Positions 1 through 64,000 of a stretch of DNA of 64,000 bases are shown here, piece after piece (positions within the stretch are counted from its first letter, which is position 1; each line of letters opens with the position of its first letter). Location: IMG/VR virus record IMGVR_UViG_2667527770_000005, positions 14,376 to 78,375 of that record. One strand, given 5' to 3'. The translations under genes were made by a program, and so were the position numbers. This DNA is from a virus. Taxonomy: Duplodnaviria > Heunggongvirae > Uroviricota > Caudoviricetes. The notes beneath the pieces are model-generated. The model was not told the origin of the DNA, made no database searches, and saw only the letters and a program-made list of their open reading frames with translations.

Positions 1-91
1 TTTTATTGTCTGCCAAGATTGCACCTTAATTAGAATAATTCGCATCGTGTTTGAACGGAATTTAACACTAGTCACTTGTTAAGGATTACCA

Positions 92-3000
92 ATGAACAAG
101 CTATCTATAGGGGTGTTTCGCTGTTCAAGTGTCAGCGAAATATTGAAATACATTAGGGCAATAACATCTCACCGAGCGCCGATTAGATACGGCGTGGAAA
201 AGGTGGAAGGCAAAAGCTATGACCGACTACGCCGGGAGGCGAATCAGAAGGCGATAGATTTGCTTAATTCGCTGGTGGACGGCGCGACACTGACAGATGA
301 ACAGCGCCAGATCCTGGCTGGGTACACCGGCGAAGGCGGCATTGGCGGGTCCGTCTCCGAATATTACACACCAAAGCCGATCGCTGAAGGTGTCTGGGAG
401 ATCATGAAGCTCTACGGCGCGGACGTAGGTAACACTCTGGAACCATCGGCGGGCACCGGCGTTTTTAATGAGACAAAACCGGTTGGCACGGTGATGACCG
501 CGACTGAGATCAGCAGTGTTTCCGGTCGTATAAACCAGCTGTTACATCCGGAAGACAGCGTACAGATTTCCCCGTTCGAACAACTGGCTGTAAGCACGCC
601 TAACGATTCATTCGACCATGTGGTGGGTAACGTTCCGTTCGGTGGTCGTGATAACACACGCAACATCGATAAACCTTACGCAGAAGAAACGGACATGGGG
701 TCTTACTTCATGCTCCGCATGTTGGACAAGATAAAGCCTGGCGGATTCATGTGCGTGATTGTGCCGCCGTCCATTGTTTCAGGTTCAAACATGAAGCGGT
801 TACGCCTGCGTCTATCCCGTAAAGCTGAATTTCTTGGCGCTCACCGCTTGCCTACCGGTACTTTTGACGCAAACGGGACCAGTACGGTCGTTGATGTGGT
901 GCTGATGCGTAAACATCCGGCAGAGATGGCTGAGAAAATCCCCCTGGTGGATGAAGGCACTCTTGAATCGGCAAATGTGCTTTGGCCAACGTTTATTTCT
1001 GGCAAGTGGTTTGAAAAGGACGGCCGCCGGTTTGTTCATGGTACTCAGGAGAAGGGATTCCAGGGGCGTATTGAGGTTCGTGCCGACGGGCAGATTGATA
1101 ACCTGGCTCTTAAAGCGAAGCTGATTCATCGTTTCGAAAGTCGTATCGACTGGTCTTTGCTCGATATGGCTGAACCGTCACCGACCGCAGATGTTGTTGA
1201 TGAAGGGGAAATGCGCCTGATTAATGGCGTATGGCAAAAATATGCTGGTGGTCGCTGGATTGAAGCTGATGCCGGGAAGGAGCTGAAGATTGATGTTGCC
1301 AGTTATGGCGCGGATAGCTGGGAGGCTCTTCAGCGTAACCTGACTACCACAGAAGGTCGTCTCGGCATGACATTTACCCAGATGGCAAATGTCCGCGATA
1401 AGTACACCACATCAATCAGCGACGATATGGTGCAACTGGTGGACTGGATTAACAGCCAGCCTGAAAAATACCGTGAACGCTTGTATCGCGGGGCGATGAT
1501 TGGCCGGATGTTAATTGAATATCAGGATATGAAGGCCGCCGGGCATAGTGCTGAACAAATCGAACAGCAGCGCCTTTCTCTGGTATCCCGTTTGCAGGCA
1601 GAGATTGACCGTTTTGGTAACCCCGGTCGCGGTCCGATAGCGAAATTGTCGGGGAGCGGTGCGCGCGCCTGGTTTGCTTTCCGTGGTGCGATTAAGCTGG
1701 ATGGCACTATTTCTGACGAGCTGACAGGAAAGCTGGTTACGCATGATTCCAGCGCCAGTTATGACTCCACCAGCTATCAGGACACCCTGCGTTATCTCTA
1801 TAGCGATCTTACCCGCGATCCAATCCAGCTCGATGATTTCCGCCTTGCGTTTACCGGCGAACTGCCAGCCAGTGATGAAGAGTTGCTTAATTTATTGGCC
1901 AGCACCCCTGGTATTGCGGTTTCACCGTATGGCGGGATTGTTCCGTTCGCCCGCGCCACCAGCGGCGACATTAACGAGATAGTGGCTCCAAAACAGGAAT
2001 TTCTTGCCACACACCCCGACGGTCCAGTAAAGAACAACGTCCTTAATCAGCTGGCAGCGATCGAAGAGAAGCGCATCAAGACGCCAGCAGAGAATATCCG
2101 CTTTAAGCTCAATAGCCGTTGGTTCGACCGCTCCGTCATTCTGGAATTTTTGCAGGAAAACGGCTATCCGGATCTGCGCTATGTGCAGTCAGTGCAGCTG
2201 GAAGGCGACGAAATGGTTTCTGACACCTATCACGGTGGTGATGGTCTGTTCGTCGGGCACCGATACGGTGTCGTCCAGCGCAAGGATAAAGAAACAGGCG
2301 AGATCCGCTACGAGTGGGACCGTAAATCGGGTGAAAACGCGACCGGGTTCCCGGCACAGCTGGAAAAGTATCTCAATGGTGCGCGTATCGGTGGCAAAGA
2401 TAGCGCGACGGCGAACGGCTACCGCGAGCAGATGGCACTGCTTGAGGACCAGTTCAATAAGTGGATCAAGACGCACGATCGCTACGATGAGCTGGTTGCC
2501 AAATACAACGATGTGTTCAATAGCAATATCCCGTATGAACACTCTGGCGATCCGCTTGGGTTGAAGGGATTAAGCGGTAAGCGCCAGCCATTTGATTACC
2601 AGAATAGCGAGGTGCGCCGACTGTCCGAAGATGGGCGCGGCATCCTGGGCTTCGGCACCGGGCTGGGTAAAACCACGACCGCGCTGGCGCTTGAGGCGTT
2701 CAACTATGAGAACGGTCGCTCTACCCGTACTGCGTATGTAGTGCCTAAATCAGTGCTGGAAAATTGGTATTACGAAGCAAAAGAATTCCTGAGTGAAGAG
2801 GCATTCAGTAACTACTTGTTCGTCGGTCTTGATGTGCTGATGGATGGCGATCAGATTCGCCAGGTGCCGGTGCTCAATGAGAACGGTAAACCTGTTCTTG
2901 GTACTGATGGCACTCCAGTTATGCGCGATGCTCTTAAGCTGGCAGATGAAGCCACTATCACGGCGCGGATGAACGCGATCCCGCACTCAAATTACCGTGC

Positions 3001-6000
3001 AGTCGTGTTTACCAAAGAACAATACGCCCGCATTCCGCTACGTGATGACACCGTAGATGAGCATGCACAGGATATGCTTTATGACTTCGTTGCAGCCGGG
3101 CGCGTAGCCAGCGCAATGGACTCCGACTCCCACCGCAAAGAGGCCGCGCGTCGCCGGGTATTGTCGGAGTATTCAGATACCGGCACCGAAAAAGCAGAGA
3201 AGTATCCGTACTTTGAGGATATGGGCTTCGATAGTGTGATCGCCGACGAAGGTCACAACTACCGCAATAGCTATAAAAATGGTCGCGAAGCGTCACAACT
3301 GGCCTATCTGCCCACCAGCGCGGTGGCGCAATCGGCGCGAGATATGGCAATTAAAAACGCGTACCTGATGAAAAAGAATGGCGGGCGCGGGCCGGTTCTC
3401 CTGACTGCAACGCCAGTCGTTAACACCCCGATCGATGCATACAACATGCTTTCTCATGTTCTGCCGAAGGAATACTGGCAGAACATGGGGATCTACGGTC
3501 CTGATGACTTCGTTAAATTCTTCGGCAAGACCAGGCTGGAAACGGTACAGAAAATTAGCGGTGAAGTTGAAGAAAAAATGGCGCTGGTGGGCTTTGAAAA
3601 CCTTGATGCGCTGCGCGGTATATTCCATCGCTGGGTAACGCTTAAAACGGCGGAAGACGTTAAGGATACCGTGGAGATCCCGGAGCTGGACGAACACCAG
3701 CAGGATGCACCACTTACTGAAGAACAACTGGCGGCGTATGAAGAATTGCGTCAGCAGGCGGAAGCGGCGGCCAAAGCCAACAATGGCGTAACGACCTCGG
3801 TCAATGAAGACGGCGTGATTGAGCACGAGAAAGCCCGTCCGATCTTCTCAATAATCAGGGATATGGACCGCGTATGTACTGACATGGACCTGTACTATCG
3901 CCGGATCACCTATCGTTTCCTGCCGGAGTACGCCGATGCGGTGCAGCAGCTGGCGGACAGTTTGCCTAAACAAGCCACCAGCGAAGACGACGACAGTGAT
4001 GATTCAATCACGCAGCAATCGCAATACTCCCTGATAGATAAGGGCGAGTTTATTCAGTTGCAGGTTCCGGAAGCGTTCGAGCAGGAAGTGAATAAGCGCC
4101 TGGCCAGGTTTGGCATTGACGAACAGACCGTAACTCACCCCGTTACGCCGAAATACGCGAAGCTGATCGCCACGCTGAAGGAGTTTTTCCCGGAAGGTAA
4201 GCAAATCATCTTCACCGATGAAAAAACGCAGCACCAGAAGCTCAAGCGCATTATCTGCAATGCTCTAAACCTTGAACCTTCAAAGGTGGGGATCCTGAAT
4301 GCTCAGACGGTTGCCGAGGCAGGTAAAACCGGTAAGAAACTGAAAGCGGTTAAACCGCCGAAAGAGCTACCGGATGAACCAACAGATGCACAGATAGCGA
4401 AATACAACGAGCAAATGGCTCTGTATGACGCCTATATCGCGCAGCAAAATGAAATGTCGTTGGGCGGTCTGGAAAAGATTGCAGCCGACTTCCAGGAGGG
4501 CCGGACTCCGATCATCATCTGCAACAAAAAGGCAGAGGTGGGTATCAACCTGCATCGAGGAACGACTGACATCCATCATCTGACGTTGCCATGGACACCA
4601 GCCAGCATCGCACAACGTAACGGTCGCGGTGCACGAGTTGGCTCCAACCGTGCAAGCGTTCGCGTTCACTACTACTGCGGCAAGGGGTCTTTCGATGAAT
4701 ACCGACTGAAGACGCTGAAGCGTAAAGCAGGCTGGATCTCCGATATCCTCCGTTCAGATAAGTCAGAAATGGAGAACGCCGACGCCAATGACATGATCGA
4801 AATGCAGATGTATACCGCGAAGGATGACGGCGAACGTCTGGCAATGATGCAGGTTCAAATGGATAAGGCGAAAGCTGCGAAACGCGCTCGCCAGAAAGAA
4901 CAGGCTACTATCGACCTTCAGAACTACATCAAGGCGCAGCACGCAGCTGGTGAGGATGTGGAGGTACTTACCGCTGAATTGGAGCGAAGCAAAGCGGAAC
5001 TTGAAAAGACCACCGCCGAGGTAGCTAAATTCAAACAGGCGGTAATGGCCAAAGCAGCTGATAACGCAGACTGGAAAGCCCGCTGGGGTAGCGTCCATCA
5101 CACAGACCGTATGTTGTTAGCACAGTATCGCGCGTCGTTGAAAAGCGCCATTCAGCGCAAGGCTAATATCTCTCAGGCCATCTCCCGCTATGAGAAATTA
5201 TTGAACCGTACTCAGAAGGCCGCGACGGATATCAAACGCCTGCGCCCGCTGGTGGAGGATGCAATAAATAAAGGCATTCTGGATGTTGATCCTGATCTGG
5301 TTAACCATGCGAATGAGTTCCTTGTTATCGGCGATCGCTCATGGCGTGTAGGCCAATACTATGATTGTGCCGGTGATATCGTTCGCATTAAGTCGCTGGA
5401 CTTCGACAGCCAGCGCGCAGACGTGGAGATCATCTTTACCTTCAAAGGCACCAAATCGGGTAACTGGGATGTGAAGACGCTGGATAAACAGGTTGATGTA
5501 ACTCCCGATGAAGATGCTGTTATGCAGAAAATCAGTGGTGGCGTCTCCATCGCCGGGATTAACGACATCATTTCCTGTGACGATTTCTACCGTTTCCAGC
5601 AGCGCGGCATGATCAAAATCACTGACTCATACGGCGTTCAGACTACAGAGTCAGGCTATAGCATCGATTTTGTTGGTACCTATACGGACCCACTGAAGCA
5701 TGCGGTTTACCCGGATCGCCGTGACGGCGCGCTGAAGTCGTCAATTGCAAAATGGGTGCTTGGTATGATGTCGGAAGGGAATAACCGCCAGATCCGTTCG
5801 GCAGAAACATTCCTGGTTGAACTGTTTGGCTCCAATTATGGCGATGTAATCGCGTCATACGGAGATACGCTATCCCCTGAAGCAATTCAGGAGAAAATAG
5901 CGGATGCGATCGCCAGAATGCCGGAAAAAACAAGCCAGGGGGCTACTCGTAACGGGGATTCTGAACTTGAAGTCACCAATGCCATTTTCGGTACCAATGA

Positions 6001-6859
6001 GTTCCGGGCGTCAGATTATGAGATCACCACAGCACAGTTTGGCACCATTGGCATTTACAGCAATAAAGCCGAGATCAAGCAGGCAATGGACGCAGCAAGC
6101 GCGCGCATCGCAGCAGAACGGGAAGCCAATCTGAATCATGCAGTCGCCGCGCTGACTCAATCGTGGGTAACAGCAATCAGGGAGGCCGCCACCACAGGGA
6201 AAATCACACCTGCAATAGCGGATGTCGTAAACGACGGCTCTAAATTTATGGATGCCTATCAAATGGATGCGGTGAAGTTGCCATCAGCCTATGGTCAACT
6301 CAGCTATCGCATGACCTACAACCTGGTATCAATGTTTTCCGACCTTGCCATCCTTGGGCTGGTGGATCTTAACGAGGTTACGCCGGAATTGCTCAGCATG
6401 CGCAAGAATCATGTGGAGATATTGCAGAGAATTAACACGGTTCTTGCCGGGCGCACCGATGAAGAGAAACAGGCCGACGCTGATCGGATAAACCTAGCCC
6501 TTGGCAACATCACGGAGGAAGAGATTGCCGCCAGAAACGAGAAACAAGAAGAGTTATCATCAATACAGGGTGATGCCACCAGCATAGCTCAGTCTCTTGG
6601 TCTGAATTATCGCGTATCCACCGCCGACCTGAAGATGATGTACGCACCAAAATTCGCCGCTGGCGAGGTATTTGGGCTTCAGGAAGCCTCAGGCATGAAA
6701 GGCGTTCTTTTCCGTGCGAAAGACGCAATCAAGGCGAAATTCGGCGCTCGCTGGCTGCCAGCGAAGGCGAAGAACAGCGATTTCCCGGGTAACTGGTGGA
6801 TTATCGAGACAAAACACAACGTGGCGGACGTTCTGGCCGTCATCCAACAATACGCATAA
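92..6859 (+). CDS. darB: DarB-like antirestriction protein (2255 aa; methyltransferase-like N-terminal region plus SF2 helicase)
   Basis: Single 2255-aa ORF, ATG at 92 preceded by AAGGA; Walker A-like GTGLGKTT and DEGH box (VIADEGH) visible; size and architecture match P1 DarB as recalled. Confidence 0.85.
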   Translation: MNKLSIGVFRCSSVSEILKYIRAITSHRAPIRYGVEKVEGKSYDRLRREANQKAIDLLNSLVDGATLTDEQRQILAGYTGEGGIGGSVSEYYTPKPIAEGVWEIMKLYGADVGNTLEPSAGTGVFNETKPVGTVMTATEISSVSGRINQLLHPEDSVQISPFEQLAVSTPNDSFDHVVGNVPFGGRDNTRNIDKPYAEETDMGSYFMLRMLDKIKPGGFMCVIVPPSIVSGSNMKRLRLRLSRKAEFLGAHRLPTGTFDANGTSTVVDVVLMRKHPAEMAEKIPLVDEGTLESANVLWPTFISGKWFEKDGRRFVHGTQEKGFQGRIEVRADGQIDNLALKAKLIHRFESRIDWSLLDMAEPSPTADVVDEGEMRLINGVWQKYAGGRWIEADAGKELKIDVASYGADSWEALQRNLTTTEGRLGMTFTQMANVRDKYTTSISDDMVQLVDWINSQPEKYRERLYRGAMIGRMLIEYQDMKAAGHSAEQIEQQRLSLVSRLQAEIDRFGNPGRGPIAKLSGSGARAWFAFRGAIKLDGTISDELTGKLVTHDSSASYDSTSYQDTLRYLYSDLTRDPIQLDDFRLAFTGELPASDEELLNLLASTPGIAVSPYGGIVPFARATSGDINEIVAPKQEFLATHPDGPVKNNVLNQLAAIEEKRIKTPAENIRFKLNSRWFDRSVILEFLQENGYPDLRYVQSVQLEGDEMVSDTYHGGDGLFVGHRYGVVQRKDKETGEIRYEWDRKSGENATGFPAQLEKYLNGARIGGKDSATANGYREQMALLEDQFNKWIKTHDRYDELVAKYNDVFNSNIPYEHSGDPLGLKGLSGKRQPFDYQNSEVRRLSEDGRGILGFGTGLGKTTTALALEAFNYENGRSTRTAYVVPKSVLENWYYEAKEFLSEEAFSNYLFVGLDVLMDGDQIRQVPVLNENGKPVLGTDGTPVMRDALKLADEATITARMNAIPHSNYRAVVFTKEQYARIPLRDDTVDEHAQDMLYDFVAAGRVASAMDSDSHRKEAARRRVLSEYSDTGTEKAEKYPYFEDMGFDSVIADEGHNYRNSYKNGREASQLAYLPTSAVAQSARDMAIKNAYLMKKNGGRGPVLLTATPVVNTPIDAYNMLSHVLPKEYWQNMGIYGPDDFVKFFGKTRLETVQKISGEVEEKMALVGFENLDALRGIFHRWVTLKTAEDVKDTVEIPELDEHQQDAPLTEEQLAAYEELRQQAEAAAKANNGVTTSVNEDGVIEHEKARPIFSIIRDMDRVCTDMDLYYRRITYRFLPEYADAVQQLADSLPKQATSEDDDSDDSITQQSQYSLIDKGEFIQLQVPEAFEQEVNKRLARFGIDEQTVTHPVTPKYAKLIATLKEFFPEGKQIIFTDEKTQHQKLKRIICNALNLEPSKVGILNAQTVAEAGKTGKKLKAVKPPKELPDEPTDAQIAKYNEQMALYDAYIAQQNEMSLGGLEKIAADFQEGRTPIIICNKKAEVGINLHRGTTDIHHLTLPWTPASIAQRNGRGARVGSNRASVRVHYYCGKGSFDEYRLKTLKRKAGWISDILRSDKSEMENADANDMIEMQMYTAKDDGERLAMMQVQMDKAKAAKRARQKEQATIDLQNYIKAQHAAGEDVEVLTAELERSKAELEKTTAEVAKFKQAVMAKAADNADWKARWGSVHHTDRMLLAQYRASLKSAIQRKANISQAISRYEKLLNRTQKAATDIKRLRPLVEDAINKGILDVDPDLVNHANEFLVIGDRSWRVGQYYDCAGDIVRIKSLDFDSQRADVEIIFTFKGTKSGNWDVKTLDKQVDVTPDEDAVMQKISGGVSIAGINDIISCDDFYRFQQRGMIKITDSYGVQTTESGYSIDFVGTYTDPLKHAVYPDRRDGALKSSIAKWVLGMMSEGNNRQIRSAETFLVELFGSNYGDVIASYGDTLSPEAIQEKIADAIARMPEKTSQGATRNGDSELEVTNAIFGTNEFRASDYEITTAQFGTIGIYSNKAEIKQAMDAASARIAAEREANLNHAVAALTQSWVTAIREAATTGKITPAIADVVNDGSKFMDAYQMDAVKLPSAYGQLSYRMTYNLVSMFSDLAILGLVDLNEVTPELLSMRKNHVEILQRINTVLAGRTDEEKQADADRINLALGNITEEEIAARNEKQEELSSIQGDATSIAQSLGLNYRVSTADLKMMYAPKFAAGEVFGLQEASGMKGVLFRAKDAIKAKFGARWLPAKAKNSDFPGNWWIIETKHNVADVLAVIQQYA

Positions 6860-6892
6860 CAGGAGCGCCCGGTTCGCCGGGCGTCGCATAAT

Positions 6893-7333
6893 ATGGCCAC
6901 ACTATCTGATACAATAAAACCGAATAAAACATATCTTGAGGCGGTACTCCGTACAGCGTTGTTAGGAAAGACAGAAGACGAATACGTTGATTTCTTCCTG
7001 TCAGGGCTACGCGGGCGATTACTGAAAAATCCCCGCCTGTACCGCAGCTATGGTCCATACTGGCCGGAAATTAAAAAATTATTACTGGAGCGCGGTTATG
7101 GTAATTTCGGTCGTCTCGTTGACCGTGACGTTCGCAAAATTTACCGTTATGACCGCCCGGCGCTAACACTCATAGCCGCGACGCTCTACAGCCAGGAGCG
7201 TTTTGATAATGGTCAGATATACTCAGCCTGGCATTTACTGCCAGTGCCTGAAGAAGTTGACGACCAGGACTATGAGTTTGAGTCTTACGATTTGGAAGTT
7301 GAAGCCTTGGCACAGGCTGGAGAGAAAACTTGA
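6893..7333 (+). CDS. hypothetical protein, 146 aa (position of P1 ulx)
   Basis: ATG ORF immediately downstream of darB on same strand; no motif recognised; synteny only. Confidence 0.45.
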   Translation: MATLSDTIKPNKTYLEAVLRTALLGKTEDEYVDFFLSGLRGRLLKNPRLYRSYGPYWPEIKKLLLERGYGNFGRLVDRDVRKIYRYDRPALTLIAATLYSQERFDNGQIYSAWHLLPVPEEVDDQDYEFESYDLEVEALAQAGEKT

Positions 7334-7578
7334 AAAAGCGATACTACACAGTAAAGCATGGGACGCTACGAGCATTACAAGAGTTTGCTGACAAGCATAA
7401 CGTTGAGGTGCGCAGGGAAGGGGGAAGTAAAGCTCTGCGCATGTACCGTCCGGACGGAAAATGGCGGACGGTCGTCGATTTCAAAACTAACAGCGTTCCC
7501 CAGGGCGTCCGCGACCGGGCATTCGAGGAATGGGAGCAGATCATCATAGATAACGCATTGCTCCTGAATGCTGATTAA
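7330..7578 (+). CDS. hypothetical protein, 82 aa (position of P1 lxc); TTG start
   Basis: ORF overlaps stop of upstream ORF; start codon is TTG; synteny only. Confidence 0.4.
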   Translation: MKKRYYTVKHGTLRALQEFADKHNVEVRREGGSKALRMYRPDGKWRTVVDFKTNSVPQGVRDRAFEEWEQIIIDNALLLNAD

Positions 7579-7582
7579 GAAC

Positions 7583-7611
7583 TCTCCGGCCTAGGGAGAT
7601 TAGGCCGGAGA
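7583..7611. terminator. perfect 9-bp stem-loop (TCTCCGGCC / GGCCGGAGA) between convergent genes; possible bidirectional terminator
   Basis: Inverted repeat read directly; flanks AT-rich but no clean U-run. Confidence 0.4.
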
Positions 7612-7619
7612 TAAATATA

Positions 7620-8924
7620 CTATATAAACTTAGATATAATATCGTGAATCTGTTGTAGCGGGATTTCTTCCATCTTACTCTTAATAAGAGAGCGGTTAGA
7701 TGCTGTCAGTGAAGGCCATTTTGTTTTCCAGGCTAGATATGCTCGCCATGAGTAGCCTGTTTCGTAAGGTTTATTCATATAAGTCATTGAGTGTTCAACC
7801 GCATGTATGTATTTTTTCTCAAAGTTGGTTCCTTTTACTTCAAATAAACTACCGAAATAAATAAGCCATTTTGCCAGGTGTTCATACTGCTCCCATGCGC
7901 CAGACTCTTTAGTAAGATCTATTTTTTTATCTATTATATCACAAAAAACATTTAATACCTTTTCATCATTCCAGCTATATCCAGATGATGAAATGGAGGA
8001 AATGATATGATAAAAAGAATCCTCTAACTTCAAGAACTCTATTTTATACTCTCTTCCGTTTTTTATTACCGATTTGATTGAGTGCCTCAATTTGTCTTTT
8101 ATTTTTTTTGCTTCTGGAATTTTCTTGTTAAGTTTTCTAAAGAAATCAGACACCTCTGTTTTATCTATAACCCTAATCCCAAAGCAGGAAAAATAGTAAT
8201 CTTTAATAGGTTGCAATAGTTTTCCTCGGGAAATAAGGAAAATATTGGAGGACATTACGTTGTCCCGTGAAAATACCTTATATTCATTTATAATCGCCTT
8301 GAGGTTCGCGTCACTTAGAGAATAGCCAAGAATAACAATAGTGTTTTCATGTAGAACTGTGCTTAGTTTATTTGAAAAGTAAGAATTACCATTTATAAAT
8401 CTGAAATAATCCTCGCTAGTAACAACCATATCTGATGGGGAGTCTATAGAGCCGTGAACATGGTAGACTTTAACCTCACAATTATATTTTGGAATTGGCA
8501 GGCCGGGGGTGATTGTACACGTTCGATTCTCTCCAGCCAGTTTTTCTGCTAACTTGTCATAATTTGTCGTAATTACTTTAAATGTGTTTTCTTTGAAAAA
8601 GTCTTGAATATATTCAATTGATGGATCAAGTTCGATTGAGGCTATGATTTTCTCAATCTCCTGGTAAATATTTTTCCCCGAAAGTATAAATTTTAGTGCA
8701 ATAACCTGAGCAGCCTCTTCAAGGCTAAGGTCTTTTGCTTTTCCATCAGGAAATAATTCCTCTTTGAGTGAGTCACCATCCTTCAATAAACCGCACAGTT
8801 GCTCCAATAAAGATTGCCAACTTGGGGCTTTATCATCAGAAACAGCCTTTGAAAATCCAGTGCCTGTAAGAAAGCACAGCCTATGTGTAGCTGCTGCATA
8901 GGCAATTTCTATATACTCGCTCAT
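7620..8924 (-). CDS. SIR2-family (sirtuin-like, NAD-binding) protein with uncharacterised C-terminal half, 434 aa; candidate antiphage defence effector
   Basis: ATG at 8924 with GGAG 7 nt upstream; N-terminal motifs LTGTGFSKAV (GAGxS-like), ITTNYD (TQNxD-like), YHVHGS (catalytic His) typical of SIR2; gene strongly AT-rich versus flanks; occupies the res/mod slot between mat and darB operon. Confidence 0.8.
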   Translation of the reverse strand: MSEYIEIAYAAATHRLCFLTGTGFSKAVSDDKAPSWQSLLEQLCGLLKDGDSLKEELFPDGKAKDLSLEEAAQVIALKFILSGKNIYQEIEKIIASIELDPSIEYIQDFFKENTFKVITTNYDKLAEKLAGENRTCTITPGLPIPKYNCEVKVYHVHGSIDSPSDMVVTSEDYFRFINGNSYFSNKLSTVLHENTIVILGYSLSDANLKAIINEYKVFSRDNVMSSNIFLISRGKLLQPIKDYYFSCFGIRVIDKTEVSDFFRKLNKKIPEAKKIKDKLRHSIKSVIKNGREYKIEFLKLEDSFYHIISSISSSGYSWNDEKVLNVFCDIIDKKIDLTKESGAWEQYEHLAKWLIYFGSLFEVKGTNFEKKYIHAVEHSMTYMNKPYETGYSWRAYLAWKTKWPSLTASNRSLIKSKMEEIPLQQIHDIISKFI

Positions 8925-8980
8925 TACTTACTCCATTTACTTATAGTTCTACGGAGAAGTATACCCTAATGCATTGACGT

Positions 8981-9622
8981 TTATAGATAATTTCCTTTTC
9001 CTGTTAATACTCCCTTAGGCACCTGTTTTTGTGCCAGCGTTTGGGTTCCGCGAATTATGTTAATCAGAGGGCTTAGTAACGATGGTTCCTGGCGTGCCTC
9101 AACTTCTCCAGCCATTGCCCTGATGTAGTCTGCGCTGGCAACGTTGTTGTATTCCGTCGCAAAGCAACATAGTAACGTCAGAACATGCTCTGTCGTTATT
9201 TCGCTCCAGTTGATGTTGAAAAATTCATCGCCTTTTTTATCGTGTTCGGAATCGAAGATGCTTTGGTGGAGGATGTATTTGCCGGATTCCTTGCGCGGTA
9301 ACTTGATCGCTTTCTGGCGTTCCAGCTCCTTGTAAATCTGCATTGCTTCAATCAGTACCGGCCTGCCGTTCATGAAGGGATCGCGCAACCTTACACGCTG
9401 GCCAACTCGACCAGTAATAAAGCTGTTTTCCTCTTCCACCAGCACGATAAAACCCTTTTCCTCTTTTTCTCGCAATTCGCGCAGCAGCTGGAGTTCCATG
9501 TCGCGGCGGCGTTCAGGGTAGCTGGTCCGCTCAGCCATTATCAGCTCGTTGTTGATCCATGCAGCAGTCATTGACGCCGGTTTGCCGACGCTCATCGAAA
9601 CAACGCATATTTTCTTATCCAT
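8981..9622 (-). CDS. mat: Mat-like particle maturation protein
   Basis: Synteny (between ref and res/mod slot); track ORF begins with GTG at 9649, first ATG at 9622 has GGGG upstream so ATG start preferred. Confidence 0.6.
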   Translation of the reverse strand: MDKKICVVSMSVGKPASMTAAWINNELIMAERTSYPERRRDMELQLLRELREKEEKGFIVLVEEENSFITGRVGQRVRLRDPFMNGRPVLIEAMQIYKELERQKAIKLPRKESGKYILHQSIFDSEHDKKGDEFFNINWSEITTEHVLTLLCCFATEYNNVASADYIRAMAGEVEARQEPSLLSPLINIIRGTQTLAQKQVPKGVLTGKGNYL

Positions 9623-9810
9623 AGCGCCCCTACAAAAAAGAAAAGCCACCAGCGGCGGCTTAGCAATACAACTGAAGGTAGCGCCCGGTACTCAGACTGT
9701 GCCGTCCATGGAATATTTGAAAAGGGATCCATCCGTACCGGGCGTGTGATGATTCTGACTCAAGTCACTTGTCAGTTGTCAATCATTTAAGATTAAAAAT
9801 AATATATTTA

Positions 9811-10371
9811 TTAGTGCATGATGTTTGCCATTTCATAGGCGTCAGCCAGCAACTCCATCTCTGACTTGTTCAGCAGGGTGAATTCTTTCTTGCCTCCAAC
9901 CACACCATCGGCATGAACAGGGACCAGCCAGGGGTATTTTGCTCTTACTTCAGCCGGAGCTGCATGCTGGTGGTGCCATCTACAAAGTGGCAATTGCTTT
10001 TTATGACAACCCGGCGCGGTACGACCGGCGATATGGTGCAGAGACATCTCATTAGATATTACTCCATGCATATAGCAGGCAATGCAGGGGAGAGTGCCAA
10101 GAGCATTGGCGATGCGCCGTTCCTCCGCCGTTGGTGTTCTCCCCTTCAAGCCACGAGATTTTATTTTTACCGCGCTTTTCCGCGTTTTGCTGGCTGGTGG
10201 GCGCTCTTTCTGTTTAGCGATACGGCGGTCGAGAGTATCCCGCATTTTCTGATATTGAGATTCTCGCCAGACCGGATCAGCCAACTTCTCCCGTTGCCGA
10301 GCGATCGCTCGTTCTCTGGCTGCCTTCTGCCACTTGCGGCACTGTTCAATTTTTTGTTCGATTGTTTTCAT
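9811..10371 (-). CDS. ref: Ref recombination enhancement HNH endonuclease, 186 aa
   Basis: HNH-like His/Cys cluster (HHIAGR..CHKKQLPLCRWHH); size and position next to cre/cra as in P1. Confidence 0.85.
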   Translation of the reverse strand: MKTIEQKIEQCRKWQKAARERAIARQREKLADPVWRESQYQKMRDTLDRRIAKQKERPPASKTRKSAVKIKSRGLKGRTPTAEERRIANALGTLPCIACYMHGVISNEMSLHHIAGRTAPGCHKKQLPLCRWHHQHAAPAEVRAKYPWLVPVHADGVVGGKKEFTLLNKSEMELLADAYEMANIMH

Positions 10372-10375
10372 ATGG

Positions 10376-10408
10376 CAAAAAAAAAAGGCGGCCTAATGGC
10401 CGCCAATG
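10376..10408 (-). terminator. GC hairpin (GGCGGCC-ATTA-GGCCGCC) followed by T10 on minus strand, ending 5 nt before ref ATG
   Basis: Read from sequence; looks like intrinsic terminator/attenuator upstream of ref. Confidence 0.4.
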
Positions 10409-10473
10409 ATGTCAAGGAGTGAAGTAATGGCAACGTCTTCGTAGTTGACAAAAACTGCGGCTCAATTATAGCG

Positions 10474-10490
10474 ATCTATTAGAGCAATGA
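10474..10490. promoter_or_regulatory. C1 operator-like site (TATTAGAGCAAT core) in ref upstream region
   Basis: Match to P1 Op consensus ATTGCTCTAATAAATT in reverse orientation. Confidence 0.55.
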
Positions 10491-10552
10491 TAGATATTTT
10501 GTTTATCGCTAATCACATTTTTTCACTTCAGTACCTGTGTGCTATACTCCTT

Positions 10553-10622
10553 CTTGATTGATTGGATGCGGAATACAAACCCGCTCTTTTGTGCAGCCTG
10601 GCTCCTTGCCAGGCTTTTTTTT
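10553..10622 (+). ncRNA. candidate small RNA: TATACT -10 element then about 70 nt ending in strong intrinsic terminator (AGCCTGG-loop-CCAGGCT + T8)
   Basis: Plus-strand terminator at 10595..10622 convergent with cra stop; putative -10 at 10544..10549; no ORF. Confidence 0.3.
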
Positions 10623-10932
10623 ATTTCATCATGGAAGTTGTTAACGCTTTGGACCTTGCTGAACTGATTGAGAGGGCTTTGTCAACGTGCCCCAAAAATT
10701 CGCCAAACTCAGACATCACTTTAGCAAAACCGCGTCGTGCTTCTTCCTCGGTGGCATTCATCACGAAATGTTCAGCACTACGCATACTTTTGACAGGAAA
10801 CGCAACGGATATTGAGTCAATATCAGGCATTCTATCGCTCAGCTTTACAGTGACAATGACGGCTGGCGACTGAATATTAGTGCTTACAGACAGCACTACA
10901 TATTTTCCGTCGATGTTGAAATCCTTTCTCAT
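10621..10932 (-). CDS. cra: Cra (c8)-position small protein, 103 aa
   Basis: Synteny between ref and cre. Confidence 0.55.
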   Translation of the reverse strand: MRKDFNIDGKYVVLSVSTNIQSPAVIVTVKLSDRMPDIDSISVAFPVKSMRSAEHFVMNATEEEARRGFAKVMSEFGEFLGHVDKALSISSARSKALTTSMMK

Positions 10933-10982
10933 ATGTCACCATAAATATCAAATAATTATAGCAATCATTTACGCGTTAATGG

Positions 10983-12014
10983 CTAATCGCCATCTTCCAG
11001 CAGGCGCACCATTGCCCCTGTTTCACTATCCAGGTTACGGATATAGTTCATGACAATATTTACATTGGTCCAGCCACCAGCTTGCATGATCTCCGGTATT
11101 GAAACTCCAGCGCGGGCCATATCTCGCGCGGCTCCGACACGGGCACTGTGTCCAGACCAGGCCAGGTACCTCTGGCCAGAGTCATCCTTAGCCCCGTAAA
11201 TCAATCGGTGAGTTGCTTCAAAAATCCCTTCCAGGGCGCGAGTTGATAGCTGGCTGGTGGGTGATGGCGAGGCAACACCATTTTTTCTGACCCGGCAAAA
11301 CAAGTAGTTATTCGGATCATCAGCCACACCAGAGACAGAAATCCATCGTTCGACCAGTTTAGTTACCCCCAGGCTAAGTGCCTTCTCTACACCCGCGGTA
11401 CTAACCAGCGTTTTCGTTCTGCCAATATGGATTAGCATTCTCCCACCGTCTGTACGTGAGATATCTTTAACCCTGATCCTGGCAATTTCGGCTATACGTA
11501 ACAGGGTGTTATAAGCGATCCCCAGAAATGCCAGATTACGTATATCCTGGCAGCGATCGCTATTTTCCATGAGTGAACGAACCTGGTCGAAATCAGTGCG
11601 TTCGAACGCCAATGCCTGTTTTGCACGTTCACCGGCATCAACGTTTTCTTTTCGAATCCGCCGCATGACCAGTGAAACAGCATTGCTGTCACTTGGTCGT
11701 GGCAGCCCGGACCGACGATGAAGCATGTTTAGCTGGCCCAAATGTTGCTGGATAGTTTTTACTGCCAGACCGCGCGCCTGAAGATATAGAAGATAATCGC
11801 GAACATCTTCAGGTTCTGCGGGAAACCACTTCCGGTTATTCAACTTGCACCATGCCGCCCACGACCGGCAAACGGACAGAAGCATTTTCCAGGTATGCTC
11901 AGAAAACGCCTGGCGATCCCTGAACATGTCCATCAGGTTCTTGCGAACCTCATCACTCGTTGCATCGACCGGTAATGCAGGCAAATTTTGGTGTACGGTC
12001 AGTAAATTGGACAT
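10983..12014 (-). CDS. cre: Cre tyrosine recombinase, 343 aa
   Basis: Protein begins MSNLLTVHQNLPALPVD and ends MVRLLEDGD, recognisably Cre; loxP lies 420 bp upstream. Confidence 0.97.
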   Translation of the reverse strand: MSNLLTVHQNLPALPVDATSDEVRKNLMDMFRDRQAFSEHTWKMLLSVCRSWAAWCKLNNRKWFPAEPEDVRDYLLYLQARGLAVKTIQQHLGQLNMLHRRSGLPRPSDSNAVSLVMRRIRKENVDAGERAKQALAFERTDFDQVRSLMENSDRCQDIRNLAFLGIAYNTLLRIAEIARIRVKDISRTDGGRMLIHIGRTKTLVSTAGVEKALSLGVTKLVERWISVSGVADDPNNYLFCRVRKNGVASPSPTSQLSTRALEGIFEATHRLIYGAKDDSGQRYLAWSGHSARVGAARDMARAGVSIPEIMQAGGWTNVNIVMNYIRNLDSETGAMVRLLEDGD

Positions 12015-12432
12015 TTAACACTCAGACAATAGTTTTAAGTAAAGTGTACAGGATTGGCTCTGCCTTTACCTGTTTATGGTTCTCGTCATAGAAACGCCAG
12101 CGACCGCGCGTGCGTTCTATTTTCTCTTCACCGCGCGATAATGACAGTTGGCAACTATCACGATCAAACCCTTTTGCCCGCCAGTAACCACGGTTTTTCT
12201 CAAGCTCAAGATGAGTGGACACTTTAGCAGCTGAATATCCCATTTTTCACCTCTGATTGATTGGTGGTGCTAAGTGCGCTACGCGAAATCTGGAGCACTA
12301 ACACTGCCAACATTTCGCAGATTTTACGTAGCGCAACCTTGATCAAATGATCAAGTGATCACTATTTGACCTGATAAGGTATTGAACTGTATGGATTTAC
12401 AGGTAAATTGATCATGTTCAATAACCCTTAAG

Positions 12433-12466
12433 ATAACTTCGTATAATGTATGCTATACGAAGTTAT
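12433..12466 (+). other. loxP: loxP site (ATAACTTCGTATA-ATGTATGC-TATACGAAGTTAT)
   Basis: Exact 34-bp match read from sequence. Confidence 0.98.
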
Positions 12467-12512
12467 TAGGTCTGAAGAGGAGTTTACGTCCAGCTGCGCA
12501 TAAAAATCAAGA

Positions 12513-12529
12513 ATTATTAGAGCAATAAA
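12513..12529. promoter_or_regulatory. C1 operator (Op99-like cluster member)
   Basis: ATTATTAGAGCAATAAATT matches Op consensus. Confidence 0.65.
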
Positions 12530-12592
12530 TTTTGAGAGAAAAATCCCATTCCACCAGCCAAAAACTGGATTGTTTTTCATAGTTGTTTGACA

Positions 12593-12609
12593 ATTGCTCT
12601 AATAAATTA
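12593..12609. promoter_or_regulatory. C1 operator (Op99-like) upstream of coi/c1
   Basis: ATTGCTCTAATAAATTA, near-exact Op consensus. Confidence 0.7.
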
Positions 12610-12847
12610 TAGTTTTGCCGCCGTTACGTAATACGATTTTGGATTCACTATTTAATGTGTCTTCAGCGTTGTAGAGCGGCTCAGAAGGAAATGAGCAAAC
12701 AGGGAAACCTTATACAACGGCATTACAGCTATGCATTGCTCATCTTACACACAGCGCAATGTTGTTAGATTACCCCAGCATGGATCATGGGTGAAACAGT
12801 AGGTCAGAGCTTCAGGCTCTGTGTTGTCAATACAGTGAGGCATAATT

Positions 12848-13057
12848 ATGGCTTTCATTCAACCAACCATCGACGACGTTAGACATTGCTCTAACGCTTT
12901 ATCTGTAGACCCTGCCGAAACCGACGCTGCCCGCGCCATTGCTGAACACTACTCAAAGATATCCAATCAGGAGTACCGCATCACCCAAGACGACCTGGAT
13001 GACCTCACTGACACAATCGAATATCTCATGGCAACTAACCAGTTAGACTCACAATAA
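12848..13057 (+). CDS. coi: Coi, C1 inactivator, 69 aa
   Basis: Size, position immediately upstream of c1. Confidence 0.8.
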   Translation: MAFIQPTIDDVRHCSNALSVDPAETDAARAIAEHYSKISNQEYRITQDDLDDLTDTIEYLMATNQLDSQ

Positions 13058-13167
13058 ATGCACTAATAAATCTATTATTTTTGTTTGATCCCTCTATAAT
13101 ATAGGTCAGTAATGACCGGTTTTCTCAGCCGGGCGTTATTGACCATGTCAATTCTGGAGGAGGATCA

Positions 13168-14019
13168 ATGATAAATTATGTCTACGGCGAACAACTGTAC
13201 CAGGAGTTCGTCAGCTTCAGGGATCTCTTTCTAAAAAAAGCTGTTGCACGCGCCCAACACGTTGATACAGCCAGCGACGGTCGTCCTGTACGCCCGGTTG
13301 TCGTTCTACCGTTCAAAGAAACTGACAGCATTCAGGCTGAAATTGATAAATGGACTTTAATGGCGCGGGAACTGGAACAGTACCCAGACCTCAATATCCC
13401 AAAGACTATTTTATATCCAGTGCCTAACATCCTTCGCGGTGTGCGTAAGGTTACAACTTATCAGACAGAAGCTGTGAACAGCGTCAACATGACCGCTGGC
13501 CGCATTATTCATCTGATTGATAAGGACATTCGCATCCAAAAAAGCGCGGGGATCAATGAGCACAGTGCGAAATACATAGAGAACCTGGAAGCAACAAAAG
13601 AGCTAATGAAGCAGTACCCGGAGGATGAAAAATTCCGTATGCGCGTACACGGCTTTAGCGAAACAATGCTGCGCGTCCACTACATTTCCAGTAGCCCTAA
13701 CTACAATGATGGTAAATCAGTTAGTTACCATGTGCCGCTGTGTGGTGTGTTTATCTGCGATGAAACTCTCCGTGATGGAATCATCATCAACGGTGAATTC
13801 GAGAAAGCAAAATTTAGCCTTTATGACTCTATAGAACCGATCATCTGCGACCGCTGGCCGCAGGCAAAAATATATCGCCTGGCAGATATTGAAAATGTAA
13901 AAAAACAAATTGCCATCACTCGCGAAGAGAAAAAGGTCAAATCAGCCGCATCAGTTACGCGCAGCCGTAAAACTAAGAAGGGGCAGCCAGTAAACAGCAA
14001 CCCCGAAAGCGCGCAATAG
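13168..14019 (+). CDS. c1: C1 repressor of lysis, 283 aa
   Basis: 283-aa ORF with GGAGGAGGA SD; position between coi and pacB; multiple Op sites in window. Confidence 0.9.
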   Translation: MINYVYGEQLYQEFVSFRDLFLKKAVARAQHVDTASDGRPVRPVVVLPFKETDSIQAEIDKWTLMARELEQYPDLNIPKTILYPVPNILRGVRKVTTYQTEAVNSVNMTAGRIIHLIDKDIRIQKSAGINEHSAKYIENLEATKELMKQYPEDEKFRMRVHGFSETMLRVHYISSSPNYNDGKSVSYHVPLCGVFICDETLRDGIIINGEFEKAKFSLYDSIEPIICDRWPQAKIYRLADIENVKKQIAITREEKKVKSAASVTRSRKTKKGQPVNSNPESAQ

Positions 14020-14044
14020 TTTTCCATCCGGCATGGTCAAATTG

Positions 14045-15529
14045 TTATTCATTAAGCCATGCCAGAGCTTCATCAACCTGCGCTTCGTCTTCGACGCTAA
14101 GCACTTCATCCTGGGGAACATAGTTCGCCAACATAGCGAAACAATATGTATCCCAATGGTCCGGTGAGTGCAGGTTGAGTTTTTTCTTCATATCTTCCTT
14201 TGACATCACCTTCCATTGACCTGCGGAATTTATCCCTACCGGTATCTTTGATGCTTCCTCTATAGTCGCAGCCCCCTTATCAAGCCGCATACGCCCTGAT
14301 TTTACAGCTTCTGCCGCCTGAATATTCGCGAAAGCGCGCATATCGAAATAAAGGCTTTTATCTTCACGGCTGTGCATCTTTTTACCCCAGCGGATACGCT
14401 GGACGGTAATGCCATAGCGTTCGTACATTAGATCAGCCGTCGATTTCCCCAAGCCATCGCCATCAATAGCTATGGTTATGTTCGGGAACCGTTCTGGGTT
14501 ACATTCTGCGAAAATCTTGGCGGCTAACTGCGTTTCTGTAACGTCTGTGTATTCCAGCATACGATAGTTGATTACACGGCGTTTATTTCGCTGGCCGGAC
14601 ACCATCATGATATTAATAACGGACTTATCTCGCCCTGTGCCACCAGCAACGTCAACACATGCAACCCAGCCCCATCCTTTGGCAATCTTGACCTTTCGCC
14701 GCGTCGCCCGCTCAACCTCATCACGACCAAGAAGAAAGCCATCTTGAGATTTGGGAAATTCACCACGTACTTTGATCATGTACATGGGGTTATCACGACC
14801 GCCATACTCCGCAAGTTTTGCTCGTATAAATTTTGCATCTACAAGCGGAGATTCTTCACTATTCAGTATTATCGCAGTAAACAATCCATCAGGATTTCCC
14901 GGGCGAATAGCTAGTCTGTGGTGTGAATCGTAGAAATAGCCTGAAGGTCGCGTAGGCTGGGAAAGAAGCAGAATACGGTTATCCTTACCGGTCAGCGCAC
15001 CTGTTATCACACTGAATGCTTTATCACTCACACCCGACGCTTCGTCGATGATATACAAGAGATGATCGGCGTGTTCACCAGCCAACGCCTCCTCATTTCC
15101 GGGGCGACAGGACTTTATCAATATTGTCCAAACACCCTTGCCAGTCACCTCAAAAAAAGACGTTTCTGTAAGAATGAAATACTTCGACAACCACGGGAAT
15201 CTGCTAACAGCAGTAGCCCAATTGCTCTTTATGTATTTGAAAATACCATCAAGGACTTGCTGTCTTTTGTTAGCGACCAGAATGACGCGAGCGCCGGGGA
15301 AAAACATGATGAAGAGTATTGCAATGATACTCGTCATATCCGATTTACCAGTACCATGGCCGGAGGTCACACTTGTCCAACTGCCGTCCTGCTGCGTGGA
15401 CTCAATGATCTCATCCTGCTGCCAGGTTGGTGTCTTCCCAAACAACACATCAGCGGCCGCAATCCAGTCATAACGATATAGCGCCACCAGCTCGCGCCAA
15501 CGTGGGTCCGTTACGCAACTTCTGGCCAT
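14045..15529 (-). CDS. pacB: PacB terminase large subunit, 494 aa
   Basis: Walker A GHGTGKS; follows pacA; size as P1 PacB. Confidence 0.9.
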
Positions 15530-16722
15530 TAATCATCATCCCCGTACAGTTTGCGGGTAACTTCTTCGTCTTCCTCCTCGTCTTCGTCCAGATCCTGTTC
15601 AAGCCATGCTTCGTTTGATATGCCTTCCGCATCGACATCACCATAACCACCTGTATCGACGATATCGGCAATTTCTTCTCTACGATGCTCAATCCACAAT
15701 GCCGCATCAGCGCGGCGGCTGGCGGCCCGTTCTCGCGCGATTTTATCCAGATCTTCAAGTGATGGAGCGCCAGATGCTGTTTGGTTTTCCTCATCATCGG
15801 TATTGGTCTTAGGAGCACGCAGATCGGCTTTGATTTGCTCCAGCATCAGGGGCGGCACTTTCCCGCCATGCGCCTCGATGAATTCAGCTGCTTCCAGCAC
15901 TGACCAGTTATTTTCACGCTTTCGTTCGTATGCCAGCTTAACAATGCCAGCTTGCCCCATAGATAAAGCGTGCTTTTCCGCCTCCCGGCTTTCTTTTCGA
16001 TAGTTATTCCGGATGCTGTAAATGGTGTTGATCAGGCTGCTTATCTGCGCGGAACAGCTGTTTAGCATGCTCGCGATACGATATTCAGGCGGAGTCCCTT
16101 CATCATCGTTTTTTTGCTGATCACGCATTTCCTGCACCAGGCGAATACACGTATCCCTGGCGTTCTCCAGCATAAGGAGATGAGAAAGAGACTTTTCAAG
16201 AAGAGTGGTTTCCAGAACATCGGCCCCGGACCTACGCAACATAGCGCGCGCGGCCTTCCGCGCTTCAACGTTATCTATCAGGTAATCGTCAGCTTCGAAT
16301 TCAAAGCGTTCACCATCATCATCCAGGGTGTCGCGTTCCAGGCGATCACGTAAGGTCCGGTGGGCGCGGGTGATCACGTCATGATCATCTGAACGATCAT
16401 TTATGCGCTTATTTTGGCGCTTCGCATTCTCGACTGCGGCACTGACAACGGCATTAACTCTTTGTTTTTCCACTATTTCAGCCGCAATGTGATCACCTGC
16501 ATGTTGATCATTAGAGTGATCAATGATCATGCTTTTTAGTGGCTTCCTGACTGGCTTATTTGGCTTGCGGCTGTCCGCTGTCCTGGTGTCTTCTTTGAAG
16601 GCACGGAGATAACGACGTGCGGTATTAGGGTTAAGATTAAACTCGGCGGCATACTGTGCGATGGTGTAACCACCATCTCGCGCCAGGCGAGCAAAATTCT
16701 TCTTGTGATCGTCCCAGGTCAC
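15529..16722 (-). CDS. pacA: PacA terminase small/pac-recognition subunit, 397 aa
   Basis: Contains pac site internally; acidic C-terminus; size as P1 PacA. Confidence 0.85.
16365..16532. other. pac: pac packaging site: two clusters of TGATCA/G hexamers (Dam sites) about 100 bp apart inside pacA
   Basis: Hexamers at about 16370, 16381, 16395 and 16490, 16505, 16517, 16524. Confidence 0.75.
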
Positions 16723-16807
16723 TTATGCTTCCTTTCGTAAAAACTCTTTTTGACGCGAGGGTAACGAAAGTCACATGTCAAAAGGCCCGGAACGGGCAAG
16801 CAATCAA

Positions 16808-17260
16808 TCAGATACGTGCGGATGTGGCATTACCGTAATGACGGTGCTGACGGGCCACCTTATTGAAAAGTTGACGCGCCATTACCCAAGGCTGGTGCTC
16901 CCGGCGTTCCTTTTCGTCCTGCGTCATATAGAGTTCGTTCTGGAGTTTTTCATCAAACCGGCGCGGCGCGCGGCTGCGGCGAAAGAATTCAGGATTCAGA
17001 GAGTGGATCTGAAATCTACGTGGGCGTGTACTGTCATCAATCAAAACAGACGAATACTTAGACACAGCGATAGCCTTTAAGCGCAGATAAACGTCGCGCT
17101 TATCGACATCCAGATGCGGGTATTCCTTTTCAAGGATTGCTGCGAGTTCTTTCGCTGATAGAAGAGACTTAGTGCGGATCATGTAATCCGCAATCTCATA
17201 CGATGTTATTCGTGAGTGATTTATTTCCATGAAGTGGCGTCCCTGCCAGTTAAGTAACAT
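16808..17260 (-). CDS. lpa: Lpa late promoter activator, 150 aa
   Basis: Size and position upstream of pacA; C1 operator in its upstream region. Confidence 0.8.
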   Translation of the reverse strand: MLLNWQGRHFMEINHSRITSYEIADYMIRTKSLLSAKELAAILEKEYPHLDVDKRDVYLRLKAIAVSKYSSVLIDDSTRPRRFQIHSLNPEFFRRSRAPRRFDEKLQNELYMTQDEKERREHQPWVMARQLFNKVARQHRHYGNATSARI

Positions 17261-17330
17261 CCTGTCACCTACTGATTAGCCCATGTCAACTAATCAACGT
17301 GGAATATAATACCCTCGATTAAATAAATAG

Positions 17331-17350
17331 CAATACATTAGAGCAATTTT
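17331..17350. promoter_or_regulatory. C1 operator upstream of lpa
   Basis: CATTAGAGCAATTTTAT matches Op consensus. Confidence 0.6.
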
Positions 17351-18392
17351 ATCTAACGCTCGACGAATGACTTGTGATAACGCCGACTCCAAGCGCGTAA
17401 TCAAAGAACAATCGTTGATGCATCGCCAACCTACCGTGCGTCTTCTCCCAATTATCGCGGTCACGCTCAATATCACGCTGGCATGACTGGCACAGAGGAA
17501 TTGCGTAAATGTCATGCGCGCATAATCGACTATGACGAACGATATAAGGCGTAATGTGAGCGCCAGCTCCCGCAGCTCCACACCCACAGCATGGACGGGA
17601 AGCAACAAAGTTCATGTACTCGGGTAATTTTAGCGATTGCAGTTTTGGTATTTTGAAATGCGCCATGCCAGGGTCGGAGTCAACATCCACAGGGCATACT
17701 TTTGCACGCATCGGCGCGGCGCGTTCTTCCATCATCTGAACATATGCTGTAGCACGATCGTCGTACGGGCGAATATCCGCCTCTTTCAGAGGTCCGCTAT
17801 CCTGCGAAGTAGCCTTCATCTTATTTATTGATATGCGGCAGACTTCTTCCGGCATTAGGTGCATCATGTCGCGCATGAAAGCCCACCAGCACAGTTCCTG
17901 AATACTTAAATCATGGCCATCTGAAAGCCCCATTTCCTGACGGGCGACATCCAGTATCCAGTTAACACGATTATTATGCAGCGTTTCTTTCAGCTCATTA
18001 AAACCACGCATCCGGTAATGGTTATCGTGATGCCAGCACAACAACACCGCGCTATTGTCTCGTTCTGCGTGGACAATATGGTTGTCACACCAGCTACGAT
18101 CTGCGGCCTGGCATTGCCCCTCTTTCCTGCGCAACCACGCCACCAGCGCGTCAATTCCACCAATACGGCGAAACAGTTCATCGCTGTTAAAAAACGGCTG
18201 CAACGCCTCATTTGTTACCATAGTTTGCTCGGAAACAACGAGGCCGTCGTCCATGTGCTCGATTAACTCACGCGGCACCGGCTCCATAATAAATTTACGG
18301 CCAGCCTCCACCAGCTTTCTGACTTCCTGATCCACTTTGAATGTGGCGACGCCAAGCTCTTTTTGTACAAAGGGAGTAATTACGGCTTTCAC
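17349..18392 (-). CDS. Cys/His-rich hypothetical protein, 347 aa (position of P1 pdcB)
   Basis: Long ORF; synteny after doc. Confidence 0.55.
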
Positions 18393-18603
18393 ATCACACC
18401 TTTCATCACTGATTGGGCTTTATCTGCTGCCCGGCATTCTCTGTTTAAGCACAACCATTTCCTGACGGCATAACACAGCAATAGCAGTCCTGGCTCCAAT
18501 TTGCTTACCAACCAGGTATTGCTTTACCTCGCGGCGACTCACGCCATCAAGAAGCATCTTTAACGCTTCACGGGACAACTTGTTGTATTTACGTGCCATT
18601 AAT

Positions 18604-18984
18604 CTACTCCGCAGAACCATACAATCTACGTAACGTGTCGGCGACAGAAGATACAGATATCTCTCCGGTCGCAGCCCCTACGGTAAGGTCTGCCAGTTCT
18701 GGTGAATCAAATACCTGCACCCCGTTACGGCGTAGAAATAGCAGCGCACTGTTTAGCGCGGTACGCTTATTGGCATCATTGAATATATGCCCTCTCGCAG
18801 TAGCCACCAGGTAGGTGGCGGAGACTTCGAAAAGGTCGGTGATATCTTCGTAGGCAACTCTGGCCTGAACTCTCCCGATAATGGCCTCTGCCCTACCCGG
18901 ATCTGACATTCCCGGCAGGCCGCCGTAGCGGTTTATATTCGCATCATGAAGCGCAATAAGTTCTTCCGGTGATATATGCCTCAT
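18604..18984 (-). CDS. doc: Doc toxin (Fic-fold), 126 aa
   Basis: Protein [22 protein letters not shown]..., recognisable Doc; overlaps phd stop. Confidence 0.95.
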
Positions 18985-19205
18985 TATCGGTTAACCAGTT
19001 CCTTGTTGGTGGAGTCCAGGGTGTCAAACAGGGATGCAAATTCAGCATCCAGCGCCGCTTTTTTGTAGGCTTCGAAAGTAGCCTTGCTGACAATTACTGC
19101 TGGCTCACGGCCTCTGCGAGTGATTTCAACCTCTTCCCCGGCTTCAACATTGTTGAGCACTTCAGAAAGGTTGCCGCGCGCGGTACGGAAGTTAATGGAT
19201 TGCAT
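18984..19205 (-). CDS. phd: Phd antitoxin, 73 aa
   Basis: [40 protein letters not shown]; ATG at 19205 (track ORF starts at in-frame GTG 19211). Confidence 0.95.
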
Positions 19206-19277
19206 AAACACCTCGTGTACTCGTTATGTGTACACAATTATAAACCTCACAGGCATAAAGCACCAGCCCTTTGCAGC

Positions 19278-19667
19278 TTAAATGACCGGACAATCATCAA
19301 ATTCCCCACTTCGGGCATCATTGATGACATGAGTGATCACACCAAAAACAGCATTACTTCCCGTGCATCCATCGTCATCTACTGGTAACGCCTCTTTCTT
19401 CCCGGTGCTTAAATCCTCCAGGTGCTGGCGCGGATACTTCCTGTATCTCTTTATGCGATATTCACCCTCCATAGCGCACACAAGCAGAGAACCATCAACC
19501 GGAGTAAGCGAGGAATCAACCACCAGCAAAGCACCCTGCAATATTCCCTCACGGTGATGGCTATCAGCTGCCCGCATGAAGTAGGTTGCTGATGGATGCC
19601 TGATTAGTTGCTGATCAAGAGAAATTCGGCTTTCAACATAATCCGCCGCAGGAGAAGGGAAGTCCAT
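19278..19667 (-). CDS. humD: HumD (UmuD-like), 129 aa
   Basis: Size, position, LexA box immediately upstream. Confidence 0.85.
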   Translation of the reverse strand: MDFPSPAADYVESRISLDQQLIRHPSATYFMRAADSHHREGILQGALLVVDSSLTPVDGSLLVCAMEGEYRIKRYRKYPRQHLEDLSTGKKEALPVDDDGCTGSNAVFGVITHVINDARSGEFDDCPVI

Positions 19668-19685
19668 AGCGTTTCCATCTCTAAA

Positions 19686-19705
19686 TACTGTTTATATATA
19701 CAGTA
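19686..19705. promoter_or_regulatory. LexA (SOS) box TACTGTTTATATATACAGTA upstream of humD
   Basis: CTGT-N8-ACAG palindrome read directly. Confidence 0.8.
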
Positions 19706-19765
19706 TACATTAAAGAGGCTTGAAGTGTGCAATAGCGCGATGCTTTGCGCTCGCCTAGTGGCGCG

Positions 19766-20017
19766 TTATTTTTTGGCTATATCATCTTTCTGATATACCG
19801 GATCGTTCCCTTTTGGCAGCTGGAGGCTTAACTGCCGGTAGTGCCGTAGCCGTTCCATGAAATAGGTGCGCAGGTTCTCCGGCTGCTCACGAGCTACCTG
19901 TTCCGCTATGACGGGTATGCTCAATCGCTCTTTGTACGCCACACCGCTGGCAGCCAGATCAACGTTAACCTTATCCCGTTCTTCCTGACTTTTAGCTGCA
20001 ATATTCCAGTCGCTCAT
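19766..20017 (-). CDS. hypothetical protein, 83 aa (position of P1 lxr)
   Basis: Synteny only. Confidence 0.45.
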
Positions 20018-20368
20018 ATTTAAGGCTCACATTTCCAGATGGTATTCTGAACGCCCGTGCCGGGCGCGAGATGGGGGTTAGCATTCGCGCTATGCAGATA
20101 TACAGCTTTAGACTTTCCGTATTGCTGACAGGCTTTATCTGCGTTTTTTGCAGGCTATCCAAGCCCATACCAGCCATCGGACTGGATGCTAACCTTTTCA
20201 CCGTCATTGTATTGCACCATTGCACACCCAGATATAGCTATCATCGCACCGACAATACCGCTTTTCCAAAAAGCTCTAATTAGGTCATTCGTTGCCTAAT
20301 GTCCGAACTGCTAAAGCATCAAAGTTGCTGTAGAATCACCGCCAATTACTTAAGCCTGAAATAAGTGG

Positions 20369-21927
20369 ATGAAAATGACAAGTATTCAACAACGTGCAGA
20401 GCTTCATCGTCAAATCTGGCAAATTGCTAACGATGTCAGAGGTTCGGTCGATGGATGGGATTTTAAGCAATACGTTCTGGGCGCGCTTTTCTACCGTTTT
20501 ATCAGCGAAAATTTTTCCAGCTATATTGAAGCCGGTGATGACAGCATCTGTTATGCGAAACTGGATGACAGCGTAATTACTGATGACATTAAAGACGATG
20601 CCATCAAAACCAAAGGCTACTTCATCTACCCAAGTCAGCTTTTCTGCAACGTAGCTGCGAAAGCAAATACCAATGACAGACTGAATGCAGATTTAAACAG
20701 CATCTTCGTTGCTATCGAAAGTTCTGCTTACGGTTATCCTTCAGAAGCTGACATCAAAGGTTTGTTTGCTGATTTCGATACCACCAGTAACCGCCTGGGT
20801 AACACCGTTAAAGATAAAAATGCCCGCCTGGCTGCGGTTCTGAAAGGGGTTGAAGGGTTAAAACTTGGTGACTTCAACGAACATCAGATTGACCTGTTCG
20901 GTGATGCCTATGAGTTCCTGATTTCTAACTATGCGGCAAATGCCGGTAAGTCAGGCGGTGAGTTCTTTACACCGCAGCACGTCTCCAAGCTGATTGCACA
21001 ACTGGCTATGCACGGGCAGACCAACGTTAACAAAATCTACGACCCGGCAGCGGGTTCCGGCTCACTGTTGTTGCAGGCTAAAAAGCAGTTTGATAACCAT
21101 ATCATTGAAGAAGGCTTTTTCGGACAGGAAATCAACCATACGACCTATAACCTGGCACGTATGAACATGTTTTTGCACAACATCAACTACGACAAGTTTG
21201 ATATCAAGCTGGGCAATACGCTGACTGAGCCGCACTTCAGAGATGAAAAACCGTTTGATGCCATCGTATCTAACCCACCGTATTCGGTGAAATGGATTGG
21301 CAGCGATGACCCGACGCTGATTAACGATGAGCGTTTTGCCCCGGCTGGCGTTCTGGCCCCCAAATCCAAAGCTGACTTTGCGTTTGTATTACATGCGCTG
21401 AACTATCTTTCGGCCAAAGGTCGCGCTGCGATTGTCTGCTTCCCGGGCATTTTTTACCGTGGCGGCGCAGAGCAGAAAATCCGTCAGTATCTGGTCGATA
21501 ATAACTATGTCGAAACCGTGATTTCACTGGCTCCGAACCTGTTCTTTGGCACCACCATTGCCGTCAATATTCTGGTGTTGTCTAAACATAAAACCGATAC
21601 CAAAGTTCAGTTTATTGACGCCAGCGAATTATTCAAAAAAGAGACTAACAACAATATCCTGACCGATGCCCATATCGAACAGATTATGCAGGTATTTGCC
21701 AGCAAGGAAGATGTTGCTCATCTGGCGAAATCAGTCGCGTTTGAGACTGTTGTCGCGAATGACTATAACCTGTCGGTGAGCAGTTATGTGGAAGCGAAAG
21801 ATAACCGCGAAATTATCGATATTGCTGAGTTGAATGCAGAGCTGAAAACCACGGTCAGCAAAATCGACCAGTTGCGTAAAGATATTGATGCGATTGTAGC
21901 TGAAATTGAAGGCTGCGAGGTACAGAA

Positions 21928-21931
<4 letters not shown>
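20369..21931 (+). CDS. hsdM: Type I restriction-modification methyltransferase subunit HsdM, 520 aa
   Basis: NPPYS catalytic motif; N-terminus [17 protein letters not shown] typical of type IC HsdM; ATGA overlap with hsdS. Confidence 0.95.
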
Positions 21932-23163
<1,232 letters not shown>

Positions 23164-23284
23164 TTGACCATTGCTACCGACCGGGCCACCTTAACACCCG
23201 GTCAGTATATAGACTATTTTTTACACGCTGGAAGTCACCATTAACGCCCTTCCGGCCCTTGCCAGACGGCACAAAGGATGCGCT

Positions 23285-37303: not shown

Positions 37304-38302
37304 TTATCCGTTACCGCGCGACGGTTTCTGCGTGATAAACGTCTCAAGCATCTTTTCCGCAATTGCCGACCAGGTGTGACACTGGACCTTTTCAGCATTT
37401 TTCACGCGATCAACGCGAGCAATAACCTCATCCCAATCAATCCGCGACTTGATAACCATATGGTTCACCAAAGCCAGGCGATCTGGCGGAAGGCAATCGG
37501 GAGGCGTTAATACCAACGCCCCACACATTGCCGCCTCAAGAACAGTTAATCCAAGGCTTTCGGGATGCGTAACGATAAAAACGTCACTCTTACGCAATTC
37601 AGCTGCAAATTCGGTTGCTGGCACCGGCGTCCGCCTGTATGGAGTTACCGAAATATTCCCCGGATCAATGGTAACCAATCCGTCATCAGTCAACGTTCTG
37701 GCCTCATACGGAACGGTCAGACGCTGAAGGTTCATAAGGATACTTAAGGAGTGATCAAAACCACTAACATCAAATGCAGCGTGGTCTACAAAAATACGCA
37801 GAACATCGTCCGTTTTGGTTTCCAGATGGAACAGCTCCTGATTCGCTGCCCATCCAACATGTTTGTTAAAGCGATTATGACGTTCTAACCGACCGGGATT
37901 ATCCAGGTACCGCCAGGTATCATCGCGGACAGTAAAAGTAATATCGACTGGTGCCGAATCCAGCATAGAACCGTCATATACCTGGGCTACCCATCCAGAG
38001 AATCGGCGACACAGTTGCATGCCTATTTCCCTGGGTACCGTAGTAAAATACCTCAATCCTGGTGCCAAAATGGCCTTCGCAGAACATGCTGTCGCAGCAG
38101 TCAACACAGCTTCAACATAATCCTCGGGGCTTTCGACGCCAGGGGAATATGGACGATGGTATTGCAATGTTACCCCTGCCTCACTAAAGGCGCAGGCCAG
38201 GTTATAAGACCACATTTCCGTATATGTTTTCACATCACTGATGGCTGCAAATTTTCGCCCAATGATCAGGATGTTCATCGGCTTTTCCTCATTCCATTGC
38301 AT
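37304..38302 (-). CDS. glycosyltransferase family 1-like (GT-B) protein, 332 aa, co-transcribed downstream of ban
   Basis: C-terminal E..ESLGLTVLEAAMCGALVLTP motif resembling GT1 EX7E; ATG overlaps ban stop. Confidence 0.5.
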   Translation of the reverse strand: MQWNEEKPMNILIIGRKFAAISDVKTYTEMWSYNLACAFSEAGVTLQYHRPYSPGVESPEDYVEAVLTAATACSAKAILAPGLRYFTTVPREIGMQLCRRFSGWVAQVYDGSMLDSAPVDITFTVRDDTWRYLDNPGRLERHNRFNKHVGWAANQELFHLETKTDDVLRIFVDHAAFDVSGFDHSLSILMNLQRLTVPYEARTLTDDGLVTIDPGNISVTPYRRTPVPATEFAAELRKSDVFIVTHPESLGLTVLEAAMCGALVLTPPDCLPPDRLALVNHMVIKSRIDWDEVIARVDRVKNAEKVQCHTWSAIAEKMLETFITQKPSRGNG

Positions 38303-39666
38303 TAATAATCCTCTTGCCAGTCAGCACCGGCATAGTTATCAAACCGTGAGTATTGGCCGTTAAAAGCCAATCTCACCGTGCCAATTGGGCCATTTCGTTG
38401 CTTTCCGATAATTACCTCGGCAATGCCCTTCATTTCGCTATCCGGGTGATAAACTTCGTCGCGATACAGAAACATAATCAGGTCTGCGTCCTGCTCAATT
38501 GCTCCTGATTCACGTAAATCTGAATTTACCGGTCGTTTGTCCGCACGCTGTTCAAGCGATCGATTAAGTTGTGACAATGCCACCACCGGTACTTGTAATT
38601 CCTTCGCCAACGCCTTCAGTGAGCGAGAAATCTCGGCAATTTCCAGCGTTCGGTTATCTTGCAGCTCGGGGACGCGCATAAGTTGCAGGTAGTCGATCAT
38701 AATCATGCTCAAACCACCATTTTCTTTATAAACACGACGAGCGCGGGAACGAAGCTCTGTAGGTGTCAGGGCGCTTGAGTCATCAATAAAAATATTCTGC
38801 TTGTCCAACAGAATCCCCATTGCGCCAGAAACCCGCGCCCAATCATCGTCGTTAAGTTGCCCCGTTCTAATACGAGTCTGATCAACGCGTGCAAGAGAAG
38901 CCAGTGAGCGCATCATCAGCTGGTGGCTCGGCATCTCAAGGCTAAAAACCAATACGGGCTTATCGTTACGAACTGCAGCATTTTCGACGAGATTCATCGC
39001 AAACGTGGTCTTCCCCATAGATGGGCGGGCGGCGACAATGATGAGATCGGACGGCTGAAGCCCTGCCGTCTTCTTATTGAGATCGGTAAATCCCGTATCA
39101 AGCCCCGTTACACCATCATGTGGTCGCTGAAACAACTCTTCTATGCGAGATACCGTTGCATCGAGAATGCTGGCGATATCTTTTGGACCACTACCGCTCT
39201 TTTGTCGTTTTTCAGCTATTTCAAAAACGCGGCGCTCGGCCATATCCAGCAATTCATTGCTGCCCCTGCCATCCTGCGCATATCCAGCTTCGGCTATTTC
39301 ATTTGCGACGGAAATCATTTCACGAACAACCGCGCGTTCACGAACGATATCCGCATAAGCACAAATATTTGCCGCGCTGGGCGTGTTCTTTGACATCTCC
39401 GCAAGGTACGCAAAACCACCGGCGCGTTCTAATTTACCGTTCTGTTCAAGTGCTTCAGCAAGTGTTATCAAATCAATCGGTTTGCCATGACTTAATAACC
39501 TCTCCATCGCACTGAAAATTTCACGATGAGCACTGGTATAAAAATCATCAGTAACTATACGATCTGCAACTTCATCCCAGCGGCAGTTATCAAGCATTAA
39601 GCCACCAAGTACAGCTTGTTCTGCACTAAGGGAATTTGGCATGGATTCAAGAGGGGATGCAGACAT
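38302..39666 (-). CDS. ban: Ban replicative DNA helicase (DnaB family), 454 aa
   Basis: Walker A ARPSMGKTTFAMN; DnaB N-terminal domain; ATG at 39666 with GGAG (track ORF starts at GTG 39672). Confidence 0.95.
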   Translation of the reverse strand: MSASPLESMPNSLSAEQAVLGGLMLDNCRWDEVADRIVTDDFYTSAHREIFSAMERLLSHGKPIDLITLAEALEQNGKLERAGGFAYLAEMSKNTPSAANICAYADIVRERAVVREMISVANEIAEAGYAQDGRGSNELLDMAERRVFEIAEKRQKSGSGPKDIASILDATVSRIEELFQRPHDGVTGLDTGFTDLNKKTAGLQPSDLIIVAARPSMGKTTFAMNLVENAAVRNDKPVLVFSLEMPSHQLMMRSLASLARVDQTRIRTGQLNDDDWARVSGAMGILLDKQNIFIDDSSALTPTELRSRARRVYKENGGLSMIMIDYLQLMRVPELQDNRTLEIAEISRSLKALAKELQVPVVALSQLNRSLEQRADKRPVNSDLRESGAIEQDADLIMFLYRDEVYHPDSEMKGIAEVIIGKQRNGPIGTVRLAFNGQYSRFDNYAGADWQEDY

Positions 39667-39946
39667 TAGCACTCCACCCAGGCGTGCTGAATGTCAGATA
39701 TAATCGGCATACTCAAATCACTCCTAACGATATGAGTCATCACCAGAAAATCAGGATTAATTCGCCGGACTCTTCCCGGCTGTCACACCGAATCGCCAAG
39801 ATGGTGAATCCGCAGTCCGACGCTATGAACGGGGCTTGCACATTCCGGCTACCTGGTTTGTTGCCTGAGCTAGGGGAAAGGTTACCCCTTTAACGTCACC
39901 AGACCGCTAACGACGCATGTGCCAGACGCCGTGTTACAACCAAATA

Positions 39947-40022
39947 TGGTGGCCCCTACCGGACTTGAACCGGTGACCGTGCGATTATGAGTCGCCAGCT
40001 CTAACCACTGAGCTAAAGGGCC
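39947..40022 (-). tRNA. tRNA with CAT anticodon (Met, or Ile if lysidine-modified), encoded CCA
   Basis: Hand-folded cloverleaf: acceptor GGCCCTT/AGGGGCC, D arm GCTC..GAGC, loop CTCATAA, T arm ACCGG-TTCAAGT-CCGGT. Confidence 0.85.
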
Positions 40023-40049
40023 GGATTACTGCCAATTTTGCTTACGCTT

Positions 40050-40877
40050 TTATTTCACCGGAACAAACGGAACAGCGGTATTACTGGTCATATACTGCGG
40101 TAATGTACCGTTCCATTTGTTGATCGCTTCCAACTCCATAACACCGGGGTTCTGGCGCAGAGCTTCACCACGTAAACGAATGGCATCAGCTTCGGCCTGG
40201 GCTTTTGTGCGAATAGCATCAGCCTGTCCGGCAGCTTCCGCGCGCAGCATGTTGGCCTCTGCTTCACGTTGTTTGACCTCTTGCTCGCGTTGCAGGGTTT
40301 TTTGGTTTGCCGTGACTTTGGCGTTAATACTGTCAATAACTGTTGGCGGGTATTCTGGCTTACCTACATAAGAGAGGCTCATCACCTGAATGCCGATTGG
40401 CGTCATTTCTTCCTGAATGTCTTTAAGGGCTGCATCAAGCAATTCGGATTTGCCACCGTCGATAAATTTGTCGGTTGTCATTTTGCTGGCTAACCGGTTC
40501 AGAGCATCTGCAACCTTCTGGCGTAGATCGGTATCAGTAATATCATCTACACCTTTGCGATAGGTCTGAAATACCGTTGTGACTTTTGCTGGATCAACCT
40601 TGTAGGCTACGCCGATGTGGTAACCAATGGTTGTTCCGTCGCTCATCTGGAAGCTGAACAGCTCATCGTATGTCTTCATTTGCTTAAAGGTCGGGAAGAT
40701 ATAAACTTCAGTATTCAAGCCTGTCCAGTAGCGACCAACGCCAACTACTTCACCGATACCTTTATCATCCCCCAGCTTATTTACTTTGATCCCTACGTTA
40801 CCTGGCTCTACCCGATCGCATCCGGTCAGACATAAAGAACCCAAAATAATCGCTGCACTAATCAACGTTTTTTTCAT
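40050..40877 (-). CDS. SPFH/band-7 (prohibitin-like) lipoprotein, 275 aa
   Basis: Signal peptide with lipobox LTGC; SPFH-like core followed by coiled coil. Confidence 0.65.
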   Translation of the reverse strand: MKKTLISAAIILGSLCLTGCDRVEPGNVGIKVNKLGDDKGIGEVVGVGRYWTGLNTEVYIFPTFKQMKTYDELFSFQMSDGTTIGYHIGVAYKVDPAKVTTVFQTYRKGVDDITDTDLRQKVADALNRLASKMTTDKFIDGGKSELLDAALKDIQEEMTPIGIQVMSLSYVGKPEYPPTVIDSINAKVTANQKTLQREQEVKQREAEANMLRAEAAGQADAIRTKAQAEADAIRLRGEALRQNPGVMELEAINKWNGTLPQYMTSNTAVPFVPVK

Positions 40878-41094
40878 TAATTAATTTCCTGGTTTTTTCA
40901 CGAAAAAAGACTACTGCGAAAGCTGGGTAAATGAGCGCGAGAAGGACTCCCAACAATACAAGTATTGTGCTGTTAGATGAGATCATATTTGGCAAAAGCC
41001 AAACATACAGAACCAGTGACACAATCAAACAGAGGACGGCATAAATATATAACCGCACCCATAGCGTTCGACATTTGTTCGGATTGTTCTGCAT
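40858..41094 (-). CDS. small two-TM membrane protein, 78 aa, partner of SPFH protein
   Basis: Overlaps SPFH gene start; hydrophobic. Confidence 0.45.
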   Translation of the reverse strand: MQNNPNKCRTLWVRLYIYAVLCLIVSLVLYVWLLPNMISSNSTILVLLGVLLALIYPAFAVVFFREKTRKLINEKNVD

Positions 41095-41237
41095 CCTCTC
41101 ACTCCATTATTTAACGAATAAAAAAGCTGCGGTGCCGGGTGCCTCCCGGTGTCCTTTGGCTGGTTATCCACCGTGGACGGGGAAACAAGGAGAAATGAAT
41201 GTACTGATATAACCATTTCCCCGCGTGCGCTTAGCCG

Positions 41238-41580
41238 CATTCACCGCAACGGAAAGAGCATTCTTGGTGGACCTGTAGATTGGGATATGAACCCGTTACA
41301 GGAGAATGCTCTTACCTGTTACGTGCTCCGTTTCGTGGAGCTAACGGCGGGTGATCGGGCCGCACCAGACTGGACTTATTTCAGCGTTATGCTCATGCCA
41401 GAGAATCAAACTGTGATGGTCGGTGCTGAACTCCGACACAGGGTTGTAGCAAGCCCCGCAAAGCGCGCACTACTGTAGTTGCGGCACATCAGCCTGTGCA
41501 TTCACCACAATGTTGAGAACACTGGTTGTCACGCTGCAACGCAACATTTATTCATAGATTGGGATATGACCCCGTTACGC
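41238..41580. repeat. duplicated about 60-80 bp module (GCATTCACC..TAGATTGGGATATGA(A/C)CCCGTTAC) plus 17-bp inverted repeat AATGTTGAGAACACTGG/CCAGTGTTCTCAACGTT
   Basis: Copies at 41238..41300 and 41498..41580 read directly. Confidence 0.7.
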
Positions 41581-41826
41581 CAGTGTTCTCAACGTTGTAG
41601 TGCCGGTTACGGTTCCGGCCAGGCCTCTTCCTCAACGGGGTGTTCTCCATACGGACTACCGTTTATTGGTCGTTCCTGCGGTTTATGTTGTGAAGCCAGA
41701 TGCTTATCTTCTGGTTGCTTCAAAGAGCTGCACTTCATCACAACGGTAAGGGTACTTCGTAGGGATTCGAACCCTCTGCCAAGCACGGCGATCTCCGACG
41801 TCGCAAAATACCCTTACCTGTTGTGT

Positions 41827-41903
41827 TGGTGCCGGTTAACGGACTCGAACCGCTGACATCCTGCTTACAAGGCAGGCACTCTACCAACTGAGCTAAACCG
41901 GCA
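41827..41903 (-). tRNA. tRNA-Thr (TGT)
   Basis: Hand-folded: anticodon stem CCTGC/GCAGG, loop CTTGTAA, T arm GCGGTTCGAGTCCGT, encoded CCA. Confidence 0.88.
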
Positions 41904-41906
41904 ATT

Positions 41907-41993
41907 TGGTGGGGAGTGATGGAGTCGAACCACCCGAGTCGCAATGACAGTAGATTTACAGTCTCCCCCGCTACCTCTACGGACTAACTCCCC
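41907..41993 (-). tRNA. class II tRNA, probable tRNA-Tyr (GTA)
   Basis: 87 nt, long variable arm, loop CTGTAAA, T loop TTCGACT, encoded CCA. Confidence 0.7.
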
Positions 41994-41998
41994 TAAAT

Positions 41999-42073
41999 TG
42001 GCGATGGTGGGTGGATTCGAACCACCGACCAGTTGGTTAACAGCCAACTGCTCTACCGCTGAGCTACACCATC
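41999..42073 (-). tRNA. tRNA-Asn (GTT)
   Basis: Acceptor GATGGTG/CACCATC, loop CTGTTAA, T arm GGTGG-TTCGAAT-CCACC, encoded CCA. Confidence 0.88.
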
Positions 42074-42732
42074 ACTTGCCGGGTACGTCTCCGGCGAGGG
42101 CTTCCACCTCCGTATGCTTTTCGGCGCACCGCGCCCTGGTTGCAATTCGGTAACAGGGGATGCATAACCCTGGCTTCCAGCGTGATTAGCGCTTTCAGCA
42201 TGACGGGATATACCCGTAAATTCGTGGAACTGTACCCAAAGTGCTGTTAAGCACCGCTGTTACGCTGAAAAGAAGACGCAACAGGAAAGGACGCTGACCA
42301 ACAGATGGCCCCTTCTCGTTCATCTGGTTAATCACACCAGCGCCCTTACCTGTTGTGCCTCCCCGTTCCCTAATACACAGACGGGGACACTCTGCGGTCG
42401 ATTTTTTGACGGGGGACGACTCATACCCCGTGGCATCTGGCTTCTTAGGCCGCTACCATCATCAGATCATCGTTTGCATTTACTTTAATGGTCAGTTTCT
42501 AAACCGCCGCAAAGTCGCTAACCATGACGAAAACCCTGAAAAAAACGCCCACCCGAAGATGGGCAAACTGGAAGCTCGTAACGCACTTCGGTGTTGCCAC
42601 TTAGGCGTATGGTCAACCTGGCAACTCGGCGTCATGATGGGGAAGGAGTCACTACCCCGCCATACTTGCCGCCGCGCCTGTCGCGGCTAACAGCTAAATC
42701 GCTCTATAAATCACGATTCATTGAGTCGATAT

Positions 42733-42763
42733 TACACTAATAAATTTATTAGAGCAATATGGC
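42733..42763. promoter_or_regulatory. tandem/overlapping C1 operators upstream (minus strand) of the tRNA-SPFH-ban transcription unit
   Basis: ACACTAATAAATTTATTAGAGCAATATGG contains two Op matches. Confidence 0.6.
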
Positions 42764-45700
42764 TATAACGTCATGAGCAACACCTCGAGTGTCTCCCTTA
42801 CAAGACACAGAACGTCTGGCAAAAAGAGGTTCCACTCTGAAGCCACTGTCATGATAAAGCTCTCTGATGTTTGGCGCGCCACTGTTAGTAATGAGAACTT
42901 TTGCACCTCGACGATGAGCATCCGTCAACAGAGACACCAGGCGTTTTTGCTCTTCAAACTTAAAGTCATGACCGGAATAGTTCGTGAATCCCTCTGTATT
43001 TGGAAGCGGTTCATACGGCGGATCGCAAAAGATGACATCTCCTTCTCCGGAAGCTTCAATCACCGCTGCAAAATCACCGCATACAAACTCAGACCGCCCT
43101 TCCGCACCGAGGAAGGCTTCCATCTCCTGTAATGGGAAATACGGAGTTTTATACTTCCCATAACCGACATTGAACTCACCGGCCTGGTTGTAACGCGTCA
43201 ATCCGTTAAAACAATGTCGGTTCAGGAACAAAAACGCCGCTGCGCGATGTAAATCATCATAGACTTGTTTGTTAAACGCATTCCGTACTGCCAGGTATCC
43301 TTCCTGTGTGTTGTAGTCCTGGAAGAAACGATGTGCCAGAGTGATAAGTGAATGCGCCTCGCGTTGCAGAGTCTTGTAAAAGTTAATCAGGTCAGCATTC
43401 ACATCATTTAGCAGATTTTCCTGGTATCCGGCATTCATGAAGACAGCTCCGCCACCAACGAAAGGTTCAATCAGGCGCTTCCCTTCTGGCAAATAGCGAA
43501 AGATTTGTTCCAGAACACCAAATTTTCCACCAGCCCATTTGAATATGGACCGTTCGAATTCTGTCGCTGGTTTAACTTTTCGCTCTTTTGTTTCACTTCC
43601 TTCTTTCTGCCGACATACGGCCTTAGTAATCCGATCGCCAATCCAGCGCATTACTGGTATTGCCATACTATTGCCGATCGCTTTGTAACGCGGTCCGTCA
43701 GCTGCAAGCATCGCGGCCTCTTCTTCGCTTAAATCTGGATAGTGATTGCGGAGATATGCCAGTTCATCTGAATTAACTTTTTTACGCTTTTCCGTCGGGA
43801 TCAACGTATGCCCATCAGGAAAACCTTGCAGCCTTTCACATTCGACAGGGGTAAGACGGCGGACAGCTACTTCTGCGTTTCTTACTTCATAGCAAACAGC
43901 TGTTGGATTTTTAGCCATTAGAGATGGTGAAGTATTCTTAGTTGCAGCATGTTGTGTACCGCTCATACGCTCAGGAAAAGCCAATGTAACAAGATGCTCA
44001 TGGCTTTCTTGCTCACGTGCCCGCAATGTACCATGCCCTTCTGACCAAAAACCTGCTCCTGTGCTGCTAAAAACGGCAAGGTCAGTGGCATCTTTAAAAT
44101 CTCTTGCCTTTACTGTCGATGCGGTTTCATCGTCAATATATTCCCCAAATGCCGCCATCCTGAAACCGTTTACGGCTTTCGTCGATTTCATACCGGGAGA
44201 CATGCCAGCGTGTAGGCATGGATTTAGGCTTTCGCCACTGATTGCAGCGCCATTTGCAATAATGGCGGAAGCGATTTCCTTCTTTTTTCGGCTCGGCGCA
44301 ATATTCCGGCGCACGCCTTCGAACTCAAAAAGTACCGTTGCGGGATCGAGGTCTGTTCGAGCACTTGCGACAACAAACACGCGTCGGCGTCGTTGTGCCA
44401 CTCCGAAGTATTGGGCATCAAGGATTCTCCAGGCCACCTTTCGCTGCGGTCCATAAATACAACCACACTGCGGCCACTTTGGAACATGGCAACCGGTTTT
44501 GCCATCCCACCGCCAGAACGCGTTGCTTTTTCCTGATTCAGGTCGATCACCTGGTTCAAATGGCACATCTTCTCCAGCCAATCCGGCAAGGAAACATCCG
44601 AAGGCGTTATCTGCCAATGACAAGACTCCTGGGACATTTTCCCAGACGATAACGGCTGGTTTGAGAAATGACTCAGCCCGTTTGTCGTCAATTGCATTTG
44701 CAAGCTCCACATACTTTAAAGTTAGCGCGCCACGCTCATCATCAAGCCCACCACGTAATCCCGCGATACTGAATGCCTGACAGTTATGGACCACCGCACC
44801 ATTGAGGATATAGGAATGATCACCTTCGACTTCTATGTTGTATACAGTATCTAGGCCTACCGATTTAAACTCTTTGACTGTTCGTAAAAGCATTCCATGA
44901 GCCAATCTTGATTTACGTGACAATTTCTGCGGGCAGATTGTTACCTGATAATAATCCCGTTGATTTACCACGCGATCCTCGATCACTTTTTTGGGCTCAA
45001 CTTCAATAAAGCTGACCGAAGAAACATAACCACAAGTCTGTGACAACCCCGCAACGCCCCAAGCAAGCGCAGGACTAACACTATTAATTCTAAATCCCGC
45101 TTTACCACTTGGTGTCCCATCAGTATCAAGATAGCCTTGTAAAAACACATGACGCAATGGATGCGACATCACCCATGCAGGGATACGTTTAGCATGGCTT
45201 AACTCGCCAAAATGTTCATTAAGCCAATTGGCATAACACGTATCATTCAAGGTTACTTTGATGCTCCCTCGGATTTCGCTTGCCACGGAAAACATGTTTT
45301 CTGGTATGTGGCAATGAAACTTTCTCAATTTCTGGCAATTTATGCCAAAAACAACCGCCTTCTTAGATTTACCTCTCCATCTCCTAATATATCCATCGCC
45401 TACATAAGCGCCCGCAAGATACATAGCCTGTTCTTCAGACAAGAACCGAGAACAAATATCTGGAGATGCAATATTGAAATTAGTTAGAGCGCACCATTGA
45501 TATCCCGGCATATCACATGCTGCTCGCCATTCCGGTTCAGACAACAACTCTCTCTTAAAATATGTGCCATTTTTCCGGGTGTTTTGGGCTTTCCACCGAA
45601 CAGCCAGGAAGGGATGGTCATTGGTTGTTCTTATACCTAAAGGCTGCCCAACGGCATTAAGTAACCCCGTATTAGCTATTTTTGAACCAACTCTTTTTAC

Positions 45701-46036
45701 TTGTTGTAACCGCCCGAGATGACTGACTACGTAATCGCCAGGGCAAACATCTTCTATTGGTTTATAACCATTTTTACAAAGAACCATATGCCCCGCGGTA
45801 AAACATGGTGTTCCCCCGACGAGCACGTCAGGGGATTCGATTTCCCCAGCCAAGACTTTTTTGGCAAGTTTTGTCATGTCGCCAAGGTTGGCGACATGGG
45901 GCCAGCGGAGCGCAAGAACGGCAGATGGAAAAGGCTCGATTTCAGCAAACCACGCCGGACGCATACCCAACGGTTCCCAGGCAATACTCGCGGCTTCAAT
46001 TCCACTGCAAACAGATCCGTAGCACAGCTCTTTCAC
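42749..46036 (-). CDS. dmt: Dmt bifunctional DNA methyltransferase (N-terminal C5-cytosine MTase, C-terminal Dam-like N6-adenine MTase) interrupted by an intein; 1095-aa precursor
   Basis: C5-MTase motifs (CSGIEA, ENV in VIVWENVPG, split PC|QAFSIAG); Dam motifs ([39 protein letters not shown]); GTG start overlapping hrdC stop. Confidence 0.9.
44783..45805 (-). mobile_element. intein (341 aa) with LAGLIDADG homing endonuclease, inserted in motif IV (PCQ) of the C5-MTase domain
   Basis: Begins Cys (CFTAGHMV), ends VVHN, followed by Cys (+1) of CQAFS; two LAGLIDADG motifs ([24 protein letters not shown]); excision restores [12 protein letters not shown] and a 754-aa host protein. Confidence 0.85.
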
Positions 46037-46941
46037 TGCTTAGCCTCTCCGCCAAGGGCATTTACCAGAGCATCAACCAGGCACGAAATTTCACTGGTCA
46101 ACAGGAAGAAATCTGCGTCCAGTCGCTGCGCAACATCTTCACTATCAATATCAGCGTTCTGCTCAAGCAATTCATCCGCAAATTTGACGCTGGTAAGGCT
46201 GAAGTTATGGTCCAGTGTAAATTTAATGCGGTTCTGCCAGTCGAGTGCCAACTTAGTGACGAGCTTGCCAGCTTCCAGGTGTGTGGATATTTCATCACTT
46301 CCCAAGTCCTGCTTTTTCACTCGGGCAATACCGCCATCCTCAAGCACTGCCTTAAGTTCTGCCGCATCCCCCATTTGAAATCCCTGCGGAGCACTACCAT
46401 CACGCACCCAGTCGGTCAGCGTTAACTCAATTTGATTTTCAACACTTAGGGGCACAACAGGAAGAGAACCCAGAGATTTACGCATAAGCGCGAGCATATC
46501 CTCTGCCTGTCGCGCGCTGGCATTGATATAGATACGTTTAGTTGAACCGTCGTAGATCGCCTGGATAACAGAAAACTTTGAAAAAGCCCGTGGCAGAAGA
46601 GAATGCAGAACTTCGTCTTTCAGGGAGTCCTTCTCTGTTTTCTTCAGTTTACGCGCTTGTTCTTGCTCAAGTTTTTCAATTTTTTCTTGAATAGCTCGCT
46701 GGATAACCGGCGGGGGAAGAATTTTTGTTTCGCGCTTTGCTTCAACAAGGATAAAACCATTTCCATGCATAGCGATAACTTCGGAATTATCACCAAATGG
46801 AGATACAAAACCGAACTTGGCCATATCCTGACTACCGCATGGCGTGAAAAGGATCATTTTCTTTTTATCTTCTAAGTCGGTCAGATCCGCCTCACGAGAA
46901 AGTTTATAAATAGTAATGTTTTTCCAGTGCTTAAACATGTT
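46033..46941 (-). CDS. hrdC: HrdC, RdgC-like recombination-associated protein, about 302 aa
   Basis: RdgC-like N-terminus [13 protein letters not shown] at internal ATG; upstream of dmt as in P1. Confidence 0.8.
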
Positions 46942-47215
46942 GTAACCCTTGAATATCAACCACAGAAAGCTCGTCTTTGTAGAAAAATGCCAGGTTGTGG
47001 CACCCCCTCGTTTGAGCGTATGAGCTGGGACCAATTTCGTTCTTCCAGACAAATGGCTTCAAATCCGTACGGCGAAGCATAAAAACGCGATTTGTTCCGC
47101 TCTGATTCCCAATGAGGCAAAAGCCTTCTTTCACCTTGATAGCCTGCAAGTTGTCGAGTTCACCGCTGGTTACACGGCTATCGAACTCTTTGCGACTTAT
47201 TAGCTCCATCTGCAT
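46931..47215 (-). CDS. small protein upstream of hrdC, about 94 aa
   Basis: Synteny (uhr position); start chosen at internal ATG. Confidence 0.4.
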
Positions 47216-47286
47216 CTGACGACTCCAAACAAATACCCATTGAAGGGCGATGGCTGAATGGTACCGAAAACAAGACATAAAAAACA

Positions 47287-47303
47287 ATATTTATTAGGGC
47301 AAT
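47287..47303. promoter_or_regulatory. C1 operator-like site (one mismatch) upstream of uhr-hrdC-dmt operon
   Basis: ATTTATTAGGGCAATTA. Confidence 0.5.
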
Positions 47304-47383
47304 TATGCAATAGTTGACGCCATGTAGACCACAAGTAACCTAAGTTAAAATAAAGAAAACCAGAGCAAATTATTGGTGATGCC

Positions 47384-47668
47384 GTGGCAAGTATTGCAAC
47401 AAAAGACAGCATTTGTTCGGGGCACGGAGGATTCCCATCCAGGCCTCCTGTAGAGAGTGAACCACTACTTAAAGTCAACGGAGTCGAAGTGTTAGTTGAT
47501 GGTAAGCAATATGCACAGCATACCGATGGAAACAGTACGCACGGTGGGCAAGCTATATCAACCAGGGCATGGTTTACCGTCAATAGTAAAGGGATCGTAT
47601 GCGTTGGTGACCCTGTTTCATGCGGATCTACCGTAGCGTCCGGAGACGGCCTGGTTCAGGTAAGTTAG
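47384..47668 (+). CDS. PAAR-like small protein, 94 aa
   Basis: Gly/Cys/His-rich pattern (CSGHGG ... VCVGDPVSCGS) resembling PAAR tip proteins; GTG start. Confidence 0.4.
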   Translation: MASIATKDSICSGHGGFPSRPPVESEPLLKVNGVEVLVDGKQYAQHTDGNSTHGGQAISTRAWFTVNSKGIVCVGDPVSCGSTVASGDGLVQVS

Positions 47669-47676
47669 GAGATATC

Positions 47677-48465
47677 ATGCTGGAAAAAGACTACCAGTTA
47701 TCCGCATATAAAAAATTGGCCGCCGCCGGTGGGATGAAAACACCTGGTGCCATAACATCGGCACGAAACTGTGCTAACACAGCAAAACTGCTTGCAGAAG
47801 AATTGACCGGATTAATTCTGGATACAATTGTCTATCCCGACACTATTACCTGCTATGTTTCAACGATAAGAACAACCACAACCGGCTTAACGAACATTGG
47901 AGAACTGGCAACTAAGCACGCGGACCTGTTGGCTGGTTATGCAGATCTGTCAATGCTGCTTCAACTCGATATTGGTTGGGATGTTTACTGCCGTGCTAAT
48001 GAGCGAGAAGTTTCAGAACTGCCGATCTCTATTGCCATTGGTGATGTGAATATTACTAAATCGCTTGAGGACGCTGTTAACGCGCTTAATACATCAAGTT
48101 TAGTCGCTGCTATGGGGGAGATTAACCAGACCCTTAACACTGGCTCAGTAAGCTCGTCAGGCTCTGGTTCAGGCGGCGGCACTGCCACTCCCCCACCAAC
48201 ACTAACAGAAGAGCAAATTGAATCTCTGAAAGTAGCAACTGAACAGTTTGGGGTTGTTTTCAACCAGACAACAGCGCCCACAACTGCGTTACAACAGCAG
48301 TATGAACGAGCGAATGAAAGCGCCAACGTAGCCATAACTGCTTATGGCCATGCTATCGGTACCGCGCTTGCGGAAGCATCAGCAAATAAGGCCAGCACAG
48401 CCAGCGCAGTTGCTGCTTTGGTTCCTGATTCTGTTCTTGATGAATTAAACAAAGCGGCACAGTAA
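47677..48465 (+). CDS. hypothetical protein, 262 aa
   Basis: ATG with AGGAG SD; Ser/Gly-rich linker. Confidence 0.5.
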   Translation: MLEKDYQLSAYKKLAAAGGMKTPGAITSARNCANTAKLLAEELTGLILDTIVYPDTITCYVSTIRTTTTGLTNIGELATKHADLLAGYADLSMLLQLDIGWDVYCRANEREVSELPISIAIGDVNITKSLEDAVNALNTSSLVAAMGEINQTLNTGSVSSSGSGSGGGTATPPPTLTEEQIESLKVATEQFGVVFNQTTAPTTALQQQYERANESANVAITAYGHAIGTALAEASANKASTASAVAALVPDSVLDELNKAAQ

Positions 48466-48504
48466 CAAAGGACTTCATTGATAATTTTTCTTCAGGAGGA
48501 AGAC

Positions 48505-48921
48505 ATGTCATTCTTTTCTACGTTAAAAACAGCTTTGTCTTTGAAGGAGAAACTTGCTGCTACTGGTGTTCTTGTTCTGATTTGCGCACTTGTTGGTGCT
48601 GGGTTTGCATGGGAACGTCATCAGCTAAAGCAAGCCATAGAGAAAATTGGCAGTCTTGATCAGGCTGTTAAGGAACGTGATAAGTCAATAATGGATCTTA
48701 ACCAGACCATTGAGACGATGAACAAAGCAGAGCAACATTTTCACAGCCAGGAAGTGAAAAATGAATCAGAGCAAGCCAAGTATGCTGACAGGCAAATGGA
48801 ACGAAAAGCTGAAGTTCAGAAACAACTGGTTGCGGCGGGTAATGTTCGCCAGCGCATTCCTGCTGACACTCAGCGGTTGCTCCGGGAGTCGATCAGCGAA
48901 TTTAACGCCGACAAAGGTTAA
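48505..48921 (+). CDS. Rz-like inner-membrane spanin candidate (N-terminal TM, coiled coil), about 138 aa
   Basis: ATG with AGGAGG SD; TM helix LAATGVLVLICALVGAGFAW; overlapping lipoprotein ORF in +1 frame. Confidence 0.5.
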   Translation: MSFFSTLKTALSLKEKLAATGVLVLICALVGAGFAWERHQLKQAIEKIGSLDQAVKERDKSIMDLNQTIETMNKAEQHFHSQEVKNESEQAKYADRQMERKAEVQKQLVAAGNVRQRIPADTQRLLRESISEFNADKG

Positions 48922-49087
48922 CCACCCTGCCCCCAAAAGTGCATTTATGTGCAGGATGCCGGAGTTTAGCAGTGAATATTTTGATGATCTGCCAGCGTAT
49001 ATCCTCGATACAGAAACGATGCTGATGGGGATTAACAGGAAGAATCGCAACGTTAATGATTACAACCGCGCTATCAGCGGTAACTAA
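48842..49087 (+). CDS. Rz1-like outer-membrane lipoprotein candidate, about 81 aa
   Basis: Lipobox LSGC; starts inside the Rz-like ORF in another frame. Confidence 0.5.
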   Translation: MFASAFLLTLSGCSGSRSANLTPTKVNHPAPKSAFMCRMPEFSSEYFDDLPAYILDTETMLMGINRKNRNVNDYNRAISGN

Positions 49088-49098
49088 AAGGGATTTTT

Positions 49099-49491
49099 AT
49101 GTCTGATAAAGTAACAGTTAAGCAAACTATCAACAAAGCGACTTCAATCTACAAAATTGAGCACATCACTGTTGGCAAGCCAGGATCTGAACAATACCGT
49201 CATGCTTTCGAGCTTGCCGCTCAGCTTGGTTTAAAACACCCGGATTGCATTGAGCATGTATTTCCGACCTATGCTGATGAGCAATGTACTCATGTTCTTA
49301 CCGAAGAGGATTTTTTCAGCACTGAAGAACGAGAAGGCGTTGATCGCTGCATTGGTGTGATTTGCTCTTCAGTGAGTTATGAGTTATTCCCTAATGTCCA
49401 TGAAAATGGTGGTATTGGATACCAATTCCTGTACGAAGGCGATGAGCTTAAATGTTATGAACATGGTCTTCTTATCGAAAGCGTAGAATAA
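49099..49491 (+). CDS. hypothetical protein, 130 aa (upfA position upstream of oriR)
   Basis: Synteny only. Confidence 0.5.
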   Translation: MSDKVTVKQTINKATSIYKIEHITVGKPGSEQYRHAFELAAQLGLKHPDCIEHVFPTYADEQCTHVLTEEDFFSTEEREGVDRCIGVICSSVSYELFPNVHENGGIGYQFLYEGDELKCYEHGLLIESVE

Positions 49492-49543
49492 TACCCTTCC
49501 TTCCAACCGGCTATGTTGGCCGGTTTATTCAACTTATCCACAG

Positions 49544-49615
49544 CATAGATCCAATAAACAGATCCCAAAGAGAACCTAGGAAGATCCAAAGAAGATCCCG
49601 GATCGCTGTAAGCCG
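49544..49615. promoter_or_regulatory. oriR core: DnaA box TTATCCACA followed by five GATC (Dam) sites
   Basis: DnaA box at 49544..49552; GATC at about 49558, 49571, 49593, 49604, 49611. Confidence 0.7.
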
Positions 49616-49645
49616 CGCCGTTCATGGCCTGAAACGGGATCAACA

Positions 49646-49750
49646 TTGACTATACGCGATTTTATGTTGACTGTGTGCGATTTTATGTTGACTGCACGCG
49701 ATTTATTGTTGACTATACGCGACAGAAACGTTGACTGTACGCGATTTTAG
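49646..49750 (+). repeat. five direct iterons (TTGACT(A/G)T(A/G)CGCGATTT) upstream of repA, incC-like
   Basis: About 21-bp periodicity read directly. Confidence 0.8.
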
Positions 49751-49825
49751 AGCCTGAATATTCACAGCTGTTGATAACAGTCATCTAAATTAACGCCAGG
49801 CCGCGCCACACATGGAGAAACCACG

Positions 49826-50710
49826 ATGCCGGAAGAAAGTAAAGGCTTCCTTAGCGTTGAAGAAGTTGCAGGAAATACAGGAGAAATCCACAGCCTGAAG
49901 CCCAATAACAACAGCACTATACAACCTATCGCTTTGTTGCGCTTAGGTGTGTTTGTGCCAACCTTAAAATCTACCAATGTGGCACTACGTCGCGGATCGT
50001 CAGTTACTACAAACACAACGAACGCAACCGAAGAACTATCAAGCCTTAAAATTGTTGAGCAGGAAGGCTATGAGGGAATTGAAATTCATGGCCCACGCCT
50101 GGATATGGATACTGATTTTAAGGTGTGGGTGGGCATAACCTCCGCGTTGTTTGACTACGCACCTGATGATGACGGCATAATCACCCTGCCATTCTCCGAG
50201 TTTGCCGATCGATGCGGCTATCCACGTAAGCGCCTTTCAAAGGCGTTCCGTAAAAGTATTGATGACTCTCTGACACGCATTCAGCAGACAGTTGTCAAAT
50301 TCCGCTTCCCGGCGGCAAAAGGTCATCTCAATAACATTAACGTCAACTTGTTGGCATATAGCAGCCTGAATACCGAGCTTGATGTTATCGAGATCCAGCC
50401 GCAGAAACAGCTATCTGAACTTTACTATGTTGACTATAAGCGAATCCTGAAGCTGAAGATGCTGGATAAGCTCGGGCGCAAAGAGACGGCCAAGGTACTG
50501 TATACATTCTTTGAGGCTCTACCCGCCAACCCGGCACCTGTCAGCATTGAGCGCCTTAGAGCAAGGCTTAATCTCAAATCATCCGTTAGCGTGCAAAATA
50601 GCGTTATCAGAAAAGCCATGAAAGATTTGGAAGCTATTGAATATCTTAAATTTTCAGAAATAAAAAACGGCAGGAAAATCGGCTTCCAGATCCATAAGCG
50701 CAATCCATAA
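49826..50710 (+). CDS. repA: RepA iteron-binding plasmid replication initiator, 294 aa
   Basis: Flanked by iterons both sides; segments such as GPRLDMDTDFK and LRLGVFVP resemble P1 RepA as recalled. Confidence 0.88.
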   Translation: MPEESKGFLSVEEVAGNTGEIHSLKPNNNSTIQPIALLRLGVFVPTLKSTNVALRRGSSVTTNTTNATEELSSLKIVEQEGYEGIEIHGPRLDMDTDFKVWVGITSALFDYAPDDDGIITLPFSEFADRCGYPRKRLSKAFRKSIDDSLTRIQQTVVKFRFPAAKGHLNNINVNLLAYSSLNTELDVIEIQPQKQLSELYYVDYKRILKLKMLDKLGRKETAKVLYTFFEALPANPAPVSIERLRARLNLKSSVSVQNSVIRKAMKDLEAIEYLKFSEIKNGRKIGFQIHKRNP

Positions 50711-50970
50711 TATTGACTATATGCGATAGCGAGAAGTTGACTATAGGCGACATTCGTTGACGCTGGTGGATTTTTGCTGGCGTCAATATTCTGCAAGTCG
50801 CTATTGAGATGGCTTTTAGGGTCATTTCATCGCGTATAGTCAACGTTTCTCCCGACAATATCTTACATAGTCGATCTTTGGTGGAGTTAAATCGACTACA
50901 GTCAACTTTTGACTGTAGTCACATCGCGCATAGTCAACTATTCACATTAACTTTCGCGCATAGTCAACAT
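50710..50970. repeat. incA-like iteron array downstream of repA (TTGACTAT..CG units in both orientations)
   Basis: At least 7 iteron-like units, e.g. 50713, 50736, 50830, 50891, 50904, 50920, 50953. Confidence 0.7.
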
Positions 50971-51002
50971 TTGCGCGGTTCTCATCAAGCAGTGGTATTG
51001 AT

Positions 51003-51812
51003 ATGCAAGAAGAGAAACAACACTACCTCTACGTTCTGGTGCCGGAGAATGGAGATACTTTTAAAATCGGCATTTCATGTGGTCCATTGGCACGGTTTAA
51101 AGGGCTACAAGTGAGTCCCGATTTTGCGCTTTCACGGGTCTATCGTGGTACGCGTTTGGCAATAGTTAATCTTGAGCGGGCTTTACACGCAACCTTTTTC
51201 CCCTGGAATGCGCCGTGGGAGAAAAGCGCTGGTGGCGGGCATACTGAATGGTTTACACGAGAGTGTCTTGATAAGGTTTTGGCTCATATCGAATATCTAA
51301 ATGATATGTGGGGAGGGATTCTCGAGCGCATTAAGTCGAATGATTTACTTCAGCGTCCAGTAGATGCTGCCCGCTCTTTCGAAAAAGAGCTGGATGTTAC
51401 TTCTATCGTGACTTTCAAAGATGACGCAGGAATGAGGGACGTGGCTTATGTCTCCATATCTGGCTATGAACCGGACGCGATCCGCGCTCAATGTGAATTG
51501 CTGAAAGCAATGTTTATGCTTCGGACTAAATATTCCTGGGAGACAAGGCGGGTGTGCTTCCCTATGGAAGAGTTAACCGCCACCATTGATTCCCAGCTTT
51601 ACCACGATAATCCAGAGAAGTTTTTTAGCCTTTTAGCCGGTAATGGGCTTAACTGTGTGTCCGGGCTGGGGCGAAGTAGAATCCAACATGCCTCGCTCTT
51701 CGGTCCCTTCTTTTACGATCGACACGGGTACTTTGAGGCTGAACTTCCGGCGCTTACGCGTGCTATAGATACTATCGATTTCGAACGATTATTCGCTGCT
51801 CTTAGCAAATAA
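51003..51812 (+). CDS. T5orf172-domain (GIY-YIG-like) protein with unknown C-terminal domain, 269 aa
   Basis: N-terminal pattern YLYVL..FKIGIS..RFKGLQ..LERALHATF..GGGHTEWF. Confidence 0.6.
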   Translation: MQEEKQHYLYVLVPENGDTFKIGISCGPLARFKGLQVSPDFALSRVYRGTRLAIVNLERALHATFFPWNAPWEKSAGGGHTEWFTRECLDKVLAHIEYLNDMWGGILERIKSNDLLQRPVDAARSFEKELDVTSIVTFKDDAGMRDVAYVSISGYEPDAIRAQCELLKAMFMLRTKYSWETRRVCFPMEELTATIDSQLYHDNPEKFFSLLAGNGLNCVSGLGRSRIQHASLFGPFFYDRHGYFEAELPALTRAIDTIDFERLFAALSK

Positions 51813-51819
51813 CACTGAT

Positions 51820-51841
51820 GCCCCTGAACGGGGCTTTTTTG
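51820..51841 (+). terminator. intrinsic terminator (GCCCC-TGAAC-GGGGC + T7)
   Basis: Read directly. Confidence 0.6.
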
Positions 51842-51980
51842 TGCCCTCCTTGTAACTCTCAATCGTGCAAAATGAACCAAACATGCAGAGAATGCTATGT
51901 ACAAGCATCTGTGCATACATTATTATTTTATGCAGCATTTTTAATTAAATTCAAAAATACAGCATAAAGGATGGCTTTCG

Positions 51981-53177
51981 ATGAGTGATTCCAGCCAGCT
52001 TCACAAGGTTGCTCAAAGAGCAAACAGAATGCTCAATGTTCTGACTGAACAAGTACAGTTGCAAAAGGATGAGCTACACGCGAACGAGTTTTACCAGGTC
52101 TATGCGAAAGCGGCACTGGCAAAATTGCCTCTACTGACTCGAGCGAACGTTGACTATGCCGTGAGTGAAATGGAAGAAAAGGGTTATGTTTTCGATAAAC
52201 GCCCTGCTGGCTCTTCAATGAAATATGCGATGTCAATTCAGAACATCATTGACATATATGAACATCGCGGAGTGCCAAAATACCGGGATCGCTACAGCGA
52301 AGCGTATGTGATTTTCATCTCCAATCTTAAAGGCGGTGTGTCAAAAACTGTATCGACGGTTTCTCTGGCGCATGCAATGCGTGCTCACCCTCATCTTCTG
52401 ATGGAAGATTTAAGGATTCTGGTTATTGACCTTGATCCGCAATCTTCAGCAACGATGTTTTTAAGCCATAAACACTCTATTGGTATCGTAAACGCAACAT
52501 CTGCACAGGCTATGTTGCAGAATGTAAGCCGTGAAGAGCTGTTAGAGGAGTTTATTGTTCCTTCTGTTGTACCTGGGGTTGACGTTATGCCTGCGTCGAT
52601 TGACGATGCCTTTATTGCATCCGATTGGAGAGAGCTGTGCAATGAGCATCTACCGGGTCAGAACATCCATGCTGTCCTGAAAGAAAATGTGATTGATAAG
52701 CTGAAGAGCGATTATGACTTTATCCTCGTTGATAGTGGTCCTCACCTTGACGCCTTCCTGAAAAATGCTTTGGCCTCGGCCAATATACTGTTTACACCTC
52801 TGCCGCCTGCAACGGTTGATTTCCACTCATCGCTTAAATACGTTGCCCGCCTTCCTGAGTTGGTGAAACTCATTTCGGATGAAGGCTGCGAGTGCCAGCT
52901 TGCGACTAACATTGGTTTTATGTCCAAGTTGAGTAACAAGGCAGACCATAAGTATTGCCATAGCCTGGCTAAAGAAGTGTTCGGTGGGGATATGCTTGAT
53001 GTCGTCCTCCCTCGCCTTGACGGTTTTGAACGCTGCGGCGAGTCTTTTGACACTGTTATTTCAGCTAACCCGGCAACGTATGTTGGTAGTGCTGATGCAT
53101 TGAAGAACGCGCGAATTGCCGCGGAAGATTTTGCTAAAGCAGTTTTTGACCGTATTGAATTTATCAGATCTAACTGA
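51981..53177 (+). CDS. parA: ParA partition ATPase, 398 aa
   Basis: Deviant Walker A NLKGGVSKT; size as P1 ParA. Confidence 0.95.
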   Translation: MSDSSQLHKVAQRANRMLNVLTEQVQLQKDELHANEFYQVYAKAALAKLPLLTRANVDYAVSEMEEKGYVFDKRPAGSSMKYAMSIQNIIDIYEHRGVPKYRDRYSEAYVIFISNLKGGVSKTVSTVSLAHAMRAHPHLLMEDLRILVIDLDPQSSATMFLSHKHSIGIVNATSAQAMLQNVSREELLEEFIVPSVVPGVDVMPASIDDAFIASDWRELCNEHLPGQNIHAVLKENVIDKLKSDYDFILVDSGPHLDAFLKNALASANILFTPLPPATVDFHSSLKYVARLPELVKLISDEGCECQLATNIGFMSKLSNKADHKYCHSLAKEVFGGDMLDVVLPRLDGFERCGESFDTVISANPATYVGSADALKNARIAAEDFAKAVFDRIEFIRSN

Positions 53178-53193
53178 GGAGTAAGAAACCCCC

Positions 53194-54195
53194 ATGTCAA
53201 AGAAAAACAGACCAACAATTGGGCGAACCCTTAATCCTTCAATATTAAGCGGATTTGATAGTTCTTCAGCCTCTGGCGATCGAGTCGAGCAGGTATTCAA
53301 GTTATCAACTGGTCGCCAGGCCACATTTATTGAAGAGGTAATACCTCCGAACCAGGTAGAAAGCGATACCTTTGTTGATCAGCATAACAACGGGCGTGAC
53401 CAGGCATCTCTTACGCCAAAATCATTAAAAAGTATCCGAAGCACTATTAAGCATCAGCAATTTTACCCTGCAATAGGTGTTAGACGGGCTACAGGGAAAA
53501 TTGAAATTTTGGATGGTTCCCGGCGTCGAGCTTCTGCCATCTTAGAGAACGTAGGGTTGCGGGTTTTAGTCACGGACCAGGAGATCAGCGTTCAGGAAGC
53601 GCAAAATTTAGCGAAAGACGTTCAGACAGCATTGCAGCACAGCATTCGAGAAATAGGTCTGCGTTTGATGCGAATGAAAAATGATGGGATGAGTCAGAAG
53701 GATATTGCAGCCAAAGAAGGGCTGTCTCAGGCGAAGGTCACGCGTGCTCTCCAGGCAGCGAGTGCTCCGGAAGAATTAGTCGCCCTTTTCCCTGTGCAGT
53801 CGGAATTAACCTTTTCGGACTACAAAACGCTTTGTGCTGTTGGCGACGAAATGGGGAACAAGAATTTAGAGTTTGATCAGCTTATTCAAAACATATCCCC
53901 GGAAATAAACGACATCTTATCCATTGAAGAAATGGCCGAAGATGAAGTTAAAAATAAAATCCTGCGCTTGATAACAAAGGAAGCCTCACTACTCACGGAT
54001 AAAGGTTCTAAAGATAAGTCCGTAGTTACTGAATTATGGAAATTTGAGGACAAGGATCGCTTTGCAAGGAAGCGCGTGAAAGGCCGTGCATTTTCTTATG
54101 AGTTTAATCGACTTTCAAAAGAGCTACAGGAAGAACTCGACAGGATGATTGGGCATATCCTTAGAAAGAGCCTCGATAAAAAGCCGAAGCCTTAA
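53194..54195 (+). CDS. parB: ParB centromere-binding protein, 333 aa
   Basis: Follows parA, precedes parS; size as P1 ParB. Confidence 0.93.
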   Translation: MSKKNRPTIGRTLNPSILSGFDSSSASGDRVEQVFKLSTGRQATFIEEVIPPNQVESDTFVDQHNNGRDQASLTPKSLKSIRSTIKHQQFYPAIGVRRATGKIEILDGSRRRASAILENVGLRVLVTDQEISVQEAQNLAKDVQTALQHSIREIGLRLMRMKNDGMSQKDIAAKEGLSQAKVTRALQAASAPEELVALFPVQSELTFSDYKTLCAVGDEMGNKNLEFDQLIQNISPEINDILSIEEMAEDEVKNKILRLITKEASLLTDKGSKDKSVVTELWKFEDKDRFARKRVKGRAFSYEFNRLSKELQEELDRMIGHILRKSLDKKPKP

Positions 54196-54199
54196 ACTT

Positions 54200-54285
54200 T
54201 CGCCATTCAAATTTCACTATTAACCTACTGTTTTTAAAGTAAATCCATCTAAAATTTCAAGGTGAAATCGCCACGATTTCACCTT
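54200..54285. other. parS: parS centromere: box B TCGCCA and box A ATTTCAC motifs flanking an AT-rich IHF-like spacer
   Basis: TCGCCA at 54200 and 54268; ATTTCAC at 54211, 54276 and inverted at 54262. Confidence 0.8.
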
Positions 54286-54420
54286 GGATTTTACCTTCCG
54301 CCCCTACTCCCGAAAAAAATAAAAAAATTGCTTGTCACGAGAAAGTCAACAAGTGACTTTCAATAAAATCTCTTCCGAAAAGGGATTCACACAAGTGCCT
54401 TGTGTTTAAGGAAGAGTAAA

Positions 54421-56127
54421 TTGAGTAACTTACGCGAATACCAGAATCGTATTGCAGATATCGCAAAACGCTCTAAAGCTGTGCTTGGCTGGGCAAGCAC
54501 TGCGCAGTTCGGTACTGATAACCAATTCATTAAAGATGATGCCGCGCGTGCCGCATCTATCCTTGAAGCTGCACGTAAAGACCCGGTTTTTGCGGGTATC
54601 TCTGATAATGCCACCGCTCAAATCGCTACAGCGTGGGCAAGTGCACTGGCTGACTACGCCGCAGCACATAAATCTATGCCGCGTCCGGAAATTCTGGCCT
54701 CCTGCCACCAGACGCTGGAAAACTGCCTGATTGAGTCCACCCGCAATAGCATGGATGCCACTAATAAAGCGATGCTGGAATCCGTCGCAGCAGAGATGAT
54801 GAGCGTTTCTGACGGTGTTATGCGTCTGCCTTTATTCCTCGCGATGATCCTGCCTGTTCAGTTGGGGGCAGCTACCGCTGATGCGTGTACCTTCATTCCG
54901 GTTACGCGTGACCAGTCCGACATCTATGAAGTCTTTAACGTGGCAGGTTCCTCTTTTGGTTCTTATGCTGCTGGTGATGTTCTGGACATGCAATCCGTCG
55001 GTGTGTACAGCCAGTTACGTCGCCGCTATGTGCTGGTGGCAAGCTCCGATGGCACCAGCAAAACCGCAACCTTCAAGATGGAAGACTTCGAAGGCCAGAA
55101 TGTACCAATCCGAAAAGGTCGCACTAACATCTACGTTAACCGTATTAAGTCTGTTGTTGATAACGGTTCCGGCAGCCTACTTCACTCGTTTACTAATGCT
55201 GCTGGTGAGCAAATCACTGTTACCTGCTCTCTGAACTACAACATTGGTCAGATTGCCCTGTCGTTCTCCAAAGCGCCGGATAAAGGCACTGAGATCGCAA
55301 TTGAGACGGAAATCAATATTGAAGCCGCTCCTGAGCTGATCCCGCTGATCAACCACGAAATGAAGAAATACACCCTGTTCCCAAGCCAGTTCGTTATCGC
55401 GGCTGAGCACACGGTACAGGCGGCGTATGAAGCACAGCGTGAATTTGGTCTGGACCTGGGTTCCCTACAGTTCCGCACCCTGAAGGAATACCTGTCTCAT
55501 GAACAGGATATGCTGCGTCTTCGCATCATGATCTGGCGTACTCTTGCGACCGACACCTTTGACATCGCTCTGCCGGTTAACCAGTCCTTTGATGTATGGG
55601 CAACCATCATTCGTGGCAAATTCCAGACTGTATATCGCGACATTATTGAGCGCGTTAAATCTTCTGGTGCGATGGGGATGTTTGCTGGTGCTGATGCAGC
55701 ATCTTTCTTCAAACAGTTGCCGAAGGATTTCTTCCAGCCAGCCGAAGACTATATCCAGACTCCGTATGTTCACTTCATCGGTACCCTGTTCGGTAACGTG
55801 AAAGTGTACGAAGTACCTGCTGGTATTTGTAAGAACTTAACGACAGAGAACATTCAGTTCAGCTCGATGGATGTGCTGTGCTACGTCCGTGATGAAAATC
55901 CGGGTAAAGCAGGCTTCGTGACTGGTGATGCTGTCCCGGCCATCCCGTTCCAGCATCCGACCACTCCGGCGCTGGTCAACCGTACCACGCTGTGGGGTTC
56001 GGCTATCAACGATATGCACCCACGCAACGGCGCTGATTACTTCACTCGTGTAACGCTGACAATGGCCAAAAAAGGCGGGCTTAACTTCATAAGCGGCGAC
56101 ACGATTGATGCCGGTGACTCTGAGTAA
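54421..56127 (+). CDS. major head (capsid) protein precursor candidate, about 568 aa
   Basis: Position after parS (P1 gene 23 position); TTG start with AAGGAAG SD (track start is an upstream TTG at 54400). Confidence 0.55.
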   Translation: MSNLREYQNRIADIAKRSKAVLGWASTAQFGTDNQFIKDDAARAASILEAARKDPVFAGISDNATAQIATAWASALADYAAAHKSMPRPEILASCHQTLENCLIESTRNSMDATNKAMLESVAAEMMSVSDGVMRLPLFLAMILPVQLGAATADACTFIPVTRDQSDIYEVFNVAGSSFGSYAAGDVLDMQSVGVYSQLRRRYVLVASSDGTSKTATFKMEDFEGQNVPIRKGRTNIYVNRIKSVVDNGSGSLLHSFTNAAGEQITVTCSLNYNIGQIALSFSKAPDKGTEIAIETEINIEAAPELIPLINHEMKKYTLFPSQFVIAAEHTVQAAYEAQREFGLDLGSLQFRTLKEYLSHEQDMLRLRIMIWRTLATDTFDIALPVNQSFDVWATIIRGKFQTVYRDIIERVKSSGAMGMFAGADAASFFKQLPKDFFQPAEDYIQTPYVHFIGTLFGNVKVYEVPAGICKNLTTENIQFSSMDVLCYVRDENPGKAGFVTGDAVPAIPFQHPTTPALVNRTTLWGSAINDMHPRNGADYFTRVTLTMAKKGGLNFISGDTIDAGDSE

Positions 56128-56187
56128 TCAGGGGAAGTTCTCCGTTTAACATAGCGCCCCCGTGCGGGGCGCATAACAGGGAAAGTT

Positions 56188-57777
56188 ATGTCTCAATATT
56201 CAATTCAACAGTCATTAGGTAATGCATCCGGCGTCGCGGTTAGCCCGATCAATGCCGATGCGACGTTATCTACCGGTGTTGCATTAAATAGCAGCTTGTG
56301 GGCTGGTATTGGCGTATTTGCGCGTGGCAAGCCGTTTACTGTTCTTGCGGTTACTGAGTCCAATTACGAAGATGTTCTCGGCGAACCGCTGAAGCCGTCT
56401 TCCGGCCCACAGTTCGAACCAATTCGCCATGTATACGAAGCTATTCAGCAAACGTCTGGTTATGTTGTTCGCGCTGTTCCGGATGATGCGAAGTTCCCGA
56501 TTATTATGTTCGATGAATCAGGCGAACCGGCTTACAGTGCGTTGCCATACGGTTCTGAAATTGAACTTGATAGTGGCGAAGCCTTTGCTATCTACGTTGA
56601 TGATGGTGATCCGTGTATTTCACCTACCCGTGAGTTAACCATCGAAACGGCAACAGCGGACAGCGCGGGTAATGAACGCTTCCTCTTAAAACTGACCCAG
56701 ACGACTTCGCTCGGTGTGGTAACGACCCTGGAGACACACACTGTGTCTTTGGCGGAAGAAGCGAAAGATGACATGGGCCGCTTGTGTTATCTGCCTACGG
56801 CTCTGGAAGCCCGTTCTAAATATCTGCGCGCGGTTGTTAATGAAGAGCTGATTTCGACGGCGAAAGTAACAAACAAAAAATCGTTGGCGTTCACTGGCGG
56901 TACCAACGGCGATCAGTCGAAAATCTCCACCGAAGCCTACCTGCGTGCGGTTAAGGTGCTGAACAATGCGCCGTACATGTACACCGCTGTTCTCGGCCTG
57001 GGTTGCTATGACAATGCGGCGATCACCGCGTTAGGTAATATCTGTTCTGATCGCCTGATTGATGGCTTCTTTGATGTCAAACCGACATTGACGTACACGG
57101 AAGCGATCTCTGCTGTTGAAGATACCGGTTTACTTGGTACCGATTATGTAAGCTGTGCTGTCTATCACTTCCCGTTCTCCTGCAAAGACAAATGGACCCA
57201 ATCCCGTGTTGTCTTCGGTCTGTCTGGCGCGGCGTATGCGGCGAAAGCTCGTGGCGTTAAGAAAAACTCCGATGTCGGCGGTTGGCATTACTCACCGGCT
57301 GGTGAAGAACGTGCCGTCATTGCTCGTGCATCACTTCAGCCGCTGTATCCTGAAGACACCCCGGACGAAGAAGCTATGGTCAAGGGCCGACTCAATAAAG
57401 TATCTGTAGGTACTTCGGGCCAGATGATCATCGATGATGCTTTAACTTGCTGCACGCAGGATAACTATCTGCACTTCCAGCACGTCCCATCCCTGATGAA
57501 TGCAATCAGCCGTTTCTTTGTCCAGTTAGCCCGACAGATGAAGCATAGCCCGGACGGTATTACTGCGGTTGGCCTGACTAAAGGGATGACCAAACTTTTA
57601 GATCGCTTTGTCGCCTCCGGCGCTCTGGTGGCTCCTCGTGATCCTGATGCTGACGGTACAGAACCGTATGTGCTGAAAGTTACGCAGGCGGAATTCGATA
57701 AATGGGAAGTAGTCTGGGCCTGCTGCCCGACTGGCGTAGCCCGTCGTATCCAGGGCGTACCGCTGCTTATTAAGTAA
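56188..57777 (+). CDS. tail sheath protein candidate, 529 aa
   Basis: Synteny (P1 gene 22 position) and size. Confidence 0.5.
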   Translation: MSQYSIQQSLGNASGVAVSPINADATLSTGVALNSSLWAGIGVFARGKPFTVLAVTESNYEDVLGEPLKPSSGPQFEPIRHVYEAIQQTSGYVVRAVPDDAKFPIIMFDESGEPAYSALPYGSEIELDSGEAFAIYVDDGDPCISPTRELTIETATADSAGNERFLLKLTQTTSLGVVTTLETHTVSLAEEAKDDMGRLCYLPTALEARSKYLRAVVNEELISTAKVTNKKSLAFTGGTNGDQSKISTEAYLRAVKVLNNAPYMYTAVLGLGCYDNAAITALGNICSDRLIDGFFDVKPTLTYTEAISAVEDTGLLGTDYVSCAVYHFPFSCKDKWTQSRVVFGLSGAAYAAKARGVKKNSDVGGWHYSPAGEERAVIARASLQPLYPEDTPDEEAMVKGRLNKVSVGTSGQMIIDDALTCCTQDNYLHFQHVPSLMNAISRFFVQLARQMKHSPDGITAVGLTKGMTKLLDRFVASGALVAPRDPDADGTEPYVLKVTQAEFDKWEVVWACCPTGVARRIQGVPLLIK

Positions 57778-57786
57778 GGGAATACA

Positions 57787-58602
57787 ATGAGCAAAAACTT
57801 TTTTCAATCCGGGGCATTTTTGGGGAATGGACTGTCCCGTTTCGCTTTGAACTCTGATCCTGTGCAGCTGATGGAGTCTGCCCGAGCAAGCGCACAACCG
57901 CCAGCAGATCCGATTATTAATAATAATCCGGAACCGGCGGCACAGATTAACGAGAACGTTCCACCTGACCAGGCTCCTGAGCAAATCCTGGAAGGGAAAG
58001 AAGGTAAAGAATGGACCGTTGAACAGGCGCACCAGATGATTCTGGAAGCTGCAAATCGAAGTGCTATGCAGAATGCGTTGAGTGATGCGGCCGACGCCGT
58101 TTTCGCCTGGGCTGATAGCGGTGATCTGACTTTCGACTCCCTTGATGGTTTCGTTCAGGCTATCGCGGGTATCTCTGACGACGACGACACCGAAGTTACA
58201 GAAGAACAGGACGATGCCTATAACGAAGCATGGGCAAATGTTGCTGACTTCCTCGCAGCATGCGGTGTAGATGATGACCTGATCGAAGCACTGGCCGACG
58301 ATGAAGACGACGACGCAGCTGCTGATGTTGGTTCCGCTATCGCTGGTTTGGATAGCGACGACCGCGACGAACTGGAAGCGGCGTTCGTTGTTGCTGGAAC
58401 TTCTGATGAAATGCTGACTGAAGCATTTAAGAAGGTTGTTCGTAATGGTGAGATCAAACTCATCCGTAAACGCCTGCGTAAAAAACGTCTGACTGCGGCT
58501 CAAAAATCGGCGCTGAAAAAAGCACGCCGTAAAGCCCAGACCGGCGCGGCAAAACTGGCCCGCAAAAAGTCAATGAAACTGCGCCGTAAGCGCCTCGGCT
58601 AA
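57787..58602 (+). CDS. highly acidic protein with basic C-terminal tail, 271 aa
   Basis: D/E-rich tracts (DDDDTEVTEEQDD, ADDEDDDAAAD), K/R-rich end. Confidence 0.5.
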   Translation: MSKNFFQSGAFLGNGLSRFALNSDPVQLMESARASAQPPADPIINNNPEPAAQINENVPPDQAPEQILEGKEGKEWTVEQAHQMILEAANRSAMQNALSDAADAVFAWADSGDLTFDSLDGFVQAIAGISDDDDTEVTEEQDDAYNEAWANVADFLAACGVDDDLIEALADDEDDDAAADVGSAIAGLDSDDRDELEAAFVVAGTSDEMLTEAFKKVVRNGEIKLIRKRLRKKRLTAAQKSALKKARRKAQTGAAKLARKKSMKLRRKRLG

Positions 58603-58637
58603 AGGAGGAGGCCGGAGAACTCCGGCCTTTAACTTGA

Positions 58638-59219
58638 ATGGCACCTATACCTTATGGGGTTTACAGCCAGGCTGACGGTGTATCGCCATTTCTGAAAGTT
58701 ACTTTAACGAACTCTCAGTACCAGGTTACCGGATATATCAGCCAGGGGGCGGCAATGAACATGGCCCAGAATTGGGAAGCACCTTTTACTGGTATGTCCA
58801 TGGGTTCTGTTGCTGGTGCCTTCAGTGGTTTTGCGCAGGTTGGTACTGAAACAACGTCGGTGGCCCGTTGGAACAGCTTAATGGTTTGGGAGGGGGGAAC
58901 ACCGCCGACTTTCACGCTGCCAGTAACTTTCATCGCTTTGTTTGACCCATTCACGGAGGTTTCAGGAGCTATCGCCGCATTGTCAGCGATGATTAGCCCG
59001 GAACTTAAAGATGCCAGTATTGGTGGTCGAATCCCGGAGCGTGTGACGCTAAACATTGGTCGCCGGATCAACATCATTGATGTCGCTATCCAGGACATAA
59101 GTTTCGATCTCGATGCACCCAGGGACAGCAATGGGCATTTCCTGAAAAACACCGTCAACCTCCAGTTGACCGGTTCTTCGATATATAACAGCTCCGATAT
59201 TGTTCGGGCGTTCCAGTAA
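58638..59219 (+). CDS. tail tube protein candidate, 193 aa
   Basis: Size and position after sheath-like gene. Confidence 0.45.
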   Translation: MAPIPYGVYSQADGVSPFLKVTLTNSQYQVTGYISQGAAMNMAQNWEAPFTGMSMGSVAGAFSGFAQVGTETTSVARWNSLMVWEGGTPPTFTLPVTFIALFDPFTEVSGAIAALSAMISPELKDASIGGRIPERVTLNIGRRINIIDVAIQDISFDLDAPRDSNGHFLKNTVNLQLTGSSIYNSSDIVRAFQ

Positions 59220-59230
59220 AAGGATTTTAT

Positions 59231-59740
59231 ATGGGGCACAATAACACTAAGGGAAACCGTAAATTTATTAAGGGCCGCTATACTGCCAACGCGGCCAAAG
59301 GCGAACGACTGGTATCTTCTGAATTCCAGCTCACTTTTGCAGGCCATGAAGATATCAGTGTACTGGTTCGCACGTCGCAAATTCCTGAAATGACCCGCGA
59401 GGATGTGGAGGACTATGGTCCGAATGGTGTGAAGTTCAACCAGCACGGTCCAATCCGTAACTCCGGGGAAATCCAGGTCCAGTGCGTGGAGACTATCGAA
59501 GGCGATATTCTTCAGTTCATTAAAGATCGCATTGCGGCGAAGGACTATGTTGATATCACGATGGCTGCGACCCCTGAATCCAAATCTTCCGGGGTTAACG
59601 CTGTGACAAAAGCTGCTACAACAATTGAAATGTTGGACTGCAAAATCTACAGTGATGCAATCGACTTTAGTACCGAAGATGTGACTGCCGCTGTGCGTCC
59701 GTCACTTCGTATCGTTTACAACTGGATTGAGTGGGATTAA
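59231..59740 (+). CDS. structural/morphogenesis protein, 169 aa
   Basis: Last gene of operon before terminator. Confidence 0.45.
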   Translation: MGHNNTKGNRKFIKGRYTANAAKGERLVSSEFQLTFAGHEDISVLVRTSQIPEMTREDVEDYGPNGVKFNQHGPIRNSGEIQVQCVETIEGDILQFIKDRIAAKDYVDITMAATPESKSSGVNAVTKAATTIEMLDCKIYSDAIDFSTEDVTAAVRPSLRIVYNWIEWD

Positions 59741-59760
59741 GAGTCACCCCTTGTATTTTA

Positions 59761-59783
59761 AAGCTCCTACGGGAGCTTTTTTG
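59761..59783 (+). terminator. intrinsic terminator (AAGCTCC-TAC-GGGAGCTT + T-run)
   Basis: Read directly. Confidence 0.65.
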
Positions 59784-60286
59784 TGCTTAAATTATGCCGG
59801 TATAGCGAAATTTTGAGCATATTATGGAAATTGATTTTTCATACTCTCCTGAAACGATAGAACGAAGATTCGAAATAATTGGATGCAAAACTATTTCAGA
59901 GGAGCATTATTGGATTCTCTATGATGCCAATACATGGTTATGTGCCTTAGCAGAATGTCGGCCATCGTTATGTGCAGGGGAGGGAGGACTTCGACATAAG
60001 GTGCTGGCTACACTTGAAGTGAACACGTTACGATATTGGTGTGTCGAAATACTTAGGGATAACAAAGAATTACATTTATTATTGCTGAATAAGTGTGCGC
60101 CTCTGCGCAGGAAAGCATAAGAAAACCCAACCGCCATACTGGAATTATCAGAAGAATATGTGCGGAAAGTTATAGCTAGCTATTGAAAAGCTAAAGTAGA
60201 TCGGTTAGATTTACCTTACTCATCTACCATGCGTAGAAAGAGCGATCGAACCCGATACATAGCAATATGTGTCGGGTTCAGCTTTT

Positions 60287-60751
60287 TTATGTCCCAAGTG
60301 CTCTTTTTCTGCTTTGTTTGAGTGTTCTGATTTTACTGTCATAGGTTACAACATAGGCTGTTTTGAGAAGCCAATAGTCTCTACGTGCGGATAGCACAAC
60401 AACGTAGTTTTCACACTCGTTCCAGATTACCCACTCTTCAGTTGGTCCTCGTCTTTCAGACCAACATGATATATCGCAATGGTCATAATTCCTTATCATA
60501 TGCGCGATCCAGCGGATCCGCTTACACCGTTCAAGATCAGGTATTCGTTCTTCTTCTATTTTTCCCTCTGATACTAAATGCCAAAATCCGAACTCTTTCC
60601 CATCATATTCCGGTGAATAACGTAATCGAACAGGGAGACCCTTAAACGTTATATTAGAGATTAAAATATCTTCTCTAACAACATCATATACATCGTCTAT
60701 ATACTCTTGCCAACTTCCATTGAAGTACAATAAATCTGGCATTTGAAGCAT
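60287..60751 (-). CDS. hypothetical protein, 154 aa, translationally coupled to DUF3800 gene
   Basis: ATG overlaps upstream TGA by 1 nt (TGATG); AT-rich. Confidence 0.5.
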   Translation of the reverse strand: MLQMPDLLYFNGSWQEYIDDVYDVVREDILISNITFKGLPVRLRYSPEYDGKEFGFWHLVSEGKIEEERIPDLERCKRIRWIAHMIRNYDHCDISCWSERRGPTEEWVIWNECENYVVVLSARRDYWLLKTAYVVTYDSKIRTLKQSRKRALGT

Positions 60752-61455
60752 CAGCGAGCCTCCCACACGAAAATATTAAATTTACTTTCTGTTGGAAGAG
60801 TGCTTTTTAGTAACTCCCTGTTTGTATGTGATTTTATCCTGTTTATGACTTGGATTTTTCCCGCGTTGCTATTCATTCCTCGATGAACGTAGCCTAACGC
60901 ACCAATGAAAAGATCCGTTAGCTGCAATTGTTGCACTTCATGAGATCGTATATGTTGAATTCTGTTTATCGACTCATGATTGTAATCATAGCGATCATTG
61001 TGAAGAACTCCTCTTAATTTCTCAATTTTTTCAATACCTAAAGTATCTTTTATATCTAGGTAGATATTGTATGTGTTGTTACTTTCTATTATGTTTTTTA
61101 AGACATAAAAAAACATCTTATAATAGAAAGTATTGTGATCTTGATGGAATCGAGCATGGTCCAGTTGCTCTTTATCAGGAACAACAACACCTCTAAAGCG
61201 CAATGCTGGGTTGCTGAAGAAGTAATCTACGACCTCTAAGTAAAATTCAACTTTGGACGCAGATACTTTAGTCCACTTGATTTCGAAATCAGGTTTTAAA
61301 TTGTGTTTTAATTTTAATCCCTTGATGTCTCTAGCAATTTTTTTTGTGATAGTGCCAGGACACCAAAGCGCACCCAATACCATGACTTTATTATGATCAT
61401 TTAGTAGGTGACAGGATTCATCGCAGAATACATTAAATGTTCTTCGGTTCAACAT
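60751..61455 (-). CDS. DUF3800-like protein, 234 aa
   Basis: N-terminal FCDES motif; ATG with GGAG SD; AT-rich. Confidence 0.55.
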   Translation of the reverse strand: MLNRRTFNVFCDESCHLLNDHNKVMVLGALWCPGTITKKIARDIKGLKLKHNLKPDFEIKWTKVSASKVEFYLEVVDYFFSNPALRFRGVVVPDKEQLDHARFHQDHNTFYYKMFFYVLKNIIESNNTYNIYLDIKDTLGIEKIEKLRGVLHNDRYDYNHESINRIQHIRSHEVQQLQLTDLFIGALGYVHRGMNSNAGKIQVINRIKSHTNRELLKSTLPTESKFNIFVWEAR

Positions 61456-61608
61456 GTTAACTCCACTTATTGTTAGGTAGAATTGTCCGTTAGTTGTTTA
61501 TTAATTGCAATAATGGGACGTTCTGATTTGCTAACTACGTCATCTTACCAGGACGCCTATGAGTTTTCCTCATGGCAAACTAGAGGTGTTGAAAGTATGC
61601 ATGGTTAT

Positions 61609-61627
61609 AATTAGAGCAATCTATCAC
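61609..61627. promoter_or_regulatory. C1 operator-like site at repL 3' end, upstream of DUF3800 cassette
   Basis: ATAATTAGAGCAATCTATC. Confidence 0.5.
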
Positions 61628-62469
61628 CCTCTGAATCCTACCGGTATACCCCATTGTTCGTTATCTTTATTTTTGGCTAATACCGCATTAAGTGCTTCGT
61701 TTACCGTCATGCAATGCGGTAGATTATCGAAGTTTGATATCCAGCCAATATCAGGAGAACGCTTGTTCTTCAGGTAAGCATATTTCCGCGCTGCCGCCTC
61801 TACTTTCTGCTTGAACTCATGTTTTTGAGCGCGTTTTTTGGATAACCGCAGATTGTCAGCCTTTGCTTTTGCCTCAGCGATCCATGAAGTCAGTTTTTTG
61901 AGGCTGGTCGTTCCGGTACCGCCGGAAACTGATCTTTTTGTTTTTTTAATTTGTGACTTCTTATTCTTTATTGCCACGTCATCCTGACAGGGGGAGGGGG
62001 TATCATTTTGACATGGGGGTGTGGATAAAAAATTAAATAAAGCCAATGTCTTAGCGAGAACAGCTTTAACCTTGGTTGCCGCTGAAGAGATCTTTAATTT
62101 GCTTTCAATCAGCGCATTTTTGGCTTGTTGTGCGAAGGCCAAAAAGGATGGTGTAAACCGGTACAGGTTAGCGCGACGTTCACGGTGATCGCCGATAACA
62201 ATCTCTACAGACAGAATTCCTTTGTTTACAGCTTCACGGAATGCACGAACGACGGTTGATTGGCTATAACCAGTTTCTGCCGCGATCAGGCGGTGAGGCT
62301 TGTGAATGAAGTATTCACTGGTTGTTGCCGCGAGATTTGCACATTGCGACAGGATATGCCCGGCGCTACGGGATAGACCGGAGTGTGTTACAAAGCAGGC
62401 CAATTCATAGCCAGAAAAAGTAAAATCGCTCATCGTTATACAGCTCAGGAAAGTGACTTTAGCCAGCAT
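61624..62469 (-). CDS. repL: RepL lytic replication initiator, 281 aa
   Basis: Downstream of kilA; size as P1 RepL. Confidence 0.85.
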   Translation of the reverse strand: MLAKVTFLSCITMSDFTFSGYELACFVTHSGLSRSAGHILSQCANLAATTSEYFIHKPHRLIAAETGYSQSTVVRAFREAVNKGILSVEIVIGDHRERRANLYRFTPSFLAFAQQAKNALIESKLKISSAATKVKAVLAKTLALFNFLSTPPCQNDTPSPCQDDVAIKNKKSQIKKTKRSVSGGTGTTSLKKLTSWIAEAKAKADNLRLSKKRAQKHEFKQKVEAAARKYAYLKNKRSPDIGWISNFDNLPHCMTVNEALNAVLAKNKDNEQWGIPVGFRG

Positions 62470-62498
62470 TACAATGCTGGTGGTTCTTACTACGTCTG

Positions 62499-63299
62499 TT
62501 AGCGCGTTGCCGCGACAGGTACCAGCACACCAGCATCAAGCAATCGCTTCATCAGCCACTGCTGACCTTTGCCGGTTATACGAGTCGTGAAAGAAATCCT
62601 GCTTCCATTGCTTGTATCGATCACGGTTTCTTTAAGGGTGAAATACCCACGGGATATGTATTCTTGTTTGGGGACGTTCCTGCGTTCACCGGTTGCGATC
62701 AGAATTCCGTTATCACGCAACCAGGTGAAGAGATAGTTTTGGCCCAGGCCGAGCACTTTGGCATAGTTGCCGATTAGAACCCCGCTGGCGGTAGCAACGC
62801 GTTCGGCGAATTCGACTTTAGGTGCATCCATCAGCATTTTTTGCTCCAGCCGTTGCTTTTGCTCTGCCAGGTCGGCAGCCAAACGGAGAGCTTCAGGGAG
62901 ACTCTGCGGAATAGCAGGTTGTAATCTTCCGGCTCGATAGTCGATAAATGTCTGGTTTACCTTCAGCCGAAACGCGGGAGAAATCCAGCCTGCGTACTCC
63001 ACAGCGAGCAATTCATGGGCAAAAGTGCCGCCGCCACGGCCTTCGAACGAAACTATGCAATTCTGCATAGTTTCTTTTTCAAGCTCTTCGATGAGCTGTT
63101 TGGCTGACAGCGTTCTTAGCCATTGAGCTGGCGCTTTATGGGCACCGAGTCCGCTCGCTCTGTGTAGAGCATTAAGGTTGTAACGGCCAGCGCGGTCGGT
63201 CGTAATTTCAACACCACAAATAACAGGCAGAGTGGTTGAAGGATCGACATTTTGATGAAGGTTTGATATATTCATATCCGCATAGAATGTTTGTTGCAT
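62499..63299 (-). CDS. kilA: KilA (KilA-N domain), 266 aa
   Basis: Size and position with Op53-like operator upstream. Confidence 0.85.
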   Translation of the reverse strand: MQQTFYADMNISNLHQNVDPSTTLPVICGVEITTDRAGRYNLNALHRASGLGAHKAPAQWLRTLSAKQLIEELEKETMQNCIVSFEGRGGGTFAHELLAVEYAGWISPAFRLKVNQTFIDYRAGRLQPAIPQSLPEALRLAADLAEQKQRLEQKMLMDAPKVEFAERVATASGVLIGNYAKVLGLGQNYLFTWLRDNGILIATGERRNVPKQEYISRGYFTLKETVIDTSNGSRISFTTRITGKGQQWLMKRLLDAGVLVPVAATR

Positions 63300-63369
63300 T
63301 TTTTCTCCAAATTTGCATCAACCTTCAATCACCAGCTCGAAATGGTGATTCTTTGCACTTAGAAAACGA

Positions 63370-63386
63370 AATTTATTAGAGCAAAT
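63370..63386. promoter_or_regulatory. C1 operator (Op53-like) upstream of kilA-repL
   Basis: AAATTTATTAGAGCAAA. Confidence 0.65.
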
Positions 63387-63494
63387 TTTTCCAGTCCGAT
63401 CCAGATCGGGTTGGTCGATCTGCTCAGAAACCTGCCAGTTAGCTGGCAGGTTTTTTTGTATAAGGCGTTTTTCAATGTGGATTTGTGGCTGGCT

Positions 63495-63535
63495 AAAACG
63501 AAAAAGGCCACAGGTTTTACCCTGTGGCCTGTTCG
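63495..63535 (-). terminator. minus-strand intrinsic terminator (GGCCACAGGG-TAAAA-CCTGTGGCC + T-run) upstream of Op53
   Basis: Read directly. Confidence 0.45.
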
Positions 63536-64000
63536 GGCGCAACGCGCTGCTGTTACACTGCGAACTAACGCCCTTCAATGTTGTTATGCAATGTGGAGAA
63601 GTGAGGCAATCACTGATGCCAACACAGAACTTGAAGCTCCGATGATGACAGGAACAATGATGTTGGTCACAACCCACTTGCAAGCTTTTTGAAGAGTCAT
63701 TACGAAGCTCCGCACACTTGCAACAGCAACTGCTTGCGGCTATCCTCTTGTTGTTCAGACATAAGGAATGCCCTCGCTGGTTGCCTCCATGCAACGTTGT
63801 GGCGAGGGTTTTTTCTGTCTGGAGGCTACGCATCCAGGAGTTCATAACCCCCGCATAACGTTGCGCCTCCCCTGAAAAACAGGGTTGGGCATATCGTACA
63901 CATGCCTGGGTAATGACTCCAACTTATTGATAGTGTTTTATGTTCAGATAATGCCCGATGACTTTGTCATGCAGCTCCACCGATTTTGAGAACGACACCC

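Follow-up and report, generated by a model that had tools for sequence, protein, structure and literature searches.

What is a P1-like phage-plasmid doing with a SIR2-family gene in an interval where a type III res/mod cassette might be expected, and does that gene belong to any known defence system? The window analysed here is a 64,000-nt stretch (positions 14,376 to 78,375 of IMG/VR record IMGVR_UViG_2667527770_000005) of such an element, with flanks 95–98% identical to P1, RCS47, SJ46 and others. Its gene order runs darB (92-6859, plus strand; N6_Mtase and SNF2/helicase domains), ulx (6893-7333, plus), lxc (7330..7578, plus), the SIR2 gene (7620..8924, minus), mat (8981..9649, minus), ref (9811-10371, minus; RecA_dep_nuc) and cre (10983-12014, minus). 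The slot is bordered on its left by lxc, encoding a modulator protein, as placed by synteny and by annotation in RCS47, SJ46 and RefSeq plasmids, and on its right by mat, encoding the maturation control protein, placed in the same way. As the first-pass annotation of this DNA had described, the slot holds a single 434-aa open reading frame on the same strand as mat; it begins with ATG. An identical CDS is annotated on many P1-like plasmids (RefSeq WP_000006034.1), labelled only ‘SIR2 family NAD-dependent protein deacylase’ or ‘SIR2 family protein/deacylase’.

The extent of the insertion can be read from phage RCS47, in which the slot is empty and the lxc and mat CDSs lie 39 bp apart. Because homology between the window and RCS47 stops at the lxc stop codon and restarts at the end of mat, the cargo spans 7579..8980, from one stop codon to the other. 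The convergent lxc and SIR2 genes are separated by an 11-bp G+C-rich hairpin (7583..7611; −20.8 kcal/mol, z = −5.0), located by a terminator scan and RNA folding. This hairpin is missing from RCS47 and has a different counterpart in the cassette of a paralogue described below; it belongs to the cargo and probably terminates transcription from both sides. At the other end, a 56-nt upstream spacer or leader (8925..8980, minus) carries a GGAG ribosome-binding site at 8932-8935, and the two SIR2 variants share 98% identity over it in a sliding comparison. Next to it, reading of the sequence reveals a promoter-like arrangement (8980..9007, minus) made of TTAACA (9007-9002), a 16-nt spacer and TATAAA (8985-8980), its promoter-like character being a match to consensus only. 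The TATAAA element at −10 overlaps the mat stop codon and is present only with the cargo; empty RCS47 has TCTGAA at this position. A strict promoter scan returned no minus-strand promoter upstream of the SIR2 gene, having missed this arrangement because it demands T at position 6.

The cargo also differs from its surroundings in composition. GC content is 0.353 for the SIR2 gene alone and 0.31–0.38 across 7600-8999 in 400-nt windows, against flanks of about 0.50 (0.49–0.53 over darB/ulx/lxc and 0.48–0.51 over mat), which bears out the earlier remark that the gene is far more AT-rich than its neighbours. Recent acquisition, with which this was then said to be consistent, does not follow, because every class of cargo found in this slot is AT-rich (GC 0.35–0.43) and intact alleles of 92–100% identity exist.

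The N-terminal half of the protein, approximately residues 1–255 (8160..8924, minus), is a Rossmann-type SIR2_2 domain by Pfam, homologue alignment, PDB profile search and Foldseek. Pfam SIR2_2 (PF13289) matches residues 117–245 with E = 1.6e-23 (83.8 bits against a cut-off of 24.5), and the three sirtuin hallmarks noted in the first pass are all present in the translation, as FLTGTGFSKAV (residues 18–28), ITTNYD (118–123) and YHVHGS (154–159). Across 27 homologues of 53–60% identity, the GTGFSK NAD-binding loop (G21–K26), TTNYD (N121, D123) and YHVHGS (H157) are invariant. When a family profile was compared with all PDB sequences, it retrieved anti-phage NADases only: DSR2 (7e-11, spanning residues 14–257), ThsA (2e-10) and KomC (6e-8). 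In this comparison N121 and H157 align with N133 and H171 of DSR2, and H171A is the mutant form in several deposited DSR2 entries; N121/D123 and H157 are the catalytic residues predicted from the alignment. Fold comparison agrees, as the AlphaFold2 model (pLDDT 83.2) has DSR2, ThsA and KomBC as its best Foldseek matches. By sequence and by predicted structure, the nearest relatives of the SIR2 half are thus the defence NADases DSR2, ThsA and KomC, and the domain is predicted to hydrolyse NAD+. A canonical CobB-type sirtuin deacylase is ruled out: PF02146 is absent among matches at E up to 1, and the whole protein sequence lacks the CxxC motif of a Cys4 zinc module.

The C-terminal domain, residues 256–434 (~180 aa; 7623..8159, minus), is confidently modelled as all-helical and solenoid-like. 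It finds no Pfam, PDB-sequence or specific fold match, just as the first reading of the locus had found it to resemble nothing recognised, nor does it have the fold of SLOG, Macro or another known nucleotide sensor. A phmmer search with this domain alone against 1.84e9 representative proteins returned 75 clusters only. In the full-length matches (about 420–480 aa) the domain lies at about 255–440, and the remaining matches are shorter and fragment-like; all 10 of the most distant full-length matches carry an N-terminal SIR2_2 domain, and no fusion of the C-domain to another effector appeared among the 1.84e9 proteins. Because the domain occurs only behind SIR2 in this search, the two halves have evolved as a unit, with the C-domain private to the family and without a specific relative. 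It also evolves faster than the SIR2 domain, with a family-wide mean pairwise identity of 57% as against 70% for the N-domain. We regard it as a candidate sensor or regulatory domain.

How does this architecture compare with the SIR2 defence systems already described? Like DSR1 and DSR2, the protein is a single polypeptide in which an N-terminal SIR2_2 domain is followed by an all-helical solenoid region, and no PDB entry matches it better in sequence or fold than DSR2, whose catalytic Asn and His align with its own. DSR2 binds the tail tube protein through its C-terminal alpha-solenoid (PMC11850899). Membership in DSR1 or DSR2 is nevertheless ruled out, since the NCBIfam equivalogs match the SIR2 region only (Dsr2 at 30.6 bits and Dsr1 at 21.2 bits, against a cut-off of 1400) and the protein has 434 aa as against about 1200 aa. 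The best PADLOC match is PDC-S25 (5e-24), an untested single-gene SIR2 candidate, which is likewise the best match of all 10 distant family members tried. Only the SIR2 half of its 517-aa profile is matched, however, at positions 127–283 by the window protein and 22–246 by the distant relatives; the C-terminal halves are unrelated, and membership is ruled out because most of the profile is not matched.

ThsA resembles the window protein in its SIR2_2 NADase domain, in domain size and in protein length, and is among the top sequence and fold matches. The window protein differs in lacking SLOG and in having no thsB/TIR neighbour in the window or beside most relatives; type I Thoeris is ruled out by the missing C-terminal SLOG and by neighbours that are lxc and mat, with no adjacent thsB. 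Lamassu LmuA-SIR2, SIR2-HerA, Kongming KomC, SIR2-APAZ/pAgo and Avs5 share with it the use of SIR2 as an NAD+-consuming effector, and both the 433-aa LmuA model and KomC match its SIR2 part. The partners that these systems need (LmuB SMC, HerA, KomA/B, pAgo or a STAND NTPase) are, however, absent at the window gene and unconserved beside its relatives. Lamassu (LmuA-SIR2 with LmuB) is ruled out by an LmuA match confined to positions 21–221 of 433 and by the lack of an SMC gene in the slot, and SIR2-HerA (Nezha) by the lack of a HerA-type gene in the slot and of any conserved neighbour in 67 loci. The initial proposal that no TIR, HerA, Argonaute, STAND or SLOG partner accompanies the gene, and that it fits none of Thoeris, SIR2-HerA, pAgo-SIR2 or DSR, therefore stands; Avs can be added to the list.

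The family also appears to be undescribed, as first suggested, in that no curated defence model and no searchable paper covers it. No PD-T model matches the window protein in PADLOC; Vassallo et al. describe PD-T7-2 as a HerA-containing system and one of 21 systems as carrying a Sir2 homologue. In a literature search, with most subscription journals outside its coverage, WP_000006034 was not found, PDC-S25 was found once as a bare annotation, and the phage-plasmid surveys made no mention of SIR2 cargo. One screen with DefenseFinder v1.3.0, run over contigs of P1/D6-group phage-plasmids (846 P1, 224 D6), lists type III R-M, dGTPase, PrrC and CapRel, and no SIR2 system (bioRxiv 10.1101/2025.09.12.675607). 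Preprints on TIR systems and on PANGU were considered and are not relevant to this family. The novelty is best read, from the sequence comparisons, as a compact C-terminal module on a single-protein SIR2 defence rather than as something categorically new; its chemistry would not surprise a specialist.

The window gene was first described as an orphan. It does stand alone, here and in 67 genomes, but it belongs to a widespread family of proteins of about 430–480 aa, which carry a generic label in RefSeq. A word-indexed search returned 665 homologues, and the best 120 of these are 405–465 aa long, 54–61% identical over 90–100% of the query, and hosted by Vibrio, Halomonas, Pseudoalteromonas, Klebsiella, Pantoea, Pseudomonas, Delftia and others. 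When one genome per species was scanned, 67 full-length loci emerged, mostly in gamma-, beta- and alphaproteobacteria, with isolated occurrences in Actinobacteria, Bacteroidota, Desulfobacter and a Caenarcaniphilales MAG. All-against-all comparison of the open reading frames within 10 kb found no conserved neighbour across these loci: the commonest neighbour family occurs in just 13 of the 67, at varying positions, which argues against a partner gene. The nearest neighbours are a mixture of housekeeping genes, mobile-element genes (integrase, resolvase, transposase) and defence genes, the last comprising TIR (three times), dGTPase and Mrr (twice each), RT, NERD+UvrD, PD-T7-5, a type I S subunit and PADLOC candidates. 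Some relatives lie on other predicted prophages, and an E. coli chromosomal paralogue (P0083) occupies a prophage end and adjoins an integrase; megablast did not find it in complete RefSeq E. coli genomes.

What else does the slot hold? The claim that it carries variable defence cargo was examined by comparing the mat–lxc interval in the 80 IMG/VR loci with the mat genes closest to that of the window, a sample biased towards SIR2 carriers. lxc lies within reach in 74 of the 80, and in 10 of the 74 the interval is empty (36–46 bp). The SIR2 gene of the window (1409 bp) is found in 10 loci and its paralogue (about 1420 bp) in three, while 11 contain the RelA/SpoT protein of phage SJ46 (about 1275 bp), eight a PDC-S31-like gene (1197 bp), five a PDC-S34/PD-T7-3-like gene (about 1055 bp) and three a JukA homologue (about 3570 bp; 3e-66). 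Another eight, with intervals of about 5090 bp, have open reading frames of 970 and 653 aa, which match the annotated type III res/mod of plasmid pE2865-1 in size. No PADLOC model matched the contents of the intervals of 586–588 bp (three loci), 879 bp (five), about 896–922 bp (five) and 1705 bp (three). The RelA/SpoT protein is a full-length match to PADLOC PDC-S33. The experimentally validated CapRelSJ46 comes from phage SJ46 (PMC9712102), and we infer that the slot gene is CapRelSJ46 from its annotation as the RelA/SpoT protein of the SJ46 stretch examined. With CapRel, type III R-M, JukA-like and PADLOC-candidate genes among its contents, the mat–lxc slot in P1-like elements is a defence hotspot, and 699 PLSDB records match its flanks. 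The suggestion that the SIR2 gene replaces res/mod holds for the window element but not as a rule, since pE2865-1 has the order mat-SIR2-res-mod-lxc and the two can thus coexist in the slot.

CapRelSJ46 is also a positional analogue of the window gene. It is a single-gene, AT-rich cargo encoding roughly 370 aa, located in the lxc–mat slot of phage SJ46 on the mat strand, and it combines an N-terminal effector with a C-terminal regulatory or sensor domain, the arrangement proposed here. The two belong to unrelated protein families and differ in chemistry: CapRelSJ46 is a fused, capsid-sensing toxin–antitoxin that acts by tRNA pyrophosphorylation, whereas NAD+ hydrolysis is predicted for the window protein.

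The gene is not rare among P1-like elements. P1-type mat is found in 695 of 5426 complete E. coli genomes, the window variant in 70 of the 5426, and a paralogue group, made up of the paralogue and an 80–90% relative, in 64 further genomes, so that about 19% of the mat-positive genomes (70 + 64 of 695) carry a family member. Among PLSDB plasmids, about 65 carry the identical gene; their hosts are E. coli, E. fergusonii, Klebsiella and Salmonella. Alleles at 98, 97, 96 and 92.5% nucleotide identity all retain an intact 1305-nt open reading frame. Nonsynonymous differences cluster in the C-terminal half in three of four comparisons between P1 alleles (Fisher p = 0.009, 0.021 and 0.041), and the most divergent allele has no such excess (p = 0.64); as the comparisons share history, the clustering is suggestive only. 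The paralogue (variant 2, L110/P0005) is 59% identical overall, 64% in the N-domain and 51% in the C-domain, and occupies the identical slot of other P1-like elements, verified for three IMG/VR loci only. Along mat and the 56-nt leader the two variants are 96–100% identical in nucleotide sequence; this identity breaks down at the start codon and returns at lxc, which is cassette-like diversification of the SIR2 cargo.

We consider it probable that the SIR2 gene is a single-protein abortive-infection cargo that depletes NAD+ under the control of its C-domain and thereby protects lysogens. The gene would be a self-contained accessory defence cargo of the P1-like phage-plasmid. Its N-terminal SIR2_2 domain would be the effector that hydrolyses NAD+, and the C-terminal helical solenoid would hold the enzyme off until a cue from infection relieves the block. 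By the precedent of the DSR2 solenoid and the tail tube protein, this trigger is most plausibly a protein of the superinfecting phage. The ensuing collapse of NAD+ would halt the invading phage, and both the lysogen population and the resident plasmid-prophage would be protected. Transcription in lysogens would probably start from the cargo's own junction promoter and end at the hairpin shared with lxc.

Each of the other readings has some evidence behind it. The SIR2 fold supports ADP-ribosylation and deacylation chemistries in other families, and the slot adjoins the anti-restriction genes darB and ulx; the domain might therefore modify a specific phage or host protein or nucleic acid, for defence or for the benefit of P1 through counter-defence or lysogeny control, which would bring the RefSeq label nearer the truth. 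We think this unlikely, as every neighbour in sequence or fold is a defence NADase of the SIR2_2 type, neither PF02146 nor CxxC is present, and the slot cargo identified in relatives serves defence rather than counter-defence. An effector dependent on a partner or signal in trans, be it a TIR-made nucleotide as in Thoeris or a host or P1 protein, would be in keeping with ThsA models being among the best PADLOC matches to the SIR2 part and with TIR genes adjoining a few relatives: TIR proteins make up 3 of 127 nearest neighbours scanned, and a TIR gene lies directly downstream on the same strand in Vreelandella (L015, 95 bp away) and Photobacterium (L020). Yet neither TIR nor any other family is conserved across the 67 loci, the P1 slot has no TIR gene, the all-helical C-domain resembles no nucleotide-sensing fold, and the gene turns up alone in unrelated backgrounds, so that we judge such dependence decidedly unlikely.

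A selfish role can be imagined as well, the gene being a stabilisation or toxin module, for post-segregational killing or exclusion of competitor plasmids, or a non-defence hitch-hiker in a permissive site. NADase toxins can serve addiction, and this convergent-gene site tolerates many insertions, unannotated ones included. The gene, however, has no antitoxin-like partner, is chromosomal and stand-alone in many genomes and shares its slot with CapRel and R-M, and P1 has an addiction system of its own; these points make a selfish role very unlikely in our view. Two IMG/VR copies with apparent frameshifts speak for a remnant that is decaying or inactive, but conservation effectively excludes this reading: all four diverged P1-plasmid alleles keep the 1305-nt frame, at least 80% of the gene is covered in 69 of the 70 E. 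coli records that match it, none of the 27 homologues departs from the catalytic residues, and each of the 67 genome loci has an intact copy, where an inactivated fragment had been named as a possible refutation.

Returning to NAD+ depletion gated by the C-domain, we can put forward a bolder form of it, though only tentatively. The C-domain may itself be a direct receptor for a phage protein, in which case no autonomous SIR2 pattern-recognition NADase would be smaller (434 aa as against about 1000 aa for DSR2). The deeply diverged variants that replace one another in the slot, at 59% identity overall and 51% in their C-domains, might then recognise different phage triggers. On the same tentative footing, the lxc–mat site could rank as a P1 defence hotspot alongside those of P2/P4, and at least four of its cargo classes, which no known defence model matches (588, 879, about 896 and 1705 bp), may be new systems.

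Should the gene act as proposed, roughly one in five P1-like E. coli phage-plasmids would carry a compact, one-gene NAD+-depletion immunity that goes unflagged by current annotation pipelines. P1-like phage-plasmids also spread resistance and virulence genes, and such an immunity would bear on the prediction of phage-therapy host range in Enterobacteriaceae. Its prevalence in P1-like elements, its size, its series of alleles and paralogues and its place in a hotspot make the gene a good experimental target. The small size and the natural allele and paralogue series in an isogenic context offer a convenient model, which could reveal how a sensor domain gates a SIR2 NADase and how trigger specificity evolves, and the lxc–mat slot is a ready discovery site for further defence genes.

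In the P1-like plasmid pE2865-1 (NZ_AP018809.1, positions 1495-8934 of the locus), the lxc-mat slot has the order mat-SIR2-res-mod-lxc, so that the SIR2 gene, a 97.7% allele of that in the window, and a type III restriction-modification system occur together; darB is present there only as a short pseudogene fragment. The identical slot is filled in three IMG/VR P1-like loci (L110, L124 and L125) by a 59%-identical SIR2 paralogue, the same as P0005, which lies at 6001-7305 in L110. The breakpoint between the SIR2 gene and this paralogue coincides exactly with the start codon; both have the same 56-nt leader, at 98% identity. A further group, with 80-90% identity to the paralogue, is found in 50 E. 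coli genomes. In two further IMG/VR P1-like contigs, tblastn splits the SIR2 copy into two segments (L107 3509-4809 and L112 6001-7303); these two-segment matches suggest frameshifts, reflecting either inactivation or sequencing error.

Outside P1-like elements, a gene for a TIR-domain protein lies just downstream of the SIR2-family member, on the same strand, in Vreelandella nanhaiensis (301 aa; L015 11406-12308, +) and Photobacterium indicum (288 aa; L020 11979-12842, +). These neighbours could be Thoeris-like pairings or simply adjacent defence genes. In Paracidovorax avenae (L007 10335-14278), two genes are found on the opposite strand about 1 kb downstream of the SIR2-family member; one encodes a 1135-aa protein with no Pfam match and the other a 189-aa, AAA_23/SMC_N-like protein. 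This pair could represent an SMC-type defence system beside the SIR2-family member.

The element bearing the SIR2 gene also carries a complete type I restriction-modification operon at 20369-26401 (+), comprising hsdM (20369-21931; N6_Mtase, 5.8e-121), hsdS (21928-23163; Methylase_S) and hsdR (23285-26401; PADLOC REase_I, 1610 bits), all on the plus strand. The hsdS region is AT-rich, with a GC content of 0.385 at 22-23 kb. A further AT-rich island (GC 0.38-0.39) spans 60287-62469 (-) and holds an overlapping gene pair that matches the PADLOC two-gene candidate PDC-M04: PDC-M04A (60751-61455, -; PADLOC 2e-95, Pfam DUF3800) and PDC-M04B (60287-60766, -; PADLOC 1e-51). Adjoining the pair is a 281-aa ORF (61624-62469, -) with no match in Pfam or PADLOC, and a KilA-N/ANT antirepressor gene (62499-63299) borders the island. 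We regard this island as a second defence candidate on the plasmid. Four tRNA genes, all on the minus strand, are also present: Met(CAT) at 39947-40022 and, clustered at 41827-42073, Thr(TGT), Tyr(GTA) and Asn(GTT). Since descriptions of P1 give it three tRNA genes, the one for Tyr may be additional.

The slot holds other cargo elsewhere. In phage vB_EcoM-673R5 (L009 1342-2441), the annotation divides the RelA/SpoT cargo between two ORFs, a 180-aa hypothetical protein and a 182-aa RelA/SpoT protein, whereas SJ46 encodes one 373-aa RelA/SpoT protein; the two-ORF form could represent a CapRel that has been split or frameshifted, or else another kind of toxSAS arrangement with two genes. Four cargo classes from IMG/VR P1-like loci (L181, L169/L204, L209 and L176) contain ORFs that match no PADLOC model. 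The ORF is 201 aa long in the 879-bp class, 202 aa in the class of about 896-922 bp and 135 aa in the 588-bp class; the 1705-bp class has two, one of 346 aa and one of 169 aa. The four classes are all AT-rich (GC 0.35-0.40). Because they are located in the lxc-mat slot, we consider their ORFs, judged by position, to be further defence-gene candidates.

Follow-up and report, generated by a model that had tools for sequence, protein, structure and literature searches.

RNA hairpins with exchangeable tips beside tRNA genes in the untranslated ban leader of a P1-like phage

In a P1-like phage, the ban operon, which is of the P1 type, has its long untranslated leader on the minus strand of positions 41095-42760 of the window (the whole stretch of 64,000 nucleotides of phage DNA that was analyzed). 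Downstream of tRNA-Thr, in place of an ordinary spacer, this leader carries three tandem units, A, B, and C, each composed of a long hairpin (H1), whose CAAC/GUUG base is conserved, and of a domain that starts with GUG(G/A)UGAA. H1 consists of this base, arms of 17 to 19 bp, and an exchangeable tip, while the domain folds into several hairpins, its opening GUG(G/A)UGAA strand pairing with a downstream strand of the CACCAC type. We show here that these elements are RNA structures under selection on the transcribed strand and not protein-coding sequences. The full reading, that is, a ban leader with tRNAs and three RNA units of a kind traded between temperate enterobacterial phages, the last of them related to STnc100/PasD, in which a supposed degenerate tRNA is one of the tips, is on balance probable. 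The following features were located.

42729..42760, minus strand: Pban with a bivalent C1 operator (P1 Op72/Obanab), start of the leader; 16-nt inverted repeat ATATTACACTAATAAA/TTTATTAGAGCAATAT
42539..42565, minus strand: intrinsic terminator, end of the P1 "dicF-like region"; 8-bp G+C-rich stem TGCCCATCTTCGGGTGGGCG, then T7
42279..42355, minus strand: hairpin D, of the H1 family, upstream of the tRNA cluster; CAACAGGTAAGGGCGCTGG ... CAGCGTCCTTTCCTGTTG; fold z = -5.87
41999..42073, minus strand: tRNA-Asn (GTT); ARAGORN; Rfam tRNA 75.5 bits
41907..41993, minus strand: tRNA-Tyr (GTA), class II, 87 nt, long variable arm; ARAGORN; Rfam tRNA 35.1 bits
41827..41902, minus strand: tRNA-Thr (TGT); ARAGORN; Rfam tRNA 72.5 bits
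41741..41823, minus strand: hairpin H1-A of unit A; 19-bp stem with a bulged A; fold z = -5.07
41761..41775, minus strand: T-arm-like hairpin AGGGUUCGAAUCCCU in the tip of H1-A, preceded by GCGAYGYCGGAGAUCGCC
41687..41744, minus strand: domain of unit A (E2); closing helix GUUGUGAUG/CUUCACAAC, small inner hairpin, apical hairpin
41598..41686, minus strand: segment before hairpin B, ending in GCCGGAACCGUAACCGGCACUA, which resembles the tRNA-Thr 3' end
41503..41602, minus strand: hairpin H1-B of unit B; stem class CAACGUUGAGAACACUGG/CCAGUGUUCUCAACAUUG; fold z = -4.91
41411..41510, minus strand: domain of unit B; GUGGUGAAU, small hairpin, further hairpins, closing strand CAUCACA
41322..41410, minus strand: segment before hairpin C, including the hairpin GCUCC-ACGAAA-CGGAGC
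41247..41321, minus strand: hairpin H1-C of unit C; UAACAGGUAAGAGCAUUCU ... AGAAUGCUCUUUCCGUUG; fold z = -4.87
41120..41250, minus strand: domain of unit C, STnc100/PasD related, closed by GUUGCGGUG/CACCGCAGC, then U6 (41125->41120); fold z = -3.91
39947..40022, minus strand: tRNA with anticodon CAT; ARAGORN; Rfam tRNA 64.7 bits

The C1-controlled promoter that the initial annotation had placed near 42750 is borne out by the operator pair and Pban at 42729-42760, which coincide with the P1ban promoter and the C1 operators in the annotation of P1 (L001 4004-4033). The intrinsic terminator (42565->42546) lies downstream of Pban, between it and the tRNAs, so that cotranscription of the tRNAs from Pban is, judging from the sequence, only plausible. 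A strict scan of the leader for other sigma-70-like promoters found none, which leaves the source of transcription uncertain. The P1 "dicF-like region" (42533-42634) gave no match to the DicF covariance model (RF00039) at E ≤ 10; the label was set aside, the terminator hairpin being the only element found there.

ARAGORN and Rfam agree on the four minus-strand tRNAs proposed earlier (Thr-TGT, Tyr-GTA, Asn-GTT, and CAT), all of which score above the gathering score of the Rfam tRNA model (RF00005, 29 bits). This extends to the class II tRNA-Tyr, whose rejection by such a search had been envisaged (35.1 bits versus the cut-off of 29) and which shows one mismatch in the anticodon stem. This gene is absent from P1 and P7 and was present in 4 of the 14 P1-like loci examined; the annotation of vB_EcoM-Ro157c2YLVW labels the same class II gene tRNA-Tyr. 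The Asn, Tyr, and Thr tRNAs are real genes and look functional.

Beyond tRNA-Thr, the stretch without a credible gene covers ~730 nt (41095-41826); it had been described as noncoding, which holds, and as 340 bp long, which falls short. The duplicated module described there consists of direct repeats, with a pair at 41276-41299 and 41555-41578 that is 96% identical and a family at 41237-41260, 41498-41521, and 41731-41754. The inverted repeat also exists, its arms being 23 nt (41503-41525 and 41580-41602, 91% complementary) instead of 17 bp, and it forms the stem of H1-B. The hairpins of the leader fold far better than shuffled sequences (z = -4.9 to -5.9; 0 of 200 shuffles as good), and the fold of the spacer at 41600-41745 is no better than shuffles (z = -0.8). 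A permissive Rfam scan (E ≤ 10) covered positions 40900-42800; its other matches on the hairpins, of microRNA and tmRNA types, were dismissed as chance.

Each unit has relatives outside this leader. H1-A begins 3 nt past the CCA end of tRNA-Thr and its stem covaries between phages. In the E2 domain that follows it, 5 of the 18 pairs have changes on both sides (RNAalifold, 9 variants), and the apical hairpin CCAGA-AGAUAAGCA-UCUGG is invariant; E2 recurs in the P22-like phage SPN9CC, immediately before the gene N ribosome-binding site, and is also found in Sashavirus. Over 107 nt, the segment before hairpin B matches the early-left leader of Citrobacter phage phiNP at 87% identity, and GTAACCGGCAC likewise precedes H1 in Sasha and in four further loci (L041, L068, L118, and L130). 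The stem class of H1-B recurs in other phages with the compensatory variants GAGACC, GAGGCC, and GAGCGG. The small hairpin of the unit B domain, GCACA-GGCUGA-UGUGC (41499->41484), covaries across loci (GCGCA/UGCGC, GCGUA/UACGU, and UCGCA/UGCGA); the domain itself also occurs in the non-P1 contigs L083 and L086, and the architecture is that of L135 and L136. The segment before hairpin C has a counterpart (80-84% identity) in the late leader of Klebsiella lambdoid phages, in which a tRNA immediately precedes it. The arms of H1-C belong to the commonest class, and its tip shares with that of hairpin B the 24-nt motif GUAACGGGKUCAUAUCCCAAUCUA.

The plus strand of the same stretch has open frames of 109 aa (41149-41478) and 125 aa (41479-41856), which the annotations of P1, RCS47, and JL22 list as upl and plp. 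If they encoded small proteins, the repeats would be coding repeats, a reading to which we give hardly any credence. Neither frame matches any Pfam family; plp starts with TTG in every relative and runs antisense through tRNA-Thr, while upl has an ATG in P1 only and GTG or TTG elsewhere. Moreover, the termini vary or the frame is truncated in P7, D6, SJ46, Ro157c2YLVW, and CMS-2020a, upl is missing from P7 and D6, and the annotators of P7 called neither frame. The constraint that is observed is RNA pairing on the opposite strand. The upl and plp genes of P1 and several relatives are thus most likely annotation artifacts over structured RNA.

This pairing constraint can be followed far beyond P1. 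The pattern formed by the 3' arm of H1 and its tail was found in at least 119 viral contigs and in 628 of 5,426 complete Escherichia coli genomes (~12%), where it is always unannotated. The 89 distinct H1 hairpins, identified by an energy-based test on the arms, have near-invariant arms and unrelated tips of 32 to 175 nt. Their commonest position is between the Q antiterminator and the holin gene; in these late operons, H1 lies directly after the late terminator tR', and the Q proteins belong to three Pfam families. Other copies occur in the leader behind a CI-type repressor or, in Klebsiella phages, directly after tRNAs. Without exception, the units point the same way as the operon around them. 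The typical lambdoid units matched no Rfam family at E ≤ 0.01, and a literature search on RNAs of the P1 ban leader or stem-loops of lambdoid late leaders retrieved nothing specific. The ban-leader modules are homologous to this hairpin-plus-domain family, which is widespread in the early and late leaders of lambdoid phages.

Among 65 distinct stems, 95.5% of the cells were paired and 10 of the 18 pairs had changed on both sides, a level reached by 0 of 500 shuffles. The sense strand was the more stable one in 58 of the 65 stems (mean of 4.1 kcal/mol), and the pairs included 73 G.U versus 5 A.C; both measures are somewhat inflated, since the hairpins were preselected for stable sense-strand pairing. 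The main stem class has a U.U mismatch and a bulged A, whereas a second class has no bulge. The near-invariance of the arms exceeds what pairing needs, which hints at a possible sequence-specific partner.

The same data bear on the idea that the units are DNA recombination modules, whose inverted arms would act as homology blocks or recombinase sites for swapping cassettes of tRNAs and small RNAs, the RNA structure being a by-product. Several observations fit such exchange: at the same locus, the window and P1, P7, and L020 have wholly different tips between flanks that are ≥95% identical, SJ46 has lost exactly the segment between the B and C repeats, CMS-2020a has no unit A, and, at a place that holds other sequence in the window, P7 and D6 have a tRNA-Ser. 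The arm sequence is also conserved in otherwise unrelated phages, and its AAC...GTT base and bulged base are reminiscent of integron attC sites, which are imperfect hairpins with the core sites RYYYAAC ... GTTRRRY and extrahelical bases. Yet a duplex DNA site would not be expected to show the strand asymmetry of the H1 pairs, nor does it account for pairing kept by compensatory changes or for an orientation that is always that of the operon; in addition, no integrase or recombinase gene is consistently adjacent. Ordinary homologous exchange is compatible with an RNA function and does not replace one. We thus regard recombination as a quite unlikely explanation of the units. As for attC in particular, the 7-mers ACACAAC and GTTGTGA are each one position off the consensus, and the CAAC...GTTG base with a bulged A is present in the main class, the second class having no bulge; this candidate was rejected as a superficial likeness, with no integrase near any examined copy and a context of operon leaders (Q-holin) or positions after tRNAs.

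The tip of H1-A corresponds to the segment that had been suspected of being a degenerate tRNA. The T-arm-like sequence GGGTTCGAATCCC does lie in a terminal inverted repeat, within 13-nt arms (41745-41757 and 41806-41818) that extend to a stem of ~19 bp, and the description of the segment as lacking a full cloverleaf agrees with the searches: neither 41741-41823 nor the segment before hairpin B gave an Rfam tRNA match (E ≤ 10) or an ARAGORN call. The sequence GCGAYGYCGGAGAUCGCC that precedes the T-arm-like hairpin is D-arm-like and contains GG. Thermodynamics slightly favors a fold other than the cloverleaf, which was set aside for this tip: the fold containing the T arm lies 1.1 kcal/mol above the minimum-energy fold, with a pair probability of 0.25, and the D-arm-like pairing has a probability of <0.05 in the predicted ensemble. 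Among the five variants of the tip, there is no variation in the D-like and T-like segments, so covariation is uninformative there.

In principle, the modules could be functionless pseudogenes, remnants of a once larger tRNA cluster. The T-arm-like GGGUUCGAAUCCC within a terminal stem would fit such an origin, as would the additional tRNAs (Ser, Tyr, and Arg) of relatives in this region and GTAACCGGCACTA, just upstream of hairpin B, which is similar to the tRNA-Thr 3' end GTTAACCGGCACCA. The latter is the sole short piece of this kind, however, and its 10-nt match is near chance in 1.8 kb (~1.5 expected). No module is matched by the tRNA model, even at E ≤ 10, the same arms bear dozens of tips without any relation to tRNA, and the structures are much more stable than shuffles. 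Above all, four phage contexts share an H1-A tip that is invariant over ~45 nt between stems that covary, which is the opposite of decay; its T-arm-like hairpin is unchanged in the window, P1, BUCT554, L069, and L110 despite their differing stems. Decay is highly unlikely and, as a reading of units A, B, and C, largely refuted. The "degenerate tRNA" is instead the tip of H1-A, which we read as a conserved mimic of the T arm (tRNA elbow). The proposal that the modules are tRNA remnants is not supported; its alternative, that they are processing or regulatory RNA elements, stands insofar as they are RNA elements and not genes (covariation, excess of G.U over A.C pairs), whereas processing and regulation are what we infer. 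T-arm-like hairpins are present in 8 of 53 tip families, versus 0.1 expected.

The domain of unit C matches the Rfam family STnc100 (RF02076, 206-position model) over model positions 31-147 with 38.3 bits (E = 2.6e-6 in a 1.9-kb search), which does not reach the gathering score of 47 bits. For comparison, the genuine STnc100 of phage 933W scores 207.7 bits, the copy of P7 scores 43, and the validated PasD1 locus scores 37.7. We therefore treat the domain as a likely relative, and not a member, of STnc100. It shares with STnc100 and PasD, two sRNAs from lambdoid prophages that depend on Hfq, the GGUGAAU start, an identical 21-nt CACCGGGAGGCACCCGGCACC, a loop rich in U and C where PasD has its seed, and the closing helix of a GGUG strand with a downstream CACC strand. 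This helix covaries, being UGCGGUG/CACCGCA in the window and AUGGUG/CACCAU in 933W; across units, CGGUG strands are partnered by CACCGC in 12 of 14 cases and in none by the other partner types, and UGGUG by CACCAC in 55 of 77. The differences are that the separate terminator hairpin of STnc100 is missing from the unit C domain, that H1 precedes this domain and neither the STnc100 of 933W nor PasD1, and that PasD1 apparently has its own promoter while the unit C domain lies inside an operon leader. The U-run that follows the domain is missing in P7, so a defined 3' end is not conserved. The setting is also the same, an untranslated region near Q, tRNAs, TerB, and holin, and PasD is considered to be related to STnc100 (preprint 10.64898/2026.05.13.724894). 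In enteropathogenic E. coli (EPEC), Pas sRNAs are seen on Northern blots and their stability depends on Hfq (PMC8550237).

The units could also act in cis on RNA polymerase, making it resistant to Rho or intrinsic terminators along the leader in the manner of HK022 put, lambda nut, or boxA. They do occupy places typical of such signals (early-left behind the repressor, upstream of N in SPN9CC, and after tR'), and the ban leader has a terminator and ~2.7 kb to cross before ban. Furthermore, the 3' arm of H1 contains UGCUCUUU, the boxA core, and a 5-bp hairpin 14 nt later gives a boxA-boxB-like arrangement. Nevertheless, these boxA-like bases are paired within H1 and are not kept in other stem classes, such as CAACGUUGAGAAC, and the boxA-like GCUCUUUGA of E2 is not conserved, its relatives having GCUCGUUGA and GUCCAUCGA. 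In late operons, Q is already present. The units come after the first terminator of the ban leader and so cannot help in passing it, and no H1-like hairpin turned up in HK022, where a scan of the whole genome returned random hairpins of coding regions only. Antitermination is thus an unlikely role, if less so than recombination. A nut/boxA site proper, with a single-stranded, conserved boxA (GCUCUUUA-like) beside boxB, was rejected for the same paired and class-limited UGCUCUUU.

Reading the units as RNA structures, we suggest that they are cotranscribed modules processed out of the leader. The ban leader would be made as one transcript, in which RNase P or RNase E may cut at the tRNAs and the tRNA-like tips, much as tRNA punctuation works, and in which the long H1 stems may serve as RNase III substrates. 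Once released, the structured pieces would last as stable small RNAs, and the final one, at least, may be an Hfq-binding RNA of the STnc100/PasD type. A hairpin that starts 0 to 4 nt past a CCA end would give the downstream fragment a paired, protected 5' end. Such a start after a same-strand tRNA is found for 20 of the 150 distinct hairpins of the family; the other 130 are not beside a tRNA, so tRNA 3' processing is not the general role of H1.

Several known systems resemble parts of this scheme. The tRNA cluster of T4 includes stable RNAs (species 1 and 2, rnaC, and rnaD), which are structured non-tRNA RNAs cotranscribed and excised with the tRNAs. They stand in line with phage tRNA genes, as in the ban leader, but are single-copy genes of a lytic phage, whereas H1 is a family with exchangeable tips in temperate phages. 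In tRNA punctuation (mitochondrial transcripts; MALAT1 mascRNA), embedded tRNAs or tRNA-like folds set the cleavage points, and P1 and P7 mature the C4 antisense RNA by RNase P. The ban leader likewise embeds tRNAs and T-arm-like tips, with hairpins 0 to 4 nt past CCA ends; on the other hand, the helix below the T arm of H1-A has ~20 bp instead of the 7-bp acceptor stem measured by RNase P, most H1 tips have no T arm, and cleavage in the ban leader is conjectural. Long, slightly imperfect stems of ~20 bp that bracket a functional RNA within a polycistronic transcript are shared with the RNase III substrates of rRNA operons, T7 early RNAs, and the lambda N leader, and E2 is homologous to the hairpin that immediately precedes gene N in the P22-like phage. 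RNase III, however, needs no conserved sequence, while the H1 arms are nearly invariant and their cleavage is only predicted. The PeSL cassettes of T4-type phages, repeated stem-loops around variable inserts that are thought to drive modular shuffling, recall the swapped tips and the deletions between H1 copies. They differ in that PeSLs have an early promoter and flank ORFs, whereas H1 has no promoter, encloses 30 to 175 nt of noncoding sequence, and is under strand-specific RNA constraints. No family of bacterial Y RNA (YrlA), which combines a long stem with a tRNA-like domain, was among the Rfam matches at E ≤ 10, and the ends of the ban-leader hairpins differ from Y RNA in exiting through an acceptor-like stem.

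A more speculative role follows from the tips. They are swapped between near-identical phages and about one-seventh of their families are T-arm- or elbow-like, and therefore H1 could be a conserved double-stranded scaffold that displays an exchangeable tip, the RNAs being decoys or adaptors for host factors that recognize the shape of tRNA. We consider this a long shot. Its candidate targets would be RNase P, T-loop modification enzymes, and tRNA-targeting defense nucleases; the turnover of the tips would reflect an arms race, and the invariant arms would serve a sequence-specific partner as its handle. Were this so, the RNAs would form a new class of phage counterdefense or host-manipulation RNA, present between Q and holin in the leaders of ~12% of sequenced E. 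coli.

Independently of function, a hairpin-plus-domain RNA unit that occurs in many phages and in hundreds of E. coli prophages is absent from Rfam and from genome annotation, and its invariant arms, hypervariable tips, and recurrent T-arm mimicry make an unusual combination. Through it, the P1 ban leader is connected with the "moron" region that lies between Q and holin in lambdoid and Stx phages. If the units control how late or early leaders are processed or how stable these are, they would have a bearing on phage expression, including that of Shiga toxin gene transcripts. The Q-to-holin region also houses tRNAs and the sRNAs STnc100, PasA-D, AsxR, and AgvB. Our analysis suggests that such sRNAs belong to larger repeated units, which could be cut from leaders. 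Within P1-like phages, hairpin D shows the same strand preference, with 23 pairs on the minus strand versus 16 on the plus strand; it is kept in 28 P1-like loci and is restricted to these.

The region is 93 to 97% identical to its counterparts in P1-type phages (P1, RCS47, vB_EcoM-Ro157c2YLVW, P7, D6, and SJ46). In P1, this stretch is bounded by dmt and ban and contains Pban, a promoter under C1 control, together with its operator Op72, a "dicF-like region," trnA (Asn), trnT (Thr), upl, plp, tciABC, trnI, and ban. In the window, every RNA gene and ban are minus-strand features; upl and plp are plus-strand ORFs in the P1 counterpart. The four tRNA genes proposed in the initial annotation were borne out by ARAGORN and Rfam, and the class II tRNA-Tyr was accepted.

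tRNA genes and terminator between Pban and ban
42565 to 42546, minus strand: intrinsic terminator (8-bp stem, then T7) between Pban and the tRNAs
41999-42073, minus strand: tRNA-Asn(GTT), ARAGORN and Rfam
41907-41993, minus strand: class II tRNA-Tyr(GTA), ARAGORN and Rfam (35.1 bits, cut-off 29)
41827-41902, minus strand: tRNA-Thr(TGT), ARAGORN and Rfam
39947-40022, minus strand: CAT tRNA adjoining a DnaB-like ORF, ARAGORN and Rfam

The finding as a whole is real and only partly ordinary. The P1 tRNA cluster is already known, and so is the Tyr gene from one relative: it is lacking in P1 and P7, annotated in Ro157c2YLVW, and present in 4 of the 14 P1-like loci examined. The Rfam DicF model did not match the "dicF-like region" (window 42533-42634, minus strand) at E ≤ 10. 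Since this region ends in a strong terminator, Pban transcripts may mostly stop after about 200 nt unless polymerase reads through, and the terminated product may be a short C1-controlled RNA.

Other tRNA genes occur in the relatives. P7 (locus L011, 1638-1724), D6, CMS-2020a (L014), and two Klebsiella phage-plasmids (L007 and L010) carry a class II tRNA-Ser(TGA), which is unannotated in P7 and to which tRNAscan-SE assigned no amino acid according to the D6 annotators; its best Rfam family is tRNA-Sec (46.6 bits, just below that family's cut-off). tRNA-Arg(TCT) replaces Asn in some P1-like contigs. The SJ46 record lists zero tRNAs and has hypothetical proteins where ARAGORN calls tRNA-Thr and tRNA-Asn (L013, 1700-2250), which is an annotation error. 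Upstream, the Dmt methyltransferase ORF (42749-46036, minus strand) has 1095 aa versus 754 aa in P1, with Hint_2 (residues 77-126), LAGLIDADG_3 (298-358), and intein splicing domains within the C5-methylase part; these domain matches indicate an intein with a homing endonuclease. The long form is also found in Ro157c2YLVW and several viral contigs.

The non-coding stretch downstream of tRNA-Thr, initially put at 340 nt, covers about 730 nt without a credible gene (41095-41826). It contains three tandem units, A to C, each made of a long hairpin of a family that we call H1 and a following domain; a fourth hairpin, D, lies upstream of tRNA-Asn.

Leader elements
42355 to 42279, minus strand: hairpin D, fourth of the H1 kind, upstream of tRNA-Asn
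41823 to 41741, minus strand: H1-A, starting 3 nt past the CCA end of tRNA-Thr
41744 to 41687, minus strand: domain E2, after H1-A
41686 to 41598, minus strand: connecting segment between E2 and H1-B, ending GTAACCGGCACTA
41602 to 41503, minus strand: H1-B, 23-nt arms
41510 to 41411, minus strand: H1-B domain, after H1-B
41410 to 41322, minus strand: second connecting segment, with the small hairpin GCUCC-ACGAAA-CGGAGC
41321 to 41247, minus strand: H1-C, after the second connecting segment
41250 to 41120, minus strand: H1-C domain, 3' end U6

The direct repeats reported initially are present, as is the T-arm-like GGGTTCGAATCCC within terminal arms; the inverted repeat is real but longer than first described (23-nt arms, 41503-41525/41580-41602). 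Each of the four hairpins has (C/U)AAC at its 5' end and GUUG at its 3' end. After the base, CAGGUAAG(G/A)G is common to A, C, and D, and GUG(A/G)UGAA follows A, B, and C. The tips of B and C have in common the motif GUAACGGGKUCAUAUCCCAAUCUA, also found in other contigs, where the outer stem covaries. Folding on the minus strand is far more stable for each hairpin than for its shuffles (z = −4.9 to −5.9), and the spacer 41600-41745 showed no excess stability in the same test (z = −0.8).

That this stretch consists of coding ORFs is largely excluded. The candidates upl and plp were rejected as artefacts because neither matched Pfam, plp has a TTG start codon in all relatives, the upl start shifts from ATG in P1 to GTG or TTG elsewhere, their ends differ or are truncated in P7, D6, SJ46, Ro157c2YLVW, and CMS-2020a, and plp extends antisense into tRNA-Thr. 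In P7 and D6, upl is absent. Beyond the units, a 78-aa ORF (40858-41094) and a 275-aa SPFH/Band_7 protein (40050-40877), both within 40050-41094 on the minus strand, replace tciA, tciB, and tciC of P1, an arrangement matching Ro157c2YLVW; thus, genes downstream of the RNA units are exchangeable too.

Sensitive BLAST with 41100-41830 gave piecewise matches in non-coding leaders of unrelated temperate phages. The counterpart of E2 is a hairpin just upstream of the gene N ribosome-binding site in P22-like SPN9CC and lies at an intergenic site in Sashavirus. In Citrobacter phiNP, the early-left leader matches the segment preceding H1-B and continues with an H1 whose tip holds two T-arm-like hairpins; H1-C with its preceding segment matches late leaders in Klebsiella lambdoid phages, directly 3' of tRNA genes. 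In Klebsiella phage-plasmids the order is tRNA-Asn, H1, E2, tRNA-Ser, H1, with hairpins beginning 0 and 3 nt past the CCA ends. The pattern CYCTTWCCGTTGYGRTGAA (3' arm and tail) was found in at least 119 IMG/VR viral contigs, and 628 of the 5426 complete E. coli genomes carry a 41-nt consensus (3' arm, tail, small hairpin), with almost all copies chromosomal and none overlapping an annotated feature.

Among the fetched loci we distinguished 89 H1 hairpins. Their arms are near-invariant (CAAC-A-GGUAAGAGCAYUG ... CAGUGCUCUU(U/A)CC-GUUG, with a bulged A and a U.U mismatch), and their tips (32-175 nt) are mutually unrelated. On the 3' side come UG(G/A)UGAAU, the small hairpin GCGCA-GGCUGA-UGCGC, more hairpins, and a closing strand. 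The small hairpin covaries (GCACA/UGUGC in the window; GCGUA/UACGU and UCGCA/UGCGA elsewhere), and the closing strand changes with the start of the domain: CACCGC is the only partner type downstream in 12 of 14 CGGUG units, and CACCAC occurs in 55 of 77 UGGUG units. At E ≤ 0.01, Rfam gave no match for typical lambdoid units.

One E. coli Qin-like prophage is arranged as Q, pR', tR', H1 (8 nt past the terminator T-run), domain, and holin; in a second prophage the unit lies in the 720 nt of leader that separate a CI-type repressor from yfdP. In non-P1 viral contigs the nearest upstream ORFs encode Q antiterminators of three Pfam families (PF06576/PF06530, PF03589, PF06323) or CI-type repressors and the nearest downstream ORFs holins or TerB, so that the P1 ban leader carries modules of a kind usual in late and early-left lambdoid leaders. 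Such positions agree with cis-acting antitermination or anti-Rho elements; however, boxA-like bases are paired and not conserved, and the units sit downstream of the first terminator.

Selection on structure was assessed in an alignment of 65 distinct hairpins from the family, each represented by its 19-nt arms joined through an artificial GAAA loop. In this set, which was preselected for stable pairing on the operon strand so that covariation and strand measures are inflated, pairing held in 95.5% of cells (37-59% with partners slid), both-sided changes occurred at 10 of 18 pairs, the covariation score was 0.341 versus 0.157 in shuffles (reached by 0/500), the operon strand folded better in 58 of 65 stems (mean, 4.1 kcal/mol), and 73 G.U pairs stood against 5 A.C pairs. 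Despite the preselection, G.U positions are fixed features of the main stem class. In the window, D forms 23 pairs on the minus strand versus 16 on the plus strand, and A 19 versus 14. In E2, four positions of the 9-bp closing helix show double changes, and the inner hairpin covaries. Covariation of the stem and E2 and the strand bias point to selection on RNA structure on the window minus strand.

The repeated arms are clearly exchange points. H1-A tips are unrelated between window/P1, P7, and a P1-like contig (L020) despite near-identical flanks; SJ46 lacks exactly what lies between the repeats in B and C, CMS-2020a lacks unit A, and tRNA-Ser of P7 and D6 occupies the position of window 41487-41267. 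This fits homologous recombination between copies, with which an RNA role is compatible. Purely DNA-level recombination modules would also exchange in this way, but the strand asymmetry contradicts that explanation.

The initial annotation had read 41751-41818 as a possible degenerate tRNA or tRNA remnant. Neither ARAGORN nor Rfam accepted a tRNA in 41741-41823, and the H1-A tip (GCGAYGYCGGAGAUCGCC, a variable 6-7-nt loop, GGYAG, AGGGUUCGAAUCCCU, AC) stays almost unchanged where BUCT554 and two viral contigs carry it in their H1 hairpins, with compensatory variation in the stem just below. Its T arm is a perfect consensus, and its D-arm-like columns show zero variation among variants. In the minimum-energy fold UCGGA pairs with UUCGA, the T-arm-containing fold being 1.1 kcal/mol higher. 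Of 53 families of alike tips, 8 carry T-arm-like hairpins (at least 4 bp and a TTCRANN loop), versus 0.1 expected (maximum of 2 in 500 shuffles). The H1-A tip is thus a conserved mimic of a T arm and one among many alternatives; decayed tRNAs are largely excluded.

The last domain is related to known prophage sRNAs. The sole non-tRNA match of note in a permissive Rfam scan was STnc100 (RF02076; 41128-41248, minus strand; 38.3 bits, E = 2.6e−6, model positions 31-147), short of the cut-off of 47. In Stx phage 933W, the genuine STnc100 downstream of stx2B scores 207.7 bits, the P7 copy of the domain 43, and the experimentally validated PasD1 locus of EPEC E2348/69 37.7. The window domain and 933W STnc100 share the GGUGAAU start, an identical 21-nt CACCGGGAGGCACCCGGCACC, and a closing helix with compensatory changes (UGCGGUG/CACCGCA versus AUGGUG/CACCAU). 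Pas sRNAs were detected by Northern blotting and depend on Hfq for stability (PMC8550237), and a common ancestor of PasD and STnc100 has been argued in a 2026 preprint (10.64898/2026.05.13.724894). The PasD1 locus (L138, 1231-1436) has a sigma-70-like TTGACT ... TATTAA upstream and lacks H1; thus, the GGUGAAU-type domain occurs on its own as an sRNA gene as well as within H1 units. The annotation places a hypothetical protein antisense across the PasD1 locus.

The leader is probably transcribed as a single RNA from which the usual enzymes would free the tRNAs. Family hairpins start 0-4 nt past a tRNA 3' end in 20 of 150 distinct cases; such a hairpin would give the tRNA a short trailer and the downstream fragment a paired 5' end. 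Paired 5' ends slow 5'-end-dependent decay. RNase E is reported to be able to remove an entire hairpin directly after CCA (PMC5291269). The 20-bp H1 stems resemble RNase III substrates in size and irregularity, and the freed compact domains may, by analogy with STnc100 and PasD, persist as Hfq-bound sRNAs. At its 3' base each H1 has a GUUG with two alternative partners, the hairpin's own CAAC or the closing helix of the domain that follows (GUUGUGAUG/CUUCACAAC; GUUGCGGUG/CACCGCAGC), so that folding of the domain could open the H1 base and uncover the ACACAAC trailer. H1 may have a specific partner, as its near-invariant arm sequence suggests.

With its invariant arms, exchangeable and often T-arm-like tips, tandem hairpin-plus-domain units, and presence in P1 ban and lambdoid leaders, the H1 family is absent from Rfam and, as far as could be found, undescribed. 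On the same transcript, GAAGCCAGAUGC (42433-42444, upstream of D) is perfectly complementary over 12 nt to GCAUCUGGCUUC (41692-41703), 729 nt apart and in the invariant apical hairpin of E2; about 0.1 such matches are expected by chance in the region.

What the first reader, a model, noticed from the sequence alone, without database searches (positions are those of the whole stretch)
44783..45805. Intein with LAGLIDADG homing endonuclease splitting the catalytic PCQ motif of dmt
The 1095-aa Dmt precursor has a 341-aa insertion exactly inside C5-MTase motif IV: GGTP-[C FTAGHMV ... GAVVHN]-CQAFSIAG. The insert starts with Cys, ends with His-Asn and is followed by Cys, which is the canonical class 1 intein signature. 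It contains two LAGLIDADG-like blocks ([12 protein letters not shown] and [12 protein letters not shown]). Removing it gives a 754-aa protein with an intact PCQ motif. Inteins in phage-plasmid methyltransferases are unusual; this one makes cytosine methylation depend on protein splicing and suggests an active homing element.
Basis: seen in the sequence. Interest (0 to 1): 0.8.

Follow-up and report, generated by a model that had tools for sequence, protein, structure and literature searches.

The report
Homing intein inside P1-like dmt methyltransferase
The dmt DNA-methyltransferase gene of this P1-like phage-plasmid is interrupted, exactly at the catalytic cysteine of its cytosine-methylase half, by a well-preserved self-splicing intein carrying a LAGLIDADG homing endonuclease; the element is real and common in P1-like plasmids, but it is an ordinary member of a widespread intein family.

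Summary
ORF 42749-46036 (-) encodes a 1095-aa Dmt. Residues 78-418 (window 44783-45805, 1023 bp) are absent from reference P1 Dmt, which reads GTP|CQAFS and is 754 aa.

The insert has every class-1 intein mark: Cys1, block B TxxH, two LAGLIDADG motifs with their Asp residues, a C-terminal His-Asn and Cys+1. Pfam and NCBIfam intein models pass their cut-offs. An AlphaFold model (pLDDT 92.8) matches PI-SceI, the TliVMA intein and PI-PfuI best. Cys+1 aligns with the catalytic Cys of M.HhaI motif IV.

The element is polymorphic: about 27% of dmt-bearing PLSDB plasmids and 31% of dmt-bearing complete E. coli genomes carry it. All 24 copies examined are intact. Intein synonymous divergence (dS 0.017) is ten times lower than in the adjoining N-extein (0.170), which fits recent horizontal spread.

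Relatives at 26-55% identity occupy the same motif IV site of C5 methylases in many phyla and phage contigs. Inteins in C-5 methylases are already reported for actinophages. I found no paper on the P1/dmt case.

Verdict: a real intein and a new member of a known kind. Splicing and endonuclease activity are inferred, not shown.

The parts
42749..46036 (-). dmt precursor ORF (1095 aa plus stop). It is a fusion of an N-terminal C5-cytosine MTase domain, interrupted by the intein, and a C-terminal Dam-type N6-adenine MTase domain.
   Evidence: Pfam DNA_methylase 1.9e-29 and MethyltransfD12 4.6e-56. TIGR00571 dam 5.5e-74. 97.9-99.2% DNA identity to dmt of P1, RCS47 and Ro157c2YLVW.
45806..46036 (-). 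N-extein (aa 1-77): C5-MTase motif I (CSGIEAAS, 45986-46009) through ...VLVGGTP, the first half of motif IV.
   Evidence: Aligns with M.HhaI residues 19-80.
44783..45805 (-). Intein, 341 aa, Cys1 ... His340-Asn341.
   Evidence: Absent from P1 reference Dmt. Clean indel. HMM hits. AF2 model pLDDT 92.8. Foldseek top hits are PI-SceI (E 7e-17), the TliVMA intein, PI-PfuI and PI-PkoII.
45485..45805 (-). N-terminal splicing (HINT) region, intein aa 1-107, all beta. It includes Cys1 (45803-45805) and block B T61-x-x-H64 within TTNDHPF (45608-45628).
   Evidence: Secondary structure of the model. C1, T61 and H64 are invariant in 14 homologues at 24-52% identity. Pfam Hint_2 covers precursor aa 77-126.
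44996..45448 (-). LAGLIDADG homing-endonuclease domain (about intein aa 120-270). Motif 1 is [12 protein letters not shown] (45386-45421, Asp137). Block D is AKRIPAW (45173-45193, Lys206). Motif 2 is [12 protein letters not shown] (45107-45142, Asp229).
   Evidence: Pfam LAGLIDADG_3 at 30.3 bits. Alpha-beta-beta-alpha-beta-beta-alpha repeat in the model. Domain-level matches to I-DmoI and I-SceI. G138, K206 and G230 invariant; D137 and D229 conserved in at least 90%.
44783..44995 (-). C-terminal splicing region, intein aa 271-341. It includes block [13 protein letters not shown] (44810-44845) and block G GAVVHN (44783-44800).
   Evidence: TIGR01443 intein_Cterm above cut-off. phmmer match to the C-terminus of the Spl DnaX mini-intein. 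N341 invariant.
44780..44782 (-). Cys+1, the first C-extein residue. It is the predicted splice-junction nucleophile and also the catalytic Cys of motif IV (PCQ).
   Evidence: Spliced sequence [12 protein letters not shown] aligns with M.HhaI AGFPCQAFSISG. That this M.HhaI Cys is the catalytic Cys81 is established knowledge. Cys+1 is present in 24 of 24 intein-bearing copies.
43787..44782 (-). Rest of the C5-MTase domain in the C-extein: motif VI ENVPGV (44624-44641), motif VIII QRRRRVF (44375-44395), a variable linker, and motif [16 protein letters not shown] (43817-43858). Motif X GNSMAIPV follows at 43652-43675.
42752..43555 (-). Dam-type N6-adenine MTase domain (precursor aa 828-1095; DPPY at 43013-43024). 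It lies outside the intein-interrupted domain.
   Evidence: Pfam MethyltransfD12 at aa 834-1066. TIGR00571 at aa 830-1092.

Best explanation
Window 44783-45805 (- strand) encodes a canonical class-1 intein with an embedded LAGLIDADG homing endonuclease. It is inserted in frame in the dmt gene of a P1-like phage-plasmid, between the Pro and the catalytic Cys of C5-cytosine-methyltransferase motif IV.

Inferred mechanism of splicing. The 1095-aa precursor is translated as one chain. Cys1 makes the N-S acyl shift. Cys+1, which is also the future methyltransferase nucleophile, attacks the thioester. Asn341 then cyclises, assisted by His340. This releases the 341-aa intein and ligates the exteins into the 754-aa Dmt with an intact GTPCQ loop.

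Inferred consequences for Dmt. C5 methylation should need splicing, because the catalytic loop is split. The separate C-terminal Dam domain may work without it.

Inferred mobility. The free intein, or the precursor, is predicted to cut intein-less dmt alleles at ...GGAACACCT|TGTCAGGCATTC.... When an intein-bearing and an intein-free P1-like element share a cell, repair would copy the intein in (homing).

What is shown and what is inferred. Shown here: the anatomy, the fold, the conservation, the presence/absence polymorphism, and much lower divergence in the intein than in its flanks. Inferred: the splicing chemistry, the dependence of m5C activity on splicing, and current endonuclease activity.
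For: (1) Exact in-frame 341-aa / 1023-bp presence-absence polymorphism at one site.
(2) All class-1 marks are present: Cys1, T61xxH64, H340-N341 and Cys+1. They are invariant or nearly so across 14 homologues at 24-52% identity and intact in 24 of 24 E. coli-type copies, with no stop codons.
(3) Profile matches pass curated cut-offs: LAGLIDADG_3, Hint_2 and TIGR01443. A full-length match to an intein-containing RNR PHROG scores 5.5e-12.
(4) The AF2 model has pLDDT 92.8 and pTM 0.89. The 16 best PDB matches are all LAGLIDADG inteins: PI-SceI, TliVMA, PhoVMA, PI-PfuI and PI-PkoII, with E from 7e-17 to 1.5e-9. I-DmoI and I-SceI follow for the nuclease domain.
(5) Cys+1 aligns with the motif IV Cys of M.HhaI.
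(6) The intein is under purifying selection (dN/dS 0.26). Its dS is 0.017, against 0.170 in the N-extein and 0.040 in the first 100 C-extein codons. Nucleotide diversity is 0.0068 in the intein and 0.055 in the N-extein, and the step occurs at the junction.
(7) The same intein (at most 1.5% divergent) sits in two N-extein haplotypes about 7% apart. One of them is almost identical to existing empty alleles.
(8) 65 of 84 distant full-length relatives lie at x[P/E/D]|C...N|C with ENV/ENY downstream, the same motif IV site.
(9) There is no Rfam hit in the region, including group I or II introns.
Against: No experiment shows splicing or DNA cleavage. Block F position 4 is Asn rather than the common Asp, although Asn is conserved in this family.

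The distribution follows lineage. All 7 intein-bearing plasmids fetched are typed IncHI1B by MOB-suite, and 7 of 8 intein-free ones are IncY. Much of the spread could therefore be vertical.

The second N-extein haplotype has no empty-site counterpart in PLSDB; the best hit across the joined junction is 94.9%. Independent invasion of that allele is therefore not proven. Some stretches of the neighbouring hrdC are as conserved as the intein (diversity about 0.006). Intein-free alleles with nearly identical target sites persist at about 70%, which argues against very efficient homing.
Confidence: 0.9

Rival explanations
1. The intein splices, but its endonuclease is no longer active or is rarely used. 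On this view the patchy distribution reflects vertical inheritance in one P1-like sub-lineage, plus ordinary homologous recombination that shuffles the flanking dmt segments. It would not reflect ongoing homing.
For: Intein presence correlates with replicon type: IncHI1B-typed for intein-bearing and IncY for intein-free plasmids. The group-B N-extein haplotype has no empty counterpart. dmt is mosaic in general, with diversity up to 0.10 in its linker. Empty alleles with near-identical target sites remain the majority.
Against: Both LAGLIDADG Asp residues and the block D Lys are intact in all 24 copies, and the whole intein has dN/dS 0.26. The divergence step lies exactly at the intein/N-extein junction, within 4 bp. 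That is what site-specific insertion predicts, and it would be an odd coincidence for random recombination. An IncHI1B-typed intein-free plasmid (L017) and a record deposited as phage P1 that carries the intein (L002) both break the lineage rule.
Confidence: 0.3
2. The insertion is a decayed, non-splicing intein remnant. On this view the C5-MTase half of Dmt is dead in these elements, and the precursor serves only as a Dam methylase.
For: Only the Dam activity of P1 Dmt is known to matter for the phage, in pac-site packaging (PMC12707154). C5 activity of P1 Dmt is annotated only as 'perhaps'. Block F position 4 is Asn.
Against: Every splicing residue is conserved in 24 of 24 copies and across homologues down to 24% identity. 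There are no frameshifts or stops. All C5-MTase motifs (I, IV, VI, VIII, IX, X) are intact in the exteins. Extein dN/dS is 0.16-0.26.
Confidence: 0.06
3. The insertion is not an intein. It would instead be an in-frame group I or II intron carrying a LAGLIDADG ORF, a free-standing homing-endonuclease gene fused by chance, or a bacterial intein-like (BIL) domain.
For: LAGLIDADG ORFs also occur in introns, and Hint_2 also matches BIL domains.
Against: There is no Rfam intron hit. HINT beta-strands flank the nuclease domain on both sides in the model, and the best structural matches are full inteins. A +1 Cys is conserved, the insert sits inside a conserved catalytic motif, and it has a nested endonuclease. 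All three are atypical of BILs (established knowledge).
Confidence: 0.02

Closest known systems
PI-SceI (Sce VMA1 intein) and archaeal VMA/Pol inteins (TliVMA, PI-PfuI, PI-PkoII)
   Same: The two-part architecture is the same: a HINT splicing domain split by a LAGLIDADG pseudo-dimeric endonuclease. Cys1, His-Asn and Cys+1 are present, and the insert lies in a catalytic motif of the host protein. These are the best structural matches.
   Different: Sequence identity is only 11-16%. This intein is smaller (341 aa against 454 aa for PI-SceI; the PDB chains matched are about 360-540 residues) and has no large extra DNA-recognition insert. The host protein is a DNA methyltransferase on an enterobacterial phage-plasmid.
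Inteins in actinobacteriophage DNA methylases (Kelley et al. 2016, PMC5050341; PMC9957025; bioRxiv 10.1101/2025.01.02.630785)
   Same: These are LAGLIDADG inteins in phage DNA methylase genes. They are sporadically distributed and diverge much less than their exteins, which is read as recent homing. The 2025 survey lists C-5 methylases (IPR001525) among the host proteins.
   Different: The well-described cases are in N6/N4 methylases of actinophages. The element here is in a C5 + Dam fusion protein of Escherichia/Salmonella P1-like plasmid prophages. The actinobacterial relatives I found (P0020, P0023) are only 28-29% identical.
Motif IV ('PC') inteins of C5 DNA methylases in other bacteria and phage contigs (for example Mannheimia haemolytica P0012, Metarhizobium album L021, many IMG/VR contigs)
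   Same: The insertion point is the same, immediately before the catalytic Cys, and the intein family is homologous at 26-55% identity. CF[TP]AG at the N-terminus, VVHN at the C-terminus and the LAGLIDADG motifs are conserved.
   Different: The host methylases belong to different C5 subfamilies (GSPCQ, SPDC[KT]HFS, SPECT) and mostly lack the fused Dam domain. As far as I could find, these cases exist only as automatic annotations such as 'Hint domain-containing protein' or 'DOD-type homing endonuclease'.

Membership tests
Class 1 intein | In-frame insertion in a conserved host protein that is absent from orthologues | tested here: met
   P1 reference Dmt and about 370 PLSDB plasmids lack exactly these 1023 bp.
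Class 1 intein | N-terminal nucleophile (Cys/Ser at position 1) and block B TxxH | tested here: met
   C1, T61 and H64 are invariant in alignment A1 and present in 24 of 24 copies.
Class 1 intein | C-terminal His-Asn followed by a +1 Cys/Ser/Thr | tested here: met
   ...VVHN|C. N341 is invariant and Cys+1 is conserved in at least 90%. TIGR01443 scores above its cut-off.
Class 1 intein | HINT fold formed by the N- and C-terminal segments | tested here: met
   AF2 model with pLDDT 92.8. Foldseek probability is 1.00 to PI-SceI, TliVMA and PI-PfuI, and mini-intein/BIL HINT domains also match.
Class 1 intein | Autocatalytic protein splicing that yields ligated exteins and a free intein | not testable with these tools
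   This needs expression and a gel or mass spectrometry. It is inferred only from residue conservation.
LAGLIDADG homing endonuclease (intein-borne, two-motif type) | Two LAGLIDADG motifs, each ending in a catalytic acidic residue | tested here: met
   YLAGAYVGD137G and LQGYLDTD229G. D137 and D229 are conserved in at least 90%, and G138 and G230 are invariant. Pfam LAGLIDADG_3 scores 30.3 against a cut-off of 22.5.
LAGLIDADG homing endonuclease (intein-borne, two-motif type) | Pseudo-dimeric alpha-beta-beta-alpha-beta-beta-alpha fold | tested here: met
   Helix and strand order in the model for residues 124-267. Matches to I-DmoI and I-SceI.
LAGLIDADG homing endonuclease (intein-borne, two-motif type) | Site-specific cleavage of the intein-less allele, and homing | not testable with these tools
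   The evidence is indirect only. Intein dS is 0.017 against 0.170 in the N-extein, there is a sharp divergence step at the junction, and the intein sits in two flank haplotypes.
C5 cytosine DNA methyltransferase (host protein, PF00145) | Motifs I, IV (PCQ), VI (ENV), VIII (QxRxR), IX and X all present once the insert is removed | tested here: met
   Motif positions. Pfam DNA_methylase at 1.9e-29. Alignment of the spliced sequence to M.HhaI motifs I-VIII.
C5 cytosine DNA methyltransferase (host protein, PF00145) | Demonstrated m5C activity and a recognition sequence | not tested
   The P1 record says only 'perhaps at C5 cytosine'. I found no methylome data in the searched papers.
Bacterial intein-like (BIL) domain | HINT domain without a nested endonuclease, in variable non-conserved proteins, and usually without a conserved +1 nucleophile | tested here: not met
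   A nested LAGLIDADG domain is present, the insertion lies in a conserved catalytic motif, and Cys+1 is conserved.

The most novel reading that the evidence does not exclude
The intein is an actively homing element that moves between co-resident, compatible P1-like phage-plasmids (IncY-type and p0111/'IncHI1B'-typed). In addition, because its two nucleophiles are cysteines and Cys+1 is the methylase's own catalytic residue, splicing may act as a conditional switch, for example redox- or timing-dependent. Such a switch would delay or gate C5 methylation relative to Dam methylation during P1 development.
Probability: 0.15. Interest if true: 0.55.

Novelty: new member of a known kind. Interest (0 to 1): 0.3.

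Why it matters
P1 is a classic model phage and the archetype of phage-plasmids, which spread resistance genes in Enterobacteriaceae. About 3% of complete E. coli genomes carry this intein through P1-like elements. GenBank, however, annotates the gene only as a 'Dam family methyltransferase', and I found no paper that mentions the intein.

It offers a genetically tractable, native E. coli system for studying intein splicing and homing between plasmid prophages. One intein-bearing genome is even deposited as a phage P1 isolate with E. coli MG1655 Z1 named as host. It also offers a compact 341-aa LAGLIDADG enzyme with a defined natural target.

There is a practical point as well. The length variation of dmt (754 aa against 1095 aa) should be read as an intein polymorphism when typing or annotating P1-like plasmids.

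Conceptually it adds nothing new. It follows the known rule that inteins sit at catalytic residues of nucleic-acid enzymes in phages.

Tried and rejected
Literature. Ten full-text searches used combinations of intein with P1, dmt, phage-plasmid, RCS47, cytosine methyltransferase and DNA methylase. None found a paper on an intein in P1-like Dmt. They returned only actinophage methylase inteins and general reviews.

PDB sequence search with the intein gave only weak hits, to the Spl DnaX mini-intein C-terminus and to PI-PkoII. The fold search was needed for a clear answer.

Empty-site search. I searched PLSDB for an empty-site allele matching the second (group B) N-extein haplotype. None was found; the best junction-spanning hit was 94.9%. 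Independent invasion of that allele could therefore not be shown.

Rejected readings. A group I/II intron was rejected because Rfam gave no hit in the region. A BIL domain and a fused free-standing endonuclease were rejected on architecture.

GC content. The intein is 43.0% G+C against 49.0% for the rest of dmt. This is compatible with a foreign origin but is not strong evidence on its own.

Not used: the second structure-prediction job, the metagenome scan and the representative-protein search. They were not needed.
Full report
**1. The observation**

The window holds a 1095-aa ORF on the minus strand (42749..46036, GTG start). The peptide CFTAGHMV...GAVVHN occupies precursor residues 78-418, which is 341 aa. 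It is flanked by ...VLVGGTP and CQAFSIAG.... The window is a P1-like phage-plasmid. The gene is 97.9-99.2% identical at the DNA level to dmt of phages P1, RCS47 and vB_EcoM-Ro157c2YLVW. The intein segment, the N-extein and a 2,023-bp stretch spanning the intein (window 44283-46305) are each 100% identical to E. coli plasmid NZ_CP015997.1.

**2. The insertion is clean**

Reference P1 Dmt (AF234172) is 754 aa and is annotated as a 'bifunctional DNA methyltransferase'. It lacks precisely the 341 residues and reads ...GTP|CQAFS.... RCS47 and a genome deposited as 'phage P1 isolate del res del mod' (OP279344) both carry the insert.

I aligned 19 loci at the DNA level. All 9 intein-free alleles read ACACCT|TGTCAG on the coding strand. 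All 10 intein-bearing alleles read ACACCA-[1023 bp]-TGTCAG. The difference is therefore a clean 1023-bp indel plus one synonymous third-position change in the adjacent Pro codon.

**3. What the insert is**

- Profile matches. Pfam finds LAGLIDADG_3 (30.3 bits, cut-off 22.5), Hint_2 (28.5, cut-off 28.4) and a weak Intein_splicing match. These sit between a split C5 DNA_methylase domain and an intact C-terminal D12 (Dam) domain. NCBIfam TIGR01443 (intein C-terminal splicing region) passes its cut-off, and intein-containing RNR, GyrA and RFC models give weak hits. PHROGs matches the whole 341 aa to the intein part of an RNR family.
- Conserved residues. I aligned the insert with 13 homologues at 24-52% identity. 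C1, T61 and H64 (block B TxxH), G138, K206 (block D), G230 and N341 are invariant. D137 and D229 (the LAGLIDADG acidic residues) and Cys+1 are conserved in at least 90% of sequences.
- Fold. An AlphaFold2 model built on that alignment is confident (mean pLDDT 92.8, pTM 0.89). All-beta N- and C-terminal segments enclose a helix-strand-strand repeat domain. In a Foldseek search of the PDB the 16 best hits are all LAGLIDADG inteins: PI-SceI at E 7e-17, TliVMA, PhoVMA, PI-PfuI and PI-PkoII. Free LAGLIDADG enzymes (I-DmoI, I-SceI) follow and match the central domain.
- Intron check. Rfam finds no intron or other RNA family in the region.

The insert is therefore a class-1 intein with a nested two-motif LAGLIDADG endonuclease.

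**4. Where it sits in the host protein**

With the insert removed, the N-terminal part of Dmt aligns with M.Hha[13 protein letters not shown] matches AGFPCQAFSISG, followed by ENV (motif VI) and QxRxR (motif VIII). By established knowledge this Cys is the catalytic nucleophile (Cys81) of M.HhaI. The intein's +1 Cys is therefore also the methylase's catalytic Cys. The unspliced precursor has its catalytic loop split by 341 residues. Motifs I, VI, VIII, IX and X and the Dam DPPY motif are all intact. It follows, by inference, that C5 activity requires splicing. The separate Dam domain is the part known to matter for P1 pac-site packaging (PMC12707154), and it may not need splicing.

**5. Distribution**

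- PLSDB plasmids. The intein DNA is found in 133 plasmids, 126 of them at full length and all at 95% identity or more. The dmt N-extein is found in 496-501 plasmids. Intein-free records span exactly 1000 bp of a 2023-bp query. About 27% of dmt-bearing plasmids therefore carry the intein.
- Complete E. coli genomes. 152 of 5,426 carry the intein and 491 carry dmt, which is 31% of dmt carriers.
- Host species. Carriers include E. coli, E. albertii, E. fergusonii, Salmonella and Shigella.
- Replicon type. The seven intein-bearing plasmids I fetched are all typed 'IncHI1B' by MOB-suite. Seven of the eight intein-free ones are IncY. Presence therefore partly tracks lineage.

**6. Is it mobile?**

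All 24 intein-bearing copies I examined keep every key residue and have no stop codons. Comparisons among the distinct haplotypes (15 for the intein, 13 for the N-extein and 14 for the C-extein segment in the dN/dS analysis; 18 whole-locus haplotypes in the diversity analysis) give:

| Segment | dS | dN/dS | Diversity (pi) |
|---|---|---|---|
| Intein | 0.017 | 0.26 | 0.0068 |
| N-extein (adjoining) | 0.170 | 0.16 | 0.055 |
| First 100 C-extein codons | 0.040 | 0.26 | not computed for this segment |

The rise in diversity begins within 4 bp of the N-terminal junction. The same intein, at most 1.5% divergent, lies in two N-extein haplotypes about 7% apart. One of them is nearly identical to existing empty alleles. 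Others have used this same pattern to argue for recent homing of actinophage methylase inteins (PMC9957025).

Four caveats apply:
- The second N-extein haplotype has no empty counterpart in PLSDB.
- Parts of the neighbouring hrdC are as conserved as the intein.
- dmt is mosaic in general.
- Empty alleles remain the majority.

My reading is that horizontal spread by homing is likely. Whether the endonuclease is active today is unproven.

**7. Relatives elsewhere**

A protein search with the intein found homologues at 48-52% identity inside other PF00145 methylases, for example in Mannheimia haemolytica. It also found homologues at 29-34% identity in actinobacterial and alphaproteobacterial genes. 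Scans of one genome per species and of IMG/VR found 71 loci in the species genomes and at least 266 matches in IMG/VR.

Of 84 non-Escherichia full-length relatives, 65 sit at x[P/E/D]|C...N|C with ENV/ENY within 70 residues downstream. This is the same motif IV site, in several C5 subfamilies (GSPCQ, SPDC[K/T]HFS, SPECT). Of these 65, 55 show both LAGLIDADG-like motifs. The element therefore belongs to a large, old family of inteins that occupy the catalytic Cys of C5 methylases in bacteria and their phages.

**8. Comparison with what is known**

Inteins in phage DNA methylases are documented for N6/N4 enzymes in mycobacteriophages (PMC5050341; PMC9957025). A 2025 survey lists C-5 methylases among actinophage intein hosts (bioRxiv 10.1101/2025.01.02.630785). 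Automatic annotation already labels some relatives 'Hint domain-containing protein' or 'DOD-type homing endonuclease'. Ten literature searches found nothing on the P1/dmt intein itself. The GenBank and RefSeq records call the gene only a methyltransferase.

The finding is a new, apparently undescribed member of a known kind, not a new kind.

**9. Verdict**

The claim of rarity is not: the intein is common in P1-like elements and its family is widespread. Interest is modest. The value lies in better annotation, in a tractable native E. coli system for studying splicing and homing, and in a compact LAGLIDADG enzyme with a known natural target.

Noticed in passing
window 39947-42073 (- strand): There are four tRNA genes just downstream of dmt: Met(cat) at 39947-40022, Thr(tgt) at 41827-41902, Tyr(gta) at 41907-41993 and Asn(gtt) at 41999-42073. 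The tRNA-Tyr scores only 35 bits in Rfam. From memory, reference P1 has three tRNA genes, so the Tyr gene may be an extra in this lineage.
   Followed up: no
L001 (AF234172 P1 reference dmt), residue 74 of Dmt; equivalent to window about 45815-45817: The sequenced reference P1 Dmt reads VWGTPCQ, whereas every other allele examined, with or without the intein, reads VGGTPCQ. The Gly-to-Trp change lies three residues before the catalytic Cys. It might impair the C5 activity of the reference lab strain, or alter the predicted homing-endonuclease target.
   Followed up: no
window about 43483-44282 (dmt linker between the C5 and Dam domains): This segment of dmt is highly variable, with diversity of 0.05-0.10 among intein-bearing alleles. 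Some alleles (OP279344, L007, L010) encode a Dmt 82 aa shorter (3042-bp gene) with a different sequence after ...RRDIAPSR. dmt is therefore mosaic independently of the intein.
   Followed up: partly
P0012 / L107 (Mannheimia haemolytica and a matching IMG/VR contig): A 48%-identical intein sits in a C5-methylase ORF that ends about 20 residues after the intein (...VVHN|CQSDKGGTVKASGGGFEWRE). The C-extein looks truncated, yet this protein is seen on 578 contigs. The intein may be persisting in a broken host gene, or the gene may be split.
   Followed up: no
L004-L018 (PLSDB plasmids): Intein-bearing P1-like plasmids are typed 'IncHI1B' by MOB-suite (7 of 7). Intein-free ones are mostly IncY (7 of 8; the exception is the E. 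albertii plasmid L017). The two replicon types should be compatible, which would allow the co-residence that homing needs.
   Followed up: partly
L002 (OP279344.1, 'Escherichia phage P1 isolate del res del mod'): A genome deposited as phage P1, with E. coli MG1655 Z1 given as host, carries the full intein. The sequenced reference P1 strains AF234172 and AF234173 do not.
   Followed up: partly
L048 (Ruminococcus sp. MAG) and L159 / P0024 (Parvibaculum indicum type): A few relatives of the intein appear to lie in other contexts. In L048 the upstream residues are ...WENV|C. In L159/P0024 the site is HPP|C...HN|CTRL, in a protein without a PF00145 hit. The intein family may therefore also occupy other sites or other methylase-like proteins.
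   Followed up: no
window 44783-45805 compared with the rest of dmt: The intein is 43.0% G+C, the rest of dmt is 49.0% and the whole window is 47.4%. This is compatible with acquisition from a lower-GC donor such as Pasteurellaceae, where homologues at 48% identity occur.
   Followed up: no

Follow-up and report, generated by a model that had tools for sequence, protein, structure and literature searches.

A predicted two-domain nuclease gene marks the right-hand end of an exchangeable replicon module in P1-like phage-plasmids with a p0111-type replicon. The gene product has a T5orf172 (GIY-YIG-type) domain with its catalytic residues intact, and diverged homologs hold the same position between repA and parA in three more P1-like lineages. 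The gene is exchanged together with repA and the iterons, evolves under weak selection, and is dispensable for plasmid maintenance. The favored reading, for now a tentative one and a little short of probable, is that of a passenger nuclease acting on rival P1-like elements through homing-like drive or replicon competition. The analysis centers on a window of 64,000 nucleotides, the whole stretch of DNA that was examined (positions 14,376 to 78,375 of IMG/VR record IMGVR_UViG_2667527770_000005).

Organization of the Replicon

The window derives from a P1-like phage-plasmid of the RCS47/SJ46 type. The region shares 99.6% identity with RCS47 and 98-99% with SJ46, JL22, phi456, and other P1-like phage-plasmids, and over the nuclease gene it is 100% identical to plasmid NZ_CP015997.1 of E. 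coli S51. The replicon opens with five direct iterons of ~21-bp spacing in the origin, or incC-like, position (49645-49744, plus strand). These are followed by repA (49826-50710, plus strand), which encodes a p0111-type iteron initiator of 294 aa with matches to Pfam Rep3_C (E 4.4e-6) and Rep3_N (E 2.4e-4). Six incA-like control iterons, two direct and four inverted, come next (50712-50968), and then the nuclease gene (51003-51812, plus strand). The block is closed before the par promoter, Ppar, by an intrinsic terminator (51820-51841, plus strand), a GCCCC-TGAAC-GGGGC hairpin with a T-run. Beyond it lie a P1-type par promoter/operator region (51879-51980, plus strand), where homology to P1 restarts, and parA and parB (51981-54195, plus strand), whose products are 100% identical to those of P1.

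Much of this was anticipated by the original prediction, which placed a 269-aa gene with its own ATG and a strong terminator between incA-like iterons and parA. Both the reading frame and the terminator are present as described, the hairpin having a folding energy of -11.9 kcal/mol (z = -2.8 against shuffles). A homologous hairpin also lies downstream of the gene in one of the diverged lineages (L006). The iterons are equally clear: with as many as 3 mismatches allowed, the window has 13 copies of the pattern GTTGACTATACGCGA where 1.3 would be expected, and 12 of the 13 fall at 49645-50968, with five upstream of repA, one within it, and six between repA and the nuclease ORF. The copy inside the repA coding sequence (50429-50443, plus strand) has 1 mismatch. 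In P1 itself the 190 bp from the last incA iteron to Ppar contain no gene, also as predicted.

The accompanying idea that the gene is accessory cargo wedged into the P1 replicon is not supported. The neighboring iterons and repA are not those of P1, and the whole stretch from 49620 to 51878 has been replaced. The pattern search of the window found no iterons 3' of the ORF, which would have meant insertion inside incA. The GC content of the gene (0.474) equals the window mean and gives no compositional signal.

Exchange of the Replicon Cassette

Comparison with P1 (NC_005856) by blastn delimits the replaced stretch. Identity is 94% across 47000-49619 and 99.2% across 51879-54500, and between these flanks nothing can be aligned except one 59-bp patch in repA. 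A specificity cassette of 2,259 bp (49620-51878, plus strand) thus stands in for 1,500 bp of P1 comprising the incC iterons, repA, and incA. The left junction falls exactly at the first iteron, with the oriR DnaA box and GATC repeats common to P1, and the right junction is the upstream edge of Ppar, 67 bp past the nuclease stop codon. RepA is 42% identical to the RepA of P1. The p0111-versus-IncY swap seen here has already been published. The gene itself has been seen before without comment on its role: Venturini et al. list "2 orfs inserted between repA and parA" of pSvP1 with no function given (PMC6906374), and the JL22 gene is named "gp57" without a function, no characterization of the gene having been found in the papers searched.

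The ParA and ParB proteins of the window match those of P1 at 100% identity, and RCS47 is 99.6% identical to the window across this region; this disagrees with the SJ46 paper, in which the RCS47 ParA and ParB are described as P7-like and distant from P1 (PMC5241659).

A second, independent swap is found within a divergent P1-like lineage represented by loci L003 and L004, which come from Logan ERR2144811 and SRR6505940 and from NCBI GCA_007478465.1 (Salmonella). ParA in this lineage is 89-90% identical to that of P1, and no upfA gene was called in either locus. Both replicon types occur in the lineage, and the nuclease variant differs between them. Between L003 and L004, ParA is 100% and ParB 98% identical and the flanks are 96-99% identical, whereas inside the swapped stretch RepA falls to 41% and the nuclease to 28%. 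The swapped stretch spans the first iteron to 84 bp past the nuclease stop codon. Since these edges match the edges between the window and P1, the same unit is exchanged in both lineages, and the nuclease gene is its right-hand end.

With junctions 67 bp and 84 bp past its stop codon, the gene sits at the edge of the recombination tract, where a homing endonuclease gene is expected. Another account of the edges should be kept in mind. They may only mark where the conserved flanks begin (Ppar on one side, the DnaA-box region on the other), and any homologous exchange would tend to end at functionally conserved sequence.

Distribution and Relatives

The nuclease gene is common and is tied to its replicon. 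The protein is encoded by 401 plasmids of PLSDB, in every case at 90% identity or more. The database has 391 records with at least 80% of the protein and likewise 391 with at least 80% of the cassette; within PLSDB the gene is never found apart from a p0111-type repA. Among complete E. coli genomes, 412 of 5,426 (7.6%) have the gene, at 414 plasmid and 7 chromosomal places. A partial copy in pTB422 was set aside as merely a rearrangement junction in a cointegrate.

Relatives were sought by a word-indexed search of 5.8 billion proteins and by an exhaustive HMMER profile search of 1.84 billion representatives. Only three more full-length relatives were recovered (P0004, P0009, and P0011), and ~160 further proteins share the N-terminal domain only. 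All three full-length relatives occupy the repA-parA slot of divergent P1-like elements (L003, L004/L005, and L006), and the homologs are 25-44% identical across lineages. All four deep branches of the family therefore lie between repA and parA.

The family accompanies three RepA types, one of them IncY-type, and P1 proper is the exception: its RepA is 83% identical to that of L004, and it has no nuclease copy. Protein distances suggest some independent movement of the nuclease, since its tree does not track RepA. The window and L003 have RepA proteins 84% identical with nucleases at 44%, whereas L004 and L006 have RepA at 43% with nucleases at 38%; for the window and L004 the values are 42% and 31%. 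Searches of the P1 incA-Ppar spacer by tblastn and alignment with all four family proteins gave no relic of the gene, a result compatible with either loss or gain. The P0009-type gene is absent from PLSDB, and hence the IncY plasmids there are without a family member.

No empty-site p0111 replicon occurs among the 391 PLSDB plasmids. P1 is without the gene and RCS47-type elements have it, with flanks 94-99% identical, and absence always goes with a different repA and iteron set. Because presence and absence in PLSDB are fully tied to replicon type, the classical polymorphism of a homing gene is not seen. The original prediction would have been overturned by a gene universal among P1 relatives with a known structural role, and the distribution is otherwise, with P1 and the IncY elements of PLSDB lacking it. 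Nor does it describe cargo, as the gene is inseparable from the p0111-type repA and its diverged homologs sit in the identical slot in three more lineages. A gene that is replaced as part of a block, is tied to repA, and has homologs in the same slot is an old slot-specific resident rather than a recent insertion.

The same distribution bears on whether the gene could be an anti-phage defense or superinfection-exclusion effector directed at unrelated phages, with its place in the replicon incidental. P1-like elements carry many defense and exclusion genes, and fast evolution, weak selection, and frequent loss would all be compatible with such a role. Distant relatives of the N-terminal domain adjoin chromosomal toxin-antitoxin genes, although as a clue to function these relatives were rejected, being solitary chromosomal genes unlinked to rep genes. 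A defense role would not account for the strict position beside repA across the four diverged lineages or for the co-swapping with repA. It would also have to be carried out by a lone gene with no partner sensor, and a search of the whole protein against PADLOC-DB v2 returned no defense family at E up to 1. A defense effector is distinctly unlikely.

Domains of the Nuclease Protein

The N-terminal domain (aa 1-105; 51003-51317, plus strand) matches the Pfam T5orf172 family (PF10544) over aa 8-85 with an E value of 7.6e-6 and 26.8 bits, against a curated cutoff of 20, which bears out the T5orf172 signature proposed from the letters alone. The full-length protein also matches PHROG 2876, a family of unknown function, and phrog_681, labeled "endonuclease," is matched at 1e-9. 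In an alignment of 63 relatives detected with HMMER, Y10, K21, G23, R31, S44, E58, and E82 are invariant and L61, H62, G79, W83, and F84 are nearly so. The window protein retains every one of these positions, and Y10, K21, G23, R31, and E82 are invariant also across the four full-length branches. The T5orf172 nuclease Odn keeps the catalytic Arg and Glu, and its E180A form is inactive (PMC8263062). The HMM score, the motif residues, and an alpha/beta fold all place the protein in the T5orf172 branch of the GIY-YIG nucleases. That the gene product is a catalytically competent-looking T5orf172 endonuclease is the best-supported conclusion on its function. The fuller claim, that the ORF encodes a free-standing, site-specific, two-domain endonuclease of this branch and that it has the conflict role described below, is plausible without quite being probable.

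The C-terminal ~165 aa have no match in Pfam, NCBIfam, PADLOC, or PDB sequences, in keeping with the original description of this part as unassigned, and the whole protein likewise has no NCBIfam match. The zinc fingers that often accompany T5orf172 domains (CapR, DUF723, and DUF4397) gave no Pfam match at E up to 10. The sequence has five scattered cysteines (26, 88, 164, 185, and 218) and no CxxC motif. An AlphaFold2 (AF2) model built from the four family branches, a 4-sequence alignment, reached a mean pLDDT of 73.4; an earlier model from a 3-sequence alignment was too poor to use (pLDDT 55.6) and was discarded. In the retained model the lineage-specific C-terminal domain (aa ~128-269; 51384-51809, plus strand) has a predicted fold that weakly resembles the WH1 winged helix of iteron-binding initiators, with TM scores of at most 0.42 and E above 0.01, below significance. 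The resemblance is a lead, not a finding.

The two domains have diverged to different extents. Between the window and L003 the N-terminal domain is 65% identical and the C-terminal domain 30%, a pattern consistent with diversifying or relaxed selection on a specificity domain. The RepA proteins of this pair are 84% identical, which argues against the C-terminal domain recognizing the iterons or RepA of its own replicon.

These observations are relevant to a more specific possibility, that of an Odn-like, origin-directed nuclease in which a diverged-WH1 C-terminal domain would guide the enzyme to the iterons or RepA of a rival and destroy its origin, making it an incompatibility weapon. The precedent is ICP1 Odn, a T5orf172 nuclease with a RepA-derived DNA-binding domain that cuts the PLE origin. 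The gene here adjoins repA and iterons and is exchanged along with both. RepA mimicry was looked for by sequence and rejected: hhalign of the C-terminal domain profile against a P1-like RepA profile was null (probability 0.2%), as were HMM searches of PDB and Pfam with the C-terminal domain. This counts only weakly against a WH1 origin because P1-like RepA itself is likewise not linkable by sequence to solved Rep structures. Also against the possibility are the structural scores, all below significance in a model from four sequences (mean pLDDT 73), and the 30% identity of the C-terminal domains in the window and L003, which share iterons as well as similar RepA proteins. An Odn-like weapon is rather unlikely on this evidence. 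The particular claim that a replicon-borne T5orf172 nuclease with a diverged WH1-like domain would cleave rival P1-like iterons or RepA complexes is unlikely as well.

Selection and Dispensability

Selection was estimated by the Nei-Gojobori method across 44 loci from IMG/VR and GTDB. The repA gene is intact in 43 of 44 loci with a dN/dS of 0.021, and parA in 39 of 44 with a dN/dS of 0.002; of the five non-intact parA copies, three differ in the last two bases only, one has a gap, and one gave no match. The nuclease gene is intact in 35 of 44 loci, and its dN/dS of 0.33 is 15 times that of repA and much alike in its two domains (0.31 and 0.34). Synonymous diversity (pS) in loci L007-L050 is 0.027 for the nuclease gene, 0.040 for parA, and 0.050 for repA; in nonsynonymous diversity the nuclease gene exceeds the other two 8- to 90-fold. 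The low nuclease pS might reflect a more recent spread of the gene.

Knock-outs of the nuclease gene are frequent and recurrent. They occur in 8 of 43 loci (~19%) and are of at least four independent origins; a ninth non-intact copy ends at a contig end. The most common allele, S112*, is a TCG>TAG change at codon 112 (51336-51338) in five loci (L011, L012, L014, L015, and L017). It splits the gene into a 111-aa nuclease-domain ORF (P0156, 151 members) and a 168-aa C-terminal ORF (P0003, 229 members). Q228* is found in one 103,445-bp contig, putatively SJ46, and a W68* allele was found as well. In another allele ~1.76 kb stands in place of codons ~99-174. In the protein database, clusters of truncated products have 151, 205, and 229 members, compared with 1,241 for the intact protein.

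Weak purifying selection with recurrent degeneration is the pattern expected of a homing-type gene. It is not that of a core replicon gene: the nuclease gene is absent from P1 and from the IncY elements of PLSDB, and its nonsense alleles occur in elements that are maintained. The gene is dispensable for plasmid maintenance and does not belong to the replication or partition machinery.

The same figures could describe a functionless remnant that decays while hitch-hiking with repA, given that 19% of copies are disrupted and that the dN/dS of 0.33 is equal in both domains. A remnant in this sense is highly doubtful. The dN/dS stays clearly under 1, about 80% of copies have an uninterrupted ORF, and both the ORF and the invariant catalytic residues are kept across lineages that are 25-44% identical, a persistence that requires long-term selection.

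Expression and a Possible Regulatory Role

No consensus sigma-70 promoter lies directly 5' of the nuclease gene in the window, L004, or L006. L003 has two 9-of-12 promoter matches upstream of the gene, one within repA (9550-9577) and one at 9936-9963. In the window, L003, and L006 no terminator was predicted in the interval from repA to the gene, and L004 has one doubtful hairpin before the gene that overlaps the iterons. As the gene has no consensus promoter before it and no terminator separates it from repA, co-transcription with repA through the control iterons is possible.

This arrangement invites a different reading, in which the protein is a domesticated, CapR-like DNA-binding regulator of repA, incA, or par expression, or of copy number. 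T5orf172 proteins have been domesticated as repressors elsewhere, as with CapR of PLE. The gene may share a RepA-autoregulated transcript, and it starts 22-34 bp past the last control iteron in all four lineages (34 bp in the window). A regulator is nevertheless very improbable here. The catalytic residues are fully kept, the CapR, DUF723, and DUF4397 domains and the CxxC motif are all missing, P1 works without the gene, and knock-out alleles are common in maintained elements. The elevated dN/dS relative to repA also speaks against it.

Relationship to Known Systems

The closest parallels are the T5orf172 homing endonucleases of the ICP1 Gp53/121/130 type and of T5-like phages. They share with the window protein the nuclease domain and its Tyr, Lys-x-Gly, Arg, and Glu residues, and in both cases a conserved nuclease domain is joined to a fast-diverging second domain. 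Both are solitary genes that adjoin essential genes at the edge of a recombining module. There are also clear differences. About 87% of phage T5orf172 proteins have CapR, DUF723, or DUF4397 zinc fingers (PMC10448857), whereas the window protein has a lineage-restricted C-terminal domain. The phage homing endonucleases belong to lytic phages, and the gene described here is part of the plasmid-maintenance replicon of a temperate phage-plasmid. Unlike the homing endonucleases, it showed no empty-site polymorphism among the 391 PLSDB plasmids.

Odn (ICP1 Gp88) has the T5orf172 nuclease domain in common with the window protein, a structural match in the predicted model. Both are associated with modular, swappable iteron replicons, and the second domain of the window protein may be initiator-derived too. 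Odn binds DNA through an N-terminal domain that shares 42% identity with the PLE RepA_N domain (PMC8263062), whereas the extra domain here is C-terminal, weakly WH1-like in the model, and without similarity to RepA in sequence. The Odn gene belongs to the attacker and lies far from the target replicon, in contrast to the gene described here, which lies inside a replicon. SLX1 and the other structure-specific GIY-YIG nucleases are 11-16% identical to the window protein and unrelated in biology; SLX1 depends on SLX4 and includes a RING-type zinc finger.

The P1 (IncY) replicon has the same architecture, with a DnaA box and GATC repeats, five origin iterons, repA, control iterons, and Ppar-parA-parB. 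It differs in having nine incA iterons and no gene before Ppar, where the window has a different iteron sequence and an added nuclease gene and terminator.

The window genome has a second homing-type element. The dmt gene (42749-46036, minus strand) encodes 1,095 aa, compared with 863 and 845 aa for the Dmt homologs of L003 and L004, which have no intein. An intein-like insert interrupts the catalytic motif of the C5-methyltransferase (GGTP|CFTAGH...VVHN|CQAFS), and between the methylase segments Pfam recognizes Hint_2 (aa 77-126) and LAGLIDADG_3 (aa 298-358).

The annotation "GIY-YIG nuclease family protein" was already known, and co-replacement with the repA' gene has been noted in print. 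New here are the confinement of the family to the single repA-parA slot of P1-like elements, the co-swapping of nuclease and replicon in two lineages, and the occurrence of the family beside an IncY-type RepA. The weak selection and recurrent knock-out of the gene are also new, as is the lineage-specific C-terminal domain, whose modeled fold is possibly like that of an initiator.

Proposed Role and Significance

A nuclease, homing, or immunity function, the class first suggested for the gene, is still judged the most plausible. Within that class, the reading we favor is a passenger nuclease permanently lodged at the right-hand end of the specificity module that P1-like replicons exchange, the order within the module being origin iterons, repA, control iterons, nuclease gene, and terminator. 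It would act in conflicts between P1-like elements that differ only in the replicon module, cutting a relative, whether already resident in the cell or newly arriving, in the corresponding region. The cut rival would either be lost or be repaired from the nuclease-carrying copy, and repair would drive the linked repA-iteron cassette into new backbones in a homing-like manner. We infer the nuclease activity, its target, and the drive mechanism; action on rivals is proposed because of the analogy with Odn and with the T5orf172 homing endonuclease genes, which in phages are documented at the boundaries of recombination modules (PMC10448857).

The slot specificity of all four branches counts in favor of this passenger-nuclease reading, as does the pairing of a conserved N-terminal with a divergent C-terminal domain, which looks typical of a nuclease joined to a specificity domain. 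On the other side, divergence to 25-44% identity at one constant position suggests that the gene has been inherited vertically for a long time, as a purely selfish homing gene seldom is. Should the conflict role prove wrong, a useful annotation would still result: a dispensable T5orf172 nuclease that goes with the p0111 cassette, neither cargo nor replication factor.

ESBL and mcr genes are often carried by P1-like phage-plasmids, whose backbones are nearly the same while their replicons fall into two main types, IncY and p0111. If the swap is driven or policed by the nuclease, this would provide a concrete mechanism for the exchange of replicon modules and for competition among co-infecting phage-plasmids, and the paradigm set by Odn and the homing endonucleases would extend from the conflicts of lytic phages to plasmid incompatibility. 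An active incompatibility weapon, if that is what the gene encodes, would explain why at least two interchangeable replicon types persist on such similar backbones, and in its origin-directed form it would be the plasmid counterpart of ICP1 Odn.

Follow-up and report, generated by a model that had tools for sequence, protein, structure and literature searches.

The low-GC interval between bplB and repL in the window (the whole stretch of 64,000 nucleotides that was analysed) carries two overlapping minus-strand genes, rlfA and rlfB, together with the convergent gene pmgF and a C1 operator (Table 1). The structural operon ends with bplB at 59740 and directly beyond it there is a stem-loop with a T-run, in agreement with the terminator that an earlier note on this DNA had placed at 59761..59783. 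The sharp drop in composition reported after this terminator is also real, since the GC content falls from 0.51 to 0.38 (0.507 from gene 22 to bplB and 0.377 at 59741-61623, with 0.474 for the entire window); rlfA has 0.352 and rlfB 0.391. Furthermore, the two minus-strand genes are translationally coupled, as had been described: the TGA stop codon of rlfA (60753-60751) and the ATG of rlfB (60751-60749) have one A in common (TGATG), with a GGGAGG 8 nt before this ATG. The automatic ORF list starts rlfB at GTG 60766, which gives 159 aa. We took the ATG as the start, because the homologues conserve the N-terminus M-L-x-M-P, and therefore the length of 154 aa first given for the partner protein holds.

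Table 1. Features of the rlfAB locus, with positions in the window.
Feature	Position	Strand	Remarks
bplB/structural-operon terminator	59760..59783	+	8-bp stem-loop at 59760-59779, then T-run
pmgF, 98 aa	59824..60120	+	low GC (0.401); swapped together with rlfAB
14-bp hairpin between convergent pmgF and rlfB	60248..60279		terminator-like site
rlfB, 154 aa	60287..60751	-	PADLOC PDC-M04B match; no Pfam family
rlfA, 234 aa, protein start MLNRRTFNVFCDES	60751..61455	-	DUF3800; PDC-M04A match
PrlfA-matching sequence (TTGCAA, 17 nt, GACAAT)	61482..61510	-	predicted promoter carried over from P1 annotation
C1 operator Orlf (formerly Op55)	61604..61620	-	identical to annotated P1 and P7 operators
repL (contains oriL)	61624..62469	-	upstream neighbour, annotated in P1/P7; context, outside module

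Regarding the region where pmgF and rlfB converge, the folding of the 3' intergenic sequence reached z = -4.43 and its hairpin is probably a bidirectional terminator. PmgF is identical to P1 PmgF at 92 of 98 positions and matches PHROG 7349, where no function is assigned; the gene belongs to variable region 5 of P1-like phage-plasmids (PMC9603915). NCBIfam gave zero matches for RlfA, RlfB and PmgF.

The DNA belongs to a P1-type phage-plasmid and the locus is its rlfA-rlfB operon with the C1 operator Orlf in front, so the genes are already known as P1's own annotated rlfA and rlfB and the operator as the known Orlf. Both proteins align with their P1 counterparts over the full length and without gaps, RlfA with 232 of 234 identical residues (G46E and E74D relative to P1) and RlfB with 152 of 154 (D50N and D90N). 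At the DNA level the identity was 96.5% to P1, 97.3% to P7, where the orthologues are named rapA and rapB, 99.8% to JL22 and 100% to plasmid NZ_CP015997.1. The flanks are conserved as well: bplB and pmgF lie to one side and repL and kilA to the other, with Orlf between repL and rlfA; in P1 the pair occupies the same slot between pmgF and repL, with the same gene overlap and an identical 17-nt operator. The earlier note had left two options, orthologues of rlfA/rlfB or cargo that has replaced them. The second might be suggested by the low GC of the cassette and by a slot that is truly variable among P1-like elements, but it is practically out of the question given 99% full-length protein identity to RlfA and RlfB and a pmgF and an operator that are likewise the P1 versions. 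Full-length alignment with the P1 proteins was the very result that the note had said would refute replacement, and thus only the first option stands.

Between bplB and repL the module fills a slot that is low in GC and swappable. We found the cassette in 99 plasmids and repL in 507, which means that around 20% of the repL-bearing plasmids have it; among the phage records, 8 of 21 carry the cassette and 13 of 21 do not. Its limits could be located on both sides. On the left it coincides with the bplB terminator, since cassette-less P1-like plasmids (H43 and H44; query 1-42) are homologous only to about 59782. On the right, the limit falls inside Orlf: RCS47 and phi456, which have repL and lack rlfAB, retain ATTGCTCTAAT and diverge beyond it. 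Other cargo in the P1 slot includes a 198-aa ORF, a DUF3892 protein and a ParA-like protein. PADLOC returned no matches in this alternative cargo, so the idea that the slot is a general defence hotspot was not supported. The pair is dispensable for plaque formation by P1; in a CRISPRi knock-down the efficiency of plating was 1.3 for rlfA and 0.88 for rlfB (PMC10695390).

The site resembling a C1 operator that had been noticed upstream of the genes is Orlf. It reads ATTGCTCTAATTATAAC on the minus strand (61620-61604), comes directly after the repL stop codon (TAG, 61626-61624) and is base-for-base identical to P1 Orlf/Op55 and P7 Op(rap). Compared with the asymmetric 17-bp C1 consensus ATTGCTCTAATAAATTT, it agrees at 11 of 11 core positions and at 12 of 17 over the entire site, and because of the latter a scan that allowed up to 3 mismatches missed it. 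The 11-nt core occurs 9 times in the window against about 0.03 copies expected by chance. A sigma-70 scan upstream of rlfA found no strong promoter; only the weak PrlfA of the P1 record, the one promoter predicted there, could be mapped, with 8 of 12 consensus positions, under the threshold of the promoter scan. Orlf lies about 94 bp upstream of its -35 element and does not overlap it. Repression of rlfAB by C1 in the lysogen is plausible from the predicted operator. Furthermore, the placement behind the C1-controlled kilA-repL operon, together with Orlf, suggests that rlfAB would be on upon derepression and not in the quiescent lysogen. Transcripts of rlfAB have been reported in P1vir infection (bioRxiv 10.64898/2025.12.28.696737).

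RlfA is indeed the DUF3800-like protein that had been proposed. It matches Pfam PF12686 with 53.1 bits (cut-off 21; E = 7.6e-14) over positions 1-148 of the 149 of the profile. In an alignment of 35 sequences, D12-E13 and Q178-L-T-D181 were invariant, and these correspond to the N-terminal DE and C-terminal QxxD motifs of DUF3800 according to PMC7736814. Modelling gives RlfA an RNase H-like fold that is closest to the type-2 enzymes. Like RNase HII/H2A, RlfA has an adjacent D-E that ends strand 1 and acidic residues further on; the invariant acidic residues D12, E13, D134, D137 and D181 are suitably placed on the secondary structure, and with this intact set of conserved carboxylates RlfA is a putative nuclease. 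Nevertheless, neither Pfam (E <= 0.1) nor a PDB profile search (E <= 10) matched RlfA to RNase HII, and therefore we consider it RNase H-like in fold but outside the RNase HII family. An RNase H fold is also predicted for a CRISPR-linked DUF3800 protein (PMC10910872).

The PDB sequence-profile searches gave only chance-level matches for both RlfA and RlfB. DUF3800 is also present as the effector of retron type VII and, as TPR-DUF3800, in Cas12a2/a3 loci. The rlfAB locus differs from these in lacking a reverse transcriptase, a TPR domain and a CRISPR array. A scan of 59600-62600 against Rfam (E <= 10) detected no DUF3800-I to XI motif and no other credible RNA, the three matches obtained being at chance level (E 2.3-3.6), and the 168-nt leader of rlfA folded with z = -1.7, so it gives no sign of a structured RNA. 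Moreover, in several restriction-modification (R-M) operons there is no space for a leader RNA, because the start codon of rlfA overlaps with the stop codon of hsdS.

Regarding the small partner, the family of RlfB has an invariant His and an invariant Arg. RlfB with 26 homologues (27 members) had no Pfam match with a meaningful E-value, and its best match in the PDB profile search had E = 1.3. The structural model weakly matches RelE, YafQ, HigB, YoeB and colicin D, but a Foldseek search against the PDB returned nothing significant, and we therefore lowered a RelE/colicin D fold from a finding to a suggestion: RlfB may have an RNase fold of this type. Compared with the toxins of the RelE/ParE superfamily, RlfB is long (154 aa, with around 50 extra N-terminal residues) and has no profile-level similarity to them. 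PHROG 16230 labels it a replication protein, which merely repeats the P1 name. The NCBI name 'oxidoreductase' given to homologues is not supported by any profile and was set aside.

In order to place the pair in a wider context, PADLOC offers the candidate system PDC-M04, whose A component matched RlfA (2.2e-95) and whose B component matched RlfB (3.5e-51). With both HMMs matched strongly and the genes adjacent on one strand with a 1-nt overlap, rlfAB has the make-up of PDC-M04. The difference is in the setting, as PDC-M04 is a candidate inferred from genomic context and rlfAB sits beside repL in a phage-plasmid, outside any R-M operon. We found no experiments on the activity of PDC-M04, RlfA or RlfB in our literature search, and the accessible part of the DUF3800 literature contained no study or test of such a two-gene system.

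We examined the neighbourhoods of 80 loci (of at least 581) from many phyla, in which the RlfA relatives had 48-75% identity. All 80 had an RlfB-family ORF as the next one downstream, in the same orientation, which makes the pair an obligate module; in 79 of them the distance from the rlfA stop to position 1 of the RlfB profile was -7 to +27 nt. In 35 loci the pair shared its strand with type I hsd genes; these were within 3 kb in 34 loci, and in 15 they stood to either side of the pair. Of the 27 loci whose flanks both reached 8 kb or more, 15 had such genes. The order was hsdR-mazE-PIN-pair-hsdM-hsdS in Anaerolineales, hsdM/S-RT-pair-hsdR, with Piwi further along, in Algoriphagus, and hsdS-pair-hsdR in Nitrospirota and Methylomonas. 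Of six further loci, which had no type I match, five adjoin genes of type III or type IIG systems or a DUF1156-methylase/PLD-helicase set. In L076 and L083 the pair separates type III mod from res, and in L052 a type III res-like gene lies upstream of it; in L062 it is flanked by a DUF1156 methylase and by a PLD helicase, and in L057 it comes after an HKD-Snf2 protein and an enzyme of type IIG. In Citrobacter it adjoins SymE.

The P1 record NC_005856.1 annotates rlfA and rlfB as "possibly associated with lytic replication", and a function of this kind can be formulated: the RNase H-like RlfA, with RlfB as an accessory, would aid the lytic replication driven by RepL, for instance by making a primer from the oriL transcript or R-loop. 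The genes are directly downstream of repL and oriL, and our scan for terminator-like sites found none between repL and rlfA; they belong to the same repressor system (Orlf and OrepL), and their transcripts climb with repL early in infection (bioRxiv 10.64898/2025.12.28.696737). The type-2 RNase H-like fold of RlfA and the PHROG label on RlfB, for what a repeated name is worth, fit as well. However, the bacterial pairs occur without repL in 80 of 80 loci and inside R-M operons, around 80% of the repL plasmids and 13 of the 21 phage records have no pair, and RCS47 and phi456 carry repL alone. The knock-down cited above left plating unreduced, and the P1 fragment that the P1 record notes as present in PAC vectors (50195..51736) stops 4 nt short of rlfA. 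We therefore regard a replication function as quite improbable. It was solely for their position that the genes were named "replication-linked function", and the evidence points away from such a role; an immunity or toxin-like nuclease is likelier, because the module is usually found inside bacterial R-M operons.

R-M operons also harbour toxin-antitoxin pairs and further selfish genes, so this context does not separate immunity from addiction. In a pure addiction pair, RlfA would neutralise RlfB, an RNase toxin, and the two would stabilise the DNA that carries them (R-M operon, island or P1 plasmid) with no direct anti-phage role. An order with the neutraliser first and the small protein second, in which the stop codon of the former overlaps the start codon of the latter, would suit such a pair, as would the weak toxin-like matches of the RlfB model and the adjoining mazE-PIN (in the same operon gap) and SymE. 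Moreover, in a Legionella Tn-seq screen a strain-specific DUF3800 gene, comparable to rlfA by the DUF3800 label alone, was scored as essential alongside antitoxins (bioRxiv 10.1101/2020.10.01.323287). On the other hand, the toxin fold assignment is weak, and the upstream product is not the small DNA-binding antitoxin of RelE/ParE type II pairs but a 234-aa, enzyme-like RNase H-type protein that had no HTH or RHH match, is highly conserved across phyla (>50% identity) and has its acidic residues intact. P1 already has phd-doc, and a module repressed by C1 would be silent in the plasmid state. Addiction as the sole function thus seems rather unlikely.

A nucleic-acid-cleaving role in immunity or abortive infection is the likeliest, because bacterial copies of the pair share the strand of the operons that enclose them, be these of type I, type III, type IIG or the DUF1156-methylase/PLD-helicase kind. 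We give a probability of about 0.5 to the reading that rlfAB is a PDC-M04-type nuclease module for immunity or abortive infection which is not specific to P1 replication. The earlier note had also proposed a candidate accessory immunity module. This idea survives the orthology with P1, because rlfAB itself matches PDC-M04, and it gains from the R-M context elsewhere; it is from these two observations that we infer an anti-phage role. Against defence it can be said that a pair repressed by C1, if it is so repressed, cannot guard the quiescent lysogen as classical prophage defences do, and that the alternative cargo of the slot had no PADLOC matches. For the window the result is an ordinary one, and P1, being genetically tractable, is convenient for probing PDC-M04 and DUF3800 biochemistry.

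The pair represents a self-contained module of two genes that is widespread, and its proteins probably act as a complex, because their genes are translationally coupled. According to the preferred immunity reading, the module would behave in a toxin-antitoxin-like manner and, by analogy, could back up restriction in the way of PrrC in the EcoprrI locus; the P1 copy would be switched on upon derepression and not in the quiescent lysogen. PrrC is an anticodon nuclease, and colicin D, to which the RlfB model has its weak matches, is a tRNA anticodon nuclease as well. In PrrC/RloC, too, a nuclease module lies between hsd genes and in the same orientation as these, although for rlfAB the nuclease is putative and the analogy is one of genomic context only, with no sequence or domain kinship. 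Furthermore, PrrC is a single ABC-ATPase-like protein, whereas rlfAB consists of two proteins with an RNase H-like component.

A more specific version is tentative: a mechanistically new immune module of two nucleases, an RNase H2-like enzyme or sensor and a RelE/colicin D-like RNase, which would serve bacteria as a back-up to R-M and would have been captured by P1 behind a C1 operator, acting on induction or infection. Such a two-nuclease module might keep out phages or plasmids that co-infect the cell, or it might cleave host RNA, and would leave the quiescent lysogen unguarded.

The two minus-strand genes downstream of repL are rlfA and rlfB of phage P1. RlfA is identical to the P1 protein at 232 of 234 positions, RlfB at 152 of 154 and PmgF at 92 of 98, and the nucleotide identity across 59750-61700 was 96.5% with P1, 97.3% with P7 and 99.8% with phage JL22; the E. 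coli plasmid NZ_CP015997.1 is 100% identical across 59741-61623. The earlier note, made from the sequence alone, had left the choice between rlfA/rlfB orthologues and replacement cargo to a comparison with P1. As the full lengths of both proteins can be aligned with P1 RlfA and RlfB, replacement cargo is refuted. Thus, this is an already known feature which that note had seen correctly, and its uncertainty is settled in favour of rlfAB. The P1 and P7 reference records already carry annotations for genes and operator, Shewanella oneidensis neighbours of both genes (NP_719790 and NP_719789) are noted in the P1 entry, and the module is already a candidate in PADLOC. Only the pairing count, the breadth of restriction-modification embedding and the tentative RNase-toxin fold of RlfB are new here.

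The other features described in that note were also recovered. Past bplB and its terminator the GC content drops from 0.507 (genes 22 to bplB) to 0.377 (59741-61623), the whole window having 0.474; it is 0.352 in rlfA, 0.391 in rlfB and 0.401 in pmgF. The two genes are coupled by a one-base overlap of the rlfA stop and the rlfB start (TGATG), with GGGAGG 8 nt upstream. A perfect 14-bp hairpin between the convergent pmgF and rlfB is probably a bidirectional terminator, and the 170-nt region between these genes has a folding z of -4.4.

Features of the rlfAB locus and examples of C1 operator sites in the window
Feature	Position	Strand	Basis
gene 22 (sheath), gene 21, pmgG, bplB	window end, P1-type order	+	ORF list and P1 record
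terminator-like hairpin and T-run	59760-59779	3' of bplB	terminator scan
pmgF	59824-60120	+	P1-type gene order
14-bp hairpin	60248-60279		
rlfB	60287-60751	-	P1-type gene order
rlfA	60751-61455	-	P1-type gene order
predicted promoter	61510-61482		TTGCAA-17-GACAAT
operator Orlf	61620-61604	-	same as P1 Orlf
repL	61624-62469	-	P1-type gene order
kilA	62499-63299	-	P1-type gene order
C1 operator consensus sites, examples	12593-12609, 26652-26668, 42742-42758, 63369-63385		at most 3 mismatches

Both proteins match PDC-M04, a PADLOC candidate defence system: RlfA is component A (2.2e-95) and RlfB component B (3.5e-51). One genome per species was scanned, and we analysed the best 80 of at least 581 loci with an RlfA relative (48-75% identity), which span Bacteroidota, Nitrospirota, Chloroflexota, Desulfobacterota, Cyanobacteria, Gammaproteobacteria, Acidobacteriota, Planctomycetota and others. 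The pairing is obligate, the genes are tightly juxtaposed and the module is embedded in restriction-modification operons. A same-strand RlfB-family ORF directly follows the rlfA relative in all of these best 80 loci (80/80), and in 79 the equivalent of RlfB residue 1 is placed between -7 and +27 nt relative to the rlfA stop. Using phmmer with HsdR, HsdM and HsdS seeds from four annotated loci, same-strand type I genes were found in 35 of the same 80; 34 of these loci have them within 3 kb and 15 have them on both sides. With many short contigs and few seeds, these counts are lower bounds. Where both flanks extend for 8 kb or more, type I genes were present in 15 of 27 loci; by a rough estimate, not computed, around 1% of random genes would have a type I system within a few kb.

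Regarding the arrangements, precomputed Pfam annotation gave hsdR-mazE-PIN-pair-hsdM-hsdS in Anaerolineales; hsdS-pair-hsdR in Nitrospirota and Methylomonas, with rlfA overlapping the hsdS stop; RhuM-pair-SymE in a Citrobacter island; and, in Algoriphagus pacificus (L013/L014 1-14708), hsdM/S fusion-502-aa reverse transcriptase-pair-hsdR followed by a 325-aa ORF and a 686-aa Piwi-domain protein. Six loci lacking a type I match were also inspected. The pair lies between type III mod and res in L076 and L083, downstream of a type III res-like gene in L052, between a DUF1156 methylase and a PLD helicase in L062, after an HKD-Snf2 protein and a type IIG enzyme in L057, and after a large TPR protein in L031.

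Some of these loci have further features. The A. pacificus locus is a dense defence island whose Piwi-domain protein is a prokaryotic Argonaute. In L005 (724-8465, Logan SRR30297879 contig) an AlpA regulator and a D5/Toprim primase directly precede RhuM-DUF3800-RlfB-SymE; its RlfB homologue, P0007, is named from Citrobacter werkmanii in NCBI sources, and the locus resembles a P4-like satellite or integrative island, which suggests that a second kind of mobile element carries the module. Next to an intact rlfA, rlfB is split into two ORFs in L038 (884-1381) and L096 (6478-7110) and shortened to 57 aa in Methylomonas sp. 11b (L017 7699-7872). These could be partner-gene decay or assembly errors, and such loci bear on which component might be toxic.

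RlfA begins with MLNRRTFNVFCDES and scores 53.1 bits against Pfam DUF3800 (cut-off 21), in agreement with the family named in the earlier note. Its relatives form 5364 database clusters at E <= 1e-3, and identity above 50% persists in distant phyla. Residues D12, E13, S14, C15, H16, D20, D134, K136, D137, Q178 and D181 are invariant in a 35-sequence alignment; they include DE and QxxD, given as DUF3800 signatures in PMC7736814. Modelling shows a predicted RNase H-like fold with conserved acidic residues.

The remote-homology search proposed for the partner gave no Pfam, NCBIfam or PDB sequence match for RlfB. The family is sizeable, counting 756 clusters or, by representatives at 50% identity, 1778; almost every member is a standalone protein of 150-190 aa. 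In 79 sequences drawn from many phyla, H58 and R75 never vary, and conservation reaches 90% or more at R69, D72, E77, R78, W81 and W97, a pattern that would be compatible with a metal-independent RNase site; the modelled structure tentatively suggests an RNase-toxin fold. Many homologues (P0003, P0007, P0012, P0156 and others) carry the NCBI name "oxidoreductase", the Klebsiella cluster P0156 alone in 834 contigs. We rejected this name, which has no Pfam, NCBIfam or PDB profile behind it and looks like a propagated misannotation.

The best explanation is that RlfA and RlfB would form a complex and that the module would cleave nucleic acid, complementing restriction as a system for immunity or abortive infection or with toxin-antitoxin-like behaviour. 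This defence reading is reasonable but unproven; the searchable literature yielded no experiment on the activity of this module. The anticodon nuclease PrrC resides in the EcoprrI locus, and rlfAB may be likened to it in genomic logic only. A pure toxin-antitoxin or addiction module, which context alone does not tell apart from defence, is the less likely alternative. In a Legionella Tn-seq study, a strain-specific DUF3800 gene, which may belong to another subfamily, scored as essential alongside antitoxins (bioRxiv 10.1101/2020.10.01.323287); by analogy, this would agree with the DUF3800 protein acting as a neutraliser.

The genes rlfA-rlfB-pmgF constitute variable region 5 of P1-like phage-plasmids, tied to low GC (PMC9603915), and their replacement has been described in P1-like elements (PMC6906374). 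Among PLSDB plasmids, repL (at least 80% covered) is present in 507 and the cassette in only 99 (around 20%); the cassette is found in 8 of 21 phage records. Complete E. coli genomes carry rlfAB in 121 of 5426 cases (123 places on plasmids, 5 on chromosomes), the carrier being nearly always a plasmid of about 90-115 kb. A replication-linked function, as in the historical name, draws on position, co-regulation and the RNase H-like fold, but we consider it improbable: around 80% of repL-bearing plasmids lack the module, which in bacteria also occurs without repL, the PAC-vector repL fragment in the P1 record ends 4 nt before rlfA, and knock-down had no effect. When CRISPRi was directed at rlfA in P1 the efficiency of plating was 1.3, and with rlfB as target it was 0.88 (PMC10695390), so both are dispensable there.

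The swappable segment has sharp limits: homology to cassette-less elements ends at around 59782, just past the bplB terminator, and on the right inside Orlf, where RCS47 and phi456 retain ATTGCTCTAAT straight after the repL stop and diverge at the next base (61604-61620 compared with L011 and L012 near 4001-4015). It may be that recombination uses this conserved half of the operator as its boundary, or that the half-site is kept for repL control. The slot holds a 198-aa ORF and an IS605-family transposase in RCS47 (L011 1753-3857), the same 198-aa ORF with a DUF3892 protein and a 351-aa ParA-family protein in NZ_CP122833.1 (L099 4672-6972), and is almost empty in phi456. PADLOC matched none of the three NZ_CP122833 proteins, and therefore we do not claim the slot as a general defence hotspot.

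The C1-operator-like site that had been noticed upstream, ATTGCTCTAATTATAAC, lies immediately past the repL stop codon and equals base for base the P1 "monovalent C1-controlled operator Orlf; former Op55" and P7 Op(rap); the window holds 9 copies of its 11-nt core, with around 0.03 expected by chance. The -35 of the sole predicted promoter is about 94 bp downstream of Orlf. The terminator scan found no terminator between repL and rlfA, so transcription from the C1-controlled kilA-repL promoter may also extend into rlfAB; the operator of that promoter, at 63369-63385 upstream of kilA, corresponds to OrepL/Op53. Both genes were among those differentially expressed at 10 and 20 min of P1vir infection (bioRxiv 10.64898/2025.12.28.696737). 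Together, these observations make it plausible that rlfAB would be expressed on derepression and not in the quiescent lysogen, a timing that would plausibly fit competitor exclusion or host take-over in lytic growth better than classical lysogen protection. The rlfA leader is unstructured by folding, and an Rfam scan of the locus found none of the DUF3800-associated RNA motifs described by Weinberg et al. (PMC5737381). Window-wide, 15 sites fit the C1 operator consensus at no more than 3 mismatches (0.45 expected), and the pairs 12510/12593, 28744/28793 and 42731/42742 resemble bivalent operators or operators set close together.
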